A DNA stretch of 64,000 nucleotides from Cenarchaeum sp. (lineage in GTDB: Archaea > Thermoproteota > Nitrososphaeria > Nitrososphaerales > Nitrosopumilaceae): assembly GCA_965212015.1 (NCBI GenBank), contig OZ243037.1, positions 1,504,001 to 1,568,000 of the forward strand, in the 5' to 3' direction. Position numbers and translations under genes: made by a program. Below are positions 1-64,000 of the stretch, one piece after another (positions within the stretch are counted from its first letter, which is position 1; every line of letters begins with the position of its first letter). The notes below the pieces were generated by a model. That model saw nothing but the letters and a program-made list of their open reading frames with translations. It ran no database searches and was not told the origin of the DNA.

Positions 1-441
1 AGACGATCTGCCAGTCGACATGTAGGCAGGCACACTTGAAAACGACCCGGCAGGGTCTGTTTTTTTATTTTTTTTTAAGATCCACCTTTATGTTGTGCCG
101 TATGCTGGTTGGCATAGGCACATATCTGTTTTGTTTATTTTGATTTTACCGGCGTGATTAAACCTGGATATAGAAACCACAGTATGCAGTGTACGCGATA
201 TGCCCTGATTGCACATGTCATTTGCGTGGGCTTTTTACACATGTGGATTAATAATATGATTTTACAATGCTTATTTCTGACACGTGTTTTTTCATGTGTG
301 ACGGGTGTATTTTTGAGGATTTATCCGGACAAATAATACTCCAGAAAATCACTGTGGTTTGGACACTATTCTGCTTATATGCGATATGTCCAAATTACAC
401 CACAGCAACGGTTTTTTATCCTGATATTACCTAGATGTGTG

Positions 442-915
442 ATGAAGGTAGTGATTATGATCGGGATTCAGGGAAGCGGCAAGACGACGCTTGCCAGGCA
501 AGAGTTTCCAGACCATGCCCACGTGTCCCTTGATATAATCAAGGGGTTTCCGTACACAAAAAAGCTAGAGATTCGAAAGCGGTATACGCCGGATGATGCA
601 GGGCTGTCGCCATACCCTATTAGTAAAAACAGGCAAGTCGAGTATGTGATTATGAGAGAATCCCTGGATACGGGCAGGGACGTGCTAGTCGATGACACCA
701 ATGTGACCCGCAGGATACGCCTGCAGCACATCTGCCTTGCCAGAAGGTACGGCGCCGAGGTAAGCGCCATATTCTTTACAAACATCCAAAGGGCGTACAG
801 CCAGAACCAGTTGCGCAAAAAGCCCATACCCAAGAAAATCTTGGACAGATTTCACAGGGACATGGAGATTCCACATATGGATGAGGGCTTTGAGTCCATC
901 CGGACCATATACTAG
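442..915 (+). CDS. AAA_33-type P-loop kinase (polynucleotide-kinase-like)
   Basis: Walker A GIQGSGKT, VLVDDTN motif, C-terminal P..DEGF; ATG at 442. Confidence 0.8.
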   Translation: MKVVIMIGIQGSGKTTLARQEFPDHAHVSLDIIKGFPYTKKLEIRKRYTPDDAGLSPYPISKNRQVEYVIMRESLDTGRDVLVDDTNVTRRIRLQHICLARRYGAEVSAIFFTNIQRAYSQNQLRKKPIPKKILDRFHRDMEIPHMDEGFESIRTIY

Positions 916-1490
916 GGTTTTCTGAACGTGCGTCATGCCTTGTTTTATGGCAGGTCCGTTCATCCGCGTGAATCCGCCAAATTCCGGGCTTGCATTCTGG
1001 CAAATGCGGTATTTTCCCCGTGTTCGGAGGGCCTCTGTCCTTACCGCATTTCCCGTGCATGCCGTCTTGTACAATTCCGGCAATCACTGCCCTGTATCGG
1101 ACAGGGAATGAACTATTTTGACAGGACAATCTGGTAGTTCTCATTCTGGTGCAGTTGACCGGTTTTTAGTGAAATTTTGTGCGTATCTGAACGCGAATTC
1201 GTATATTGGATTGCTTTTGGGCCTTTTTAAGGCCAACTGGACTAAATTTGGACGGATCGCGGATTGTTCCAGACAGATTAAGGCGATCAGGCCGAATTTG
1301 GGAGTTTTATCCATGCAAATAGGCTCAAGGAGCTGGAGTGTAAAGCGGTAACAACTTGATACCATCAAACTTAATAAGGAATGACATCCAATTAAACTCA
1401 TGGACAAATCAGAGAAACATGTCATAAAAGACGTCTATGTGTGTACATTTCCATACGGCGCAAACAAAGACACAGAGCCTAAAATGGACG

Positions 1491-2030
1491 TCAAGCAATC
1501 TTAATTTCTTTTTCTAGCTGGTTTTTGGCAGCTTGAATATACGTTAGTATCTCATTTTGCACGTCTGTCAGCTGTATCCAGACATTTATCACAAGTTTGT
1601 GATAGTCGGCAGTTCCCAATTCTATATCATTACGCTTTGAAAATATGAACAGATCCTGGTTTTTATCCATCATTTTGTTGTTCAGTTCCATTTTAAGATA
1701 AAGTGGATTCAATATTTTTTGAAGATCTTTGGAAAATAAGGCGTAATGCCCCGAATGAATTGCACTTTGAAACCCAACATGGCCCACGTATACGGGACGA
1801 AATTTGATCTTTTGACCATCATCATAAATATGACGTATTGGTTCAATCTTGCTATCATCGCCAAGATAATGCTGAATATCGTTTATCTCATCCAATATGG
1901 AACATCCTGCGTTATTACGACTCGTATTCTTGTCTAATCGTTTCTTTACAAAGTACACTGCTGGCGATCCAATGACCGAGATTATCACAACACTGTTGGT
2001 TATCACTTCCAACCAATTGGCATCCATCAC
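1491..2030 (-). CDS. hypothetical protein with N-terminal transmembrane helix
   Basis: 179-aa ORF with hydrophobic N-terminus (VVIISVIGSPAVYFV) followed by KKR. Confidence 0.6.
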   Translation of the reverse strand: MMDANWLEVITNSVVIISVIGSPAVYFVKKRLDKNTSRNNAGCSILDEINDIQHYLGDDSKIEPIRHIYDDGQKIKFRPVYVGHVGFQSAIHSGHYALFSKDLQKILNPLYLKMELNNKMMDKNQDLFIFSKRNDIELGTADYHKLVINVWIQLTDVQNEILTYIQAAKNQLEKEIKIA

Positions 2031-2217
2031 GATTTCTTGGCCTTTGAAGGCATTTTAATCATTCTAATTTGGATCTGACACGGCAGAATCGTCTTTTACG
2101 GGACAGTTTTTCGACAAACTAGGACGTGCCGGCCTCAAACTGGAGGGGTTTTTGACGAATACCTGCCAGTCTTGCGGCGCATGCCGGCAGAGTTTATAAC
2201 GTGACCATACCCCTAAA

Positions 2218-3225
2218 ATGGCATTGGACGGCGCACTAGAGCACATACTCGCTGCCTGTATAGTCTGTATAGTCGCATTTGCAACCGTATACTGTATTAC
2301 GCCATATCTGATAAGGTACCTTGCCCGCCGCAACATGACGGTTCCTGACATGCACAAAAAGGACAAGCCGGCAATACCCAGGCCGGGGGGGCCTGCCATA
2401 ATTGCGGGTATTATAACATCCGAGATTGCACTGTATGCTTTTTTTCCGCATGTGGAGGTTCTTGCCATACTGGCATCCAGTGCGATTGCCTTTGCAGTCG
2501 GGTGGGTTGACGACAAAAAGGCCATGGGCGGCTGGTTCAAGCCGCTGGCACTGGCCTTTGCCGCAGTCCCGATACTCGCATTGGGTGCGTATGGCACCGA
2601 CTTGGCATTTCCGATATTCGGCTCGGTGCACATTCCGCTGCTATACCTGGGCATTATAGTGATAATGATTCCAATCACCGGAAACACCATAAACTCCATA
2701 GACGTCTTTAACGGGGCGGCCAGCGGATTCATGGCAATTGCCGGCATATCCCTCACCATATGCCTGGTGATAGTCCAGAATTACACCATTGCCCTTGCCA
2801 GCCTTCCCCTGATATTTGTCTCGCTTGCCTTTTACAAGTACCACAAGTCTCCAAGCAGGATATTTCCCGGCGACTCTGGGGCGCTGGCCTTTGGCGGCAT
2901 GTACGGGGCGCTTGCCATAGTGGGGCAGGTCGAGATTGTTGCCGCAATCGCCATACTGCCCGCCATAATAAACTCGTTTTTGTTCCTCTCTAGCGTAAAG
3001 CGCATAGTGGAGCATCGCGAGATAAAGGTAAAGCCTGCGTTTCTTACGGATGATTTAAAGCTGAACGCCTCGAAGGATCCTAGGGCGCCGATAAGTCTGG
3101 TGCGCATTATAGTGTCAAAAATCCCAATGACCGAGGGGCAGATAGTGCGCGAGATATTAAAGCTTGCCACATTCTCCGGCATACTGGCAGTAATCACGGC
3201 GTTTCTTATGGGCGTGAAACTTTGA
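2218..3225 (+). CDS. UDP-GlcNAc:dolichyl-phosphate GlcNAc-1-P transferase (MraY/GPT family, AglH-like)
   Basis: Multi-TM; DMHK, GWVDD, NSIDVFNG and IFPGDSG motifs; TTTATAA about 25 nt upstream. Confidence 0.9.
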   Translation: MALDGALEHILAACIVCIVAFATVYCITPYLIRYLARRNMTVPDMHKKDKPAIPRPGGPAIIAGIITSEIALYAFFPHVEVLAILASSAIAFAVGWVDDKKAMGGWFKPLALAFAAVPILALGAYGTDLAFPIFGSVHIPLLYLGIIVIMIPITGNTINSIDVFNGAASGFMAIAGISLTICLVIVQNYTIALASLPLIFVSLAFYKYHKSPSRIFPGDSGALAFGGMYGALAIVGQVEIVAAIAILPAIINSFLFLSSVKRIVEHREIKVKPAFLTDDLKLNASKDPRAPISLVRIIVSKIPMTEGQIVREILKLATFSGILAVITAFLMGVKL

Positions 3226-3434
3226 GGTCGCTTTACGCCTTTGTGTTTCTCATGTGGGGCTTGATGATTATAGGCGGGGGTATTCTCACCACGCTGGGCT
3301 CGTTTTCCGTACCCGCAGAGGATCTGCACCCGTTTGCCCTGTCGGTCATAAAGGCCATAATTGCCGTCCTGCTTGTTATACTGTGGATTGTAGTTCTATC
3401 CCGTATGAAAAGGATGATCTTTAACAGGGTATAG
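3222..3434 (+). CDS. small two-TM membrane protein
   Basis: Start overlaps the upstream stop; two hydrophobic helices. Confidence 0.7.
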   Translation: MRSLYAFVFLMWGLMIIGGGILTTLGSFSVPAEDLHPFALSVIKAIIAVLLVILWIVVLSRMKRMIFNRV

Positions 3435-3447
3435 TTATCTGTCAGAG

Positions 3448-4458
3448 TTAGCCTGTTTTTATGATCTGGCGCAGCTTGTCGTATGGGTCTTCCATGGATT
3501 TTAGCATGTTTTCTGCCCTGTTGTCTGGTTTTTTATTCAGCATGTACTGTATGGTGTATGGGATCTTTTTTGGGTCTCTCTGCCGGGTTATGATCTTTTT
3601 TCTTACCAGATATTTTTCTATTAGATTTGGCGCGGCATCGTACGATATCGTGGGCGTGCCCAGCAGTGCGGATTCTGCCGTCATGGTGCCGCCGGAGCCG
3701 ACAAATACGTCGCATCCCTGAAGCAGGGACTTGCCGTCATACATCATGCCCTGCGTCTTTATCCTGCTTCCGAATGTTTCTTCGAGTGCCTTTTTCTGGT
3801 CATCATATCTGTACAGTACTATAACGTTCTGATCCCCATGCTGCTTTAGGATGTTTTCGATTATGGGGTTTGATGCGTGTTTTTTTATGTATGCTGCTTG
3901 ATCCTCTGCAAGCCGGATGAGGATGGTCTTTTTTTCCGTGTCAAATACGGGCTTTGACTTTGTGATTCTCTTTATCATGGGCGCCGCATCGATTGCCCTG
4001 TACGGTATGATGTCTTTTGGCGCGATTCCGAACTTTGTAAATTCCCTCTTTGGGATTATCCATGGGGTAAGCAGTTTTTGTATCAGTGGGATTGAGAGCT
4101 TTAGCGCCGCGGTGTGGTGCGGCGAGTCGTTAAATGCAATGTGTCGGATTCCCATGCCGTGGGATACGCGGGATGCGTCCGGCGAGCAAAAGCTTATCGT
4201 CAGGTCGGGTGCGAATTTGTGGATTAATTTTGAGAGTATCATGCATCTTTGCAGGCTGGATTCTAGCTTGCCGTACTTTTCCGCACCGCCGTACCTGCCG
4301 GCAAGGGTCAGCGGGAATTTTTTTATCCTGGCGATTGATGTCACTTCGCCGTATCTGCGGGAGGTGCACAGTATTTTGTGGCTCTTTTTCAGGTCCCTTG
4401 CCATGGGCTCGAAAAAGAGCAGCTGTTTGGGGGTTAGTATGTCAAACCAGATCTTCAT
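3448..4458 (-). CDS. DUF354 family GT-B-fold protein
   Basis: MKIWFDILTPKQLLFF N-terminus and GSGGTMTAESALLGTPTIS motif. Confidence 0.85.
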   Translation of the reverse strand: MKIWFDILTPKQLLFFEPMARDLKKSHKILCTSRRYGEVTSIARIKKFPLTLAGRYGGAEKYGKLESSLQRCMILSKLIHKFAPDLTISFCSPDASRVSHGMGIRHIAFNDSPHHTAALKLSIPLIQKLLTPWIIPKREFTKFGIAPKDIIPYRAIDAAPMIKRITKSKPVFDTEKKTILIRLAEDQAAYIKKHASNPIIENILKQHGDQNVIVLYRYDDQKKALEETFGSRIKTQGMMYDGKSLLQGCDVFVGSGGTMTAESALLGTPTISYDAAPNLIEKYLVRKKIITRQRDPKKIPYTIQYMLNKKPDNRAENMLKSMEDPYDKLRQIIKTG

Positions 4459-4673
4459 GTGATTTTGGTGTGATTTTTGCGCTCAATAAGTCTTGTGTTC
4501 TGCCTGTGTGTCGTATTTTTAAAAACGTGATCTGTCTGTGACAGGATGGATCCTCAGATCGCGCTATATCTGTCATAATATGTTCAAAAAATACATTGAG
4601 AGCATTCTCAATATAGGCGTGGCCATGCCTGCCTATGTCGCATAAAAGATTTTTATTCATTAGTATGGCACAC

Positions 4674-6449
4674 ATGTTGTTGCAAATAGAAAAAATTACC
4701 ATACATAATATCCTGTCATATGAAGATGTCACTTTTACCCTCAAACAAAATAATGTGATAGTTGGCCCAAATAATTCAGGCAAATCAAACATATTGAGAA
4801 TATTAAACATGTTGAAAAATATCGATTTCATACAACATTTAAAAATGGATTCAAAATCCAAACATAGTGATGGATATTCTCTTTTATCGTTGAATCTCTT
4901 GTTGACAAAATCCGAGTCACGAATGCTAAATTCAGTGATATTTCGCAATCCAAATGTAACAGATGACTTGGATCGCGATTTTTCACGAATTCAAATAGTC
5001 ATCAAATGGAGTAAATCTGCAAATGATGACTTGCCAGCGGAGGTAATCTTGAGAATATCCAACGGGATCACATTTGTTAATCACCAGCCTAATGAGGCAT
5101 TTTATACAGATAAAATCATTCTCAATGAAAATTTGATCGCTGTTCCCACAATCATAAGAGGTATGCGAAGTAAAATAACGTCATACCAACAAATACATAA
5201 AATCCATGCTCCTGCATTGTTTCAAACAATTTTATATTCTCCTCCATTCTCCAATAATATTAAGTCATTTTTTTCAATAAGAAATGAAAAATGTTCCATT
5301 CCATGCAATATGGTTATATTACCAACTGACAATCGTGAATTTATTCCGCAGATCTTTAAATTTGTGGATGCAAATATGGTGGCCGGCAGTGAAATATCCA
5401 TATTTCATTTGATCACAAAATTCTTACATAAAGGATTATTCCTAATTGAGGAAATGCGACCACCAATTAATGATTTTGCAAATATGTTGTTTGTCATGAA
5501 GAACAATCAGGAAAGAGACTATGAAGAAATAAAATCAAGTTTTTCGAAAATTTTTTCTGGAATGCTGTTTGAAATACGTAAAGGCGAACAACAGAAGAAA
5601 CATATTATCATACATGAGCGTGAAAAAGAATTCCCCCTAGAGAAATCATCGGCAGGATACTTTCAGATGCTTTATATTCTTTATCAAATACATGGCAAAA
5701 AAGGCCAATCAGTGTTTTTTGATGAGCCCGAAACACACTTGCATCCAAACAATATTAAAAAAATGACAAATTATCTGAATAATTATGGAAAAGGAAATGC
5801 CGAATTGGATGACTTTGATGCTCGATCCAAATATTTTCATAGTTTTGAAAACCAAATTTCGCTGATTACCCATTCCCCATTATTGGTGACCCATCAGTTG
5901 TTATCTGATAAAACAAAAGAACTGTTTTATGTCAACAAACAAAACAGCACAAGCACTGTTAATCAAAAATCTGATAATTTTATCATGGATGTAAAGACTG
6001 CAAATTTTAGGCCTCAGATATTCTTTGGTAAATGTGTAATTTTAGTCGAAGGTATAACTGACGAATATGCCATGATGGGGTTATCGGCAAGATGTGGAAA
6101 TGAAATTGAAAAAAACGACATTGTACTAGTCAATGTTGGCAGCAAAACACAACTGCCTCATTATATTTCACTTCTCTCGGAATATAACATGCCGTATGTT
6201 GCTATGGCGGATTCTGATTATGAGGATAATTCGCGTGGTGTGATCATGTTGAAAACAGATCTAGAAGATGAACTAAAGTCATACGGCATGCCTTGGCGAA
6301 AGGATAAAAATCAGAAAAAAGAATTTAAGCCGGAAAAAATCTATGATTTCATGGCTAGCTCTGAAAATGACGAAAAAGTAAAAAATGGCACCATATACAA
6401 AGTAATGAAAAAAGCCGTATCCCTTGTTGATCCTGTCACGGATGCCTGA
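4674..6449 (+). CDS. OLD-family ATP-dependent nuclease (ABC ATPase + TOPRIM)
   Basis: GPNNSGKS Walker A, SSAG signature, FFDEPETHLHP Walker B, ITHSP, TOPRIM ILVEGITDE and DSD. Confidence 0.85.
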   Translation: MLLQIEKITIHNILSYEDVTFTLKQNNVIVGPNNSGKSNILRILNMLKNIDFIQHLKMDSKSKHSDGYSLLSLNLLLTKSESRMLNSVIFRNPNVTDDLDRDFSRIQIVIKWSKSANDDLPAEVILRISNGITFVNHQPNEAFYTDKIILNENLIAVPTIIRGMRSKITSYQQIHKIHAPALFQTILYSPPFSNNIKSFFSIRNEKCSIPCNMVILPTDNREFIPQIFKFVDANMVAGSEISIFHLITKFLHKGLFLIEEMRPPINDFANMLFVMKNNQERDYEEIKSSFSKIFSGMLFEIRKGEQQKKHIIIHEREKEFPLEKSSAGYFQMLYILYQIHGKKGQSVFFDEPETHLHPNNIKKMTNYLNNYGKGNAELDDFDARSKYFHSFENQISLITHSPLLVTHQLLSDKTKELFYVNKQNSTSTVNQKSDNFIMDVKTANFRPQIFFGKCVILVEGITDEYAMMGLSARCGNEIEKNDIVLVNVGSKTQLPHYISLLSEYNMPYVAMADSDYEDNSRGVIMLKTDLEDELKSYGMPWRKDKNQKKEFKPEKIYDFMASSENDEKVKNGTIYKVMKKAVSLVDPVTDA

Positions 6450-6648
6450 TATGATACACCCCATCCCAAATTTGCCGTTTTTTACGTGTATACTGTGTGT
6501 TTGCCATCTAATTTTAGGACTTTGAATTCTTGATCTCAAATTTTGGACTGAGATCATAGCATATCGTGTGTGGTAATAAAAAGTAGTATCAACGTACGAT
6601 ACATGAAGGAAAGTATCATTTAAATCCATATTAGTAAATAATGATCAC

Positions 6649-7791
6649 ATGATGACAAACGGACAATACGACCCAAACATGAATCGCCAAAAAATCGCCA
6701 TATATCTCCCAATCGATGGGACTCGTGGGGGCGGGGAGCAGGTATCCCGTGATATAATCCGCGTACTGCATGAAAGCAAAAAATACCATATTACAATATT
6801 TACGCCATACACAAAACAGGAAACATATCCGCCAGATATCGCCCTAAAGCACTTTCTTCCTGCATGGATTAAAAAATACAAGATCATCAAACCCAAGATC
6901 GTCTGGTGGGCATTCCTATATGTCCGATACAGGTTCCAGAGGTTGAAAAACTTTGATCTAATCATACAGCCAAATGAAACATCGTTGCCCCACCAATCAA
7001 TCCCCATTCTCATATATTCGCATGACGGGCACCATTATCATGAACAAATACGACAAAGGATCAAAAATTCCAAGGGAATCAGACATTACATGAGAAAAAA
7101 AATATACGGAGGTTTTGTTGGCGACTTTGACAACATGTGCAGCAACGAAAATATCCATGTGATAACCAACTCTACAGACACCCAAAAAAGACTCAACCCA
7201 AAGCAAACCATTGTAATCCCACCCGCCATATACCTGAATAAATACAAACAGATGAGCAAAAAAGACGGAATAGTCTCGCTGGCAAGATATGACCGCGCAA
7301 AAAACTGGGAATTACTAATCAAAGTCATGGGTGATATCGGCGTAAAATCCATCTGCCTTGGTTCTACCGATTATGAAGGATCTCTGCAATATTACGACGA
7401 ACTGAAAGCGGCGGCATCTGAGAATGTGACACTAAAGCACAATGTTGATTTTGACACTATAGTGAATGATCTTGCAGAATCCAAGGTTTATCTCCATGCC
7501 GCATCCAGGGAGGGATTTGGAATTACGGTTATAGAAGCAATGGCATCAGGTTGCATACCCATAGTTCCAGACAATACGGCACTTGCAGACACTGTTCCGT
7601 TTGCAGAACTTCGGTATGAGACAAATTCGGCAGATGATGCTGCGAACAAAGTCAGGCATGCCTTGGCCGGAGAGTATGATCATTATCTTCCAAAACTATG
7701 TGAGCATATCAAGCAGTATGATTTTGACAACTTTCAAAAGCAGATTCTGGCAAAAATAGACGGCATATTAAAAAAAGACTCCAATACGTGA
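6649..7791 (+). CDS. GT4 glycosyltransferase
   Basis: GGGEQV N-terminal motif, RYDRAKN, EGFGITVIEAMASG. Confidence 0.9.
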   Translation: MMTNGQYDPNMNRQKIAIYLPIDGTRGGGEQVSRDIIRVLHESKKYHITIFTPYTKQETYPPDIALKHFLPAWIKKYKIIKPKIVWWAFLYVRYRFQRLKNFDLIIQPNETSLPHQSIPILIYSHDGHHYHEQIRQRIKNSKGIRHYMRKKIYGGFVGDFDNMCSNENIHVITNSTDTQKRLNPKQTIVIPPAIYLNKYKQMSKKDGIVSLARYDRAKNWELLIKVMGDIGVKSICLGSTDYEGSLQYYDELKAAASENVTLKHNVDFDTIVNDLAESKVYLHAASREGFGITVIEAMASGCIPIVPDNTALADTVPFAELRYETNSADDAANKVRHALAGEYDHYLPKLCEHIKQYDFDNFQKQILAKIDGILKKDSNT

Positions 7792-8010
7792 TTTTTTTGA
7801 CATATATGCGGAACCGGGAATTGAAATTTGCCCTAGAAACAAATCATAATAATCAGGACCGTGACTTTATCGTCATGGAGACTATGGCCAGTCAAGTGCT
7901 TTAATGGAGCCACAATCTCGCACTAGAAATTTCAACCCATGTCTACATATTGCCGGAAGGGCATTGCCCAAACCCTCACATATTTTATATATGAACCATA
8001 TGCCGTCCAT

Positions 8011-9255
8011 ATGATGAACGTGGGTTTTGTCGGACTGGGCAAGCTAGGCCTGCCGTCCGCGCTGGCCATCGAGTCAAAAGGCCACACCGTAACAGGATAC
8101 GACATTAACCCAAAGATCAAAGAGTATATCGAGACCAAGAGCATCCCGTATCTGGAGGCCGGCGTTCCGGAACTGCTCCAGAACACAAAGATCCGCGTTC
8201 TGCCCCTGTCCAACGTGCTAAAGGAATCCGAGATAATATTCATGCCGGTACAGACGCCGCACGACCCCCTGTACGAGGGAATCACAAAGCTGCCGGACAC
8301 CACGGCGGACTTTGATTACGAGTATCTGAAATCTGCATGCAAGGCAGTCTCTGCAGAGCTGGACAAGCTAGGCCAGGACAGAATCATAATCATAATATCG
8401 ACGGTACTGCCCGGGACAATACAGCGCGAGATAAAGCCCCTCCTGTCCCCGCACGCAAAGCTGTGCTACAACCCGTTTTTTATCGCCATGGGAACCACCG
8501 TGCACGACTTTTTAAACCCCGAGATAGTCCTGTTCGGGGTAGACGACTCCGAGGCAGTCGCCAAGGCCAAGGAATTTTACAGCACGATAACTGACGTGCC
8601 GTTCCACGAGATGAGCATAATAAACGCCGAGCTGGTAAAGGTAAACTATAACACGTTTATCACGATGAAGATCAACTTTGCAAACAACCTGATGGAGGTC
8701 TGCCATAAAATGAGAAAAGCGGGCGCGGATGTCGACGTGGTAATAAACGCGTTATCCGATTGCACCAAGAGGATCATCAGTCCGTCATACATGAGGGGCG
8801 GAATGCCGGACGGTGGAGGGTGCCATCCGCGCGACAACATTGCGCTGGCGGACTTTGCAAAGCGCCACGATCTCTCCAACGATATCTATACCGAAGGCAT
8901 GATGGTGCGCGAACACCACATAGAATGGTTTGCAGACATGATCAATAAATACGACATGCCAAAGATAATACTGGGAAAGTCATACAAGCCAGAGACGAAC
9001 CTCACTGTAGGCAGCTCCTCGATGCGGCTGTACAACGAACTCAAGGATAAAATACCCATAACCATATGGGATCCGTACGTGGACGGCATGGACAACATTA
9101 AGGAAATGCAAAGGGGGCCTGCAGTGTACTTTATCGGCACAAAGCATGAATATTTTCAGAAATTCCAATACCCCGAAGGAAGCACGGTGATTGATCCGTT
9201 CGGATACATCGTACCACGTGACGGCATAACCGTAATCCCGGTGGGGCGGCAATGA
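8011..9255 (+). CDS. UDP-glucose/GDP-mannose dehydrogenase family protein
   Basis: GLGKLG Rossmann, VQTP, STVLPG, GGGCHPRD catalytic Cys, GKSYKP. Confidence 0.9.
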   Translation: MMNVGFVGLGKLGLPSALAIESKGHTVTGYDINPKIKEYIETKSIPYLEAGVPELLQNTKIRVLPLSNVLKESEIIFMPVQTPHDPLYEGITKLPDTTADFDYEYLKSACKAVSAELDKLGQDRIIIIISTVLPGTIQREIKPLLSPHAKLCYNPFFIAMGTTVHDFLNPEIVLFGVDDSEAVAKAKEFYSTITDVPFHEMSIINAELVKVNYNTFITMKINFANNLMEVCHKMRKAGADVDVVINALSDCTKRIISPSYMRGGMPDGGGCHPRDNIALADFAKRHDLSNDIYTEGMMVREHHIEWFADMINKYDMPKIILGKSYKPETNLTVGSSSMRLYNELKDKIPITIWDPYVDGMDNIKEMQRGPAVYFIGTKHEYFQKFQYPEGSTVIDPFGYIVPRDGITVIPVGRQ

Positions 9256-10160
9256 GAATACTCCTGATAGGCGGGCTGGGATACATAGGCTCCACCCTGA
9301 TAGACGAGCTCTTAAAGTCCAAGGACCACGACATTACCGTCCTTGACCCGCTATTGTTCGATATTGCGCCAGATTACTTTCACAGGATACTCAGCGGCCA
9401 CAAGGTAAGATTCGTCAAGGAGAGCGTCGCAGACATGCATACAACATGGAACCTCATCAAGCAGCACGATATCATAGTGTATATGGCCTCGCTTACAATG
9501 CCCGAGACTGCCAAGCACCCGGAGGAGGGCATATTCGTAAACAGGTACATGGCAGAAATGGTAGGGGACTGCTGCGTAAAGCTTGACAAGCGCATGATAT
9601 TCATGAGCACGTGCAGTAACTATGGCAAGGCACAAAAGCCGGTAAACGAGGACGGGGATCTGTTGCCCGTCTCCATGTACGCCATGACAAAGGTGGACGC
9701 GGAAAAATACCTGCTGCGCAACGTGCCCAATATCACCATACTCCGGTGCGCGACTGCGTACGGCGTGGGCGCCGGCAGGACGCGGTGGGACGTGCTCCTC
9801 AACGACCTTACCCGTACCGCGCTGGAGCACAATGCGATAGACCTGTTCCAGCCCAATGCGCACAGGCCCATATGCCACGTCTCGGACATTGCAAGGGCCA
9901 TCCGCATGATGGTCGATTCTTCCGTCAGGGAAAAAATATACAACGTGGGCGACGACTCGCAAAACTATACGAAAAAAGAGCTCGCAGATATGGTGGCCGG
10001 GCTTGCCGGCGCCAAAATAGACATTACCGAAAAGGACGATGACCGCGACTATACGGTGGACTTTGCCCGCATACGCGACGAGCTGGGATTCGAGGCGCAG
10101 CACACGCCGGAATCTGCCATTCCCATACTGATACGGCACTGGAAAGAGCGAAAGGAATGA
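9252..10160 (+). CDS. NAD-dependent nucleotide-sugar epimerase/dehydratase (extended SDR)
   Basis: GGLGYIG, STCSNYG, YAMTK (YxxxK); ATGA overlap. Confidence 0.9.
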   Translation: MRILLIGGLGYIGSTLIDELLKSKDHDITVLDPLLFDIAPDYFHRILSGHKVRFVKESVADMHTTWNLIKQHDIIVYMASLTMPETAKHPEEGIFVNRYMAEMVGDCCVKLDKRMIFMSTCSNYGKAQKPVNEDGDLLPVSMYAMTKVDAEKYLLRNVPNITILRCATAYGVGAGRTRWDVLLNDLTRTALEHNAIDLFQPNAHRPICHVSDIARAIRMMVDSSVREKIYNVGDDSQNYTKKELADMVAGLAGAKIDITEKDDDRDYTVDFARIRDELGFEAQHTPESAIPILIRHWKERKE

Positions 10161-11155
10161 TTCCCCAATTTGTCCCGTACTGGGGGGAAAAGGAGACCTC
10201 GGCGGTATCGGACATACTCACAAACTCTGACTATCTGAACGAGCACAAGACGGTGCGTGAGTTTGAGCGCAGCTTTGCAGAGTTTGTCGGGGCCAAGCAC
10301 TGCGTTGCGGTGACCAGCGGCACGATGGCGCTGTATTGTGCCATACATGCAGCATCAAACATGGATGCAGTGCGCATTCCGTCCCACGACGGGATATTTG
10401 CGTTTAACGCGCTTTTGGCGGCCGGCAGGACGCCTGTGGTATCAGACGTGGACCATATGGGCCTGCTCCGGGGAACGGATGGGCCGTCAATAACCGTCCA
10501 TGCCAACGGGAGAATATCTGATTCCGTCACAAATATAGAGGACTGCGCCCAGGCCGTGCACCACCACACCAAAAACAAGATCAGCACGTACAGCTTTGCA
10601 TCAACAAAACACATCACCACGGGCGGCCAGGGCGGCGCCGTATGCTGCGACGATCAGGAGACGTTTGACAAGCTGACACGCCTAAAGGATCACGGAAGAA
10701 ACGACCGGCAGATGCTCAGGCCAATGTCGGACAACTATGACCGGTGGGGCGTGAACTTTAAGCTTACCGAGATCCAGGCGGCGTTCGGGCTGGTACAGCT
10801 GCAGGATTTAAAGAGGCGCATGAGGAGATTCGTCGAGATATATGCGATATATAGTGACGGACTCAAGGATGTGTTGGATTTTGATGATGCAATGCCGAGC
10901 TGGTATGTGGACGTCTTTACCCCAAAGGCGGGCGGGATTCGAGATAAACTAAAGAAAAAAGACATACATTGCAGATCCTACCCAAAGCCGCTCCACATGC
11001 AGGATGTGGCATCGGGATATGCCGGGGATTCAAAGTTTCCAAATGCAGAGTCAAGATACAAGACGGGACTGTACCTTCCGTCTTCCACAAACCTTGGTGA
11101 TGAGGACATAAAGCGCGTTACGAATGAGGTAATTCATGCAGTCTCTGAACTATGA
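10157..11155 (+). CDS. DegT/DnrJ/EryC1/StrS sugar aminotransferase
   Basis: SGTMAL, EDCAQA, SFASTKHITTGGQGG (PLP lysine). Confidence 0.9.
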   Translation: MIPQFVPYWGEKETSAVSDILTNSDYLNEHKTVREFERSFAEFVGAKHCVAVTSGTMALYCAIHAASNMDAVRIPSHDGIFAFNALLAAGRTPVVSDVDHMGLLRGTDGPSITVHANGRISDSVTNIEDCAQAVHHHTKNKISTYSFASTKHITTGGQGGAVCCDDQETFDKLTRLKDHGRNDRQMLRPMSDNYDRWGVNFKLTEIQAAFGLVQLQDLKRRMRRFVEIYAIYSDGLKDVLDFDDAMPSWYVDVFTPKAGGIRDKLKKKDIHCRSYPKPLHMQDVASGYAGDSKFPNAESRYKTGLYLPSSTNLGDEDIKRVTNEVIHAVSEL

Positions 11156-11906
11156 GCAGATAACCAAGAATGCTATACGGTTCATACGTGACCAGGTGGA
11201 AGGCGCCGGGGCGGACGGTGCGATATTCGGGCTCAGCGGCGGAATAGACTCGTCCGTGATTGCGCATCTGGTAAAAAAGGCCCTAGGGGACAGGTGTCTT
11301 GCCCTGATAATGCCAAATGCGGACATTACGCCGGACTCGGAGACAGATGACGGAATACTGATAGCTGAAAAGCTTGGCATCAGACACGTTACCGTTCCGA
11401 TTGGTGAGATCTCACGCCTTGCCGTTGCAAAAGATATTACAGAACAGATGAAAAAGGCTGTGGGAAACCTTAATGCGCGCATACGTGCCATGATGCTGTA
11501 CTATTACGGACAGAAAAACAACTATCTGGTAGTGGGCACCGACGATAAGAGCGAATACCTGATAGGATACTTTACAAAGTACGGCGATGGCGCAAGCGAC
11601 ATGCTTCCGATAGCCGATCTTTACAAGACGCAGGTTCAGGAGCTTGGGCGGTTTCTAGGGGTTCCATCACATATAGTAAAGAAAAAGCCCAGCCCGCACC
11701 TCTGGAAGGGGCACGATGCCTCCGACGAGCTTGGAATGGACTATACCGTAATAGACAAGATATTGGCGGGGATGGATGGCGGCGGGGATGCTGCGACGAT
11801 ATCGGCAAGGATAGGGATCGCCCAGGATTTGGTGGAGCGCATAATGGCACTGCACAGGGCCAGCGAACACAAGCGCAGAATGCCCCCGATTGCAAAACTG
11901 TTTTAA
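11136..11906 (+). CDS. nadE: NH3-dependent NAD+ synthetase (NadE family)
   Basis: GLSGGIDS PP-loop, NLNARIR, GYFTKYGDG, PIADLYKTQV. Confidence 0.85.
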   Translation: MQSLNYEQITKNAIRFIRDQVEGAGADGAIFGLSGGIDSSVIAHLVKKALGDRCLALIMPNADITPDSETDDGILIAEKLGIRHVTVPIGEISRLAVAKDITEQMKKAVGNLNARIRAMMLYYYGQKNNYLVVGTDDKSEYLIGYFTKYGDGASDMLPIADLYKTQVQELGRFLGVPSHIVKKKPSPHLWKGHDASDELGMDYTVIDKILAGMDGGGDAATISARIGIAQDLVERIMALHRASEHKRRMPPIAKLF

Positions 11907-11928
11907 TCGGAATATACAGGATGGTGTT

Positions 11929-12282
11929 ATGGTGGATTTGCCAAGTCCGGTCAGAACCGACAGGCCGTGGGGATATTTTGAGCGGTTTACCATAAACCAG
12001 AAATCCACAGTAAAGATCATCCGAATCAATCCCGATGCCATGCTGTCGCTACAATACCACAAGAACAGATCCGAGTACTGGAGGGTGCTGGACGGCGATG
12101 CTACGGCAATTCTGGACGGCAAGAGCACCCGTATGGTGCCGGGCGATGATCTCTTTGTGCGTGAGGGCGCAGTCCACAGGCTGGTCGGAGGGCACGGTGG
12201 GGCGCGGATTCTAGAGATTGCGTTTGGCGATTTTTCAGAAGAGGACATTGTACGGCTTGAAGACGAGTGGAAGCGAAAGTAA
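11929..12282 (+). CDS. mannose-6-phosphate isomerase type II cupin domain protein
   Basis: RPWG, LSLQYHKNRSEYW, HRL, EEDIVRLED. Confidence 0.85.
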   Translation: MVDLPSPVRTDRPWGYFERFTINQKSTVKIIRINPDAMLSLQYHKNRSEYWRVLDGDATAILDGKSTRMVPGDDLFVREGAVHRLVGGHGGARILEIAFGDFSEEDIVRLEDEWKRK

Positions 12283-12474
12283 ACCTACCCATCGGAATTA
12301 TTTTGGCTTTGTTCTAGTGGACGGGTGCGGCAAAAAACTATGCCAAAATATGGCAAAACATCACGTTTAGAATCCTAGTATGGACAGCTTTTTTTAAAAT
12401 TAAAATAGCCTATAAAACATGACAGTTTATGCCAAAAATGTTAAACCATATAATGCACACAGGTGGGTAGGCAT

Positions 12475-13113
12475 GGACAAAAATGCCATTGTCTCCTTTA
12501 CCAAAAAACTGCTAATCCAGAATCCCGACCAATTGATCAGACACGTGTTTTACCGCATCAGGGTACGACGCAATGACAGTGTGTTCTCTGGCAATTACTG
12601 AATATTCAGGCCTTATTATTTTGAAAATGTGGATTTGGACGGATTCAAAAAAATTCATAATGGAATAGATACCTATATGGTCGATTGCGTACAAAAGCGC
12701 GCCACTTACAAAATGGTAACACTCAAGGACATTGGCGTAAATTCCATGGACTTGCAAAACGAGGACTATCCGTGGCACCAGTTCAATACCGGTGTGTGGA
12801 CATATGCCAATAAAAAGAGCTGGAAGAAAAAATAATGCAGGTAACTCGCTCACAAAACAAACACATGTAGGGAAACAAAATCATTGGGTTTATCGGCCAG
12901 CATCCGACACTATACATCATGATCAAGGTTCTTTTGTACCAGCATCCTTGGGCACTCAAAGGATACCTATGGGCAGGAAAAAACAACAATCACGAAGCGA
13001 TATCGGCTGCACACGGTAAAACTCTATCAGAATGGAGTCTTGTTGGCGCACAATATGTAAAGAACATACATGACTGGAAAAAACATGGACGACTGGGAAC
13101 CGGATATGCCTAG
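12475..13113 (+). pseudogene. 5'-truncated, decayed copy of the glycosyltransferase at 17752-18738
   Basis: Reverse complement of about 17752-18391; TGG>TGA at 12599-12601 and indels near 12820-12900. Confidence 0.9.
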
Positions 13114-13594
13114 AATAGTGGGAAAGTTCAACGACATACACGAGAGTGCAAAAATATCTGATACTGCAAGGATATGCGGATGGTGTTATATCGGTCCCCG
13201 TGTCGAGATAGGCGAGAACACGGTAATAGGTAATTTTTGCGAGATAAACTCTGATGCAAAGATAAGGGCAAACACGCTGATAAACTCCCACTGCCACATC
13301 AACAGCAATACCGTAATTGGTGATGGCGTGATTTTTGGTACACATGTAGGCATTGCAGATGAAAAATACATGACTGCGTGAACTGCCAATATACAAAAAA
13401 AAAAGCCGTGCGTGATTGACAATGACTACAGGATAAGTCAGGGTTCGGCCTTAATCAGTGTAAAATTGGGAGATCACGTATCCATTGGGGCAGGCTCTGT
13501 AGTTTTAGAACCAGAGATAAAGCCGTTTGAGGTGTGGGCAGGAGTACTCACAAGATTTATCCGCAAAATGTCCGAGCACGAGCTTGCAATATGA
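13106..13594 (+). pseudogene. decayed copy of the hexapeptide acetyltransferase at 17274-17759
   Basis: Near-identical protein up to AGA>TGA at 13379-13381, then a lengthened poly-A run shifts the frame. Confidence 0.9.
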
Positions 13595-13652
13595 TTTGCA
13601 ATGCTTGTATATTTTAAATTTTACACACATGTTTTAGAATGGTGCGATATTT

Positions 13653-14813
13653 TCAACCCATATGGGATTCCAAGAACTCTATAACCGAATCCACGTCATA
13701 TTTATGTGTCCCATCATGTGCAATAAAATAAAAATTATCGGATTTCTGATGCAGATCATATACGCCCTGCAAGAAATCCGCCGTATGGCGCGTCTCTGCC
13801 TCCCAGCGAAAAAAAGTAGATTCCTGCAAACCGAATGATACATACATCGGTGTTGGAGCAATGGTTGCAATCATATCATTGGAATCACAACACTTCAGTA
13901 GTTCCGCTGTTTCACCAATTTCATAATTGAGTGGGCTATACAATGTGCTGCCAATCCCACTTGCTAATATCGCCGCATCGATCACATCATGGTTTATTAT
14001 GGCAGTATTTGTGGCAAGTTTTGCACCACCTGACAGACCTGCCACTGCAATTTTTTCTATGTGTTTTTTTGACTCTATCCACGACAATACCTGCGATATC
14101 TCATCTAGCCTCATATCGTCAATGCTTATTCCGTATGCTGATAGTTTGTTTTCCAGAATATTGGCAGAACATATAAACGGCCTTTGGTTGTCACATGCGC
14201 TTCCCGGATCAACCTGTCTTTCCCCGTAGCCTCGCAGCTCTATTGTATATACTGCGTAACCTTCCAGCACCAGATGTCTAGCAATGTCTCCGTGGTAATA
14301 ACGTGAGGAATAATCCGATGGCAGTCCCAACACGTCCCTTGCTCCCTGATGGCCGGATCCCGGGATTATAAACACTGCATCATGTGTGGCCTTGCCCTTT
14401 GGGAGAAGCTCATAAAAGATTACAGTATCGGGATCAAAAAATGCTGGAATCGTAAGTTTTTTTAGAACATGATCATCCGTATCCTCAAGTATCTGTTCTG
14501 TGGGTTCAAAGTGATTCATATCATGTACGGTGGGCCTAGCTGCGTATGATTCCAGTATCCCTCCTTCTTTCCACACTGCAAAGTCCTCCAATGTTTCGAC
14601 ATTTTTTTCAAAGGAATAAGGCAGATGGTCGTCCAAATTGGCCATATAGTACGACGGCAGATATTCATAAACGATTGGTTTTTCTTGTACCGCATCACCA
14701 AATACATCAAATACGTAAGAAAATGGAATATCACGTATCACTAGAATCATGCCACCCATTACAACAAGTGCCACAGTGGTTGCAAAAAACACCCAAAAGA
14801 GAATACGATACAT
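13653..14813 (-). CDS. membrane-anchored alpha/beta hydrolase (esterase-like), copy 1
   Basis: N-terminal TM, IIPGSG, nucleophile elbow GLSGG, C-terminal HDGTH. Confidence 0.85.
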   Translation of the reverse strand: MYRILFWVFFATTVALVVMGGMILVIRDIPFSYVFDVFGDAVQEKPIVYEYLPSYYMANLDDHLPYSFEKNVETLEDFAVWKEGGILESYAARPTVHDMNHFEPTEQILEDTDDHVLKKLTIPAFFDPDTVIFYELLPKGKATHDAVFIIPGSGHQGARDVLGLPSDYSSRYYHGDIARHLVLEGYAVYTIELRGYGERQVDPGSACDNQRPFICSANILENKLSAYGISIDDMRLDEISQVLSWIESKKHIEKIAVAGLSGGAKLATNTAIINHDVIDAAILASGIGSTLYSPLNYEIGETAELLKCCDSNDMIATIAPTPMYVSFGLQESTFFRWEAETRHTADFLQGVYDLHQKSDNFYFIAHDGTHKYDVDSVIEFLESHMG

Positions 14814-14863
14814 AGAGAATTTTATATTCGCCTAATATATTTAGTTTTATAATAGATACTATC

Positions 14864-15812
14864 TATGCCAGCGCTCAAAAGTTTTTTCGCCTAGTGAGAT
14901 ATTTTGAACAGAAAACTATAAGGATCAGCGGATCTAGGCAGTTATCATGAACAAAACAGCACTCATGAAGGCCATAAAGTCTGAAAAAAACGTCAAAACA
15001 TACCAGAAACTAATTGCAATCAATATGGTACGTGATAAAGGATGTTCCACAAGTCTTGCTGCAGAATCAGTCGGCACCACGCAGTGTTCTGTACAGTTGT
15101 GGCTGGAACGGTTTGACGAATACGGAGTTGACGGTCTAAGGAATCTGCCGCAGGATGGCGGGCCTCCCCTTGTATCCTATGAGAGGATTCTAAAATTTGC
15201 AAACAGACTGTTCAAAAAGGGCGTGCATAAAGTGGCAAAACCAAACAGAACAGGACATTTTAGACGCAAAAAAGCGTGGATTTACAATTGTAGTCCAGGA
15301 CGAGTCCATTTTTACATGCGACTCCAAGACGGGGAAAAAATACCGGTCTCGACCTGGCCAAAAAATCCACGTCAAAAGCACCGGATATCACACAAGAATG
15401 ATTGTGTACGGCGCACTGGCAGATGACGGCACACAGCTGTTCCGATTACATCAAAAGTTTAACGGAGATACATTTCTAAAATATCTCAAGGATATCCGGC
15501 TTAAATGGGGCAAGGTAATGGTCATTGTTGATAATGCATCCCAGCATAGATTCCATAAAGTAAAAGAATATTTGAATGATCACAAGGATGTCGTACTGTA
15601 TAATCTTCCGCCGTATGCGCCTCGACTTAACGCCATCGAAGAGTGCTGGCGACAGGCCAAGTATGAGCTAGTCCATTCCGAGTATTACGATACTGAAGAG
15701 AAAATGTGGGATATACTATCAGAATATTTCAGAAACAAGAGGTTCAATCTGGACATCTATCGCTATTTAGAGCGTAGTCTGTGAGGCGAAATTACTTACG
15801 ATCGACGGTGTA
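14864..15812 (+). mobile_element. IS630-family element, defective transposase (14947-15784)
   Basis: HTH N-terminus; DDE motifs QDES, VDNASQH, LPPYAPRLNAIEECW; TA at both ends; imperfect 30-bp terminal inverted repeats (21/30 matches counted by hand). Confidence 0.9.
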
Positions 15813-15821
15813 GCCCATGGA

Positions 15822-15938
15822 ATAGTCGTAAAAACTCCTGAAATTCATCTTGCATGTCTGGTGTATGCTTATCAGCGTCAGATGTGCCATGGCACCCTTG
15901 GTCATGCCAGTTTCAAATTATTTATGCGTTTGATCATA
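15822..15938 (+). mobile_element. MITE-like internally deleted remnant of a second IS630-type element
   Basis: atgccagtttcaaattatttatgcgtttga is the reverse complement of the IS630 end at about 27564-27593; begins with tagtc like that end. Confidence 0.55.
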
Positions 15939-15939
15939 C

Positions 15940-16030
15940 GATGAACAAAGAATCGCAGGGATCCGTGGCTCTTTTTATCAAAAAAACTTGTAAATTGATT
16001 AAAAATTAGGCATTAATATGCCCAAGGCTC
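15940..16030 (-). mobile_element. isolated end of the IS found at 27889-29024
   Basis: atgaacaaagaatc...tatgcccaaggctc closely matches 28933-29024 including the terminal repeat. Confidence 0.8.
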
Positions 16031-16036
16031 ATATAT

Positions 16037-17218
16037 ATGAAAATCGCACGGTCAGATATGTACCGGCTCCTCTTTTGGGTGTTTTTTGCAACTACTATTG
16101 CACTTGTTGTAACGGGAAGTATGATTCTGACGATACGCGACCGATCATTTTCATACATCTTTGACATATTGAGTAATACTGTAGAACAGGAAAAAACACA
16201 CGGTTACAAATATCTGCCGTCATACTATGAAACAAATCTCAACGACAGTCTGCCTTACTCTTTTGAAAAAAACGTCAAATCATTGGAGGATTTTGTAGTG
16301 TGGAAGGAAGGCGGAGTACTGGAATCATACGCATCTAGGCCCACTATACACGAAATGGATCATTTTGAACCCACAGAACAGATACTTGAGGATACGAATG
16401 ATCATGTTCTAAAAAAACTTACGATTCCAGCATTTTTTGATCCCGATACTGTAATCTTTTATGAGCTTCTCCCAAAGGGCAAGGCCACACATGATGCAGT
16501 GTTTATAATCCCGGGATCAGGAAATCAAGGGGCGAAGGACGTATTAGGACTGCCGTCTGAATATTCTTCACACTATTACCACGGAGACATTGCTAGACAT
16601 CTGGTGCTGGAAGGTTACGCAGTATATACAATAGAGCTGCGAGGTTATGGAGAAAGACAGATTGATGTGGGCAGTGCATGTGAAAATAATGATCCATTTA
16701 CCTGTCCTTCCCTGGTGCTAAAAAACAAACTAGCCATATATGGAATAAGCATCGGAAACATGAGACAAGATGAGATATCACAAATATTATCGTGGATCGA
16801 GTCAAAAAAATACATAGAACGGATTGCAGTGGCAGGATTGTCACTTGGTGCAGGACATGCTGCAAATACCGCCATAATAAACCCCGATGTGATCGATGCG
16901 GTGATACTGGCAAGCGGGATTGGCAGCACATTGTATAGCCCACTCAATTCTGCAAGTGGCGCAACATTGAAACTAAAGTGTTGTGATTCCAAAGATGCGA
17001 TTGCAACCATCGCCCCAACACCAATGTATGTATCATTCGGACTGCAGGAATCTACTTTTTTTCGCTGGGAGGCAGAGACGCGCCATACGGCGGATTTCTT
17101 GCAGGGCGTATATGATCTGCATCAAAAATCCGATAATTTTTATTTTATTGCACATGATGGAATGCACAAGTATGACGTTGATTCTGTTATAGAATTTTTA
17201 AACTCACACATGGGTTGA
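16037..17218 (+). CDS. membrane-anchored alpha/beta hydrolase (esterase-like), copy 2
   Basis: Paralogue of 13653-14813; GLSLG elbow, HDGMH. Confidence 0.85.
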   Translation: MKIARSDMYRLLFWVFFATTIALVVTGSMILTIRDRSFSYIFDILSNTVEQEKTHGYKYLPSYYETNLNDSLPYSFEKNVKSLEDFVVWKEGGVLESYASRPTIHEMDHFEPTEQILEDTNDHVLKKLTIPAFFDPDTVIFYELLPKGKATHDAVFIIPGSGNQGAKDVLGLPSEYSSHYYHGDIARHLVLEGYAVYTIELRGYGERQIDVGSACENNDPFTCPSLVLKNKLAIYGISIGNMRQDEISQILSWIESKKYIERIAVAGLSLGAGHAANTAIINPDVIDAVILASGIGSTLYSPLNSASGATLKLKCCDSKDAIATIAPTPMYVSFGLQESTFFRWEAETRHTADFLQGVYDLHQKSDNFYFIAHDGMHKYDVDSVIEFLNSHMG

Positions 17219-17273
17219 ATGTATGATACTGTCAATCGTCCTGATCAATTCACGCAAGTCCCAAATGGGAAAA

Positions 17274-17759
17274 TCATATTGCACGCTCGTGCTCGGACAT
17301 CTTGCGGATAAATCTTGCGGGCACACCTGCCCACACCTCAAACGGCTTTATCTCGGATTCTAAAACTACAGAGCCCGCCCCGATGGATACGTGATCTCCC
17401 AGTTTCACGCTGATCAGGCTCACGCCTTGGCCTATCCTACAGTCATTGCCAATCACGCACGGTTTTTTTTGTATATTGGCAGTTCTCGCAGTCATGTATT
17501 TTTCATCTGCAATGCCTACATGTGTACCAAAAATCACGCCATCACCAATTACGGTATTGCTGTTGATGTGGCAGTGGGAGTTTATCAGCGTGTTTGCCCC
17601 TATCTTTGCATCAGAGTTTATCTCACAAAAATTACCTATTACCGTGTTCTCGCCTATCTCGACACGGGGACCGATATAACACCATCCGCATATCCTTGCA
17701 GTATCAGATATTTTTGCACTCTCGTGTATGTCGTTGAACTTTCCCACTATTCTAGGCAT
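17274..17759 (-). CDS. left-handed beta-helix (hexapeptide repeat) acetyltransferase
   Basis: IGEN/IGAN/IGDG hexapeptide repeats, IGAGSVV, WAGVPAR; start overlaps upstream stop. Confidence 0.88.
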   Translation of the reverse strand: MPRIVGKFNDIHESAKISDTARICGWCYIGPRVEIGENTVIGNFCEINSDAKIGANTLINSHCHINSNTVIGDGVIFGTHVGIADEKYMTARTANIQKKPCVIGNDCRIGQGVSLISVKLGDHVSIGAGSVVLESEIKPFEVWAGVPARFIRKMSEHERAI

Positions 17760-18738
17760 ATCCGGTTCCCAGTCGTCCATGTTTTTTCCAGTCATGTATG
17801 TTCTTTACATATTGTGCGCCAACAAGACTCCATTCTGATAGAGTTTTACCGTGTGCAGCCGATATCGCTTCGTGATTGTTGTTTTTTCCTGCCCATAGGT
17901 ATCCTTTGAGCGTCCAAGGATGCTGGTATAAAAGAACCTTGATCATGATGAATAATGTCGGATGCCTGTTGATGAATCGGTTGACCCGGTTTCCAAACAT
18001 GTGTGTATTTTGTGAGCGCATTACCTGTGCCCGCATCTCGCTTAGCTCTTTTTTATTGGCATATGTCCACACTCCGGCATTGAACTGGTGCCATGGATAG
18101 TCCTCGTTTTGCAAATCCATGGAATTTACGCCAATGTCCTTGAGTGTTATCATTTTATGAGTGGCGCGCTTTTGTACGCAATCAACCATATAGGTATCTA
18201 TTCCATTATGAATTTTTTTGAATGCATCTAGATCCACATTTTCAAAATAATATGGTCTGTATATCCAGTAATTGCCCGAGAACACACTGTCATTGCGTCG
18301 TACCCTGATGCGGTAAAACACGTGTCTGATCAATTGGCCGGGATTCTGGATTAGTAGTTTTTTGGTAAAGGAGACAATGGCATTTTTGTCCCTGCCCACC
18401 ATATCGTATCCTTTTAGTATAGTGGGCCTTATGACTGTGTCCACATCAAATGCAAATATTTTGTCATTTTTGCATGCGTTATAACACTCCCATATTATGT
18501 GGGCAAGACGAAAGTTCCATTCATCAGAGCGCGCAATTTTGATAATTTTATAGTTTCTAAATGACGATTCCCCACACAATGAATCTATGAGTGCAAGAAA
18601 CGATTCGTCTGCTGGATCGTCAACTCCTATTATCAGCTCGTCCGGTTCCACTCTGATTGCAGATGGAATGGATTTTGCCGCAAATTTGCGCTCCCGCGGG
18701 GTGTCGCGAAACGCCATTACGATGCTAAATTTCCTCAT
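17752..18738 (-). CDS. putative GT-A/GT2-like glycosyltransferase
   Basis: FSIVM start, PDELIIGVD, DVD (DxD) motif; glycan-cluster context. Confidence 0.7.
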   Translation of the reverse strand: MRKFSIVMAFRDTPRERKFAAKSIPSAIRVEPDELIIGVDDPADESFLALIDSLCGESSFRNYKIIKIARSDEWNFRLAHIIWECYNACKNDKIFAFDVDTVIRPTILKGYDMVGRDKNAIVSFTKKLLIQNPGQLIRHVFYRIRVRRNDSVFSGNYWIYRPYYFENVDLDAFKKIHNGIDTYMVDCVQKRATHKMITLKDIGVNSMDLQNEDYPWHQFNAGVWTYANKKELSEMRAQVMRSQNTHMFGNRVNRFINRHPTLFIMIKVLLYQHPWTLKGYLWAGKNNNHEAISAAHGKTLSEWSLVGAQYVKNIHDWKKHGRLGTGYA

Positions 18739-19180
18739 TCTTCATCGCCTCTGTGGCGTATTCACCGCCGGCAAATCTTTCATATGCAGACTTGAGCTTT
18801 TTGAGTTCATCCAATAATGCCTTGTCCTGTGTGGTCTGCATCATCCAGTCCAACATTTTTAGCGTAAACTGTACCTGTAGAACCTCCTTTGAATTTGGCA
18901 CTATCTTGTTGTTGTACGGATGCAGATGCTGCAACTGTTGTTGCTCGGTTTTCAGCTGTATTCTATTGTGCTTGTAGCCTATCAGTGTGGCAAACGGCAT
19001 TATGGCGCAAAAGAGCAAGATGCCAAATATGTGCAACGGGATGTCCTTGAACCAGTCCGTGAGGCCATAAAGAATCAGTATAAAGTTGGAAAAATTGAAC
19101 GTAAAGGCCAGATAGGTGGTGTATCCCACGCGAAACTCCCACCATCTCCTTCCAACCCAGCTGGAATTCACAGGAGTCAT
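18725..19180 (-). CDS. hypothetical membrane protein (two TM)
   Basis: Two hydrophobic segments; overlaps the downstream GT start. Confidence 0.7.
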   Translation of the reverse strand: MTPVNSSWVGRRWWEFRVGYTTYLAFTFNFSNFILILYGLTDWFKDIPLHIFGILLFCAIMPFATLIGYKHNRIQLKTEQQQLQHLHPYNNKIVPNSKEVLQVQFTLKMLDWMMQTTQDKALLDELKKLKSAYERFAGGEYATEAMKNEEI

Positions 19181-19506
19181 GATAAATCACCACATGTGGG
19201 TAGGTCTTGCGAGAATGCGTGCCAATCATAAGCGTGACGTATGATGGAAAATATCGTAAAAGCCAGCATCCAATTGTGCCCAGATTCGTGAAAGATTCCC
19301 ATGCATATTTTGTCAGTTGTTATATATTTTAATCTGTCCATTATGTTGCGTATAACCTCGTCTAGTATATGTGATATACACGGTGATTTATCCAAATTAC
19401 GCCATAACCTTCAAAAGCATCCTTGCGGCACTGAAACTCGTGGATCTTCCATATGGCAAGGTTTTGCACGCCAAACCGGCAAAGGTTAATTAATTTAACA
19501 TGAACC

Positions 19507-20304
19507 ATGTCAATCAAATTGAAGGAAAAAAACACAGTTGTGGGCCTAGGAGAGATTGGCAGGCCCATTTTAAAGCTTCTATCTTCCGGGCATATCGCGG
19601 TAGGGTACGACCAGAATGCAAAACTGATGGATGAGAAACCATACAAGAAATATGAGAAAAATCCGACCTCGTTTTTGCACATATGCATTCCGTTTGATGG
19701 GAATTTTATAAAAAACATAAACTCGCTTTACAAAAAATTCCGACCAAAGTGCATTATAATTCACAGTACCGTCAGTCCAGAGACCACCAAAAAACTGCAA
19801 AAAAAACTTGACGTTCCGATCATTTACAGCGCAACCAGGGGGGTCCATGCGCGCATGCTCGACGATCTCAAAAGATATGTAAAGTTTTTCGCCCTGGAAG
19901 CGGATGCCCCGAAAAAAAAGTGGGCAGCTACTACATACAAAAAATTAATGAACCAGTGCGGAATAAAAACAAAACAAATGTCAAGTCCGGTCACACTCGA
20001 GCTGGCAAAAATAGTCTGCGATACATCATATTACGGATGGCTGATAAGCTATGCGCAGTTGAGCAACACGATTGCCATAAAACATGGCGTAAACTATGAC
20101 GAAATGTGGTCGTTTTCAGACGAAATCCACAAGTTTCTTGGCAATCGGCCAAAAATGCATCCTGGCTTTATTGGCGGACATTGCGTTATTCCAAACCTTT
20201 CACTGATACGCGATCAAACTTTGGCTCTGATTGCCAGTATGAATATGACATATGCTAAAAAACAAGCGCGTACTAGAAAAAAAGCCGTTAAACACAAAAA
20301 ATAA
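19507..20304 (+). CDS. short GDP-mannose/UDP-ManNAc dehydrogenase-like protein
   Basis: GLGEIG, IHSTVSP, ELAK, GFIGGHCVIPN. Confidence 0.85.
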   Translation: MSIKLKEKNTVVGLGEIGRPILKLLSSGHIAVGYDQNAKLMDEKPYKKYEKNPTSFLHICIPFDGNFIKNINSLYKKFRPKCIIIHSTVSPETTKKLQKKLDVPIIYSATRGVHARMLDDLKRYVKFFALEADAPKKKWAATTYKKLMNQCGIKTKQMSSPVTLELAKIVCDTSYYGWLISYAQLSNTIAIKHGVNYDEMWSFSDEIHKFLGNRPKMHPGFIGGHCVIPNLSLIRDQTLALIASMNMTYAKKQARTRKKAVKHKK

Positions 20305-20500
20305 TCTTGTTTTGTGCAAGCTTTACGATCAAAGTGATAGCTCCTTACAAACAGACAAAGTCATGTAGCAGGGATACAAAAAACACAAACTGTTGGCGTG
20401 TCTATGCATAATTGCGATTGTCCGCGGTACAAAACAATTTCTATGATCAACTTTTGGCTCAAATCATCTGTATATTTGCGCATGAGAGAAATTCAAATCC

Positions 20501-21265
20501 TCATAGTTTGCCCTTTTGTATCATTCCAAGCATCTCCCTTCCCGTGCAAAACACCGCGCCGCGCGACTCGAGGTGTCTTATCACATCACCGTACATGCGT
20601 CCGCCCTTCATCCGTAGCACGTTGTCGTGCCAGATTATGCTCATCATCCGGTCGTCTTTCTCCAGTATGCGATCAAAATAGGACAGCATGTTGGACTCGT
20701 CCACGCCGTGGTGCCTGTACATGAACACGTCTGCTACAGTTATCGGAAACTGTACAATGTTCTTTTTGATATACCCGTAATTCTCGGCTATAATGTCTGA
20801 CCTTGAGGGCATTATGGACGAGTCGTATAAAATCCCGAGCCGCGCAAGCTTGTCCAGCATGGCCTCGTCATAGTTCAGATAGTGGACGCGGTTGCCGATT
20901 ATCCTGTTTTTGGCCATACCGGAAAGATCGTCGTACTCTTTTTTGATCTTCTCCATGTCGTGTATGGAGCCCGGATCCAGGTGCAGGCCGATCTCCCAGC
21001 CGGAGGACTCTAGTTCGTTTATCCGGGTTTTGTACTCTGTGAGATCCCCGCCCTCATATACGGTCCTGAAAAAGAACGTGGAACGGCACCCGTGTTTTTC
21101 CTCAATGTCCATAATCTGCTCAAAATTATCGTACGGATTTGTGGAATCGATATTGTCTATTACCGACTGCTCAAACCGCTCGCGTATGTCCAGTATGTGC
21201 TGTTTTGGGGGGCCGGCAAGCCTCCAGTCCACGTCATGGCTTAAAAACACGTACCTTTCCAACAT
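20501..21265 (-). CDS. polysaccharide deacetylase family protein
   Basis: SHDVD, STFFF, EIGLH, RVHYL, YDSS, IIWH. Confidence 0.85.
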   Translation of the reverse strand: MLERYVFLSHDVDWRLAGPPKQHILDIRERFEQSVIDNIDSTNPYDNFEQIMDIEEKHGCRSTFFFRTVYEGGDLTEYKTRINELESSGWEIGLHLDPGSIHDMEKIKKEYDDLSGMAKNRIIGNRVHYLNYDEAMLDKLARLGILYDSSIMPSRSDIIAENYGYIKKNIVQFPITVADVFMYRHHGVDESNMLSYFDRILEKDDRMMSIIWHDNVLRMKGGRMYGDVIRHLESRGAVFCTGREMLGMIQKGKL

Positions 21266-21299
21266 GTAAGAATGTCAAACACGGGAATTAAAGACTTGC

Positions 21300-21857
21300 C
21301 TATTGGTTCAGCCGCTTCCAGGATATAATGCTGGAGCCTTGGGTATCCTGCGGGCCAAGCGTCCTCGTCTTGTATCCGAGACCCTCCAGAAAATCCGGAT
21401 ATACTGGACTGGCCTGAATGTCGTTCTTGTTGTTGTTGTACGAGGTATGGACATCCGGATACCTGCCAAACGGCACGCCGAGGACTATTAGGTGTTCGGC
21501 CGTCTTTTCAAGCTTGGAGATCGTAGGTATAATATCCTCCCTGGGCAGGCAATCGATGCCGTGCCAGTAAAACACTGTATCAAACCTGCCCAGATTCAGC
21601 CCGTCCACGTTTCGTACGTCCCCCTGCATGACGGATATGTCCGTACCGGACAGCTTTTCCTTGAGAAATTCCACGTTTTTGTCAAATATCTCGAGGATTG
21701 TAATGCGGTACGAGTTTTCCTTAAACGAATCCAAAAGGTGCTGCCGCCTCGTGTTTGCGCCCACATACAAGACGCTCTTGAATCGCGTAGTAAAGAGATC
21801 CGGAATGCATTCCCGGAGAGTGCGCTCCCTCTCCTGTTTGATTGGATCGGTTGCCAT
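21300..21857 (-). CDS. class I SAM-dependent methyltransferase
   Basis: SVLYVGA motif I, ILEI, GDVR, FDTVF. Confidence 0.8.
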   Translation of the reverse strand: MATDPIKQERERTLRECIPDLFTTRFKSVLYVGANTRRQHLLDSFKENSYRITILEIFDKNVEFLKEKLSGTDISVMQGDVRNVDGLNLGRFDTVFYWHGIDCLPREDIIPTISKLEKTAEHLIVLGVPFGRYPDVHTSYNNNKNDIQASPVYPDFLEGLGYKTRTLGPQDTQGSSIISWKRLNQ

Positions 21858-22033
21858 GTATATGAGTCACAGAATCCGGCATTATAAACACTACCCGGGG
21901 ATCAAACGGGTTTGGATATGTGGCCTGAGATGCCGCATGGCAGTATACGGATTCGAATTATTGCGCGCGACCGTAATGCTGTAAAGTTATCTCAGATACT
22001 ATAGTATGTTGTGGACTGGCTAAAAACTGCACA

Positions 22034-22174
22034 TCAATCCACCGCTTCGTTCAGTTCCTTGATGAATTCCTCGGCACTGGTCGTCTTGTGCTCTTCCGGA
22101 TGGGCATAAAACTCTAAAATAGCTGCAATCTCTTCCTCTGAGAGCGGAGGCGAATCAGTCTGTGTGTCAGGCAT
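22034..22174 (-). CDS. 46-aa acidic antitoxin-like peptide (not in the ORF track)
   Basis: MPDTQTDSPPLSEEEIAAILEFYAHPEEHKTTSAEEFIKELNEAVD; EEFIKEL-type ending typical of archaeal RelB-like proteins. Confidence 0.5.
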   Translation of the reverse strand: MPDTQTDSPPLSEEEIAAILEFYAHPEEHKTTSAEEFIKELNEAVD

Positions 22175-22207
22175 GTATTTTTGGATCATATACGGCCTTA
22201 AAAACAT

Positions 22208-22537
22208 TCATTTGCTAGTCCAGCATGGAAATTTATTGGTTTTTTTGCACTTGCCGGTAAATTTTACGTTTTTTATCCAGATAACCTGACCGGGTAATCC
22301 TTTGTATTTTTTTGGCGTCTTGAATTTTTTGTATGATTTTATGTGCCAGCCGTGTTTGTATCCGAGTTTCCCCTTGCAGATCCTGTCAAATATTACGGTG
22401 CCGTATGCGCAGCCGCGCTTTGCAAGTATTATTTCCACATTCAGCTTTCTGCACTTGAAATTCCTATACTCGTATTTCTTTTTGCCGGTAAGCATCTGTT
22501 CGATGAACTCTTCCTTGACGAGTAGGCCAGGTGTCAT
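22208..22537 (-). CDS. ASCH (PUA-like) domain protein
   Basis: L.VK....QMLTGKKKYEYR (GxKxxExR), AYGTV, GW.I, GQVIW. Confidence 0.8.
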   Translation of the reverse strand: MTPGLLVKEEFIEQMLTGKKKYEYRNFKCRKLNVEIILAKRGCAYGTVIFDRICKGKLGYKHGWHIKSYKKFKTPKKYKGLPGQVIWIKNVKFTGKCKKTNKFPCWTSK

Positions 22538-22679
22538 GATGTTTGTAATGCCTGTATGTATAAAAGCATGATCTAAACCAGCATTTAAAAGCAATTTTGC
22601 CTATTGACTATTTTAGATAGAAAGCACGGATCAAGGCACGCCATGAACAAAATAGCGCATGTAAAAGCTGTTTTTTGTC

Positions 22680-22832
22680 CCCGTCGATGGTCTGTGACTC
22701 TGCGGGTCTCCAATGGTGCTAAAGATGGCCATATACAACAGGATGGTGCTGGCTGCATGACATCATGGATTGGACTACTTTGGCACGGGTTGGAGGATCA
22801 CGTTATGTGGTAAGGGAGTTGTGACACAGAGC
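22680..22832 (+). mobile_element. possible IS5-family right-end remnant
   Basis: RRWSV and MVLKMAIYNRMVLAA* fragments resemble an IS5 transposase C-terminus; ends in gagttgtgacacagagc. Confidence 0.35.
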
Positions 22833-22869
22833 AGATCTAACTTCAAAAACCTAGACGGATACCGATGTT

Positions 22870-24315
22870 TTAATGTCTGAATTTCCTCTCTAATCGTCGT
22901 TTTAATGCTACAAAAAGACTACCCATAATTGGCAACAATGTAATTCTTAGAATAAAATCAATTTCTGATTTTTGAATTTCTTTGTTAAAATCATAAAATG
23001 GGAAAAAACCATTTAAGCTTCTTAATAATGAATTAACAAATGAATTCCAAGATAATTCAATTTTTGTATCATCAAATATGAAATTATTTCCACACCAAAA
23101 ATATATAGTAGAACTCAAAATTATTGGGAAAATAATATAAATTGGTCTTTTGATTGATTCACCATATTGAGCAATTATATTATACAACCAAAGAATAGAA
23201 AAATGTTTTTTAAAATTATGTTTTTTGATAGTAAATGCTTTATTTTCATGTTGAATTGTTTTATATTTTCTCCTTAATTCCATTTCTCTAATAAAAAATT
23301 CTCCAGAAATATCATATCTCATCTGTTGATCAAAATTCTCAATTAATTGTCTATAGATATCTTTGACACTTTCCAACAATATGGGCGATTCCTTTTTTTT
23401 CTCAAGTTCACGTTCATCTAAAATTTTATATTGAAAATTTTTATGACCTATTGACTCATAAATCTTCAATTTTAATTTATTAGATCGTGATTTTTCAATA
23501 TTTGATTCTTTCCATGATATTTTATTTCCAAATTTGATCTTATTAATTTTAGTTTCTAAAAATGAAATTTGTGAAATATTTCCATTAAAGTTTGTTTGAT
23601 TATTGTTTGAAAAGCTGGTATTTTCAAATTTTGTTTTTTTATTAAACTTAGCATCTTCAAAATTTGCTTGATAAGCAAATAGACTATCTTTAAAATTTGT
23701 AATCGAATTAAACTGTGAGCGAATAAAAATTGCATTCTGCTTAAAATTTGTTTTCCAAAATGATGTTTCTTTACCTCCAAAATTAGCTGAAGTAAAATCT
23801 ATTTCATCAAAATATACATTACTAAAATTAGTATTTTTAAATTTACAATCTTTAAAATTAGCTGGTTTTTCAAATTTGCAAAATCGGAAATTTATTTGTT
23901 CATTATTTGTTGCATTAGAAAAATTAACTGTTTTATGAAATTTAGCAGCAAGAAAATCCGCTCCTTTTTTGAATCTTACATTTGCAAAAGAAATATGATG
24001 ATTAAATTCCATATTTGATAAATTTAATTTATCAACAAATGTAGTTTTGTCAAAATAGATAGGTACTATGTTCAATTTTGGATTGTCAAAAATCAAATTT
24101 GGGAGATAATATCCTATACATTCTATTCTAAAGCCGGAATTATACAATTTTCGAAAAAATTCTTTTCTAATTATTTCAGAGTTATTTTTATTTTTCAAAA
24201 AACCTTTATCATGAAAAATACAAGTTTTTTTTTCAGCTTGTGCATTTTCAGTACAATGATAATATCTAGGTCCATCACTGTCCAAATATTCATCAGAATA
24301 GATACATTTTTCCAA
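22870..24315 (-). CDS. pentapeptide-repeat protein with C-terminal membrane (ion-channel-like) segment
   Basis: A.F...F 10/11-mer repeats; N-terminal C..C..CIFH; YGES..RP followed by TM helices and LKRRLER. Confidence 0.85.
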   Translation of the reverse strand: MEKCIYSDEYLDSDGPRYYHCTENAQAEKKTCIFHDKGFLKNKNNSEIIRKEFFRKLYNSGFRIECIGYYLPNLIFDNPKLNIVPIYFDKTTFVDKLNLSNMEFNHHISFANVRFKKGADFLAAKFHKTVNFSNATNNEQINFRFCKFEKPANFKDCKFKNTNFSNVYFDEIDFTSANFGGKETSFWKTNFKQNAIFIRSQFNSITNFKDSLFAYQANFEDAKFNKKTKFENTSFSNNNQTNFNGNISQISFLETKINKIKFGNKISWKESNIEKSRSNKLKLKIYESIGHKNFQYKILDERELEKKKESPILLESVKDIYRQLIENFDQQMRYDISGEFFIREMELRRKYKTIQHENKAFTIKKHNFKKHFSILWLYNIIAQYGESIKRPIYIIFPIILSSTIYFWCGNNFIFDDTKIELSWNSFVNSLLRSLNGFFPFYDFNKEIQKSEIDFILRITLLPIMGSLFVALKRRLERKFRH

Positions 24316-24504
24316 TGATTGGATCTGAAATCCATATTATTAGTGCTTATCTATGGTTATAGCCATAATACAAGTATGTCACCACATGCATGCCATATTA
24401 TTCAGATATTTAAGTGTGATTTTGACCAAATTTCCAAAAATAGTCGATTTTCTTAGTGCAGAAATAAGATAAGTTTATTGAGGCAAAGAATAATTCAGTA
24501 TAGT

Positions 24505-25719
24505 ATGACAAAAGAACTGGAATCCATCATTAATGCAGCAAGAGAGGATTTTGAGAACAAAAGATTGGTTGCTTTCATAGGTGAAAGACATTCTGGAAAA
24601 ACCGTCATTTCAGCATTACTAAAACATGCATTAGTGAATCATTTTGTTAAAAATGAGGAAAATTGGAATGCTTGGGTCATTCAGGGTAGTGACAGAATAA
24701 ATGAAATTTTAGACAAATTAAATCATGAAGAATTTCCAGCCTCAACTTTACCTGGAGACGCTAAACCAATCACAATGGAAATTTTTAGTGGAATGGGAAC
24801 TGGTGGTGGAATTGAAATTACATTACAAGATATGGCAGGAGAATCAAGAGATGAATTGTTACGAAATGAATTTACAAATGAAGAGAACAGATTAAAAGAG
24901 ATCATGACGGCAAATCCAATAGAAGGAAGACGATATGGAATATTATCATATTTACCATTTACAAGTATTTATGTCATAATTGTAGACTGTTCAAAATATA
25001 AAAATTGGAATCAAGAGCAATCATACTTGGCTGCAACTATGAACAATTTGTTAAAAATAAAAAAAGCCGTAGGCACAGACTTTAAAGGAAAAATAATGGA
25101 TCCCATAGCAATTATTTTTTCAAAATATGATCAGTTATCACAAGAAGATCAAGATACGGCTGAAAACCTACTAAAAAAATTACCGGAATTCACAACTGCA
25201 TTAAACATTGCACATAGAGGAGAATTAAAATTATTTTTAAGTCAAATTAAATCTGTTAAGCGAACTGAAGATGAATTAGCAATATTAGTTAGTCAAGAAA
25301 TTCAAAGAAAAAATACAAAATTAGACAATTTAAATAAGATTATTAAAAGTTTAGAAATGATAATAAAAGATAAAGATCAAGAATTAGAAGAAATAGTACA
25401 AGAATTAGAAGAAATAGAGCAAAAATTAGAAGAAGCTAAACCACAAAATAATCCTGCCGAGATTGAACAAATCACTCAAGAATTAAATGAAAAAAAAGAT
25501 CTGATAAATCAAATGGAATCTGAACGTATAGAAATAATTAAAGATATACATAATTCCAAGGCAAATAAATCAGAGATCGAAAAAAAATTAAATGAAAACA
25601 AGCCTAGTGCAAAGGAAATAGGAATAAGTGAATTCAAACCATCATCATCGCCCCTAGAATACAATATTGAAGAATATCTAGGCTTTATTAGTTGGATTAT
25701 TGAAATGAGTAAAGAGTGA
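24505..25719 (+). CDS. TRAFAC-clade GTPase (double-GTPase/GAP1-system type) with coiled-coil insert
   Basis: G1 GERHSGKT, G2 AST, G3 DMAGE, G4 SKYD; about 110-aa coiled coil before the final helix. Confidence 0.8.
   Translation: MTKELESIINAAREDFENKRLVAFIGERHSGKTVISALLKHALVNHFVKNEENWNAWVIQGSDRINEILDKLNHEEFPASTLPGDAKPITMEIFSGMGTGGGIEITLQDMAGESRDELLRNEFTNEENRLKEIMTANPIEGRRYGILSYLPFTSIYVIIVDCSKYKNWNQEQSYLAATMNNLLKIKKAVGTDFKGKIMDPIAIIFSKYDQLSQEDQDTAENLLKKLPEFTTALNIAHRGELKLFLSQIKSVKRTEDELAILVSQEIQRKNTKLDNLNKIIKSLEMIIKDKDQELEEIVQELEEIEQKLEEAKPQNNPAEIEQITQELNEKKDLINQMESERIEIIKDIHNSKANKSEIEKKLNENKPSAKEIGISEFKPSSSPLEYNIEEYLGFISWIIEMSKE
25378..25440 (+). repeat. 3 x 21-bp tandem repeat encoding heptads QELEEIV/QELEEIE/QKLEEAK
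   Basis: caagaattagaagaaatagta caagaattagaagaaatagag caaaaattagaagaagctaaa. Confidence 0.8.
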
Positions 25720-25722
25720 CAA

Positions 25723-27528
25723 ATGGCATTATGTGAACATTTTATCTACACGGCAGGGATCATAGATAATCAAAGTGGTTATCAAATCATCTCAAAATCT
25801 TCAGGCATAAATAATAAAATAATTTCTGAACTAGATAATTATCTCTATCCCTTGGGAGTAAATCTAAGTGAATTTTTGATGTCCAAATCATTATTGGTTT
25901 TAAATGAACATGTTGTTTTCACAAAAATTCGAAATGTAGGCATAGGGTTTGATGGGAGACCAGATACACTCTATAGCCATACGATTATAATGAAAAAGAA
26001 GGATTTTAAAAAATTTAGCAATGATTCTAGAATTTTTGATGATGAGTATGTAGAGGAGACACAGCCAATTCGTATGTCATCAATTTTAATTAAAGAAAAG
26101 AAATTATTGCCTGATTTTACATGTGTCGACGAATTAGGAATATCCACAATAGAAAAAATTTTTAGAGGGTTATTAGATAAGAAAAAAATATTATTAATAG
26201 ATAATGATTCTTCAGAATTAATTCAAAGCATATTGTCTTTGATGCCTTCCTCAATGAAAATTGTATCCTATTCAACGAATGTTGCTGAACCAAAGAGGCA
26301 ATCAAAATATAATATGATACAAATTAAAAAGAAAAATCTAATAAAATTTCCTAATAGTGTTAAAATAGATAAAAAAATGGATTTAAAAAAGATTGAAAAA
26401 AATGATTCATTACTAAATTTTTGTATTAAATATATTCTAGACATAATAGATTTAAAAGAATCAAAAAAATTAATAGAGATTAATCATCGTATTGAATCCA
26501 TAATGGGAACCATTACCGAAAAAATTATTTTAGGAACAAGTTTATTAATTATAATAGAAAAATCACAAAAATTCCCAAAACAACACATATTGGGATTGAA
26601 AAAAATGTTGCGAGAAATATCGGTTAAACAAAATGAAATTATTAATGAATTTGACCATAAACTAGATGAACTACTCATTAAACAAAAATCAGGAGAGTTT
26701 GAAATAGAAAACATAATTTCAAAATTCAACGATAAAAAATTAAATATCACAATTCTTGGAAAAATGTTCGGAGAATTAACAGGAGACAATACAGGTTTAC
26801 GTAATTCACTTTTTCATCATCTAGTAAAAAAGAGAATATTTGATTTTGAAGAAAATGGACAGGACATATTATTAGAATCAATTAATAGATATTATAATAA
26901 CGAGATCATACGTGGATTTGTAGAAGAATCTGAATTACATTTTGCATTCAAAAAAATTTTTCAGAATAATGAAATAAACGAATATCAAAAAATCAATTTA
27001 TTTTCCAAGGCAATTAAAAATGCATTATGTTTCAATATGGAATTTCTTGAAAATCTATTCAAATTTAATGTATACGATTTAAAAAATTATGATCACATAA
27101 TACAATTTAATAAAGATATCAAATGGGTGTTTAATTCAAAAGAATTTTATCAAAATTTTAATTCAACAAAAATCTTGAAAATACTAATAAATATCCAAGA
27201 GAAAGTTATTCCATTGTTTCCTAAAAATATAAAAACTGAAACTAATGATCCAAAATTTTGCCAGATGGAAGAAATTCTGAACATCTTACTCAATACTGCA
27301 CGATATATGTTGACTAGAAAAAAATATTCCTTAGGTTCTAGCAAAAATGATATCATATTATTTGAAAATATTCTTTCTGAATTTCTATCTAAAAATTCCT
27401 TACAAAATACAAAATATGATTTACTTAATCCCGATTTGACATGTAGAGTTTCTTCAATTTTCAGTTGGATGTTGTTCTTATGTTTGCCTTATAGATGTAA
27501 TAATTGTATAACATTAGATCAGTCTTGA
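25723..27528 (+). CDS. GAP1-N2-like (GTPase-associated protein 1) domain protein with helical C-terminus
   Basis: HFIYT..SGYQIISKSSGI ... G.DGRPDTLYSHTII pattern; later LLSL.P...VSYSTN-like segment (ILSLMPSSMKIVSYSTN); starts 3 nt after the GTPase stop. Confidence 0.72.
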   Translation: MALCEHFIYTAGIIDNQSGYQIISKSSGINNKIISELDNYLYPLGVNLSEFLMSKSLLVLNEHVVFTKIRNVGIGFDGRPDTLYSHTIIMKKKDFKKFSNDSRIFDDEYVEETQPIRMSSILIKEKKLLPDFTCVDELGISTIEKIFRGLLDKKKILLIDNDSSELIQSILSLMPSSMKIVSYSTNVAEPKRQSKYNMIQIKKKNLIKFPNSVKIDKKMDLKKIEKNDSLLNFCIKYILDIIDLKESKKLIEINHRIESIMGTITEKIILGTSLLIIIEKSQKFPKQHILGLKKMLREISVKQNEIINEFDHKLDELLIKQKSGEFEIENIISKFNDKKLNITILGKMFGELTGDNTGLRNSLFHHLVKKRIFDFEENGQDILLESINRYYNNEIIRGFVEESELHFAFKKIFQNNEINEYQKINLFSKAIKNALCFNMEFLENLFKFNVYDLKNYDHIIQFNKDIKWVFNSKEFYQNFNSTKILKILINIQEKVIPLFPKNIKTETNDPKFCQMEEILNILLNTARYMLTRKKYSLGSSKNDIILFENILSEFLSKNSLQNTKYDLLNPDLTCRVSSIFSWMLFLCLPYRCNNCITLDQS

Positions 27529-27560
27529 TTAGAAAATATCCTTGATGCAAAAACACACCT

Positions 27561-27740
27561 ATAGTCAAACGCATAAATAATTTGAAACTGGCATAACTCT
27601 CATGAAATATTTCATCACATCTAACGAATACTTCTTTGTCCTGAAATACTCACACAGTGAATATTTCATCTCGTCAAATGTACGGTAATATTCAGACACC
27701 ATCAAGTCATGTTTTGCCCGTCTCCACCATTCCTCCATTA
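27561..27740 (-). mobile_element. IS630 3' remnant
   Basis: Minus strand reads MEEWWRRAKHDLMVSEYYRTFDEMKYSLCEYFRTKKYSLDVMKYF, homologous to the C-terminus of the 15197-15784 transposase. Confidence 0.8.
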
Positions 27741-27888
27741 GTTGCTATGCGTATTGACAATACCCACAAATTTTTTCAACCAACAGGTTTAGATCAAGCA
27801 TGATCGTCGCATTTGCTTGATGTCTAAATCTGAGATCAGGCAAATACACGAATTACAGCAGGCAATCAAGAAAAAAGACCAGATAATC

Positions 27889-29024
27889 GAGCCTTGGGCA
27901 TAATTTTCACCAAAAAAACCACGGAATTGACTCAACAGTACAGCATTTGCCTTACCAATTTTGGCCTAGGGACCTTGTAATGCAGTTATGGTACACCATC
28001 ATCTGATACACCAGCACACAGCTCAGCATAAATGATCAGGATTTCTCAAACCCTCTTACCGGCGATTGATTGATCCCAAACGTTTCCTTTAATGTGCCAA
28101 ACAGCGGCTCGATCGATATCTTTCTGTCGCCGTATATGCGCTGCCCTTTTTTGGAGCGGTAAAACCGCACCAGTTTTAATCTTGCGGGAGTGGTCAGGCG
28201 GAATTTCCTTACGGGACACACCAGCCTCATCCTGCATTTTTTTGTATATTCGTACAGCTTGTGATCATCGTATTCTGGATCGCACAAAACGTACTGGAAT
28301 AATCCTGCAAACGGGTTCACCAGATCGCAATATTGTGAATTATCCGCCGCATTTGCCGGGGTAAAACTCGCATACAGGGGAACGGCGATCCTTCCGGTGG
28401 AGCAGCTCATATGCAGCTTGAATCCGTATACCCACCTTTTGTAATTGGAGTATCCCCAACGTGCATCAGTGTCGATTCTAAAGATCGGAATCCGATTTTG
28501 CTTCCTGTCGGATTGATTCCATACGGAACCGAGGGATCGTATCAGGGAAGAGTCTACAGATGCAGAGACGATATCTACCAGTCCTTTCGATACAAAGACC
28601 CGTCCCATCTTTGAGATGAATTGTTCTATTGGAATCACGTGAAATCTCCTGTCAAGTGTTCTTCTGTCTGGAACGGTAGAGCCTGCACATCTGTAGCAGT
28701 CGATTGTCTGGTGCCTGGTGTGACAGAAAATAATGCAGCGTATTGTTGCTTGGAATTCCCTTCCACGTTTTTATGATTAACAGCTGCAGCATCAGGATCG
28801 TGGGATAGATGTACGGCCTGCCACGTCTCACCGCATCCTCGTACAGACGCATCGTTCCCACTAAATACAAAACAACAATAAGAGGCGACCGTGTTAGAAT
28901 GTTGCTGGGGATCTTTGTCTTTTTCATCGTACAATGAACAAAGAATCACAGGGATCCTTGGCTCTTTTTATCGAAAAAAACTTGTGAATTGGTCAAAAAT
29001 TAGGCACAATTATGCCCAAGGCTC
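27889..29024 (-). mobile_element. IS with frameshifted DDE_Tnp_1-type transposase (IS5/IS982-like)
   Basis: Terminal inverted repeats GAGCCTTGGGCATAATT; VDSS, D.DARWG, YGFKLH, CDPEYD, R.SIEPLFG.LK; reading frame split near 28670. Confidence 0.88.
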
Positions 29025-29210
29025 AATTACTTTGTGTTTGTAAACACAAAGTCACACCTTGCTGAGACCATATTTGATATCATTAAACGCATGAACGCGG
29101 TAATGTTCGGCATACTCCTCGTTTTTGCATTCAAAATCATTATCTAGTGAATCAGTTGGCATGAGCTGAATTATATCAACATCATTATAGTCGATAATCT
29201 TCATATTCAT
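29025..29210 (-). pseudogene. truncated GNAT toxin-like gene (TacT/AtaT-like N-terminus)
   Basis: MNMKIIDYNDVDIIQLMPTDSLDNDFECKNEEYAEHYRVHAFNDIKYGLSKV*LCVYKHKVI, then cut by the IS. Confidence 0.5.
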
Positions 29211-29224
29211 AAAAATATAACGCG

Positions 29225-29365
29225 TTACCGCTCTTTTATCCTGTTGGCTATTTTTAGTGATTTTTTAATGGCACGTATGGATTCGCTAGTTGGACCGGCC
29301 TCCAAGCTCTCGATTACCTGCTTCCACTGTTTGTCGCTTAATGGCTTTACCTCTCTTAATCCCAT
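29225..29365 (-). CDS. 46-aa DUF1778/TacA-like antitoxin peptide (not in the ORF track)
   Basis: MGLREVKPLSDKQWKQVIESLEAGPTSESIRAIKKSLKIANRIKER directly upstream of the GNAT-like gene. Confidence 0.5.
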   Translation of the reverse strand: MGLREVKPLSDKQWKQVIESLEAGPTSESIRAIKKSLKIANRIKER

Positions 29366-29508
29366 ACTACATTCTACAAAGAAATAATATATGAAGTTGC
29401 CGCCTAATTCTATTTAAACAAACTCGAGGCACAACATGTCTGAATTTTGATCTGTTACCGATTTTTTCAGACTCGGATTTTTTTTCACTCAATATGGGCA
29501 CGAGAGAT

Positions 29509-29895
29509 TTATGATCTAAATAATTTTGTGACCCTGCCAGAATTGTCCATTAATTCCATTTTTCGACGTAGGGCCATAAACATATATGTTACTTTGTCCT
29601 TGTTTACAAAACTGACGAGTACGGAATTATTATTCCCATAGGTATTTTTGATATATTCGTGCAGGTGATATGGATTCTTGTCTGCACGGCAAACTTTTTT
29701 CTTGTATATTGCCACGCACATGTCGGGGTATTTTTTTCGCAACTTGTCATAGTTTCTTGTAAGCCATCCCAGATTTTCACAAAAATCTGCAAAATCCTTT
29801 TTGCGCTTTGCATCATGTACCGAAAACAACCTTTTGGCCCTCATGGAATCCGGGGATGACGCATACTTTGATAGTGAAATGATCTTTCCGGACAT
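29509..29895 (-). CDS. DUF5678-like protein
   Basis: WLTRNYDKLRKKYPDMCVAIYKKKV pattern. Confidence 0.6.
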   Translation of the reverse strand: MSGKIISLSKYASSPDSMRAKRLFSVHDAKRKKDFADFCENLGWLTRNYDKLRKKYPDMCVAIYKKKVCRADKNPYHLHEYIKNTYGNNNSVLVSFVNKDKVTYMFMALRRKMELMDNSGRVTKLFRS

Positions 29896-30071
29896 GGCTT
29901 ACATATAGATTGGGCATTGTTATAGTTAAATGTTATCCGATCCCAAGCATATAACGACACCCATCCTGCCTAAAAAACAACCATAACGCAAAATTCATGT
30001 CTAATTGCCGTAATCTCATATGCCCGGGCAATACGCGCCAATTCAATTCCGAGGCCAAACACGGACATGAT

Positions 30072-32516
30072 CTATGCCTTTCTGCATTTCTTGCATTTTG
30101 CAGGCAACGTATCGCCTCCCGCCTCCAGATATTCAACCAATACCTCATCTGATCCCTCGACCCCAAATATTGCCCTGATGGACTCGAGCCCTTCTGCCAC
30201 ATCTCCGCACTGTACACATGTGCGCGCATAGGCATCATCCGGCTCGTCCTCCTCGAGATCTACCTCCGGCTCCTCGGGCTCTGCATCCGGATTATCTGCA
30301 CCCCAGCTCTTCCAGTACGGCCGGTATATCTTCCATCCCAGCTCCACGTCATCACCTGATCCGCGCAGCTGGAAATTATCATCAATGTCCACCAGCAGGA
30401 CATCCTCTGTCCCCCCGCTCTTTGTGCCCCTCATCCCTCGCCCGATCATCTGCGTGTACAGTAGGGTGCTCTTTATGGGCCTACCAACAAAGACACAGTC
30501 CACGTTTGGCGCATCAAAGCCGGTGGTCAGCACGTCAAAGTTGCACAATACCTCCAGGTCTCCAGAACGGAACAACTCAATGGCATTCACCCGGGAATCA
30601 AGGTCCATTTTAGAGTCGACATACCTTACCCTGATCCCGTATAGCGTCTTGAGATACATGGCAATCTGCCTGGAATGCTCGACGCTGCACCCAAAGAACA
30701 GTATCTTTTTCTTGCCAGTCTCTTTCAGGCCGTGTATCTCTTGTATGATGAGCTTGTTTCTCTCAAAGTTCCTGCCAATCTCCTTTAGGGTGTTTTTCCG
30801 GAATTCGCCAAACTGGTTCATGTGCTTTATGTCATCCTCGCCGAGCATGATTCTGTCGGACTGGAGTATTTTGTGGTATACGTCGCAGAGAATCTTTCGC
30901 CGTATAAGCTTGTGGTACAGGTGCTTTTGCTGCTCCTCGGGCATAACGGGCACCTCAGAAGGCCGCTCCAAAATCTCAATGTGCGTGCTTGACGTGTTTG
31001 TGTCTCCGTCGTTGGCAGTAACAGTAAGGGATATCCTGTACTCTCCGGGCTCGGGGAACCGGAATGTCACGTTCTTTGTCCTCTCAAACCTCCACACTTT
31101 TCCGGCGGCCTTTTTGCCCCGGGATATCTTCCAGTTATAGTCATCCTCTCTGATAAAGCCGTCCCTATAGTATGATCTTTTCCCTAGGATTCGAACATCC
31201 TCGTCTGCATGCGCAAACATCTGGCAGTCGATTATCGCGTGCGGATCAAAGTTGTCGGCCCCGTCATAGTGCGAGATGCTCGGAAAGAACACTCCCGCAT
31301 ACCGCCTTTTGAGCCGCTCGGTCTCCTCATTGTTGCCGCGGCCCTTGAACGGCGTGGCAGTAAGGCCGATTAGTATCACGCCCATCTCAGAGATCTCTTT
31401 TTTCCTATTGTCCCAGTTGAATCCCATCTTTCTGAGCGTGTCAGAGTATGACTGGCCCGTGGAGTGGTGCGCCTCATCCATTATTATACAGGATGTTAGC
31501 CTGCCGAGTGTTTCCAGCTGCGAGGGATCCCGCTTGTAGATCTTGTGAAGCGACTGGATGGTGGCGACAATGACGCCCTTTTCGTCGAACAGCTCGTCCA
31601 TTTCAAGGCTGGGCAGCTCGCCGCCCTGGCCCCAGAACCTGTGAAGCCGCAGCGTGGTCCCGCGCCTGCCAGACGACTCAAAGACGCTCCGAAAGGTGCT
31701 AAAGGCCTGCTCGCAGAGCTCGCCGGACTGGGCTATCCACAGGATGAATTTTGAGTTGCTCTGCTGCTCGTTTTTGGATTTTTTTCCGCCGTTGAGCCAC
31801 TCTATTAACGTCTCGACTATCATGCGCGTCTTGCCAGAACCGGTGGGGACTGCAATCAGCTTTCGCTTTACCTCGCGGCCGCTCTCGTCAAGCTCTTCAC
31901 CCTCCAGCATCCTTGTGAGGACCATCCCCGTGGAATTCTGATAGTCGTATAACGGGTTTAGCTGTACGTGGGGCTCTATAACCTCGGTGTCCGGCAGGTG
32001 CTCGACGTGCTCCTTTTCTGCCACGGCAGGCGGCAGTCCCAGTATACCTGCCAGTCCGCCGCACAGCTTGTTGGCCGGATCCAGGGCTATCACACCGTTA
32101 ATGTCCTTGATTGCCGCCGCCCTGCCGGCACTGACGGAGGATTTTACCATGTCCAGTATGTCATCCTTGTGGACGAGTTTTTTGTCGATTACGGTGTTTA
32201 GTATCAGATCCAGGAACAGGCGGCGCTTTACGGGGTCGTTCTCGATGTTTCTTAGAAACCGCACCCCCACGCTGTCAAAGAGAATCTCGGCCAGCCTGCC
32301 AGAGTTTGATATTTTCTGGGCGTCGTGGCCAGAAAACATGCCCAGAATGCTCGGGTTGACTCTGGACAGGATGGAGGATAGCTCTTCGATCTCCCACCAT
32401 TCCCGGAATTTTTCAATGCACGATTCCTTTATGGTCTTTGCGCCGTCCTTTGGGTTTTTGGACATATCTGTCATGTCTGAGACGGGCGAATTTATTAACT
32501 CTTCAGAGTGCGTCAT
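30072..32516 (-). CDS. SF2 DEAH (ResIII/SSL2-like) helicase with PKD-like insert and C-terminal CxxC..CxxC
   Basis: PTGSGKT, DEAHH, LTATP, LTTGFDAP, QMIGRGMRG; insert Y.W...F.FPEPGEYRISLTVTANDG. Confidence 0.88.
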   Translation of the reverse strand: MTHSEELINSPVSDMTDMSKNPKDGAKTIKESCIEKFREWWEIEELSSILSRVNPSILGMFSGHDAQKISNSGRLAEILFDSVGVRFLRNIENDPVKRRLFLDLILNTVIDKKLVHKDDILDMVKSSVSAGRAAAIKDINGVIALDPANKLCGGLAGILGLPPAVAEKEHVEHLPDTEVIEPHVQLNPLYDYQNSTGMVLTRMLEGEELDESGREVKRKLIAVPTGSGKTRMIVETLIEWLNGGKKSKNEQQSNSKFILWIAQSGELCEQAFSTFRSVFESSGRRGTTLRLHRFWGQGGELPSLEMDELFDEKGVIVATIQSLHKIYKRDPSQLETLGRLTSCIIMDEAHHSTGQSYSDTLRKMGFNWDNRKKEISEMGVILIGLTATPFKGRGNNEETERLKRRYAGVFFPSISHYDGADNFDPHAIIDCQMFAHADEDVRILGKRSYYRDGFIREDDYNWKISRGKKAAGKVWRFERTKNVTFRFPEPGEYRISLTVTANDGDTNTSSTHIEILERPSEVPVMPEEQQKHLYHKLIRRKILCDVYHKILQSDRIMLGEDDIKHMNQFGEFRKNTLKEIGRNFERNKLIIQEIHGLKETGKKKILFFGCSVEHSRQIAMYLKTLYGIRVRYVDSKMDLDSRVNAIELFRSGDLEVLCNFDVLTTGFDAPNVDCVFVGRPIKSTLLYTQMIGRGMRGTKSGGTEDVLLVDIDDNFQLRGSGDDVELGWKIYRPYWKSWGADNPDAEPEEPEVDLEEDEPDDAYARTCVQCGDVAEGLESIRAIFGVEGSDEVLVEYLEAGGDTLPAKCKKCRKA

Positions 32517-32685
32517 GTCTGCTCTGTGGATTCAGGTTTGAGGGGATTGATCGCAGTTTGAAGAGCCGGATCTAACTTGAGGATTTGGCCGTATTCGGAC
32601 CCATTATTTTGGTTCAGACCTGCAGAATATGGCCCACACACGTGATGGATCATGTTTTTATAAATAGCGAACAATTAAACAAGTG

Positions 32686-32970
32686 ATGAAAATGAATGAA
32701 GCGATTTTAAGCGATTTTATCGACATGATTTTGAAGCAAAATAGCGTCCAACCATACGCGATTTTTTTTGATAGTAATTATGGAGATGATGAGGACATGA
32801 TCTGTAGTTTCTTCAGTTTTCTGGTATCTAGATGTATAATTAGATATGCTCCAAGATACGTCAGTCATGGAGTATATGTATTCTCAAACCCTGGACGTAT
32901 TATCATGAAAGACAAGAAAAAAAGAAATAGCTTTCTTAAAGACTTTATGAATTTTTATGATTCGCCTTGA
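32686..32970 (+). CDS. hypothetical protein
   Basis: 94-aa ORF after a TTTATAAA box near 32657. Confidence 0.45.
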   Translation: MKMNEAILSDFIDMILKQNSVQPYAIFFDSNYGDDEDMICSFFSFLVSRCIIRYAPRYVSHGVYVFSNPGRIIMKDKKKRNSFLKDFMNFYDSP

Positions 32971-33009
32971 TCACGTTAAGTTTTTATTCCTGTCCTGTAA
33001 TGTGATATT

Positions 33010-33663
33010 ATGACAATGACGAATCAAGAACTACTTCCAAATTCGATAGATTTGCTTTTAAGGCGATATTTCTACAGGGAAAAATCACAAGATAGCCAAA
33101 CAGATTATAAAACAAAAATTAAACAAGAAGCCATTTTTCCAATATTCGAAAATAAATCGAAGAATATTATCCAAGAATCTGACATAACAAAATTCATAGG
33201 ATGTTGTGAAATGTTCAAGACTTTTTATTCACATGAGCAGAATTTTGAAAAAACAACACGATTGTCTTTGGAAACATATGATATGTGCATCATGAAAATT
33301 GATCAATTTGGCATGTCAGAAGAAAATAAAAATGATTTACATCATATCCGAAATATATTAAAAGATTATACATCAAACATTGCATATATTTTTAATAGAA
33401 AGAAAAAACTTGAAAATATATTTGAGCGATTTGATTATGAGGATTTTAAAAAATCCCTTTATGGCAGCTTGCTTGTTTTTATTTGTGCAATGATTATAAT
33501 ATCAGAACCATCTAGGAAGATTGATCCTGATATTCTAACACATTTAATAAAAAAAGGAATTGTTTTTGCAACTGATCTTAATTCCTATGTAGATACAATT
33601 GATATTCTAACAAATCCTGAAGAATTAGCACTTTTAGAAGAGTCAGAGTCAGATGTAAAGTGA
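33010..33663 (+). CDS. hypothetical protein ending in an antitoxin-like acidic tail
   Basis: C-terminus DTIDILTNPEELALLEESESDVK; 4 nt upstream of the RelE-like gene. Confidence 0.65.
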   Translation: MTMTNQELLPNSIDLLLRRYFYREKSQDSQTDYKTKIKQEAIFPIFENKSKNIIQESDITKFIGCCEMFKTFYSHEQNFEKTTRLSLETYDMCIMKIDQFGMSEENKNDLHHIRNILKDYTSNIAYIFNRKKKLENIFERFDYEDFKKSLYGSLLVFICAMIIISEPSRKIDPDILTHLIKKGIVFATDLNSYVDTIDILTNPEELALLEESESDVK

Positions 33664-33667
33664 TATA

Positions 33668-33958
33668 ATGCAGGATGAAGAAATTTTCAAATTGAATCCT
33701 ACAAGACAATATGAAAAATGTAGGAAAAAATTAGATGATCATCTTATAACTGATTTAGATAACAAATTAGTTGAACTTGTAAAAAAACCAGATTCCACAT
33801 TAGCAACACCTCTTAAAGGTAATCTTTCTGGGAGATATGCAATAAGATTTGGTAAAAATACTCATAGATTGATAATCAGGATCAAATGGAATTCCAAATC
33901 TATCATATTACTTTATTTGGCTGCTCGAGCTGTCGTGTATAACGGAAAAATGTGGTAA
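33668..33958 (+). CDS. RelE/ParE-family toxin
   Basis: 96 aa, basic; PLKGNLSGRYAIRFG..HRLI...R..VY. Confidence 0.85.
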   Translation: MQDEEIFKLNPTRQYEKCRKKLDDHLITDLDNKLVELVKKPDSTLATPLKGNLSGRYAIRFGKNTHRLIIRIKWNSKSIILLYLAARAVVYNGKMW

Positions 33959-34016
33959 AATATAATTATAAGTCATTGTTTTGTCAACCCAATAAACCCA
34001 ACGAGAAATAAACGTA

Positions 34017-34319
34017 TTGTCTCCAATACATAATTTAAATTGGTATTTTGGAAGAGACATCCAAGTATATCAAGAGGCATCAGGATCCCTAAATATCAAA
34101 AAGATAGGGAGGTTTGTTTCATACATACTTGCAAGATCAGAATCCACCAATATAGAATACTGTATGCAGCACAATATAAGGAAAAATGGCCTGAGCAAAT
34201 TCAAGACAGATTTCATGCTTGATGAAAAGCATTATTCTATCTTACTAGATAGATGGAAGTCCCTCTTGGAAATTAACGGCGACATGGTAAAAGTGACTTC
34301 AAAACAGATACAGGATTAG
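34017..34319 (+). pseudogene. hypothetical ORF or gene fragment
   Basis: 100-aa ORF with TTG start and no recognisable motif. Confidence 0.3.
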
Positions 34320-34620
34320 GATCATTGCTACTGGAGCAGACATCAGAGTATGCCAAACGACTGGCATCACGGGAAAACTGCCTAAAATCTGACGATCCAA
34401 ATCCTTTCCGCGCCGTCCAGAGACTGCTTTTTGCCAGATATTGGACATGGTCGACGGCCCACCAATAGCCATTCCATTGATGTCTGCATCAATTTGACCA
34501 AATCATAGTCTCGTTCAGAGGATTTCGCCGTATGCTGAAAGATGAGAAATACTGTAAATTGGACTAATTTCGCAGTAAAAAGGCGATCCAGTTATATATT
34601 TCATGTATAATTTGTGATAT

Positions 34621-35463
34621 ATGTATGTCACAAAACCTACACAGAATATACGCAAGGGACTATCAGACAGGGAGGCCATGACGTTGTGCAGTCTGGCCAC
34701 AAAAGGCAAGTCCATCATAAGATACGATGACATCATAAATGTCACACAGATATCCTATCAAAACGCAAGAAAGATGGCACAGATACTGTGCAAAAAGAAA
34801 TGGCTCATACCGGTATCGGCCGGCAAGTATCTAATCTCGCCGCTTGATGCGGGATTGGAATCCGAGTATACGGAGCACGAGTTTATCATAGCGTCCCATC
34901 TTGCCGGCAAGAGGCCGTCATATATCGCATACTGGACTGCATTGAATCATTACGGGTATACGGAGCAGCTTCCACTTGTAGTCATGTCTGCTACCACGTC
35001 CAGAATGCCAAATACCGTCGTACATGGGGTAAGATACGAATTTGTCACCATAACCGGGACAAAATTCTTTGGTACGAGTAATCTTTTCATAGATAACCAC
35101 AAGATATTGATCTCCGACAAGGAAAAAACAATGGTCGATGCGCTGGATCATCCCGAATATTGCGGCGGTATACAAGAGGTGGCAAAATGCCTGTGGAATG
35201 CAAGGGACGAACTATTATTTGAAAAGATGATAACATACTCAAAACAGGCAAAAAACAGCACCGTTATCAAAAGGTTGGGATATCTGGTTGATCTTTTTGA
35301 TATGAAAATTCCGGATCACCTGTATCATAAAATGCGTAATATGATTGGTGCGGGATATTCCCAGTTTAACCCCTTTTACATAACGAGCAGAAAAACAAAC
35401 TCCAAATGGAAATTATATGTGAACGTTCCTGAAAATCAACTATTTGAGGAAATCAACAGGTGA
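34621..35463 (+). CDS. abiEi: type IV TA antitoxin AbiEi-family transcriptional regulator
   Basis: N-terminal wHTH, SYIAYWTALNHYGYTEQLP, KFFG, SDKEKTMVD, KRLGYL. Confidence 0.88.
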   Translation: MYVTKPTQNIRKGLSDREAMTLCSLATKGKSIIRYDDIINVTQISYQNARKMAQILCKKKWLIPVSAGKYLISPLDAGLESEYTEHEFIIASHLAGKRPSYIAYWTALNHYGYTEQLPLVVMSATTSRMPNTVVHGVRYEFVTITGTKFFGTSNLFIDNHKILISDKEKTMVDALDHPEYCGGIQEVAKCLWNARDELLFEKMITYSKQAKNSTVIKRLGYLVDLFDMKIPDHLYHKMRNMIGAGYSQFNPFYITSRKTNSKWKLYVNVPENQLFEEINR

Positions 35464-36272
35464 TTGAGTTCCTTACAAAAAAACAAGTACAAATATTGGC
35501 AAAACAAAGGGAAAAATCTGCGGGTGTAATTGAAAAGGACTATGCAATGGAATGGCTTTTATATGGAATTTATCACGCGGATTCAAAAATCAAGGATGGC
35601 GTGATCTTCAAGGGTGGAACCGCATTAAATAAGGTATTCTATCCCAACACATGGAGATTGTCTGAGGATTTAGATTTTACTATATTGCCAGATACCGATG
35701 TTAAAGCCATAATGTCCGGATTTAACAAAGTTTGTGAAATGCTGGAAAAGAAAAGTGGGATCAGATATGAGGCCAATATGAATGCGTCAAGCAGCCAAAG
35801 AGCAATATTTGGATCCATTCATTTTACAGGTCCGTTGAACATGAAAAATAAGATAGAAGTCGATATATCGCTGATCGAAAAAATGGCAGATCCCGCCTCA
35901 ACACAGACCGTGACTGCATCCTACGAGGATCTAGAAAATTTTACGGTAAACTCTTATACAATCAACGAGATATTGTCCGAAAAGATTCGCAGCACGATGC
36001 AGCGCATAAAGGCGAGGGACTATTATGACGTATGGAGAATGCTCGAGAAAGGACACGGTTTTGACACGGAGCTGATCGGATGCATGGTAAGGCAGAAATG
36101 CACAATAAACGAGATAGAATATGACCCGGCAAAAATCCTCGATCCCGTCAACGTGCACGAATTAAAGAAATACTGGCAAAGGGGACTGGGACGACTAGTA
36201 GAGAAAATCCCTGATCCGGATGCGGTTTTTGGCGATCTGCAAAGGATGCTCGCATTCCTGCCTGCAAGATAA
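35460..36272 (+). CDS. abiEii: type IV TA toxin AbiEii nucleotidyltransferase
   Basis: EKDY, FKGGTAL, RLSEDLDF, EKIR, KARDYYD; GTGA overlap. Confidence 0.92.
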   Translation: MIEFLTKKQVQILAKQREKSAGVIEKDYAMEWLLYGIYHADSKIKDGVIFKGGTALNKVFYPNTWRLSEDLDFTILPDTDVKAIMSGFNKVCEMLEKKSGIRYEANMNASSSQRAIFGSIHFTGPLNMKNKIEVDISLIEKMADPASTQTVTASYEDLENFTVNSYTINEILSEKIRSTMQRIKARDYYDVWRMLEKGHGFDTELIGCMVRQKCTINEIEYDPAKILDPVNVHELKKYWQRGLGRLVEKIPDPDAVFGDLQRMLAFLPAR

Positions 36273-36353
36273 AACGGGCCAATTCCGCCCCATCACGCCT
36301 GTATGCGCAGAGTATTTGTTAGCTTTTTAACAAACGGCATCATACAGAACAGA

Positions 36354-37133
36354 ATGAAACGCGGCGCAAAAATTGGCAAAAACACCACCATATCCAAATC
36401 CGTGACCATGCAGGACGGCGTAACCATCGGCGATAATGTCATCCTGGAGGGAAAGATCACGGTGGGCTCTGGAACCAGAATAGACCACGGCGTGATAATC
36501 CGCGGCACCGTGACAATGGGCAAGAACAACTGGATATACCCGTACTGTATAATGGGAACTGGACCCCTCCACATATCACACAAGGAAAAAGACATCCGTT
36601 CATCCATTAAAAAAAACCGCACAATTAAAATTGGAAACAATAATGTGATACGCGAATACACCTCGGTGCACCTGCCGATAACAAGACGCACCGTCATCGG
36701 CTCGGATTGTTACATAATGCCGTATTGCCACGTATCGCACGACTGCATCCTGCACGACGGTATAATACTCTCAAACAATACGATGCTTGGCGGCCACGTG
36801 GAGATATTTGAGCATGCAAACATTGGCTATGGCAACAACATACACCAGTATCGCAAGATCGGGGCATACTCGATGCTTGGAATGGGGGGAACAATAGTAA
36901 AGGACGTGCCACCGTTTGCACTCATAAACGGGCAGAAATTCACAAGGATAAACGATACGGGACTGCGGCGCAACAAGATAAAAAAGACAGAGATTGAAAA
37001 AATCAGGATCATACACGAGAACGGCCTTCCGCCAAAGGCCCCCAGGACATGGTACGAAAAAGAGATTGCACGATTTATGAAATCCTCAAAGAAACACTAT
37101 CTGCCGGCATTCGGCCCCACAAACGCAAAATAA
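36354..37133 (+). CDS. LpxA-like UDP-GlcNAc(3N) acyltransferase
   Basis: GNNNVIREYTSVH, HVSHDC, LGGHVEI, IHQY, KDVPPF, IN..GLRR. Confidence 0.85.
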   Translation: MKRGAKIGKNTTISKSVTMQDGVTIGDNVILEGKITVGSGTRIDHGVIIRGTVTMGKNNWIYPYCIMGTGPLHISHKEKDIRSSIKKNRTIKIGNNNVIREYTSVHLPITRRTVIGSDCYIMPYCHVSHDCILHDGIILSNNTMLGGHVEIFEHANIGYGNNIHQYRKIGAYSMLGMGGTIVKDVPPFALINGQKFTRINDTGLRRNKIKKTEIEKIRIIHENGLPPKAPRTWYEKEIARFMKSSKKHYLPAFGPTNAK

Positions 37134-37141
37134 CCACGCGC

Positions 37142-38227
37142 CTATCCCTTAAAGAATTTTTTGACCGTCCGTATTACCCTGTCGTGCTGCCTGTCTGTCA
37201 TTGAGGGAAACATTGGCAGGGACAGTATGTTCCTGGATAGGTCATTAGTGACTGGCAGCCTTGCAGAGTTGAATCTCTTGTACATGGGCTGTTTGTGGAT
37301 TGGAATCGAGTAAAACACCGCAGAATCCACCCCGTTTTCTAGCAGATGCGCCCTTAGCTTGTCCCTGTATTCCGTCCGGATGCTGTACTGGTGGTACACG
37401 TGGTGCGCCCATTTCTCCTCTACAGGCGTGCCCACAAATTCGGCAAGCTCTTTTGTGTATCTTTTTGCGATTCTCCGGCGAAGCCGGTTGTTTTTTCCCA
37501 GCTTCCCCAGCCGTGCGGAGCCGATTCCGGCCTGAATCTCATCAAGCCTGAAATTATACCCAAGAATGTCGTGGACGTACCGTGCAGTCTGGCCGTGATC
37601 GCGCAGGATTTTCACGCGCTCCCAGACGGGCCTTTTGTCGGTGGTGATCATTCCGCCGTCCCCGCAGACTGTGAGGTTTTTGGACGGATAAAAGCTAAAA
37701 CACGCAGCATCGCCCAGCCCGCCTACCGGCCTGCCAAAACACTCTGCGCCGTGGGCCTGCGCGGCATCCTCTATTACGGGTATCGCGCTCTTTCTTGCAA
37801 TCCTGGTTATCTGTCTCATGTCTGCCGGATGGCCAAACAGGTGCACCGGGACTATGGCCCTGGTCTTGCGCGAGATCTTTTCGCCGATTTTGGCGGGATC
37901 AATGGTATAGTTTTCCGGATTCACGTCTGCAAACACCGGCACGGCCCCGCACATGCTCACACTTGACGCAGTCGCGACAAAGGAGAACGACGGGACAATC
38001 ACCTCGTCGCCCCTTTTGACGCCAAGTCCCAGGAGCGCCATGAACAGGGCAGACGTCCCCGAGCTGCACGATGCGGCATATTTCGTGCCGCAAAGACTTG
38101 CAAATTTTTCCTCAAAGACTACTGCGCGTGGGCCGCCGACCCACCGTCCGGATTTTACCGCCGACACTGCGGCACTTATCGTGCCCCCATCAATGTCCAT
38201 CTTTGTCACGGGAATTTTCTTGTTCAT
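37142..38227 (-). CDS. DegT-family aminotransferase (GnnB/WbpE-like)
   Basis: SGTSAL, PVHLFG, EDAAQAHG, SFYPSKNL, GYNFRLDEIQA. Confidence 0.92.
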   Translation of the reverse strand: MNKKIPVTKMDIDGGTISAAVSAVKSGRWVGGPRAVVFEEKFASLCGTKYAASCSSGTSALFMALLGLGVKRGDEVIVPSFSFVATASSVSMCGAVPVFADVNPENYTIDPAKIGEKISRKTRAIVPVHLFGHPADMRQITRIARKSAIPVIEDAAQAHGAECFGRPVGGLGDAACFSFYPSKNLTVCGDGGMITTDKRPVWERVKILRDHGQTARYVHDILGYNFRLDEIQAGIGSARLGKLGKNNRLRRRIAKRYTKELAEFVGTPVEEKWAHHVYHQYSIRTEYRDKLRAHLLENGVDSAVFYSIPIHKQPMYKRFNSARLPVTNDLSRNILSLPMFPSMTDRQHDRVIRTVKKFFKG

Positions 38228-39156
38228 TTCAAATCCAGGTATATTGGCGTGCCCTTTTGGCTTGATAAAAGTGCCGCCTCTGCTATCCTTGTGACGTTTA
38301 CTGCGTGCTGCGGCGTGACGACGAGTTCGTTTCTTCCCTCCACTGCGCCAATAAAGCTCTGAATCTCCAGCAGCAACGGCTCCTGCCTCTTGTACTCGGG
38401 GATTGTCGTCTTGTCTGACTGCTTGATTCTTACCTCTTGTGATATAAAGTCCGACGAGAGTATGCCGTCCGTACATATTGCATCAAACGTGCGGATTCTG
38501 CCCGGGGTTATCCAGTTGGAGGATATTACGGCCATCCTGTTGCCGGCAAATCCCAGCATTATCGAGGCGAAATCCTCGTGGGTGTGCCTTATCTGTCCGG
38601 CACGCGCAAAGACCATCTCTGGCGTGCCGTCAAAGAGCCACATGGCAGTGTCAATGTCGTGGACCGACGTGTCATAGATTATTCCGACGTCCTGTATGTG
38701 GAGGGGCATCCTGTTTTCCCGGTGAAAATCAAGCATTATCAGCTTGCCGTATGTGCCGGAGTTTATGAGCTGCCTTACCCTGTCGACTGCCGGATTGAAC
38801 CGCTCAATGTACCCGCATGTCAGCAGGACGCCGTTTTTTCTGGCAAGGCCAAGCAGGGCGTCGCCGTCTTTTGACAGATACGTCATTGGCTTTTCAACAA
38901 AGACGTGTTTTTTTGCGCCAATCAGCCTGGAGGCAATCTCTGAATGGGTGGAGGTGGGCGTGCAAATGACGGCCGCATCATACTCCGAGTCCGGCATGTC
39001 GTCTAGCTTGGTATAGTGCGGGACTGAATATTTCTCCCCGTATTTTGCGCTAGTCCGGGGGTCGGCATCGCACACTGCTGCCAGCACGCCGAGCTGCGAG
39101 AGTATTCTTGCGTGGTTTTTGCCCCATCCGCCTGCCCCTATCTGGGCTATCCTCAT
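38224..39156 (-). CDS. Gfo/Idh/MocA oxidoreductase (GnnA/WbpB-like)
   Basis: GAGGWG, EKPM, ERFNPAV, DTSVHDID; ATGA overlap with the aminotransferase. Confidence 0.9.
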   Translation of the reverse strand: MRIAQIGAGGWGKNHARILSQLGVLAAVCDADPRTSAKYGEKYSVPHYTKLDDMPDSEYDAAVICTPTSTHSEIASRLIGAKKHVFVEKPMTYLSKDGDALLGLARKNGVLLTCGYIERFNPAVDRVRQLINSGTYGKLIMLDFHRENRMPLHIQDVGIIYDTSVHDIDTAMWLFDGTPEMVFARAGQIRHTHEDFASIMLGFAGNRMAVISSNWITPGRIRTFDAICTDGILSSDFISQEVRIKQSDKTTIPEYKRQEPLLLEIQSFIGAVEGRNELVVTPQHAVNVTRIAEAALLSSQKGTPIYLDLK

Positions 39157-39418
39157 CGGTGCTCCTCCGGCATGTTCATCTCACACGTGTGGCCTTTGGC
39201 GCCAATTTTAATCATATAGATACGTGTTTTTCGCACATTTTTTAACAATAGGCGGTCATTTCTGGTACAATTCACGCCTGTTATGACTTTATCGATTACA
39301 TTTTCGCCAAAACCTGGGGTTTTCCGATCCGACAGATCGGGCAATTCGGCTGGAATCATGGCAGGGTGGATTGTGAAAAAACACATGTTTTAGTACAAAT
39401 TAAACCTCAAAATTCAAC

Positions 39419-39622
39419 CTATGGGTTGCCTCTGTCTCTATGCACATCGCCCTGTCTGGCATAACTTATCTTGTGGGCAACGACATTTGGATCGCTATTC
39501 TTCATAATTTTTTCACACACGTCATCAAGTAGATTCCTCACCTTAGTTTCAGTATCACTCTCTACTTCGATTTCTAATCCCTTGGGGAACTTGACACTAA
39601 TTCGATTTGTCATACTGAGCAT
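39419..39622 (-). CDS. small hypothetical protein
   Basis: 67-aa ORF with ATG start. Confidence 0.4.
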   Translation of the reverse strand: MLSMTNRISVKFPKGLEIEVESDTETKVRNLLDDVCEKIMKNSDPNVVAHKISYARQGDVHRDRGNP

Positions 39623-39890
39623 CAGAATTTCTCTTATTAAAACTTATCCTTCAAATTAGCGTAATCGGTTAGGTTCAAGAGGATGTTTGGATCAACAGGC
39701 ACGGGATCTAATCGGTTACAAATTAGCATTCATCGATCAAAATCACACAGAAATGGGTACTGCCAACACATCCGGATAAGGATTCCTCCCAATTCAATTC
39801 CAACCCTCGGAATCACTATACCCATGCCTCTACAAACAGGCTCTATTGAAATTAACGCATATTTGGTAGAATTCATAGCTTTTCCTGTTT

Positions 39891-40445
39891 TCACATGTAT
39901 GAATTTAGGAGTGATGGAAATGAATTTTCGATGAATGTTGCTACAACAAAGGTTATTAAAAAAACTAGACCGGTGGATAAGCAATACATTGCTCGTTCAA
40001 CCCTTTTTGTTCTTTCATTATATTTTTCATCAATGACTTTTATGGATATACCATACTGCTTTATCATTGACAACATTATTTCTTTTTCTTTACCCTCCAA
40101 ATCCATATCATCACTGATTTCTACTGATATTTCTTTTAGTTGTTTTCTGGTTGTTGCCATGACACCGAACACTATGGAGGAAGTAATCTATATTGCAGAG
40201 GTTATTAACATAAAGGAAGATAATTTGTTTGTGGAAAAATCCAATGAGACCACTCCTATTACGATGATGGATAATATCAGGCCATTTAGCTGTAAAAAAT
40301 TATGGGATTTGGAGTCTAGCTCAGACCAAGAGTTCAAATGCCTGGTGTATTGAGCTTTTACTTCCTCCAAAAGTATCTCTTCACTCGTCTTCATCCGGCT
40401 TTGCCTTTTTTTCCTTTTCTTCCTTGAAGATCGGTCGAGTGCCAA
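39891..40445 (-). pseudogene. membrane protein gene split by an in-frame TAG (40188-40190)
   Basis: ORFs 40188-40445 and 39891-40172 share one frame; the hydrophobic helix continues across the stop (ITSAI*ITSSIVFGV). Confidence 0.65.
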
Positions 40446-40725
40446 TAATTACGCCTTTAGCGGGTCTGTCCTCGTCATCTGACATGTATTATTTAGGTTG
40501 ATGTGGTTATTTAATGTGATCTAAGTCATATCGGCAGAATCCTCCCTCTCTGGGGCTCTATCGGGCAGGGAATGAACTATTTTTTGGACAAGATAATATT
40601 AGAACCGTAATGCGCACCAAATACAGGTGTGTTTTTATCCAATATGGTCCGGAAATCGGCATTTCGGGATGGCGCGAAACCGAAAATTTAACAGGAGGTG
40701 GAGCTTTTGCCATACGGAGAAAGGC

Positions 40726-41196
40726 ATGCTGGCGCCATTTATCAAGTATCTGGAAAAGAACAATCTGGTCGAGTTTGACATACTGGAGGATACCGAAGAG
40801 TGCCTTCAAAACCGGCTCAAGATTCAAAAGTACGCCTTTTTGGCAAAGCATTTCGGACTGGATCTTCCTTTCAAGCACGAGATATACCTGTACGGGCCGT
40901 ACTCTACCTCCCTGACGGAAAAATTCTATGAACTGGCGGAAAATCCAGAGTTGTATGATGCCACAGAACAGCTACAAACATCCTTTCAAAGTCAGGATTT
41001 TCTCGGATTGGTTCAAGGCAAGGATCTGGATTGGCTGGAAACTGCCACGACAATGATGGCCAGAAACAAGGACATTAAGGAAAGGGATGCCCTTGTAGAG
41101 AACATAGAATACATCAAGGGTGGGTTTTCACAAGAGTTTATCACGGACGTATTGGTCGACTTGGAAGATAGAAATCTGCTCAAACTTTATGACTGA
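40726..41196 (+). CDS. YwgA/SocA(Panacea)-like winged-helix protein
   Basis: RLKIQKYAFL...YLYGPYS..L and WLE.ATT motifs; start could be 40669. Confidence 0.7.
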   Translation: MLAPFIKYLEKNNLVEFDILEDTEECLQNRLKIQKYAFLAKHFGLDLPFKHEIYLYGPYSTSLTEKFYELAENPELYDATEQLQTSFQSQDFLGLVQGKDLDWLETATTMMARNKDIKERDALVENIEYIKGGFSQEFITDVLVDLEDRNLLKLYD

Positions 41197-41341
41197 TTTT
41201 TAATTCTTGGTTTTTTGCAGTATTCTTGTAATTTTTTTCCATATTTTATTATCTTCTGATTGCGTAGATTCTGAGTTAAAAGCAATTTATCTGTAATGAA
41301 GGTAGAAAAATCATCTTTGATTGTAACAATATGATTATATT

Positions 41342-41617
41342 TCATATATGTTTTTCTAACCAATCCCTAGTCTCTGTCTTGGCTTCATTGCTTAAGGCAG
41401 CATATTTTTCTTGGATCGGTTTTGTTGTTTTAATCTGATTGAACAGCACAAACGCATTTTTGTTTTCAAGTTTGGCAATTATGAGGCTTATCAAGTCTGA
41501 ATTGTATGGCAATACGGCTATCCCTTTTTCATAACCCTTTATGCCGTCAGTTTTTACGCACGGATAAAATTGAGACAATAATTCGAATGTTTTGTCCTGA
41601 AAGCTTTGTCTAGGCAT
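41342..41617 (-). CDS. hypothetical protein, possibly a frameshifted fragment
   Basis: 91-aa ORF followed by an overlapping short ORF running to about 41190. Confidence 0.4.
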   Translation of the reverse strand: MPRQSFQDKTFELLSQFYPCVKTDGIKGYEKGIAVLPYNSDLISLIIAKLENKNAFVLFNQIKTTKPIQEKYAALSNEAKTETRDWLEKHI

Positions 41618-41967
41618 GGTTTGTTTTATATATTGGCGAATACATTCTATACTATGAAACGCAGATTAAAAGAATTCAAGGTAGGGGATCATTTGATTGT
41701 TACCGAAGACCCCATCAAGGCAAGAATCCGTGAAATTTTTAGCGATTGAATAACCCTGTATCAACCATTTCAGACTTGCACCGGAAACAACCCGGCTCAC
41801 CCACATAATCCACGCAGACACGTGATTTCACCCTCGTGCGTATACATCCCAGACCCACACCACACATTCCAGACGTACCGCAAAAAATAATCGATTCAAT
41901 TGCCGGATGTGCCATAGTAGGGACATGCTGTTTGCAAACCAATAAAGCAAGCAATACACGTGCCCGT

Positions 41968-42411
41968 ATGATGGCAAACTATTGGCTTGCAAAGCAAGAG
42001 CCCGACGGGCCCCGCGGATACAGCTTTGCACAGCTAAAAAGGGACAAAAAGACCACGTGGGACGGCGTCCACAACAATCTGGCACTAAAGCACATGCGTT
42101 CCATGAAAAAAGGAGATCTGGCGCTGTTCTACCACACGGGAGCAGAGAGGAGGGCAGTGGGAATAATGGAGATGACATCGCACCCCTATCCGAATCCTGA
42201 TGAGCAAAACGAGCGCTTTATCACAATCGACGTAAAATACAAAAAAGAGCTAAAAAACCCGGTCACACTCGACGAGATAAAAAGACACAAAGAGTTCTGG
42301 GACTGGGAGCTGCTGAGGATATCGAGGCTTTCAGTCATGCCTGTCCCAAGGAATATCTGGGACGGAATAATGCGCCTCTCGCAGCAGGCGTCAGGTGCGG
42401 GGAAAAGTTAA
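41968..42411 (+). CDS. EVE domain protein
   Basis: YWLAKQEP, WDGVHN, GDLALFYH, RLSVMPV. Confidence 0.92.
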   Translation: MMANYWLAKQEPDGPRGYSFAQLKRDKKTTWDGVHNNLALKHMRSMKKGDLALFYHTGAERRAVGIMEMTSHPYPNPDEQNERFITIDVKYKKELKNPVTLDEIKRHKEFWDWELLRISRLSVMPVPRNIWDGIMRLSQQASGAGKS

Positions 42412-42468
42412 GTAACGCTTAACCCCGTATTAGGATTGATTATATGCGGCATTTGTGACCCATACCCT

Positions 42469-43680
42469 ATGGCAAAGATGCGCCTGCAGTGCAGGGAGTG
42501 CAAAAAAGAGTGCGAGCCGGTATTCCGGTACGTCTGCGACGAGTGCTTCGGACCGCTAGACGTAAAATACGACTTTGGGCACGTAAGCAAGGACACCTTT
42601 GCGGGCCGCATCAACACGTACTGGAGATACTTTGAGATGCTGCCCATACTTGATAAATCAAACATTGTAAGCATTGATGCGGGCATGACGCCGCTGATAA
42701 AGGCAGACAAGCTGGGCAAACAGCTTGGACTGGACAACCTGTACATAAAAAACGACTCTGTAAACCCGACATTCTCATTCAAGGACAGGCCGGCGGGGGT
42801 GGCCGTATCAAAGTCAAAGGAGCTCGGACTGAAATCAGTCGGCTGCGCCTCCACAGGCAACCTGGCGTCGGCGACGGCTGCACATGCGGCAAAGGGCGGA
42901 TTTACATGCCACGTGTTTGCCCCAAGTGACATCGAGGTCCCAAAGATAGCGCAGGCCCTGTCGTACGGCGCCAACTTTGTGGCAATACGCGGCACGTACG
43001 ACGACGCAAACACGATTGCCGCGCAGATAGGCGACAGGCGGGGAATCGGAATCGTAAACATCAACATGAGGCCCTATTACGTTGAGGGCTCAAAGACGCT
43101 TGCATACGAGGTGGCAGAACAATTAGACTGGCAGACGCCGGACCACCTGGTGGTTCCGGTGGGAAGCGGCGCAATGCTCAACTCCATCTGCAAGGGCTTT
43201 GAGGAGCTACAAGAGTTGTCGCTTTTGGGCGACGTCTCTGCAATGAAAATCAATGCCGCGCAGCCCAAAGGATGCGCGCCGATAGTGGACGCATTTGAGG
43301 GCAACTGTGAGATACGCCCGGTGGAGCGACCAGACACGGTGGCAAAAAGCCTGGCCATAGGGGATCCCGGAGACGGGAGGTACGTCCTGAAAAGACTGGC
43401 GCAGTACAACGGCGTTGCGATGGACTCTGCGGACCGGGAGATACTTGATGCCATACTGCTGCTTGCAAGGACGGAGGGAATATTTACGGAACCCGCCGGC
43501 GGCGTCGCCGTCTCCGTACTGCAAAAGATGGCGCAGCAAAAAAAGATAGACCGGGACGAGCTTACAGTATGCTATATCACGGGAAACGGCCTGAAATCCA
43601 CCGAATCCCTGATGCAGGTGCTTGACAGGCCGCAGGAGATGCAGGCCGACGTTGATGCCATATCGGCGGTGATAAGTTGA
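42469..43680 (+). CDS. thrC: threonine synthase (PLP, fold type II)
   Basis: N-terminal CxxC..CxxC, NPTFSFKDR, ASTGN, PVGSG, EPAGG, TGNGLK. Confidence 0.88.
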   Translation: MAKMRLQCRECKKECEPVFRYVCDECFGPLDVKYDFGHVSKDTFAGRINTYWRYFEMLPILDKSNIVSIDAGMTPLIKADKLGKQLGLDNLYIKNDSVNPTFSFKDRPAGVAVSKSKELGLKSVGCASTGNLASATAAHAAKGGFTCHVFAPSDIEVPKIAQALSYGANFVAIRGTYDDANTIAAQIGDRRGIGIVNINMRPYYVEGSKTLAYEVAEQLDWQTPDHLVVPVGSGAMLNSICKGFEELQELSLLGDVSAMKINAAQPKGCAPIVDAFEGNCEIRPVERPDTVAKSLAIGDPGDGRYVLKRLAQYNGVAMDSADREILDAILLLARTEGIFTEPAGGVAVSVLQKMAQQKKIDRDELTVCYITGNGLKSTESLMQVLDRPQEMQADVDAISAVIS

Positions 43681-44984
43681 CCGTAACGTTTGTGGTGCCG
43701 TCGGTGCTAAACTCCGGCAAGGGTGAAAAAAGAATAACACTTGACGCCCCCACGCTAGGCGAGGCAGTCTCCCTCCTTGCAAAAGAGATGGACGGTGACT
43801 TTACGCGGCGCGTCTTTGAGGGCGACGGCTCTGTGCGCGCGCTGATAAACGTCTACATAAACGGCAAGAATGCAAAGTTTTCAGGCGGCATGAGCTATAA
43901 GCTTGAGGACGGCGACGAGCTGTACATACTGCCGGCGGTGGCAGGCGGCTCTGAGCTGACAGAGGCAGAAAAGGACAGGTACTCGCGCCAGATCATGCTA
44001 GAGCAGATAGGATACGCCGGGCAGCTAAAGCTCCGGTCGGCCCGGGTGTGCGTGATAGGCGTGGGCGGCCTTGGAAACCCCATAGTGTCGCGCCTCACCG
44101 CAATGGGGGTGGGATTTTTGCGCATCATAGACCGCGATGTAATAGAGAGCTCCAACCTGCACCGCCAGACGCTCTTTGAGGAGGGGGACATTGGCGACAT
44201 AAAGGTAGAGGCCGCCGCCAAAAAGCTGCGCAAGCTCAACTCGGGCGTGCAAATCGAGGCGCTTCCAGTATCAGTAAACGAGTATACCGCGCCGGACGTA
44301 ATAGAGGGCTGCGACGTTGTAATTGACGCGCTAGACAGCGTGAATGCCCGGTACGCCCTGAATCGCGCATGCGTGGAGAAAAAAATCCCGTTTGTGACCG
44401 GCGCCGCAGTCGGCGTCTCGGGGCAGGCCTTTAGCGTGGTCGACGGCTCTGCGTGCTATTGCTGCGTCTTTCCGGACCTGGACGAGGATTCCATGCCGAC
44501 CTGCTCAATTGAGGGCGTGCACCCGCCGATACTGTCGCTAGTCGGCGCAGTCCAGGTCTCTGAAGCAGTAAAGATCATCCTCGGACAAAAGCCCGGATTG
44601 TCCGAGCGCATGCTATCGATGGATCTGTCGGGGCCGGACTTTGCGTTTGTGCGCACGCAGCGCGTCGCAGAATGCCCCGTGTGTGGCTCCGGCGTCAGAA
44701 AAGAGACTGCAAAAAAACCGCTGATAATAGAGGAGCTGTGCGGGAGAAACAGGGGAAAGCGGACGTTTTCGCTGACGCCTACGGCGCAGTTTGATTTAGA
44801 CTTTGATGCGGTGGAAAAGCTTGCACGCAAAAAAGGCTATGCCGTGGAGCGCCACAGCATGGGAATTTTAATGCAAAACACGGACTGCTCTGTGAGCTTT
44901 ATGAAGCACGGCTCTGCGGTGCTAGTCGGGCCCAAGGACGAGGATGCCGCAACAGTGCTGTACGAGTCGCTTTTGGGCAGATAA
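43677..44984 (+). CDS. ThiS/MoaD ubiquitin-like domain fused to a ThiF/MoeB E1-like adenylyltransferase
   Basis: ILPAVAGG internal di-glycine, RYSRQ, GVGGLG, SNLHRQ, CYCC..CPVC. Confidence 0.92.
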   Translation: MTVTFVVPSVLNSGKGEKRITLDAPTLGEAVSLLAKEMDGDFTRRVFEGDGSVRALINVYINGKNAKFSGGMSYKLEDGDELYILPAVAGGSELTEAEKDRYSRQIMLEQIGYAGQLKLRSARVCVIGVGGLGNPIVSRLTAMGVGFLRIIDRDVIESSNLHRQTLFEEGDIGDIKVEAAAKKLRKLNSGVQIEALPVSVNEYTAPDVIEGCDVVIDALDSVNARYALNRACVEKKIPFVTGAAVGVSGQAFSVVDGSACYCCVFPDLDEDSMPTCSIEGVHPPILSLVGAVQVSEAVKIILGQKPGLSERMLSMDLSGPDFAFVRTQRVAECPVCGSGVRKETAKKPLIIEELCGRNRGKRTFSLTPTAQFDLDFDAVEKLARKKGYAVERHSMGILMQNTDCSVSFMKHGSAVLVGPKDEDAATVLYESLLGR

Positions 44985-45056
44985 CCACACGCCGCAACAT
45001 GCCATGCCGCGCACCTGTTTGCGCGCAATTATATGCGGCAAAACAATTCACAAGAC

Positions 45057-45752
45057 ATGCCAAAGACGGTAATAATACCGGACATTCACACGAAATTCTC
45101 TGCTGCAGAGTTTGTAATAGGCAGGGAAAAACCCGACAGAACGGTGTTTCTGGGAGATTACTTTGACTCGTATTACGAGACGGAATCGGACACCCACAAC
45201 ACCGCGCAGTGGCTGTATGAATCGCTGCAAAATAAAGACAGGACGCACCTGATTGGAAACCATGATCTCAGCTATATGGCTGCAAACCCGAGGCTGAAAT
45301 GCTCGGGATTTTCCGAATCAAAACAGTTCATAATAAACAAGTACAAGATACCGTGGGAACAGCTAAGGCCGTACTGCTATGTAGGGGACTATCTGTGCAC
45401 CCATGCCGGAATAAGCAGGAATTTCTTCGAGCAGTACGCCACGACCGGCCTTGCCGAATTCATCGCAGAATCCGACGAGGACGTAATGCACCTTGATGAC
45501 GGGCGCTACCGGGACAGGTTTTTTCAGGCAGGAACGCTGCGCGGCGGCACCGCCGGGTGCGGCGGAATCTTTTGGTGCGACTATGACGAGTTTGAGGACA
45601 TTGCCGGCACAAGGCAGGTATTTGGCCACACCCGCGCAGACGATGTGCGGCAGACAGAACACCACATCTGTCTGGACACCGGGCTGAACCACTATGCGGT
45701 GCATGAAAACGGCAAAATAAGGGTCGTAAAGACAGGCGGGCCCCGGCCCTGA
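45057..45752 (+). CDS. calcineurin-like metallophosphoesterase
   Basis: DIH, GDYFD, GNHD, HAG, GHT, LDTG. Confidence 0.88.
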   Translation: MPKTVIIPDIHTKFSAAEFVIGREKPDRTVFLGDYFDSYYETESDTHNTAQWLYESLQNKDRTHLIGNHDLSYMAANPRLKCSGFSESKQFIINKYKIPWEQLRPYCYVGDYLCTHAGISRNFFEQYATTGLAEFIAESDEDVMHLDDGRYRDRFFQAGTLRGGTAGCGGIFWCDYDEFEDIAGTRQVFGHTRADDVRQTEHHICLDTGLNHYAVHENGKIRVVKTGGPRP

Positions 45753-45874
45753 TTCCTGCCAGAAAACGGGCCTGACCATGCCGTGCCTGACTGGGCACCT
45801 GCCCCTCTTGCCCCGCCGGCGCATGCGCTACTCGCTCCAAAAGCAATATCTATTACAAAACACACCGGTTTTCA

Positions 45875-46834
45875 TTGAAGATACTGATAATGCTGCTTTT
45901 GGCGCTGCCGGCGGGCCTTGCGGGGGCCGAAGAGATAACGGCATTTACCAACAGCGTGGCGTACTCTGACGGCCAGCCGCTGTTCGTGTACGGGACTGCG
46001 GCCCCCGGCGAGAGCCTGATTGTGAGGCTGTTTGCGCCAGACGGGACGATTGCAAAGTTCGACCAGACTATAGCGGACCCCGAAAACGGATCCTTCAACC
46101 ACGGGCTTTTGGTGTGGCCGGAATCCTCGCCGAGCTTTCCGTACGGCACGTACACAGTGGAGGTGATAAGCACAAAGCAGGACATGCTGTCGCATGTTAT
46201 TGACGTAAAGTTCACGTCAAGCTCCGAGCTAGTCGGCGTGCCGGTGGACAGGCAGATAAACACGCTGGTATTTGCGCCGGACACTGCCGCAGTAAACGCA
46301 ATGCTGCGCGTCTTTGTCCAGTCGACTAGCGACGGGCAGCTGATCGGCGGGCATCCTGACAAGCTGCTAAAGACCACGCACGTCCACCTTCCGGACGGCA
46401 CCGTGCAGAGGATTGCCGACTCGTTTCAGACGCTGCACCAGGGGCTGTATTATGCGGACTATACGCCAACGCAGCTGGGAACATACGTGTTTCATGTTGT
46501 GACGTTTCACCAGGGCGTGGTCTCGCACGGCTCGTTTGCCACGATAGTGCAGAGACAGGACATCGGGGGGATATCAGAAGAGATCCGCACGCTCAACACG
46601 ATTCTTCACGAATCTTCTGACGAGCTAGACAGGCTAAAGTCAGAGATTGCCGAGTTTGGCGTGATACTGGAGCAGGCCCACCAGAACCTGGACTCTAGCG
46701 TGGTGTCGGTGTCCGACTCTGTGTCCAACATCGAGGAGGCATCCGTGCAGCTCAACTCGCTTTTGTTTCCCGTGGTTGCATCGATTGCGGTGATTGTCGC
46801 ACTACAGATTATAATACTGGCAAGGCGCAGATAG
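45875..46834 (+). CDS. exported protein with signal peptide, coiled coil and C-terminal TM anchor
   Basis: Signal peptide; C-terminal TM followed by RRR. Confidence 0.8.
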   Translation: MKILIMLLLALPAGLAGAEEITAFTNSVAYSDGQPLFVYGTAAPGESLIVRLFAPDGTIAKFDQTIADPENGSFNHGLLVWPESSPSFPYGTYTVEVISTKQDMLSHVIDVKFTSSSELVGVPVDRQINTLVFAPDTAAVNAMLRVFVQSTSDGQLIGGHPDKLLKTTHVHLPDGTVQRIADSFQTLHQGLYYADYTPTQLGTYVFHVVTFHQGVVSHGSFATIVQRQDIGGISEEIRTLNTILHESSDELDRLKSEIAEFGVILEQAHQNLDSSVVSVSDSVSNIEEASVQLNSLLFPVVASIAVIVALQIIILARRR

Positions 46835-46838
46835 TGCA

Positions 46839-49800
46839 ATGAGGGCCGTCCTGCTGGTTCTTGCCTGCGTGACTACCGGCGGCGCATCGGCGTTTCTGGG
46901 AGGCGACCTGCTGTACGAGGACGAGACGATCACGCCGCACTCCGGAATACTGGGAGTTCCTGAGGGCACGCACGACGCAAAGGTGTGGCGCTATCTGGTG
47001 TTTGGCGAGGGCCGCATGCCAGTAGATGCTGCGCGCCATGCAAGCTCGGAGAACGGGTTTTTTCTGATAACCGCACTTGAGGAGGGGCAGGCATCCTCGC
47101 TTGCGGCACGCGGGTATTCCGTAATTCCGGACTTTGAGATAGACTTGCACTCAGAAATGGGAACGCCGGCGCTGTCTGCGTACGAGAGCGAGTTTGAATA
47201 CACGGGTGAGGGCGTCACGGTGGCGATAATAGACACGGGGGTGGACTTTTCAAACCCGGACATGATGCACGCACTTGCACGGGATTCTGACTATAACCCC
47301 GTAATGCTTGATGCAGACGGGCAGGGCATCGTGCTGACCAACGCCACGTTTGCCGCAAACATTGACCCAAACGGCATACTGCGCAACCACACAGGCTCGC
47401 TGCCAGAAAACGTGACTTCGGGCGTGTATGCCACCAAACAGGGGGTGTTCCTTGACGTGGAGCGGGGCGGCGAGGGCACCACCATCCAGGTATACAATTC
47501 ATTTTTTCCGCACAACGGCATAGAGCCGGTGTTCAACGGGACGCTGGATGACGACATGAGGATCGGCGAGAGCTCCCGGCAGTACATAGAGTCAAAAAGC
47601 GGCCTGTACCGGCTGGGCGTGATATACCAGGGGGCGCTCTCCGGCCCGTACACCGGGCTGCAAACCATACCCGTACTGCTGGTGGATTCCGAGACTGCCG
47701 GCGTGTACGACACGATAATACCTGATATGTCCACCGGGTGGGAGGACTATGCCGGCGACGGCGACTATGACTTTGACTTTACCGACGAGCGGCCAGTAGT
47801 GATTGGGCGCGGGCAGGAGTTTCTCACGTACGACTCTGACGGCGACGGGCGGGACGACTTTAGCGCGGGGACAGTCGGGGCGCATGTCGTGGATGTGTAC
47901 GGCGTGATTGCCGACGAGCCGGACATTGATGACATTGCCGGCGTGCTAAACGCCACGCTGCTGCCGCCGCTTGATCCCGGCGGCGAGTTTTTCGGAATAA
48001 TGACGGACTTTGTAGGCCACGGGACCTCTAGTGCTGCCACCATAGTCTCAAACGGGACACAGGAATACGGCATTTACAACAAGACCTCAAAGCACACCAT
48101 ACGGGGGGTGGCGCCAGACGCCAAGATAGTGCCGATAAAGGCGCTGTGGTTTGGCGATACAGTGTACGCCTCGCTGTGGGCCGCAGGCTTTGACTCGCAG
48201 GGAAACTGGACGTTCTCAGGTGCGCCGCGCGCGGACATTATATCGAACAGCTGGGGCGTGTCGACCTTTCCCCTCATAGGGCAGGCCCCCGGCCTTGACC
48301 TGCTATCTCTGATACAAAGCGCGCTTGCCACGCCAAACTCGCTTGACAGGAGGTATCCGGGCGTATTGATTGTAAACAGCGCGGGAAATTCCGGGCACGG
48401 CTATGGCACGATAGGGTTTCCGGGAACGGCGCCGTTTGCCATAACGGTGGGTGCTGCCACTGACAATGTCTTTGTGGGGCATGGATCCTTTCAGGGCGAG
48501 CCGCGGTTTGGCAACGACACGGACAACGCAGGACAGCTAGTCGACTTTTCAAGCAGGGGCCCGGGCATAGTCGGGGATCCAAAGCCGGAGCTGATGGGGA
48601 CAGGCGCGTACGGGTTTGTGCCGTCATCTGTCAACGGGCAGGATGACTCTACGGAGGGGCCGTTTTCGCTGTTTGGGGGCACCAGCATGGCCGCACCCAT
48701 AGTGTCGGCAAGCGCAGCGCTGGTAATGCAGGCCCTCGGCGAGCAGAACCAGGACTATGATCCGTTCCGCGTAAAAAACATCCTGGTCTCGACTGCACTC
48801 GACATGCAAAACGATCCGCTGGCGCAGGGGGCCGGCATGGTGGACGCCGACGGCGGAATACGATTCGTACTGGGCGAGCCGGGATACTTTATAGTCCACA
48901 ACGACGCCTCGTACGGCAACATCAAGGAGATACTTGACGTGCCGATAGAGGCGACAAACTCTACGGTGTACGGGCTGGACCGATTCAAGCTTCCCTCAAA
49001 GAGCTTTGATCAGGCCACGTGGTTTGGCGGGCACCTGCTGCCCGGCGAGCGCAGCACGGCGCGCCTTACGGTGGAAAACCCGTCGTCTGAGACACTCGAG
49101 CTCTCAGTTGCCGCAGAAAAGCTGTCCCTGATATACAGGACACAGTACGACGGCAACACGGTGCCGATGCAGCAGGATCCCGTCCTGAACAAGTCCGGGG
49201 TGTACGCGCCAAACTATATCCGGCTGGGCGACATCAGAGAATATCCGGATCTCCCGTCGTACTTTGACGCACCAGAGGAGATTCCCGCCGATGCGTCACT
49301 GATGATACTCAATGTCAACTTTCCGTTCGGCGAGTTTATGAACATGACGGATCCCGTCTTTGCAAACGACATGAAAATCTCGTCGCTCTATCTTTATGAC
49401 TGGAATGACGACAATGACACGCGCGTATCTAGTGAGGAGCTGTCCCTTGTAAACAGGGCGGGGGCGTGGGGGACAGTCCAGGAGATGCGGGTATCCGATC
49501 CCGCAGAACAGTTCGCCGGCGTGCCGCTAGTGGGGGTGTACCCGGTGCCCGTAAGGTACTCGTACTGGTCTGCCGCTACTGAGAACAATGCCACCTCGAT
49601 TGACTATGATCTGTCGGCAAGCTATTACAAAAAGGAAAAATGGGACGCAGTGTGGCTTGACAGGTTCGCACTCGAGATCCCCCCGCACAGTACCGCCCAG
49701 GTTGCCGCCACCATAGTGGTTCCAGATCACTTTCAGACTGGGGTGTACCAGGGATTCGTTAGCTTTCGCGGGACCAACCACACGGTAAACGTGCCGGTCA

Positions 49801-50336
49801 CGTTTGGCGTAAAGCAGCAGGCAGACGCCGACTCTGTATTGGTGATAGAAGGCAAGGCAGGCGATGACGTGGTGTTTGGAAACGGGTATTTCAAGGGCGC
49901 CTTTGACATGGTGAACCGCTATATGGCAGGCGACTGGCGGCAGTTTTACTTTGACGTGCAGGACCCGTCTATCAACACGGGAATCTTTGACGTGTTCTGG
50001 GAGGATCCGGACACGCACCTTTCGCTGTTTGCAGTCGACCCGCGGGGAAGGGTCGTCCACTCCAACGTGCAGCCTGGCGTCTTTGGACACTTTCAGGGTT
50101 GGCCAAGCTCCGACTGGCTTGGCATCTCGCCGTTCAGCCAGGGCGGGGGGTTTTTTCCCACAGGCTCAAAGTCGCCTGCGTCATCTGCAATGTACGTGCC
50201 GATCAACCAGACCGGGACATATTCCATTCTTGCGCATTCCGGCCTGTTTGGGGGCAACTTTACCACAGAAGAGATTACCGTTGCGGCAAAGTTTACGAGC
50301 ATTCCGCAGTATGATCCAGAGTCCCCTGCGGGATAG
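46839..50336 (+). CDS. secreted S8 subtilisin-like serine peptidase
   Basis: Catalytic triad IDTG, GHGT, GTSMAAP; oxyanion AGNSG; signal peptide. Confidence 0.95.
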   Translation: MRAVLLVLACVTTGGASAFLGGDLLYEDETITPHSGILGVPEGTHDAKVWRYLVFGEGRMPVDAARHASSENGFFLITALEEGQASSLAARGYSVIPDFEIDLHSEMGTPALSAYESEFEYTGEGVTVAIIDTGVDFSNPDMMHALARDSDYNPVMLDADGQGIVLTNATFAANIDPNGILRNHTGSLPENVTSGVYATKQGVFLDVERGGEGTTIQVYNSFFPHNGIEPVFNGTLDDDMRIGESSRQYIESKSGLYRLGVIYQGALSGPYTGLQTIPVLLVDSETAGVYDTIIPDMSTGWEDYAGDGDYDFDFTDERPVVIGRGQEFLTYDSDGDGRDDFSAGTVGAHVVDVYGVIADEPDIDDIAGVLNATLLPPLDPGGEFFGIMTDFVGHGTSSAATIVSNGTQEYGIYNKTSKHTIRGVAPDAKIVPIKALWFGDTVYASLWAAGFDSQGNWTFSGAPRADIISNSWGVSTFPLIGQAPGLDLLSLIQSALATPNSLDRRYPGVLIVNSAGNSGHGYGTIGFPGTAPFAITVGAATDNVFVGHGSFQGEPRFGNDTDNAGQLVDFSSRGPGIVGDPKPELMGTGAYGFVPSSVNGQDDSTEGPFSLFGGTSMAAPIVSASAALVMQALGEQNQDYDPFRVKNILVSTALDMQNDPLAQGAGMVDADGGIRFVLGEPGYFIVHNDASYGNIKEILDVPIEATNSTVYGLDRFKLPSKSFDQATWFGGHLLPGERSTARLTVENPSSETLELSVAAEKLSLIYRTQYDGNTVPMQQDPVLNKSGVYAPNYIRLGDIREYPDLPSYFDAPEEIPADASLMILNVNFPFGEFMNMTDPVFANDMKISSLYLYDWNDDNDTRVSSEELSLVNRAGAWGTVQEMRVSDPAEQFAGVPLVGVYPVPVRYSYWSAATENNATSIDYDLSASYYKKEKWDAVWLDRFALEIPPHSTAQVAATIVVPDHFQTGVYQGFVSFRGTNHTVNVPVTFGVKQQADADSVLVIEGKAGDDVVFGNGYFKGAFDMVNRYMAGDWRQFYFDVQDPSINTGIFDVFWEDPDTHLSLFAVDPRGRVVHSNVQPGVFGHFQGWPSSDWLGISPFSQGGGFFPTGSKSPASSAMYVPINQTGTYSILAHSGLFGGNFTTEEITVAAKFTSIPQYDPESPAG

Positions 50337-50429
50337 CGCGGTGTAGTGTCAGAAAGAATCACCGATCCAAATCTCTCTGCAGCTGATTTAATGTATGATT
50401 CCCCAAATCCGGAAAAACACAGCGGCGTT

Positions 50430-52340
50430 TTAGACACCGAATTCTTTGACGACGTCTAGCTGGTTTCTGTGTCTGGCCTCCGAATAGATGTCTTTTTTCC
50501 GAACCAGCTTACGAGTCAGCAGGTAATCAAGAATATTTGCCAGCTCATTCCTGCTTATAGGCATGGTGCCTCGTTTTAATTCCACCAGCAAGTCAATCCA
50601 CGCTTTTTTCGGTGAGGCCAAAGTAGCAGTGAGCCTTTTTGCCGATTCCCGTATTATGATGAATTTGGTTTTATCGGAATAACCCATCATGGCTTTCACA
50701 TCCCTGCCTTTTGGATTGATTATGACGCTGAATTTTTTTCCGGCAAAACCCATTATGACATCGTGCAAAAGCTGCCCCGTCCCGGTGCCTGTCTCTATAT
50801 TATAGGGGATTTTGTTGTATGCATTGTGTAGATATGATGACAATGTACTCAATCCAGTAAACTGGAAATCAAACTCGAATTTTTCGCTGAGATAGTCATG
50901 CAAATCAATCAGGTTATCGGCCAAATGATATTCGCGCATTGGGATTGCCTCGGGTTTTCTCTTTGGTTTTTTCTTTTTGTCTGACCATTTTTGAATAAAT
51001 TTTGACCAAGAGGCATTGCGTTTTTTCAAAAATTCGTCATATTTTTCAAACTCGGGCAGGATATGTTTGGCCTCAAGCCCTATGAGGCCTATGAGAAACA
51101 GAGGATTGCCCACTGCCTCGAACAGGGAATTTTTTCTGTTTACCGTGATTTTATACCCGTCCGAGGTTCTAGAAATGTCATACAGTTTGTCATCGTTTCT
51201 ATCCGCAAAGACAAAGTTAACCGTATCGGAATCATAATTGTAGGAGAATTCATCGGCCTTGTGCAATAACGTGTGGGCATCTGAGGTGTTTATTCTGGAT
51301 TTGATTTTTCCTTCCTGTTTTTCATCTACAGAATAATCTAATATCGATTGGATTGACGATATCGGAGGTGCTTTGGCGATTGAGCTGCGTATTGTTTCAA
51401 CGACAATCGGTTCTTTTTTAAAAGCATTCACAGATTCCTCGTAACTCAATGAATCCTCGATGAATCCCGTCTTGTGAAAGTTTGTGGGAACATGATCCAA
51501 TTCCAATTCTCCGACTATTTTTGCGACCTCCGGATGTGGCCGGATTCCAAATTTATCGAAGGCCTTGATTAACCTCTTGTTCTTGTAGAGGTGTATGCCA
51601 TAGTCTCCCCTGATTGAGCGTTTTTCAAGAAGTCCTATCCATCCCTTTAGACGATGGCCATCTGCCAACCCTATGTCTATTTTTTTCCTGCTGTCTTTGA
51701 CCATCCGTATCGGGGTTGCAGCACATTCCCTGCTGTTAACAAACAATGAAACCAATTCATCTTTAAAGTACGCGCCATACCTGATTCCAAAACTTTGCTT
51801 AAAGGCAGTTGTTTGATTTTGATATAACGCAACATTCAATTTGGAAATCTCGATCAGAGTCCCGTTCCACGGCCTGATCTTTTTTCTCGTCTCGACTTCA
51901 AAGCTCTTCCAGGTTTTTGTAGCATCGCGCAGCCATTCGTCCTCGTCATAATGAATGGCATATTCCACATCCGAATCTTCCTTTGTGGTTGTTATTGAAA
52001 ATGCCTTGCCAAGGGTGGAGCAGGCACTTTTCATTCCCAGCCCGAATTTTCCTAGCTTTTCCTGCCCTTTTGTTCCTTTTGCAATTATCAGCCCGTTTTT
52101 TAGTGTCTCCATATCCATTCCCATGCCGTCATCGACTACAGATATCGTCCTTCCAGTGAAATCCAGCGTGACGTCTATTCTCTCCCTTCTAGTATGGATT
52201 CTTGCATCAATTGCATTGTCAATCAGTTCGGCGATTGCCTGCTCTGTCTTGTATCCGGTTAATCCTAGTTTTTGAATCAGACTCTTGTCTGGAGTAATGT
52301 CTATTGACGTCTTGCCGGTCACTGTTTGAGATTTTTCCAT
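50430..52340 (-). CDS. MORC-type GHKL ATPase with additional C-terminal domains
   Basis: ELIDNAIDA, DDGMGM, GKFGLGMKSA, GT.IEI; S5-like region G..LYKNKRLI ... TNFHKTGF. Confidence 0.85.
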   Translation of the reverse strand: MEKSQTVTGKTSIDITPDKSLIQKLGLTGYKTEQAIAELIDNAIDARIHTRRERIDVTLDFTGRTISVVDDGMGMDMETLKNGLIIAKGTKGQEKLGKFGLGMKSACSTLGKAFSITTTKEDSDVEYAIHYDEDEWLRDATKTWKSFEVETRKKIRPWNGTLIEISKLNVALYQNQTTAFKQSFGIRYGAYFKDELVSLFVNSRECAATPIRMVKDSRKKIDIGLADGHRLKGWIGLLEKRSIRGDYGIHLYKNKRLIKAFDKFGIRPHPEVAKIVGELELDHVPTNFHKTGFIEDSLSYEESVNAFKKEPIVVETIRSSIAKAPPISSIQSILDYSVDEKQEGKIKSRINTSDAHTLLHKADEFSYNYDSDTVNFVFADRNDDKLYDISRTSDGYKITVNRKNSLFEAVGNPLFLIGLIGLEAKHILPEFEKYDEFLKKRNASWSKFIQKWSDKKKKPKRKPEAIPMREYHLADNLIDLHDYLSEKFEFDFQFTGLSTLSSYLHNAYNKIPYNIETGTGTGQLLHDVIMGFAGKKFSVIINPKGRDVKAMMGYSDKTKFIIIRESAKRLTATLASPKKAWIDLLVELKRGTMPISRNELANILDYLLTRKLVRKKDIYSEARHRNQLDVVKEFGV

Positions 52341-52835
52341 GCTAATTTCCTTACTTTCTAGCAATTATTAGCACCACTATAATTTCTTTTTAATTTTATG
52401 TGCTTAAATCGTCTCATATTAGCACTCTATGATAGTAAAAATCCACTAAAAATATGGTGTATGGCCACATTATACCGTGACTGGGCGTGAATTTTACATC
52501 CCGGATGTCTTTAGACAGGTCGGGCCGGCGTGGGATATGGGCACAAATTGGCAGAAAAACCCCGTTCCTTGCCGGTGCCTGGTTTGAGGGAATATCGGTG
52601 AAATTCCGCCATGATGCCGGCTGGACAAAAAACCGACTTGAAACTTGGGTCTACATTTGTTCCCGCACGCCGGCACCATCCGGCAGGCTACGGCCCGTCC
52701 TGCCACTGTCCTGCGCGCTTTTTTGCCGGCGTCCCGCTAAGCGGGCCGGCGCTGCGATCCTTTGAATAACGTGATCCGGCGTTCTGATCCATTGTGTGAT
52801 GCGATCCGTTATTTCCGCAAAAAACTGAAACAAGG

Positions 52836-52843
52836 TTTATAAA
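52836..52843 (+). promoter_or_regulatory. archaeal TATA box of the complex III operon
   Basis: TTTATAAA preceded by a purine-rich BRE-like run, about 25 nt before ATG 52868. Confidence 0.6.
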
Positions 52844-52867
52844 CAATTTGGCGAGTACGGAGCTTGA

Positions 52868-53467
52868 ATGTCTGAGGAGGGCCAAAAGACCGGCGGTTTG
52901 TCTAGGCGGGACTTTTTAAAACTGATGGGTGCTGCGGGAACCGGACTGGCCTTTGCGCCGTTCGTACCGTGGGGCAACTTTATGCCAAACCCGTCGTCTG
53001 CAACGCTAGAAAAGGTCCCCGTCGAGCTGCCAGACGGCAGCCAGGCAAACGCCAACACATTTCCGCTAAACCATGCCGAAGTCATCACCTATCCGAGGAC
53101 GGGGGACCGGGTGCTAGACGAGGAGGCGTTCAGAAAGTGGCAGTTCATCAGGCTGCCAGAAAACCTGGGGGGCGACAAGAACACAGTTGCGTCATTCAGG
53201 GCGTACAGCATGGTGTGCCTGCACCTGTGGTGTCTGTGGAAGTACTGGGACAGCAGGGAGCGCGGCGAGTGCCCGTGTCACGGCAGCATATATGATCCGT
53301 CGACGGGACAGGCAATAGCGGGGCCCGCATCGCTTCAGGCGCCGCCTTCCAACGTGCTGCCGCAGCTGACCTTTGAGGCCGACATTGACGGCGCAATGTG
53401 GATAGTGCCGCCGACGTGGGGCGTCAACCAAAACGGAGTAGTGGGATTTGGACGCTATATCAAGTAA
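52868..53467 (+). CDS. petC: Rieske Fe-S protein with Tat signal
   Basis: SRRDFLK, CLHLWC and CPCHGS boxes. Confidence 0.93.
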   Translation: MSEEGQKTGGLSRRDFLKLMGAAGTGLAFAPFVPWGNFMPNPSSATLEKVPVELPDGSQANANTFPLNHAEVITYPRTGDRVLDEEAFRKWQFIRLPENLGGDKNTVASFRAYSMVCLHLWCLWKYWDSRERGECPCHGSIYDPSTGQAIAGPASLQAPPSNVLPQLTFEADIDGAMWIVPPTWGVNQNGVVGFGRYIK

Positions 53468-54920
53468 GCACACCGGCTTTGTCGCCTTTATCTACTGGAT
53501 CTGGAACGGGATAGACCGGACCATATTCACCGCCATAAAGTTCTCGTTTCCCGCCAGGTTTGTCAGCCCGTTCGGGTTTTTGGGAATGCTCACGTTCATC
53601 GTGTTTGTGATACTTGGTATATCCGGCGCGCTTTTGATGTTCTACTATGAGCCGATACTGGACAGGGCGTGGGACAGCGTCGAGTTCATCAACGACGACG
53701 TCCCGTACGGCTTTCACATAAGGAACATACACTATCACGGATCCAACGCGATGGTGCTGCTGGCCATACTGCACATGTATTACCAGTATTTCAGCGGCAG
53801 ATACAAGATAAGAAACGAGATTCTGTGGGTGACCGGCGTGATACTCGGGACCGTGACCATACTGGAGGCCTTTACGGGATACGACATTATATTCAGCGAA
53901 AGGGCAGAGCTTGCAATCAGCATTGCGGCGTCCCTGACTAACTCCATGCCCATTGTGGGGCCCACCATACGCGACGCGATGTTTGGAAGCGGGTTCCACG
54001 ACTTTGTGCTGCGCTTTTACGCGCAGCACGTCTTTATCCTGCCGCTTGTCATGCTGGGGCTGATGGCCGTGCACTTTCCGAGGTTTCTGGTCTTTGACGT
54101 GCCGATGGTCATGGCGATATCCGGCGCAATCCTGATCACAGGCGGCGTGTTTCCGATTGATCTCGGATTCAAGTTCCAGCCGTCGGTGCCGCCGGGGATC
54201 ACCGTCCCGGAATGGTACCTGACTGGCCTGTATGCGTTTCTGAGGACGCAGTACGACAAGTTCGTCACCGGGGTGCTCTGGCCGGCGCTGTTCATCGGCT
54301 CGCTGCTGCTGATCCCGTTCCTTGACAGGTACAAAAAATTCTCGTGGAAGGACAGGCCCATAATAACGTCCTTTGGCATAGTGGGAATAGCGCAGATAAT
54401 GGTCACCACGTACTGGGGATTCTACATACCGGCAGACGTGGACCTGCCTCTAGTGGAGCGGCTGGTAATAGACCCGATATTTCTGTACCTTACAATGATA
54501 CTGCTGGTGCCGCTGGGATTCGGGTTTAGCTATATGATGATACTGATGGCCAGAGAGTCCGAAAGAAAGGCAAAGATGGCAAAAAGCAACGGCCCCAACA
54601 AGGTGGCGACCATAAACCTGTCAGACAAGTGGATCAACTGGGTGATAATAGCGCTAATTGCGTTTTTGGTGTTCCTGAACATAGCGGCGTACAATGCGTC
54701 AATCACCGGATTTAAGAACCTCTCGCTGTTCTGGGTCGGCCTCATACTGTTCGTGTTTGCGGCATTCTTCCACGTGTACAGGTACGCCATGGGCAAGTCA
54801 AAGGTCACACCGGAGGTGCCGCCGATGATACGGCAGCGGCCAAAGCTGCAAGAGCCGGAATCGGCGCCGCAGCTTGCCGACGGGACAAAGGCCGACGCGG
54901 ATCCGGGCGCGCCAAAATAG
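53448..54920 (+). CDS. petB: cytochrome b of complex III
   Basis: Heme-ligating His in RNIHYHG..ILH and QHVF..VH; PEWY motif. Confidence 0.95.
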   Translation: MDAISSKHTGFVAFIYWIWNGIDRTIFTAIKFSFPARFVSPFGFLGMLTFIVFVILGISGALLMFYYEPILDRAWDSVEFINDDVPYGFHIRNIHYHGSNAMVLLAILHMYYQYFSGRYKIRNEILWVTGVILGTVTILEAFTGYDIIFSERAELAISIAASLTNSMPIVGPTIRDAMFGSGFHDFVLRFYAQHVFILPLVMLGLMAVHFPRFLVFDVPMVMAISGAILITGGVFPIDLGFKFQPSVPPGITVPEWYLTGLYAFLRTQYDKFVTGVLWPALFIGSLLLIPFLDRYKKFSWKDRPIITSFGIVGIAQIMVTTYWGFYIPADVDLPLVERLVIDPIFLYLTMILLVPLGFGFSYMMILMARESERKAKMAKSNGPNKVATINLSDKWINWVIIALIAFLVFLNIAAYNASITGFKNLSLFWVGLILFVFAAFFHVYRYAMGKSKVTPEVPPMIRQRPKLQEPESAPQLADGTKADADPGAPK

Positions 54921-54942
54921 GGCGCGCATGATCTGCCCAAGC

Positions 54943-54950
54943 TTTATAAG
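54943..54950 (+). promoter_or_regulatory. putative TATA box of the cupredoxin gene
   Basis: TTTATAAG about 24 nt before TTG 54974. Confidence 0.45.
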
Positions 54951-54973
54951 ACTTTTACAGACGTTTCCAATAG

Positions 54974-55441
54974 TTGAGCGAATCAAAGAGCAGCAGCGCG
55001 TACGGCATTGGCATAATGACAGTAATAGTGGGCATCTCTGCAGGCGTGATATTCTATCAGGGCTTTTACCTTCCAGAGTCGCTAGAAAAGCCCTCAGTTG
55101 ACGAGCACATTTTGCATCCTGAAAAGGACAGCGTAATCATCAGGATAGTTACGGGCTCTGCCCTGCAGGATCAGACAGAAAACTATGTTCCAAAGGACGT
55201 CGATGTGCAGCTGGGAATCGACAATCTGGTGGTGTGGATAAACGACGACGAGACTGCACATACGGTCACTGCGGATCACAGGTATGCAGAAGGGTACAGC
55301 GGCACATTTGGCTCTGACGGGGTGATACTTCCCGGCGAGCAGTACGAGTTTCTGTTTACAGAGCCCACCGTGGTGGAATACCACTGCACGCCACATCCGT
55401 GGATGAAGGCAGAGATTTCAGTCACAAAGCAGAGATTCTAG
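54974..55441 (+). CDS. membrane-anchored blue copper (plastocyanin-like) protein
   Basis: N-terminal TM; HTVT and YHCTPHPWM type-1 copper ligands. Confidence 0.92.
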   Translation: MSESKSSSAYGIGIMTVIVGISAGVIFYQGFYLPESLEKPSVDEHILHPEKDSVIIRIVTGSALQDQTENYVPKDVDVQLGIDNLVVWINDDETAHTVTADHRYAEGYSGTFGSDGVILPGEQYEFLFTEPTVVEYHCTPHPWMKAEISVTKQRF

Positions 55442-55782
55442 GAGAATCTTGCAAACAGCACGTCGCTTTCAATCTCCTTGTGCTGCTCGATGACTGACGC
55501 CCTGAACTTGACGTCGTGGCCCCGGGCGGGCTCAAAGTCAATCGATGCGGTAAACTCTGCCCTGTTTTGCACCAAGAGATCCCTCTGTACGAACAGTCTG
55601 GTGCTCTGCTGGGTCTTTTTTTTGTTGCACGACCTGTAGGTGAGGAGCTCATTTGAGTCGAGAATCTGCGCATTGATCACTATCCCGTCAAACCTTCCGG
55701 AATAGTTTACAGTTACGGCGCCCCTGATCTCCTCGCCTGCGTGTATGTCGGCGCTCTCCAGCGCAATCTCTATGTCCTTCAC
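55438..55782 (-). CDS. hypothetical protein
   Basis: 114-aa ORF in a core-gene context. Confidence 0.6.
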   Translation of the reverse strand: MKDIEIALESADIHAGEEIRGAVTVNYSGRFDGIVINAQILDSNELLTYRSCNKKKTQQSTRLFVQRDLLVQNRAEFTASIDFEPARGHDVKFRASVIEQHKEIESDVLFARFS

Positions 55783-55826
55783 CGTTATGGGGGTGCAGCA
55801 GCGCTAATTTATTCTGGACGGTCGGG

Positions 55827-56426
55827 CTATCTGTACCCCTCTTTTGGAAACTTCATTCCGGCCACCCTGGTGGTCTGATCCTCCATCCCTGCGAATTTTA
55901 CCACAGTCTCCCAGCTTTCAGAGATGATCCTTGCCACCCCGGATGGGACATAGTCCCTCCAGTCAGAACCGGCCCCGTTTGCCTCGACGTACATTTTTTC
56001 TTTTACCGACGTTGCCGACGTCTCCTTTCTGTGGCCTATCTTTGGGTGCAGGCGGTACATCCTGAGCATGTATCCCTCCGCCCTGTCGCCGGTGTACGTG
56101 AAATAGTCCCCCTTGACCCCGTCAAGAATCTGCCTGCGGAGCCTCCACGACTTGGGCGAGAGCAGCGGCGGCATGTACCTGGAGAACGGGGCGTAAAACG
56201 TATAGCTCTTTGAGACCTCGATCGAGTCCCCAAAGACTGACTCGAGCATGTCCCTTCTTGCCCCAAAGCTGAACGGAAAGCTCCGGCTGTTTACCTCCCC
56301 GCCGGGGCCGCAAAAGATCACCGGCATCACCCGCACCGTATCGGACTGCGATTGCAGCTCGGAGATGATCTCCACATGTGCGTTGGTGACTGGGTTTAGG
56401 TGTGCCAGGTATAGCGCAGTTGTCAA
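55827..56426 (-). CDS. cytidylyltransferase-like nucleotidyltransferase
   Basis: HLNPVTNAH (HxGH variant), PFSF..R, SATSVK, W..YVP. Confidence 0.75.
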   Translation of the reverse strand: MTTALYLAHLNPVTNAHVEIISELQSQSDTVRVMPVIFCGPGGEVNSRSFPFSFGARRDMLESVFGDSIEVSKSYTFYAPFSRYMPPLLSPKSWRLRRQILDGVKGDYFTYTGDRAEGYMLRMYRLHPKIGHRKETSATSVKEKMYVEANGAGSDWRDYVPSGVARIISESWETVVKFAGMEDQTTRVAGMKFPKEGYR

Positions 56427-56467
56427 CTATACCACGCTGGTTTTATGTCCTATTTCAATTATTGACA

Positions 56468-56541
56468 TGGGGACGATGGGATTTGAACCCACGATTTCCA
56501 GCACCCGAGGCTGGCAGTTTACCAAGCTAACCCACGTCCCC
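56468..56541 (-). tRNA. tRNA-Pro (anticodon CGG)
   Basis: Acceptor GGGGACG/CGTCCCC, anticodon arm CCAGC-CTCGGGT-GCTGG, GGTTCAAATCC T-arm. Confidence 0.95.
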
Positions 56542-56578
56542 GATACTAGGACAAAACAGGACAATATTATCTCTACGA

Positions 56579-57424
56579 CTAGCCGTAGGACTCGTCTTTT
56601 ACCTCAAAACTCCCGTCGCTGCGCTTGTTGTGCATGGTCACAAAGCCCCTCGGCTTTAAAAAGTCCATTGCGCCGTCGATCGTCCCCTGCCAGCCGCAGA
56701 TGTAAAATATGGTATTGTCCCTTGTTATCTTTTCGCCCACCAGGTGCTCTAGCGGCGACATGTCGTCGTCCCTCGGCCTCAGAAACGTCTCCACCCTGCC
56801 TGTCTGCCCGCCCCACGAGCGGTTGAACCATTCCTGGGGCCTGCTGATTGCAGCCCTGTATCTAAAGTTCCACTTGTCCTTTCCCCTGTCGAGGCTGTCG
56901 TATTCCAGCTTTGTAAAGAGGTTCTTGTATGCAAGCTCGTCCACATAGCTTGCCCCGTGCAGCACTACTATCTCCCTCTTGTCAGATGACGCATGCAGGT
57001 GCTGGGCCATGCTGACAAACGGGGCGATTCCCGTCCCCCCGCCTACACAGACAATCCTCCTGTTATCCGGGCTGCCGTCTGGCAGCGTCTCGTTGACTAG
57101 AAGGGCCTGTCCAGTCGGCTTTAGCCACCCGATCTCGTCGCCCTCCTTGACGTTGAACAGCTCAGTCGTAAGGCGTCCTGGAACGGGCTTTCTTACCCAT
57201 CTTATGAACAGCTCTACGTATTTCCGATTCTCCGGGTGGGACGCAATAGAGTATGCCCTGCGTATGATCTTGTCGTTTTCGCTTTTTACGGTGTGTCCTA
57301 TGGTGATAAACTGTCCCGCCTTGTACTGGGGGACCTCTCCGTCGCTTGGCACAAAGCGCATCACCATCAGATCATCCTTTAGCAATTGGACATAGGTGAC
57401 GGTTGCCTTGTTGTCTACGACCAT
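56579..57424 (-). CDS. fpr: ferredoxin-NADP+ reductase
   Basis: GQF, RAYSIAS, GGTGIAPF, YICG, C-terminal ESYG. Confidence 0.9.
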   Translation of the reverse strand: MVVDNKATVTYVQLLKDDLMVMRFVPSDGEVPQYKAGQFITIGHTVKSENDKIIRRAYSIASHPENRKYVELFIRWVRKPVPGRLTTELFNVKEGDEIGWLKPTGQALLVNETLPDGSPDNRRIVCVGGGTGIAPFVSMAQHLHASSDKREIVVLHGASYVDELAYKNLFTKLEYDSLDRGKDKWNFRYRAAISRPQEWFNRSWGGQTGRVETFLRPRDDDMSPLEHLVGEKITRDNTIFYICGWQGTIDGAMDFLKPRGFVTMHNKRSDGSFEVKDESYG

Positions 57425-57746
57425 TTTGGTTAATCACACCTTAAAGGTTAAATATCTTATGTTGACAGAATGCCACAAAACCGCCACATGGCGCAGATTG
57501 CAACACGGGGACGGTTTTGTATGCGGATGCCTGCTCCTGCAAATCCGCAATGTGTGAATTTCGGGGGATCGGGACCGAGACACGGGGTCGTATCCGGGGG
57601 GCGTCACCTGATGTGTGGGCCCTGCCGGTGTGACGGAAGGGACGTGCCGGCATTGCAAAACATGTCGGTTTTTTTTGCGCGGTATAGCTAGACGTAAATA
57701 ACAACGCACAAAAGCCTTATCGGCTGGATTTTTCCAGGCATTGTGT

Positions 57747-57820
57747 GGGCCGGTCGTCTAGACTGGTAGGATACGCCCTTGGCATGGGTGAGATCGAGGG
57801 TTCAAATCCCTCCCGGTCCA
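57747..57820 (+). tRNA. tRNA-Ala (anticodon GGC)
   Basis: GGGCCGG/CCGGTCC acceptor with G3:U70, loop TTGGCAT, GGTTCAAATCC. Confidence 0.95.
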
Positions 57821-57862
57821 TGCCTCTACAGTCACTTTTATCGGTTCCAGACATTGGAATGT

Positions 57863-59080
57863 ATGATGAAACTGACAAGGGACGAATTTCAAAGGGTGAA
57901 TGCGGCATCATCGCTGGAGCTGTTCTATCAGGGGATAAAGGCAGAAGAGACGCGCGACAAGTATACGCGCACGCTGCGCCAGGTGCTGTGTGGGATACTC
58001 GAGGAGATACTGGACGGCAATTTCGAGGAGCGCGCAGAGCAGTTTGTAAAGTACGGCAGGGAGAACCCGGAATGGATGCGCGACCTGATGCTGAGCATCT
58101 CCAAAAAGCTGCGGCACAGGACGCAGCTGAGCCGGAACCATGCGGACTATTTCAACCCGGTATCGTTCGGGAACTATTTCAAGCCGGTAAAAAAGCTGCT
58201 AGAGATGAATGACGTGGTAATATCCTGGAAGCGCGTGTATGCCACGTTTCCAGAGCTTGACAACGTGTCGGACTCGCGCGGATGGCACCGCGAGGAGATA
58301 CAGAGGATGCTCAGGTTCACGAGGGGGCCAATGGACAGGGCCATAATACTGGTAGCTGCCAGCTCCGGCATACGGGCCGGCGGCTTTGATCTCAGGTGGG
58401 ATGATCTAATCCCCATATACAGGAACGGCGACGGTCTGGGATTCGAGGGTGAGACGCTTGCATGCGCCATGATACGCGTATACCGCGGAACAAATGCAGA
58501 GTATCCCGGGTTCATAACGCCGGAGGCGTACCGGGCGCTGCAGAACCACCGCGACACGTGGACAGTCGAGGTCGGAAGGGAGCCGGAGGGCACGGATCCG
58601 ATATTCAAAAAGGAGGGCCCGCTTCCAAGAAAGGCCACGCAGATATCGATCAGGAAGAGATTGGACAGAATGATCCGCAGCGCCGGGTTGAGGGCCGAGC
58701 AGCGCAAGACAAGAAGAAGGTTCGAGGTCCCCATGATGAACGGGTTTCGGCGGTTCTGGAACAAGGCCTGCAAGGAGTCGCTCTCAAAGGAATCGCCGCT
58801 CTCCTCGCTGATCAAAAAGGAGTACATGATGGGCCATTCCGGACTGGTGAGCCTGGATCGGAACTATTTCAAGACGCACACGATAGAGCTGGCAGAGGAG
58901 TATTTGTGTGCGGTGCCTAACCTTACAATGGATGATTCCATACGGCTTGCCGAGTCAAACCGCCGCAAGAACGCCCGGATAGCGGAGCTTGAGGGCGAGA
59001 GAGAAAAGATGACGGATCTGCGCGGCATGGTGGAATCACTTGCCGACAGGATTGAAGGAATCTCGAGGGAAAAAAATTGA
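57863..59080 (+). CDS. tyrosine recombinase/integrase
   Basis: SSGIR, NGFRRF, MMGH and RNYFK catalytic pattern; starts 42 nt after tRNA-Ala. Confidence 0.9.
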   Translation: MMKLTRDEFQRVNAASSLELFYQGIKAEETRDKYTRTLRQVLCGILEEILDGNFEERAEQFVKYGRENPEWMRDLMLSISKKLRHRTQLSRNHADYFNPVSFGNYFKPVKKLLEMNDVVISWKRVYATFPELDNVSDSRGWHREEIQRMLRFTRGPMDRAIILVAASSGIRAGGFDLRWDDLIPIYRNGDGLGFEGETLACAMIRVYRGTNAEYPGFITPEAYRALQNHRDTWTVEVGREPEGTDPIFKKEGPLPRKATQISIRKRLDRMIRSAGLRAEQRKTRRRFEVPMMNGFRRFWNKACKESLSKESPLSSLIKKEYMMGHSGLVSLDRNYFKTHTIELAEEYLCAVPNLTMDDSIRLAESNRRKNARIAELEGEREKMTDLRGMVESLADRIEGISREKN

Positions 59081-60148
59081 TAATTTTTTTTGATAGAATC
59101 AGTCTTCCAAGAGCTTGCGGGCGCATGATGCCAGACCGATGTCCGTATGACTTGAGATTTCCCCGTGACACGAGGGGCATATTTTTTTCACTCCACATAT
59201 GATTTGATTTGCTTATAAGTGCATTTTTTTTCGAGTCATCACCCCATCGTCTATCATATACAGTAGTGGGGGTGTGATGTTTTAACCTCTTTTTATATGC
59301 CCAAAACCGCCGATCAGACCTAATTTCCCAATACCCTTGACTGTCCGGACGATGATTCGTAGGCAATACCTACATCCGTGGATCATTTTTTTGACCAAAT
59401 CATGCATGACTACACGATCACATCGTAAGTAAAAATCTAGACTACGACCGCAGGTTAAAGGACTAGAGTCATCATGCACCAAGCGATCGGCTTTACATTT
59501 AGCGTAAAGTCAAAATCAAGACTTTTGCGTGTCTTTCTCAACTTTACGTTGATTATGGCTTCGAATACAGAAATGCCTGCGGTTTTGCTGTATATAAGAA
59601 GTAAATCTTGGTCCAAACACTCAAGCATCTAAATGGTGGCTTGTGCAACCTGGAGGAATCAATCATAAAGCATTTACAAAGACCCGAATAGCAGGCCCGT
59701 CAAAGCACGGTTCTGCCCAGTCTCGATGTCCAGGATGGATACGTATTCTGATCGCAGTATACGGGATTTATTCTTGATTTGGAGATTTTGGGCATACTTT
59801 CTGATAATCCAGAGATATGGCATCTGAGCGGTAGGGTTTTTCCAGGTTTGAGGCGGTTTCAGAGAATCGTACGGCAATAGAGGATTCCGTACGCAAGTGC
59901 AATATGGCCGGCCTGGTCTACCCATCATCTGATGCGTTAAAAGGACACCTGACGTAATAGGTTAGATCCGGTGCCTGTGGATCCAAATATCCCCCTTGGA
60001 CCTACCTGTTACCACTTGACTGCTAGTCACTATATATACTCCAAACGATAACATATTATACTATCTTTACTGACAATAGTTATCCGTATTCGAATCTCTT
60101 GGATCATCTGAGATGGGGACATCAAGGGCTCATGTGGATACGGCACTA

Positions 60149-60715
60149 TTATTTTGAAATTATATGCGTATTCTTTTCCATAAATCTTGTAAAATCCAGT
60201 TGAATCGTTCCGAATGGTTCCACACCTTTGTTATTTGACCAAGCGACAAGATCAGACAACATGTGCACATATTTTTTATCAATATGTTGTAATCCATTGT
60301 CTATTGCAAACCACTTGCAATCCTCATCACACTCAAAAACAATATCCGATAACTCTATGTTATGTTTACGTGCAAATTCTATAATTCGATCATTTATGAA
60401 TTTAAATAATGAATGATTATATGAGCGCAAAACCACGGCATTCCGCATCATTGGTTTTTTCTTTCTCATTTTTTTAATTATTTGATCCCTTTCAATCAGT
60501 ATACAAAAAGCAATATTTTCTCTATTGTTAAATTTGAGTTGGGAGGCAAGCGCTTTCCGGGTTTCAGTGGTTTTTGTTGACATGGCTGATAATCGATCTA
60601 ATTTTAAACGTTTGACTGTTGAATCAAGGTTTTCTTGCGTCCCGATCACAATTCCCATAAACTTATAATTTCCATCTTTTTGATTTCCTGAAACATCCAT
60701 TCCTGCAAGAAGCAT
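60149..60715 (-). CDS. DUF3800-like (RNase H fold) protein
   Basis: GMDVSGN start, FECD, LSDLVAW. Confidence 0.6.
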   Translation of the reverse strand: MLLAGMDVSGNQKDGNYKFMGIVIGTQENLDSTVKRLKLDRLSAMSTKTTETRKALASQLKFNNRENIAFCILIERDQIIKKMRKKKPMMRNAVVLRSYNHSLFKFINDRIIEFARKHNIELSDIVFECDEDCKWFAIDNGLQHIDKKYVHMLSDLVAWSNNKGVEPFGTIQLDFTRFMEKNTHIISK

Positions 60716-61067
60716 GATATATCCATATGATTTTACACCCAATATTACTATAATGATCAAGATCCTTATCGGCAAACTCCGTTTTCCTCACATGCCGTTC
60801 AATTTGATTCCCTGTTTCTCAGACCACCATTATCATGATCCGAATCATCCCATGCCCAAGTCTCCTCATACGAGTAATATGATAGACGATCAGAATATGC
60901 TCCTTGATCATGTAGAAGTCGGCCTTGGCGTCCGGGCCGGGATCCTCGGGATGGTCTTGGGCAGTCGGACTGGCCGACAATCTGAAATCTTGTGTGATTG
61001 CCATTTGCAATCCAAGTATTGAGTACGATCCAAACATGTTAAATATGCGGGATGTGAATAGCGTATA

Positions 61068-61247
61068 ATGGACAAGAGCATAGAGGAAAAAAAGGCAGCC
61101 GAGGCCAAAAAGAAAAGCGATGAGCCGGCAGATCTCCTGGATATAAAATTAGGAGAGCACAAAAAACCTGCCGCTAAGGATCTCGAGGATGAACTTGATG
61201 ATGCCGTGCAATCCACAGCCGAAGCGACCAACAGGCAGACTAGCTAA
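61068..61247 (+). CDS. 59-aa highly charged peptide (not in the ORF track)
   Basis: MDKSIEEKKAAEAKKKSDEPADLLDIKLGEHKKPAAKDLEDELDDAVQSTAEATNRQTS; TTAAATA about 25 nt upstream. Confidence 0.55.
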   Translation: MDKSIEEKKAAEAKKKSDEPADLLDIKLGEHKKPAAKDLEDELDDAVQSTAEATNRQTS

Positions 61248-61456
61248 TGTGTAATCTTGAGGATTTAAACTGTCCTTGTACGATGTTCTATGCGTTATTC
61301 GAATGAATATGGCCAGCCTGAAATTGCCACCTTCACGCGCAATGCTTCGTGAATCAAAAGTCTAACATGGTTCCGCTCATATCTTGCATGGAACTGTAAT
61401 TCCTATTTGTGTATAAATCTGACTTGACTATGGATTATACATGATGCAGATATATT

Positions 61457-61909
61457 CTACTTGTCATCAATAACATCAGTTTGGCACAATTTCAAAAAAT
61501 AATCCTTAGAGAGGAATTTTTTTCCTGCCAAAAGATGACATAAATATGACCTTTCCGGCTTTAGTCCATTTCTGACTTTGTTTGGATTTGCAACATATGC
61601 AATGCATTTAAAAATCTCCCCGGTACATGATTCCAAATTTAGTGATTTTTTCCGATAATGGTTCGGAAAACCCTCGTGTCCGTCCAGTTGTGTCTCAGAA
61701 TCGACCTTGTACAGAATACCCTCAACTTTTGAGCCAGATTTGGGACGAATGTTGGCATAACCTGCTCTTGATCCCTCCTTTACCTCCTTGTTAAAAACAA
61801 GTTCCCAATCATGCAGTTTTGCACCAAATCTTTCTGAGAATTTGACCATTCTATCCCTGATACGGCATTCATCCATGTTGGATCCATAGGCAAAATAATT
61901 CGTCGGCAT
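61457..61909 (-). CDS. gamma-glutamylcyclotransferase (AIG2-like)
   Basis: YFAYGSNM, ANI, VEGILY, LDGHEG..Y, P..SYL. Confidence 0.9.
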   Translation of the reverse strand: MPTNYFAYGSNMDECRIRDRMVKFSERFGAKLHDWELVFNKEVKEGSRAGYANIRPKSGSKVEGILYKVDSETQLDGHEGFPNHYRKKSLNLESCTGEIFKCIAYVANPNKVRNGLKPERSYLCHLLAGKKFLSKDYFLKLCQTDVIDDK

Positions 61910-62156
61910 TTATTGTGTGATAGTTAGGGTGATATTTCTAGTTTTTCAGAATCAGCAATCTGTGGCAGTCACCTACAAGATTGCCCAACTGAAATTCATC
62001 TCAGGCGAGACTTGTCCCACATTCCAATTCAGGAGCCTTCAGAGTCATGGGCCGGATTAGGATAAATTTGGCATGATATCCGCACGTGGTGGAATTCGGG
62101 ATGTAGATCGAGCCTAATTACACACCATTAATTCCAAAGATGTTTATCTTCCATCT

Positions 62157-63131
62157 GTGACAGGCATGCTAGTGGAGATTCATTTGATTAACAAGGACGG
62201 GGCGAGCAAATATGAAAAAAAACCTGTAGAGGCAGAAAAGCAGATCGAAGATGAGCTAACAAAGCATCCATCCATACTTGGCAGGGACTATTTCCTTATT
62301 GGTCGTCAGGTAAGGACCTCGCTTGGCGGAATAATTGATTTGTTGGGAATAGACCAGGAGGGCAATCTTGTAATAATTGAAATCAAAAAGGGATCGCCCA
62401 ACAGAAACGTAATATCCCAAATTATCGAGTATGCCGTATGGGCATCAGGATTACAATACGAGGACGTGCGCAAAATAACCCAGGAAAACCAACTCTATAA
62501 ATCAAAGGATCTATACGAGAAATTCAAATCCAAATTAAAAAACGGCGAGCCATTCAACCAGGGTCAGCGCCTTTACATTGTCACAGAGGATACCGACGAA
62601 AAAATTAAAGAGATTTGCATGTATCTCCGGAAGCGAGGAATCGACATAAAATGTGTTCAGCTGAATTTCTTTGAACGGGAAGGCCAGAGGCTAGTCCAGA
62701 CGCATTTTGTAGTGGATGATATCAATTCGGAATTAGGCGAGGAGAGCACCATTCATAAAACATGGGAGGAGAGGTTAAAATGGGCCAGTAATGAAAGCCG
62801 CTCTTCTGTAAACGCATTAATCGATAAAATCGAGAAAAGATTCCAATTAACCAGAGGGCCAAAGTACAGATGGTGTTATTTCCGGACAAAAGAGACAAAA
62901 AAACATTTTGCGGTAATAATATGCCAAAAGAGAATAAGCCGTATTGCATTTAGAATAAATCCTGATAAATTCGACATTGAGGATCCGAACATACAGGAAA
63001 TCGAGGGCTTTTTTTTCCTACAGAATAACAAGAAACAAAGCACAGAAAGAAGGATCTACATAAAGCCTGAAAACTTTCCATTGATTATGAAATGCCTAGA
63101 TCACGCGTACGCTGCGACCAAGAATTTTTAG
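62157..63131 (+). CDS. NucS/DUF91-like PD-(D/E)XK endonuclease with DUF5655-like C-terminus
   Basis: EKQIE, IGRQV, IDLLGID, IIEIK, QIIEYA. Confidence 0.82.
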   Translation: MTGMLVEIHLINKDGASKYEKKPVEAEKQIEDELTKHPSILGRDYFLIGRQVRTSLGGIIDLLGIDQEGNLVIIEIKKGSPNRNVISQIIEYAVWASGLQYEDVRKITQENQLYKSKDLYEKFKSKLKNGEPFNQGQRLYIVTEDTDEKIKEICMYLRKRGIDIKCVQLNFFEREGQRLVQTHFVVDDINSELGEESTIHKTWEERLKWASNESRSSVNALIDKIEKRFQLTRGPKYRWCYFRTKETKKHFAVIICQKRISRIAFRINPDKFDIEDPNIQEIEGFFFLQNNKKQSTERRIYIKPENFPLIMKCLDHAYAATKNF

Positions 63132-63333
63132 TTCGATCCGAAAGGTTTGGTCATTGTCCGTAGATGAACATATTCGGTAAATAAATAACGATGCATAAAA
63201 ATACACGGGATGGCGCTAATGGAAACCATACACGACAGGATATGTGGACAGGATTGTTCTAGTAGAGGGATCACGGTATGAGGCAAGAGATTTGTGAAAC
63301 AAATAACTCTAGTCGATCAATTACATACAAATC

Positions 63334-63681
63334 CTATTTGTATTTGTGAACCGCATATGCTGTTATTATTGCAGTTACAACTATACCAGCAACAATCCCA
63401 GGAATCCAATGAGGTGAATCATTTAGCAAATGCTTTATCGGATCCTTACTGGGATTTGCATGATCCCAGTGAATCAAATAACAATCATCATATTCCTTGA
63501 TGTGTATGTCCTTTCCATCATCTAACGTTATGCGGTAATTGCCCTTTTGGCCATCAAGATCTGCCAATATGCTTTTGTAAGGTTGTAAGAAATTGCGATC
63601 TAGATCATATTTTTCAATTCTTACATCGGTATGGGCAGAATAATTCAACACTTTGTCAATAAACCATCTATCTTGGTTCAT
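63334..63681 (-). CDS. hypothetical protein with C-terminal TM
   Basis: HIKEYDD.Y.IHWD.ANP..DP..HL..DSP pattern and terminal hydrophobic helix. Confidence 0.7.
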   Translation of the reverse strand: MNQDRWFIDKVLNYSAHTDVRIEKYDLDRNFLQPYKSILADLDGQKGNYRITLDDGKDIHIKEYDDCYLIHWDHANPSKDPIKHLLNDSPHWIPGIVAGIVVTAIITAYAVHKYK

Positions 63682-63740
63682 GATTTAATATGTTGAATCT
63701 ACTATTTATAATTTTAATCCAAAATTCATGATTGTGGGAT

Positions 63741-63945
63741 CCAGAAAGTTCTTCCCTCACTCTGTGGGCTCTCGGACAGGTGATGAACTATTTGGACAAG
63801 ATAAAGATCTTTACCGGCAAATCCCACTTTATTGTTCAATCTGATTCCGTGCTTTACAATCCCTCCCCATTCAAACCATGAGCCGAATCATCCCGTGCCA
63901 AAGCCTCCCGCATCAGAATAATACGGAGATGATCAGACTAGAATA
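63741..63945. repeat. degenerate dispersed repeat; halves recur at about 40534-40596 and 60761-60895
   Basis: Shared blocks atgaacta(t)ttggacaagataa, gatc.tta.cggcaaa, gttcaat.tgattcc, catga.ccgaatcatccc.tgcc.aag.ctcc.cat. Confidence 0.65.
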
Positions 63946-64000
63946 ACACCGGCGCCCCTGCAGACGCGTAATCCTGTAATGCCGGCCTATACGGAACTGC

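Follow-up and report, generated by a model that had tools for sequence, protein, structure and literature searches.

The block at positions 22870-27528 of the window (the whole 64,000-nucleotide stretch of Cenarchaeum sp. contig OZ243037.1 that was analysed) is probably a variant of the GAP1-N2-type conflict systems that consists of three genes, is present in one copy and was recently acquired by horizontal transfer; its clade was met in this analysis in Nitrosopumilaceae alone. Systems of this GTPase-centric type were predicted by Kaur, Burroughs, Iyer and Aravind (eLife 2020, PMC7159879). The block carries a GTPase gene, a GAP1 gene directly downstream of it and a divergent gene for a pentapeptide-repeat membrane protein (PRP-TM). 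The features of the block and its borders are as follows, with the basis of each assignment in brackets:

22713-22862, no strand: left border, a short multi-copy repeat, IS/MITE remnant (same-genome copies)
22870-24315, minus strand: zinc-knuckle / pentapeptide-repeat / two-TM protein (PRP-TM), 481 aa (ORF, Pfam, hydropathy, alignment)
24316-24504, no strand: divergent spacer between the PRP-TM and GTPase genes (ORF map)
24505-25719, plus strand: DO-family TRAFAC GTPase, 404 aa, or 413 aa from the alternative TTG 24478 (ORF, alignment, Pfam)
25723-27528, plus strand: GAP1 protein, 601 aa (ORF, family membership, AlphaFold2 models, fold searches)
27559-27891, no strand: right border, a multi-copy repeat, IS remnant, with a 57-aa ORF inside (same-genome copies)
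27565-27738, minus strand: the 57-aa ORF inside the right border repeat (ORF map)
28036-28638, minus strand: DDE transposase fragment, 200 aa (Pfam DDE_Tnp_1, 2.7e-15)

The initial annotation had described an intact, strongly AT-rich three-gene block bounded by IS remnants, and this description was borne out. The ORF map of the window contains three intact ORFs at 22870-27528, and the G+C-content of the block is 25.9% against 46.8% for the remainder of the window, a gap of 21 points. On the left flank, the segment 22713-22833 has eight further copies elsewhere in the same genome (80-92% identity), and the adjoining border segment 22830-22862 has two further same-genome matches (94-97% identity). 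Parts of 27559-27891 on the right flank recur in eight further copies in the same genome (82-97% identity), and the transposase fragment lies beyond them; the 57-aa ORF is without a Pfam match. A terminal inverted repeat or a target duplication linking the left and right borders was looked for and none was found. No tRNA lies within 15000-36000, and no DNA counterpart of the block is present in four genomes of the same genus. The spacer between the PRP-TM and GTPase genes is divergent, as annotated, and its length of 190 nt is corrected to 189 nt with the start ATG 24505, or to 162 nt with the upstream TTG; the ATG is the start common to the GTPase homologues. The window also encodes an OLD-type nuclease, an AbiEi/AbiEii pair and a restriction-like helicase.

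The GTPase contains all three of the motifs noted earlier, GERHSGKT, DMAGE and SKYD. Walker A occupies residues 26-33, Walker B (DMAGE, including the glutamate of the family) residues 109-113 and SKYD residues 206-209. The protein is a TRAFAC GTPase of the DO family; its P-loop is intact, and it has the Walker-B glutamate characteristic of the family and an [ST]KxD guanine motif. In an alignment of 26 relatives, G..GKT, G112, E113, K207 and D209 are invariant or nearly so, and P383, Y386, Y391 and W397 are also invariant. The latter residues lie behind a coiled-coil insert of ~130 aa (approximately residues 245-375), which is followed by the conserved C-terminal motif PLEYNIEEYLGFISW. The alignment shows that the length of the insert differs among GTPase subtypes and that the short-GTPase subtypes are entirely without the coiled coil. 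The Pfam DO-GTPase2 score is 27.0 bits, exactly at the cut-off, and the same model is matched by 21 of the 26 relatives. No zinc ribbon was found on the GTPase: there is no Cys-rich N-terminus, and the P-loop begins at residue 26.

The GAP1 gene begins at 25723, 3 nt past the stop codon of the GTPase gene, which is the distance given in the initial annotation. Its product is a GAP1 protein; the N-terminal strings that had been read as GAP1-N2-like, YT...GYQ and GFDGRPDTLYSH, are both present in the 601-aa chain. Taken alone, the protein of the window matches the Pfam GAP1-N2 model below threshold (E 1.2e-3, 19.4 bits, cut-off 24), yet PF20013 (GAP1-N2) is matched at E<=0.01 by 39 of 42 aligned relatives, with a best value of 9e-11, and the GAP1-N2 feature is therefore assigned at the family level. 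GAP1-M was matched by a single relative (1/42, E 0.008) and GAP1-C by none (0/42) in Pfam searches. The GAP1-N2 match covers residues 5-92, and R79, H86 and P175 are invariant. Among the ESM-Atlas neighbours of residues 1-300, GAP1-N1, GAP1-N2 and GAP1-M all occur, the last in 11-13% of the members of the neighbour clusters.

The structure of GAP1 was modelled with AlphaFold2 (pLDDT 88 and 91). It is predicted with high confidence that the first 300 residues (nt 25723-26622) form a longin domain and a DENN-type alpha/beta domain, followed by a HEAT/ARM-like helical arm at residues 323-570 (nt 26689-27432). In the fold search, every match at ranks 4-19 is of longin, DENN or Rag type, and the DENN half of FLCN aligns to residues 129-296 of the model. 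All seven Foldseek matches at E<=1e-3 are DENN-type, in agreement with the earlier expectation that Foldseek would point to DENN/longin folds. The TM-scores are modest (0.38-0.45 for the DENND1A, DENND1B, DENND10 and TagF matches), and at 7-11% sequence identity to DENN-type structures the likeness is structural only. The predicted fold agrees with that of the longin and central DENN domains of a DENN module, which is composed of longin, DENN and d-DENN. GAP1 is not filed as a member of the DENN family, since it has no match at E<=0.1 to the Pfam uDENN/DENN/dDENN or longin families; it resembles a DENN module in predicted fold and may work like one. In eukaryotes, longin+DENN modules are GEFs and GAPs for Rab, Arf and Rag GTPases.

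The divergent gene had been annotated as encoding a pentapeptide-repeat membrane protein, and its minus-strand product fits this description. PRP-TM combines a zinc knuckle of the CCCH type with a pentapeptide beta-helix, a helical region that is conserved, and a pair of membrane helices at the C-terminus. The knuckle residues C4, C21, C32 and H35 (nt 24211-24306) are invariant in nine partners of GAP1 systems. The pentapeptide repeats span approximately residues 88-262 (nt 23530-24054), with a Pentapeptide_3 match of 2.3e-17 (63.4 bits, cut-off 27), and have pentapeptide proteins of the Qnr/McbG kind as their best PDB sequence matches. They are followed by a conserved juxtamembrane helical region (YRxL..N....Y..G.FF.REMEL.R.Y), two hydrophobic helices in the hydropathy scan, TM1 at 391-410 (nt 23086-23145) and TM2 at 451-473 (nt 22897-22965), and a basic tail, KRRLERKFRH. 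The C-terminal module is widespread, occurring in 2,723 representative clusters and occupying the C-terminal position in 150 of the 150 listed. Relatives of PRP-TM stand alone, with neither GTPase nor GAP1, in all eight further loci examined, some of them next to housekeeping genes; hence, PRP-TM does not need the GTPase-GAP1 system.

The linkage expected from co-occurrence across genomes was found. The GTPase and GAP1 genes lie side by side at 19 of 20 related genome places and on all 16 evaluable metagenome contigs, and a PRP-TM gene adjoins the pair in 8 of the 20 genome places and 7 of 13 evaluable metagenome contigs, i.e., in 15 further loci. In 14 of these 15 loci the PRP gene is co-directional with the GTPase gene and directly upstream of it; in the window it is divergent and so cannot share a transcript with the pair. 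The pairwise distances of GTPase, GAP1 and PRP-TM co-vary over 15 loci (r 0.60 to 0.74), and none of 2000 permutations gave a value as high. Elsewhere the third slot holds a RelA/SpoT protein (loci L040 and L041, Pfam 3e-22 and 4e-20) or a ~700-aa multi-wHTH protein (eight genome loci), and these two kinds of protein have a C-terminal domain of ~100 aa in common (blastp 1e-13 to 5e-5). In the GAP1 tree (35 rows) the PRP partner is scattered over deep branches, and the wHTH and RelA/SpoT partners each fall into one starred clade. Since multi-wHTH and RelA/SpoT proteins fill the place of PRP-TM in sister loci, the slot can be regarded as exchangeable and of the effector type. Of 401 genomes of the class, 21 carry the family; they all belong to one taxonomic family and come from 5 of 81 genera. 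Among the other Nitrosopumilaceae genomes sampled, the count is 20 of 223. In all 12 related genome loci compared, the module is poorer in G+C than its flanks.

Binding, regulation of the GTPase and any defence role are inferred, and the following mechanism is proposed. The DENN-like module of GAP1 would dock on the GTPase and set its nucleotide state, with the invariant Arg79, located in the loop between the longin-sheet strands 63-71 and 83-91, as the candidate arginine finger. An invader cue would be received by the variable helical arm of GAP1. The switched GTPase may then, by way of its coiled-coil stalk and the conserved helix at its C-terminus, free the membrane protein or bring about its assembly, and this protein would permeabilise or depolarise the membrane, giving an outcome of the abortive-infection type. 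The effect ascribed to PRP-TM is modelled on HalA, the pentapeptide-crowned ion channel of the bacterial Hailong system. A wider reading is tentative, and we hold it possible without favouring it: GAP1 proteins would be true prokaryotic DENN modules regulating a dedicated P-loop GTPase, the eukaryotic Rab/Arf/Rag GEF/GAP machinery would have relatives, perhaps its origin, in mobile archaeal and bacterial GTPase-centric conflict systems, and the switch of Nitrosopumilaceae would gate a HalA-like pentapeptide-crowned membrane channel.

The same three genes can be read with the roles reversed, which we consider unlikely. PRP-TM would then be the sensor or membrane anchor, using a DNA-mimicking beta-helix to detect at the membrane, for example, invader DNA or a DNA-binding protein, and the coiled-coil GTPase would be the effector, assembling on membranes like dynamin or the GBP-type immune GTPases. 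The variable length of the coiled-coil insert and the resemblance of the repeats to Qnr/McbG-kind proteins are consistent with this, as are the proposal of Kaur et al. that non-enzymatic variable modules are sensors (available text of PMC7159879) and the binding of an oligonucleotide by the HalA crown (available text of PMC13434031). However, the coiled coil is wholly absent from the short-GTPase subtypes and therefore is not the general effector of the family. The place of PRP-TM is moreover taken in sister loci by a RelA/SpoT enzyme. Enzymes of the RelA/SpoT type are usually effectors or signal makers, as in the toxSAS toxins. If PRP-TM is a toxin restrained by the GTPase-GAP1 pair, the block could also be a selfish, toxin-antitoxin-like addiction cassette that stabilises its island and has no part in defence, an idea to which we give very little credence. 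Its mobile, AT-rich, IS-bounded character and the toxicity of Hailong HalA while its partner is inactive (PMC13434031, in the part available) would suit such a cassette, but the partnerless PRP-TM genes of the eight further loci are not what an unguarded toxin would tolerate. This is only partly a rival of the abortive-infection reading, because the boundary between addiction and abortive infection is blurred.

That the block is no conflict system at all appears improbable to us. It would then be a mobile accessory module of cell biology, e.g., an MglA/MglB-like switch for membrane localisation or polarity. Prokaryotic longin/roadblock partners of small GTPases do have housekeeping roles (Zhang et al. 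2012, in the part available), TagF, the nearest structure from a prokaryote, is described as a regulator of a secretion machine and not as an immune effector, and the literature yielded no defence experiment for any DO-GTPase/GAP1 system, the family resting on comparative genomics. On the other hand, an accessory role of this kind fits poorly with the patchy distribution (21/401 genomes, 5/81 genera), the G+C depression in 12/12 loci, the IS borders, the swapping of the third gene among loci and the defence-type neighbours in the window. It is scarcely credible that PRP-TM is a mere neighbour in the window and the pair alone the functional unit, as the opposite strand of its gene and the occurrence of its relatives alone elsewhere might suggest: a PRP-TM gene adjoins the pair in 15 other loci, its distances co-vary with those of both partners, and in the window it has the 26% G+C of the block and sits within the same repeat borders.

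A three-gene variant of a GAP1-N2-type conflict system would add to a poorly known field, the defence and conflict systems of ammonia-oxidising archaea, one recurrent module with swappable third genes. PRP-TM, which belongs to a widespread uncharacterised membrane family, takes the place of the published third partner of GAP1-N2 systems, and this gives the family its first functional context. GAP1 has until now merely been named an "associated protein"; the predicted longin+DENN fold offers a concrete and testable mechanism for it, as a GEF or a GAP with R79 as candidate arginine finger. If the likeness in fold reflects homology, it bears on how the DENN module arose, DENN and d-DENN being known only from the eukaryotic module according to the available part of Zhang et al. 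(2012).

Among known systems, HalA is the closest to PRP-TM. In this effector of the anti-phage system Hailong, C-terminal membrane helices likewise come after a cytoplasmic pentapeptide-repeat domain, and HalA is described as a tetramer that forms a depolarising ion channel and bears a crown on the cytoplasmic side (review PMC13434031, section 14). The HalA model (NF051894) is the only NCBIfam match of PRP-TM (6.1e-5, collinear, residues 152-418 against profile positions 56-281 of 338), with a score of 22.4 bits where the equivalog cut-off is 250, a weak likeness on which PRP-TM is not classed as HalA; only two of nine members of the PRP-TM family match it. HalA (PDB 9nyi) is also a PDB profile match at 3.9e-6. 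The profile of the C-terminal membrane part alone retrieved neither HalA nor any channel from the PDB, and the stretch YGxSxxR before TM1, which aligns with WGSSISR of HalA, scores nothing on its own. The CCCH knuckle falls outside the HalA-matching stretch 152-418. HalA is partnered by the nucleotidyltransferase HalB, whereas PRP-TM adjoins the GTPase-GAP1 pair, and Pfam found no nucleotidyltransferase in the block.

GAP1 can be compared with the eukaryotic DENN modules (DENND1A/B-Rab35, DENND10, FLCN-FNIP, C9orf72-SMCR8), whose partners are Rab, Arf or Rag, whereas the putative partner of GAP1 is a DO-GTPase; the likeness, at the low identity given above and with no Pfam DENN match, is one of predicted fold and may reflect homology or convergence. 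TagF, an accessory protein of type VI secretion (PDB 9t0n, 6iz8), is the prokaryotic structure closest to GAP1, without a Pfam sequence match between the two, and we know of no cognate GTPase for it.

None of the three points named beforehand as able to refute the GAP1-N2 reading (the match, the linkage and prior cataloguing) did so when checked. The available text and two supplementary files of PMC7159879, a scope outside which the neighbourhood source data fall, do not list this arrangement or mention a longin or DENN fold, and Nitrosopumilus occurs in the two files in the background organism table only. Neither GAP1 nor PRP-TM is covered by a PADLOC model. Two expectations of the initial annotation did not hold. 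A single GTPase is not an unusual minimal version, because two GTPases are present in no more than 38% of the known systems, and GASH is not an expected component, since it is part of the GAP1-N1 type; in the N2 type, the third gene that serves as hallmark encodes an FNIII-repeat protein (PMC7159879, available text). No FNIII family was found in any ORF of the block and its neighbours or in the scanned neighbours of related loci. According to the same text, one or two N-terminal zinc ribbons occur in 60% of DO-GTPases and are usual in the N2 type, pentapeptide repeats are mentioned for vWA systems only, and the systems occur in "a few archaea", with Methanosarcina mazei and Cuniculiplasma named. 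Unlike the published type, the block of this Nitrosopumilaceae archaeon is without an FNIII-repeat protein, has a GTPase with neither zinc ribbons nor TM segments (a CCCH motif is carried by PRP-TM instead) and shows no theme of tubulin, HSP70 or kinase. In the family, Pfam matched GAP1-M in 1 and GAP1-C in 0 of 42 relatives, and the third component is PRP-TM, a multi-wHTH protein or RelA/SpoT. The features shared with the published GAP1-N2 type are a TRAFAC GTPase of the DO family with the Walker-B glutamate, a GAP1 gene that immediately follows it and whose product has the GAP1-N2 N-terminus (here at the family level), mobile and patchy neighbourhoods, and a constant pair joined by a third component that varies and is often located at the membrane.

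The block at positions 22870–27528 contains the genes for a zinc-knuckle/pentapeptide-repeat/two-TM protein (PRP-TM), a DO-family TRAFAC GTPase and a 601-aa partner protein (GAP1). The genes and their borders are as follows.

22713–22833: left border repeat, found at eight further places in the same 1.76-Mb genome
22870–24315, minus strand: PRP-TM gene, intact ORF of 481 aa
24505 (ATG; or TTG at 24478) to 25719, plus strand: GTPase gene, intact ORF
25723–27528, plus strand: GAP1 gene, intact ORF of 601 aa, starting 3 nt past the GTPase stop
27559–27891: right border repeat, portions of which are found at eight further places in the same genome
28036–28638: DDE transposase fragment beyond the right border

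The G+C content of the block is 25.9%, compared with 46.8% for the remaining window. The reading frames, composition and border repeats all confirm the AT-rich, intact three-gene block with IS remnants described in the initial annotation. The 21-point gap in G+C content suggests a recent import from a low-G+C relative. Terminal repeats and a target duplication were sought at the block borders and not found, and no tRNA was found near the block. DNA of the block is absent from four same-genus genomes, and the nearby helicase gene (67–71% DNA identity) is the sole part of the region 16000–34000 kept in same-genus genomes; hence, no empty insertion site can be defined. The genome carries one copy of the system. 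A second weak GAP1-N2 match in the same genome (E = 0.036) was spurious, with our own profiles giving nothing at E ≤ 10.

The genes around the block in the window are in keeping with an island whose genes are variable or of defence type.

4635–6449, plus strand: OLD-type ATPase-nuclease of 604 aa, with an AAA_15/AAA_21 ATPase and an OLD-like TOPRIM nuclease (Gabija GajA/OLD type)
13653–14813, minus strand, and 16037–17218, plus strand: two paralogous alpha/beta-hydrolase genes flanking the DDE_3 fragment
15197–15784, plus strand: DDE_3 (IS630-like) transposase fragment
30072–32516, minus strand: ResIII/Helicase_C protein of 814 aa; a PKD-like insert separates its helicase lobes, and its C-terminus is Cys-rich
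34621–36272, plus strand: AbiEi antitoxin-like and AbiEii nucleotidyltransferase toxin-like genes with a 4-nt overlap
41836–44984, plus strand: EVE-domain protein, then a PALP enzyme, then a ThiS-ThiF fusion
46839–50336: subtilase of 1165 aa
50430–52364, minus strand: HATPase_c_3 protein

The best PADLOC match of the helicase is a type IV methyl-directed restriction enzyme (1.3e-12). The OLD-type gene is set among glycosyltransferase genes, which are numerous in the window, and transposase fragments also occur. A second AT-rich patch (33000–34000, 27–30% G+C) contains a 217-aa ORF (33010–33663) with no Pfam match, which may be another imported gene.

Judged by sequence, the GTPase and its partner are members of the published GAP1/DO-GTPase families. 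The GTPase, read from the ATG, scores 27.0 bits on Pfam DO-GTPase2, which is exactly the curated cut-off, and 21 of its 26 aligned relatives match DO-GTPase2 and 18 match DO-GTPase1. The alignment conserves GxxxxGKT, a Walker B D-x-x-G-E with invariant G112 and E113, and [ST]KxD with invariant K207 and D209; the Walker B glutamate is family-defining in the accessible text of Kaur et al. 2020 (PMC7159879). An invariant C-terminal motif (P383, Y386, Y391 and W397) sits after a coiled-coil insert, which is ~130 residues long in the window protein and missing from short relatives. The PADLOC matches of the GTPase to JetC, LmuB and ZorA models are nothing other than coiled-coil noise, and PADLOC gave no match for GAP1 or PRP-TM. 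On the GAP1-N2 profile, the GAP1 protein of the window alone is sub-threshold (19.4 bits against a cut-off of 24); the GAP1-N2-like N-terminus previously claimed for it is borne out at the family level, where 39 of 42 relatives reach E ≤ 0.01, the best of them 9e-11. GAP1-M is matched by one of the 42 relatives and GAP1-C by none. Language-model neighbour clusters of GAP1 residues 1–300 carry GAP1-N1, GAP1-N2 and GAP1-M.

The AlphaFold2 model of GAP1, obtained with a 42-row alignment, is confident (pLDDT 88, pTM 0.70; residues 1–300 alone, pLDDT 91, pTM 0.90). It features an antiparallel sheet with flanking helices (1–110), an alpha/beta domain (120–216) with helices thereafter up to residue 300, and a helical repeat (323–570). 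The top Foldseek matches of the full model were DENND1A/B-Rab35, FLCN-FNIP2, DENND10, C9orf72-SMCR8, TagF and the Lst4 longin domain. Ranks 4–19 were exclusively longin, DENN or Rag-type proteins, including Lokiarchaeal Roadblock-Longin, GATOR1, VAMP7, Lst4, TRAPP, FNIP2, the SEA complex, C9orf72-SMCR8, Pseudomonas TagF and sedlin, and within these ranks the DENN half of FLCN aligns to residues 129–296. The comparison with DENN/longin folds proposed in the initial annotation came out in favour of such a fold: all seven matches of the domain model at E ≤ 1e-3 were of the longin/DENN kind, with TM-scores no higher than 0.45 owing to a difference in how the two halves are hinged. From these fold searches, the Pfam GAP1-N2 domain (residues 5–92) would correspond to the longin sheet, and the entire N-terminal 300 residues to a DENN-type module. 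No Pfam DENN or longin family matches GAP1, and its identity to DENN proteins is 7–11%; hence, the claim is limited to a likeness of the predicted fold, and possibly of working, and membership of the DENN family is not claimed.

The residues R79, H86 and P175 are invariant in GAP1, and in the model R79 is located in the loop between strands 63–71 and 83–91. In FLCN, Nprl2 and SMCR8, which are longin-type GAPs, the arginine finger is supplied by the longin domain, and by analogy R79 is a candidate for this role. In a search for fused forms, no protein of 1,053–3,005 aa matched GAP1 residues 1–300, which is weak evidence. BFVD structures gave no match to the DENN-like model at E ≤ 1e-3, and none of seven pattern matches in viral contigs encodes a relative.

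The available portion of the founding paper (Kaur et al. 2020, PMC7159879) mentions neither DENN nor longin. According to the accessible text of Zhang et al. 2012, DENN and d-DENN are known solely in the eukaryotic module, and the longin part alone is derived from prokaryotic MglB-like proteins. A 2026 preprint from the same school states, in its accessible part, that GTPases in defence contexts frequently have profilin-longin-like domains alongside them; GAP1 is not named there. A literature search covering few subscription journals yielded, on GAP1-N2/DO-GTPase systems, only the founding paper and the 2026 preprint, which mentions them in passing. It yielded no paper that describes GAP1 as a DENN or longin protein, although prior publication is possible. 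The predicted DENN-type fold is the most interesting by-product of the analysis, as it would turn a name into a testable mechanism, and it may be relevant to how the eukaryotic DENN module arose.

Of the 401 genomes sampled from the class, 21 have a GAP1 profile match, and every one belongs to the Nitrosopumilaceae (20 of 223 other family members; 5 of 81 genera). Wider flanks were taken for 20 matched places in 17 genomes, and ORFs were scored with our own profiles. In counts that derive from related, non-independent genomes and loci, GAP1 is immediately preceded by the GTPase gene at 19 of the 20 genome places and in all 16 of the 19 metagenome contigs that retain DNA upstream of GAP1, so the claimed linkage of the pair recurs elsewhere. 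The exception is an orphan GAP1 (locus L053) with no GTPase at E ≤ 1. At two other loci one gene is split in two pieces, the GTPase in L043 and GAP1 in L048. At 8 of the 20 genome places, the gene just before the GTPase, on the same strand, encodes a full-length PRP relative. PRP adjoins the pair in 7 of 13 evaluable metagenome contigs, upstream and on the same strand in six of them; in the seventh (L072:1820–6236), the pentapeptide gene lies downstream, 3′ of GAP1 on the opposite strand (convergent). The divergent orientation in the window is unique among 16 PRP-type loci and, together with the convergent case, indicates that the partner's position is not fixed. The G+C content of the module is below that of the flanks in all 12 related genome loci measured, which fits a mobile cassette. 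Genome G291, labelled as the same genus and with flanks of 67.5% G+C, carries two systems 7 kb apart (L054:13478–15862 and L054:2992–6883), one a co-directional PRP-GTPase-GAP1 trio and one a divergent GTPase-GAP1 pair, whose GTPase has a long N-terminal extension.

The slot beside the pair is exchangeable. In eight genome places (L043–L048, L050 and L052) and five metagenome contigs, a ~700-aa protein with several winged-helix motifs (wHTH) is encoded upstream of the GTPase. Two sister GAP1 systems have a RelA/SpoT-type nucleotidyltransferase in the slot (L040:9780–10769 and L041:9791–10777, both minus strand; Pfam 3e-22 and 4e-20; NCBIfam GTP diphosphokinase 6e-15). The wHTH and RelA/SpoT proteins, otherwise unrelated, have in common a C-terminal domain of ~100 residues (blastp 1e-13 to 5e-5) that has no Pfam family and is absent from PRP. 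This domain is possibly a system-specific adaptor, and it is alike in concept to the adaptor domains of GAP1-N1 systems in the accessible text of Kaur et al. 2020 (PMC7159879). A GAP1 tree was built from the first 300 residues (35 rows), omitting the split L048, the orphan L053 and the fragments L077, L079, L080 and L081. The loci with the wHTH partner form one clade (SH-aLRT 99), as do those with the RelA/SpoT partner (SH-aLRT 99), and the PRP partner is scattered across the remaining deep branches; four changes are needed. Distances co-vary in 15 PRP-type loci (PRP-GAP1 r = 0.60, PRP-GTPase 0.74, GTPase-GAP1 0.67; 0 of 2000 permutations as high), excluding L074, the PRP of which is cut. Shared host ancestry feeds such correlations; hence, the co-variation of the trio shows co-inheritance, not contact.

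Nine GAP1-linked PRP-TM proteins were aligned end to end. They feature invariant C4, C21, C32 and H35 in a CCCH zinc-knuckle pattern, pentapeptide repeats from ~88 to 262 and then a conserved helical stretch. A YGxSxxR motif lies ahead of the first of two hydrophobic helices (391–410 and 451–473), both of which have basic residues at their cytoplasmic ends, and a basic tail has RKFRH at its end. By the positive-inside rule, the repeat domain and the tail would be cytoplasmic. The last 195 residues represent a module that recurs in 2,723 representative clusters (E ≤ 1e-3), 262 of which reach E ≤ 1e-30. The best 150 of the 2,723 matches all have it at the C-terminus, and their consensus retains the CCCH-repeat-helix-TM plan. 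Against the PDB, a 16-sequence profile of these residues gave nothing below E 0.7, and a 150-sequence profile matched chains through the repeats only. A potassium-channel hint (Ion_trans_2) from ESM-Atlas neighbour clusters was unsupported by Pfam at E ≤ 0.1.

The PRP-TM family occurs in 28 of 401 genomes of the class, some in families with no GAP1 match. All eight loci examined outside the GAP1 families lack an adjoining GTPase or GAP1, and PRP-TM is thus an autonomous module recruited by the GTPase system. These eight stand-alone relatives (L055–L062) come from other families of the class. Four of them have neighbours of the integrase, AbiV, KAP NTPase or primase-polymerase kind: L056 and L061 adjoin integrases (L056 AbiV as well), L055 adjoins a KAP NTPase and L058 a primase-polymerase. 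The neighbours in L057, L059 and L060 are housekeeping genes. There are hints that stand-alone PRP-TM may be a single-gene element in mobile islands.

Building on the components and their families, on the way they are linked, on the exchangeable slot and on the fold predicted for GAP1, we propose that the DENN-like module of GAP1 would bind the GTPase and set its nucleotide state. The helical arm, present in GAP1 forms of ~575–600 aa and missing from forms of ~355–450 aa, would pass a cue to the switch, and the GTPase would then govern the protein in the variable slot. PRP-TM would be a membrane-damaging or channel-forming effector. The reverse assignment makes PRP-TM the sensor; the slot is read as the effector position because its occupant in sister systems is an enzyme, RelA/SpoT, whose family is toxin-prone. 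Further rivals are a role of the trio outside conflict, and an addiction cassette. The overall reading, in which GAP1 controls the GTPase, the GTPase controls the slot protein and PRP-TM is the effector, is somewhat favoured, and each mechanistic step is less secure than the whole; the structures are all predicted.

The sequences place the block in the GAP1-N2/DO-GTPase kind, a predicted conflict system. The initial annotation took the single GTPase for a minimal version; it is in fact normal, because 62% of the known GTPase-centric systems have one according to the accessible text of Kaur et al. 2020 (PMC7159879). Compared with the GAP1-N2 type in that text, the block has no FNIII-repeat protein and no zinc ribbons on the GTPase, and its third components are not described there for these systems. 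It is possible that the Nitrosopumilaceae loci were listed in the neighbourhood source data of the same paper. In NCBIfam, PRP-TM matches one model alone, that of the Hailong effector HalA (6.1e-5), with 22.4 bits where the cut-off is 250. The match is a single stretch (152–418) that extends from the repeats across the first membrane helix, and only two of nine PRP-TM members match HalA. In PDB profile searches, PRP-TM matches HalA (3.9e-6) through the repeats only, and the membrane part alone matches nothing. A review (PMC13434031) describes HalA as a tetrameric ion channel bearing a crown in the cytoplasm; once released, HalA depolarises the cell. It serves here as a precedent for the possible action of an architecture of this kind, and kinship with PRP-TM is not claimed.
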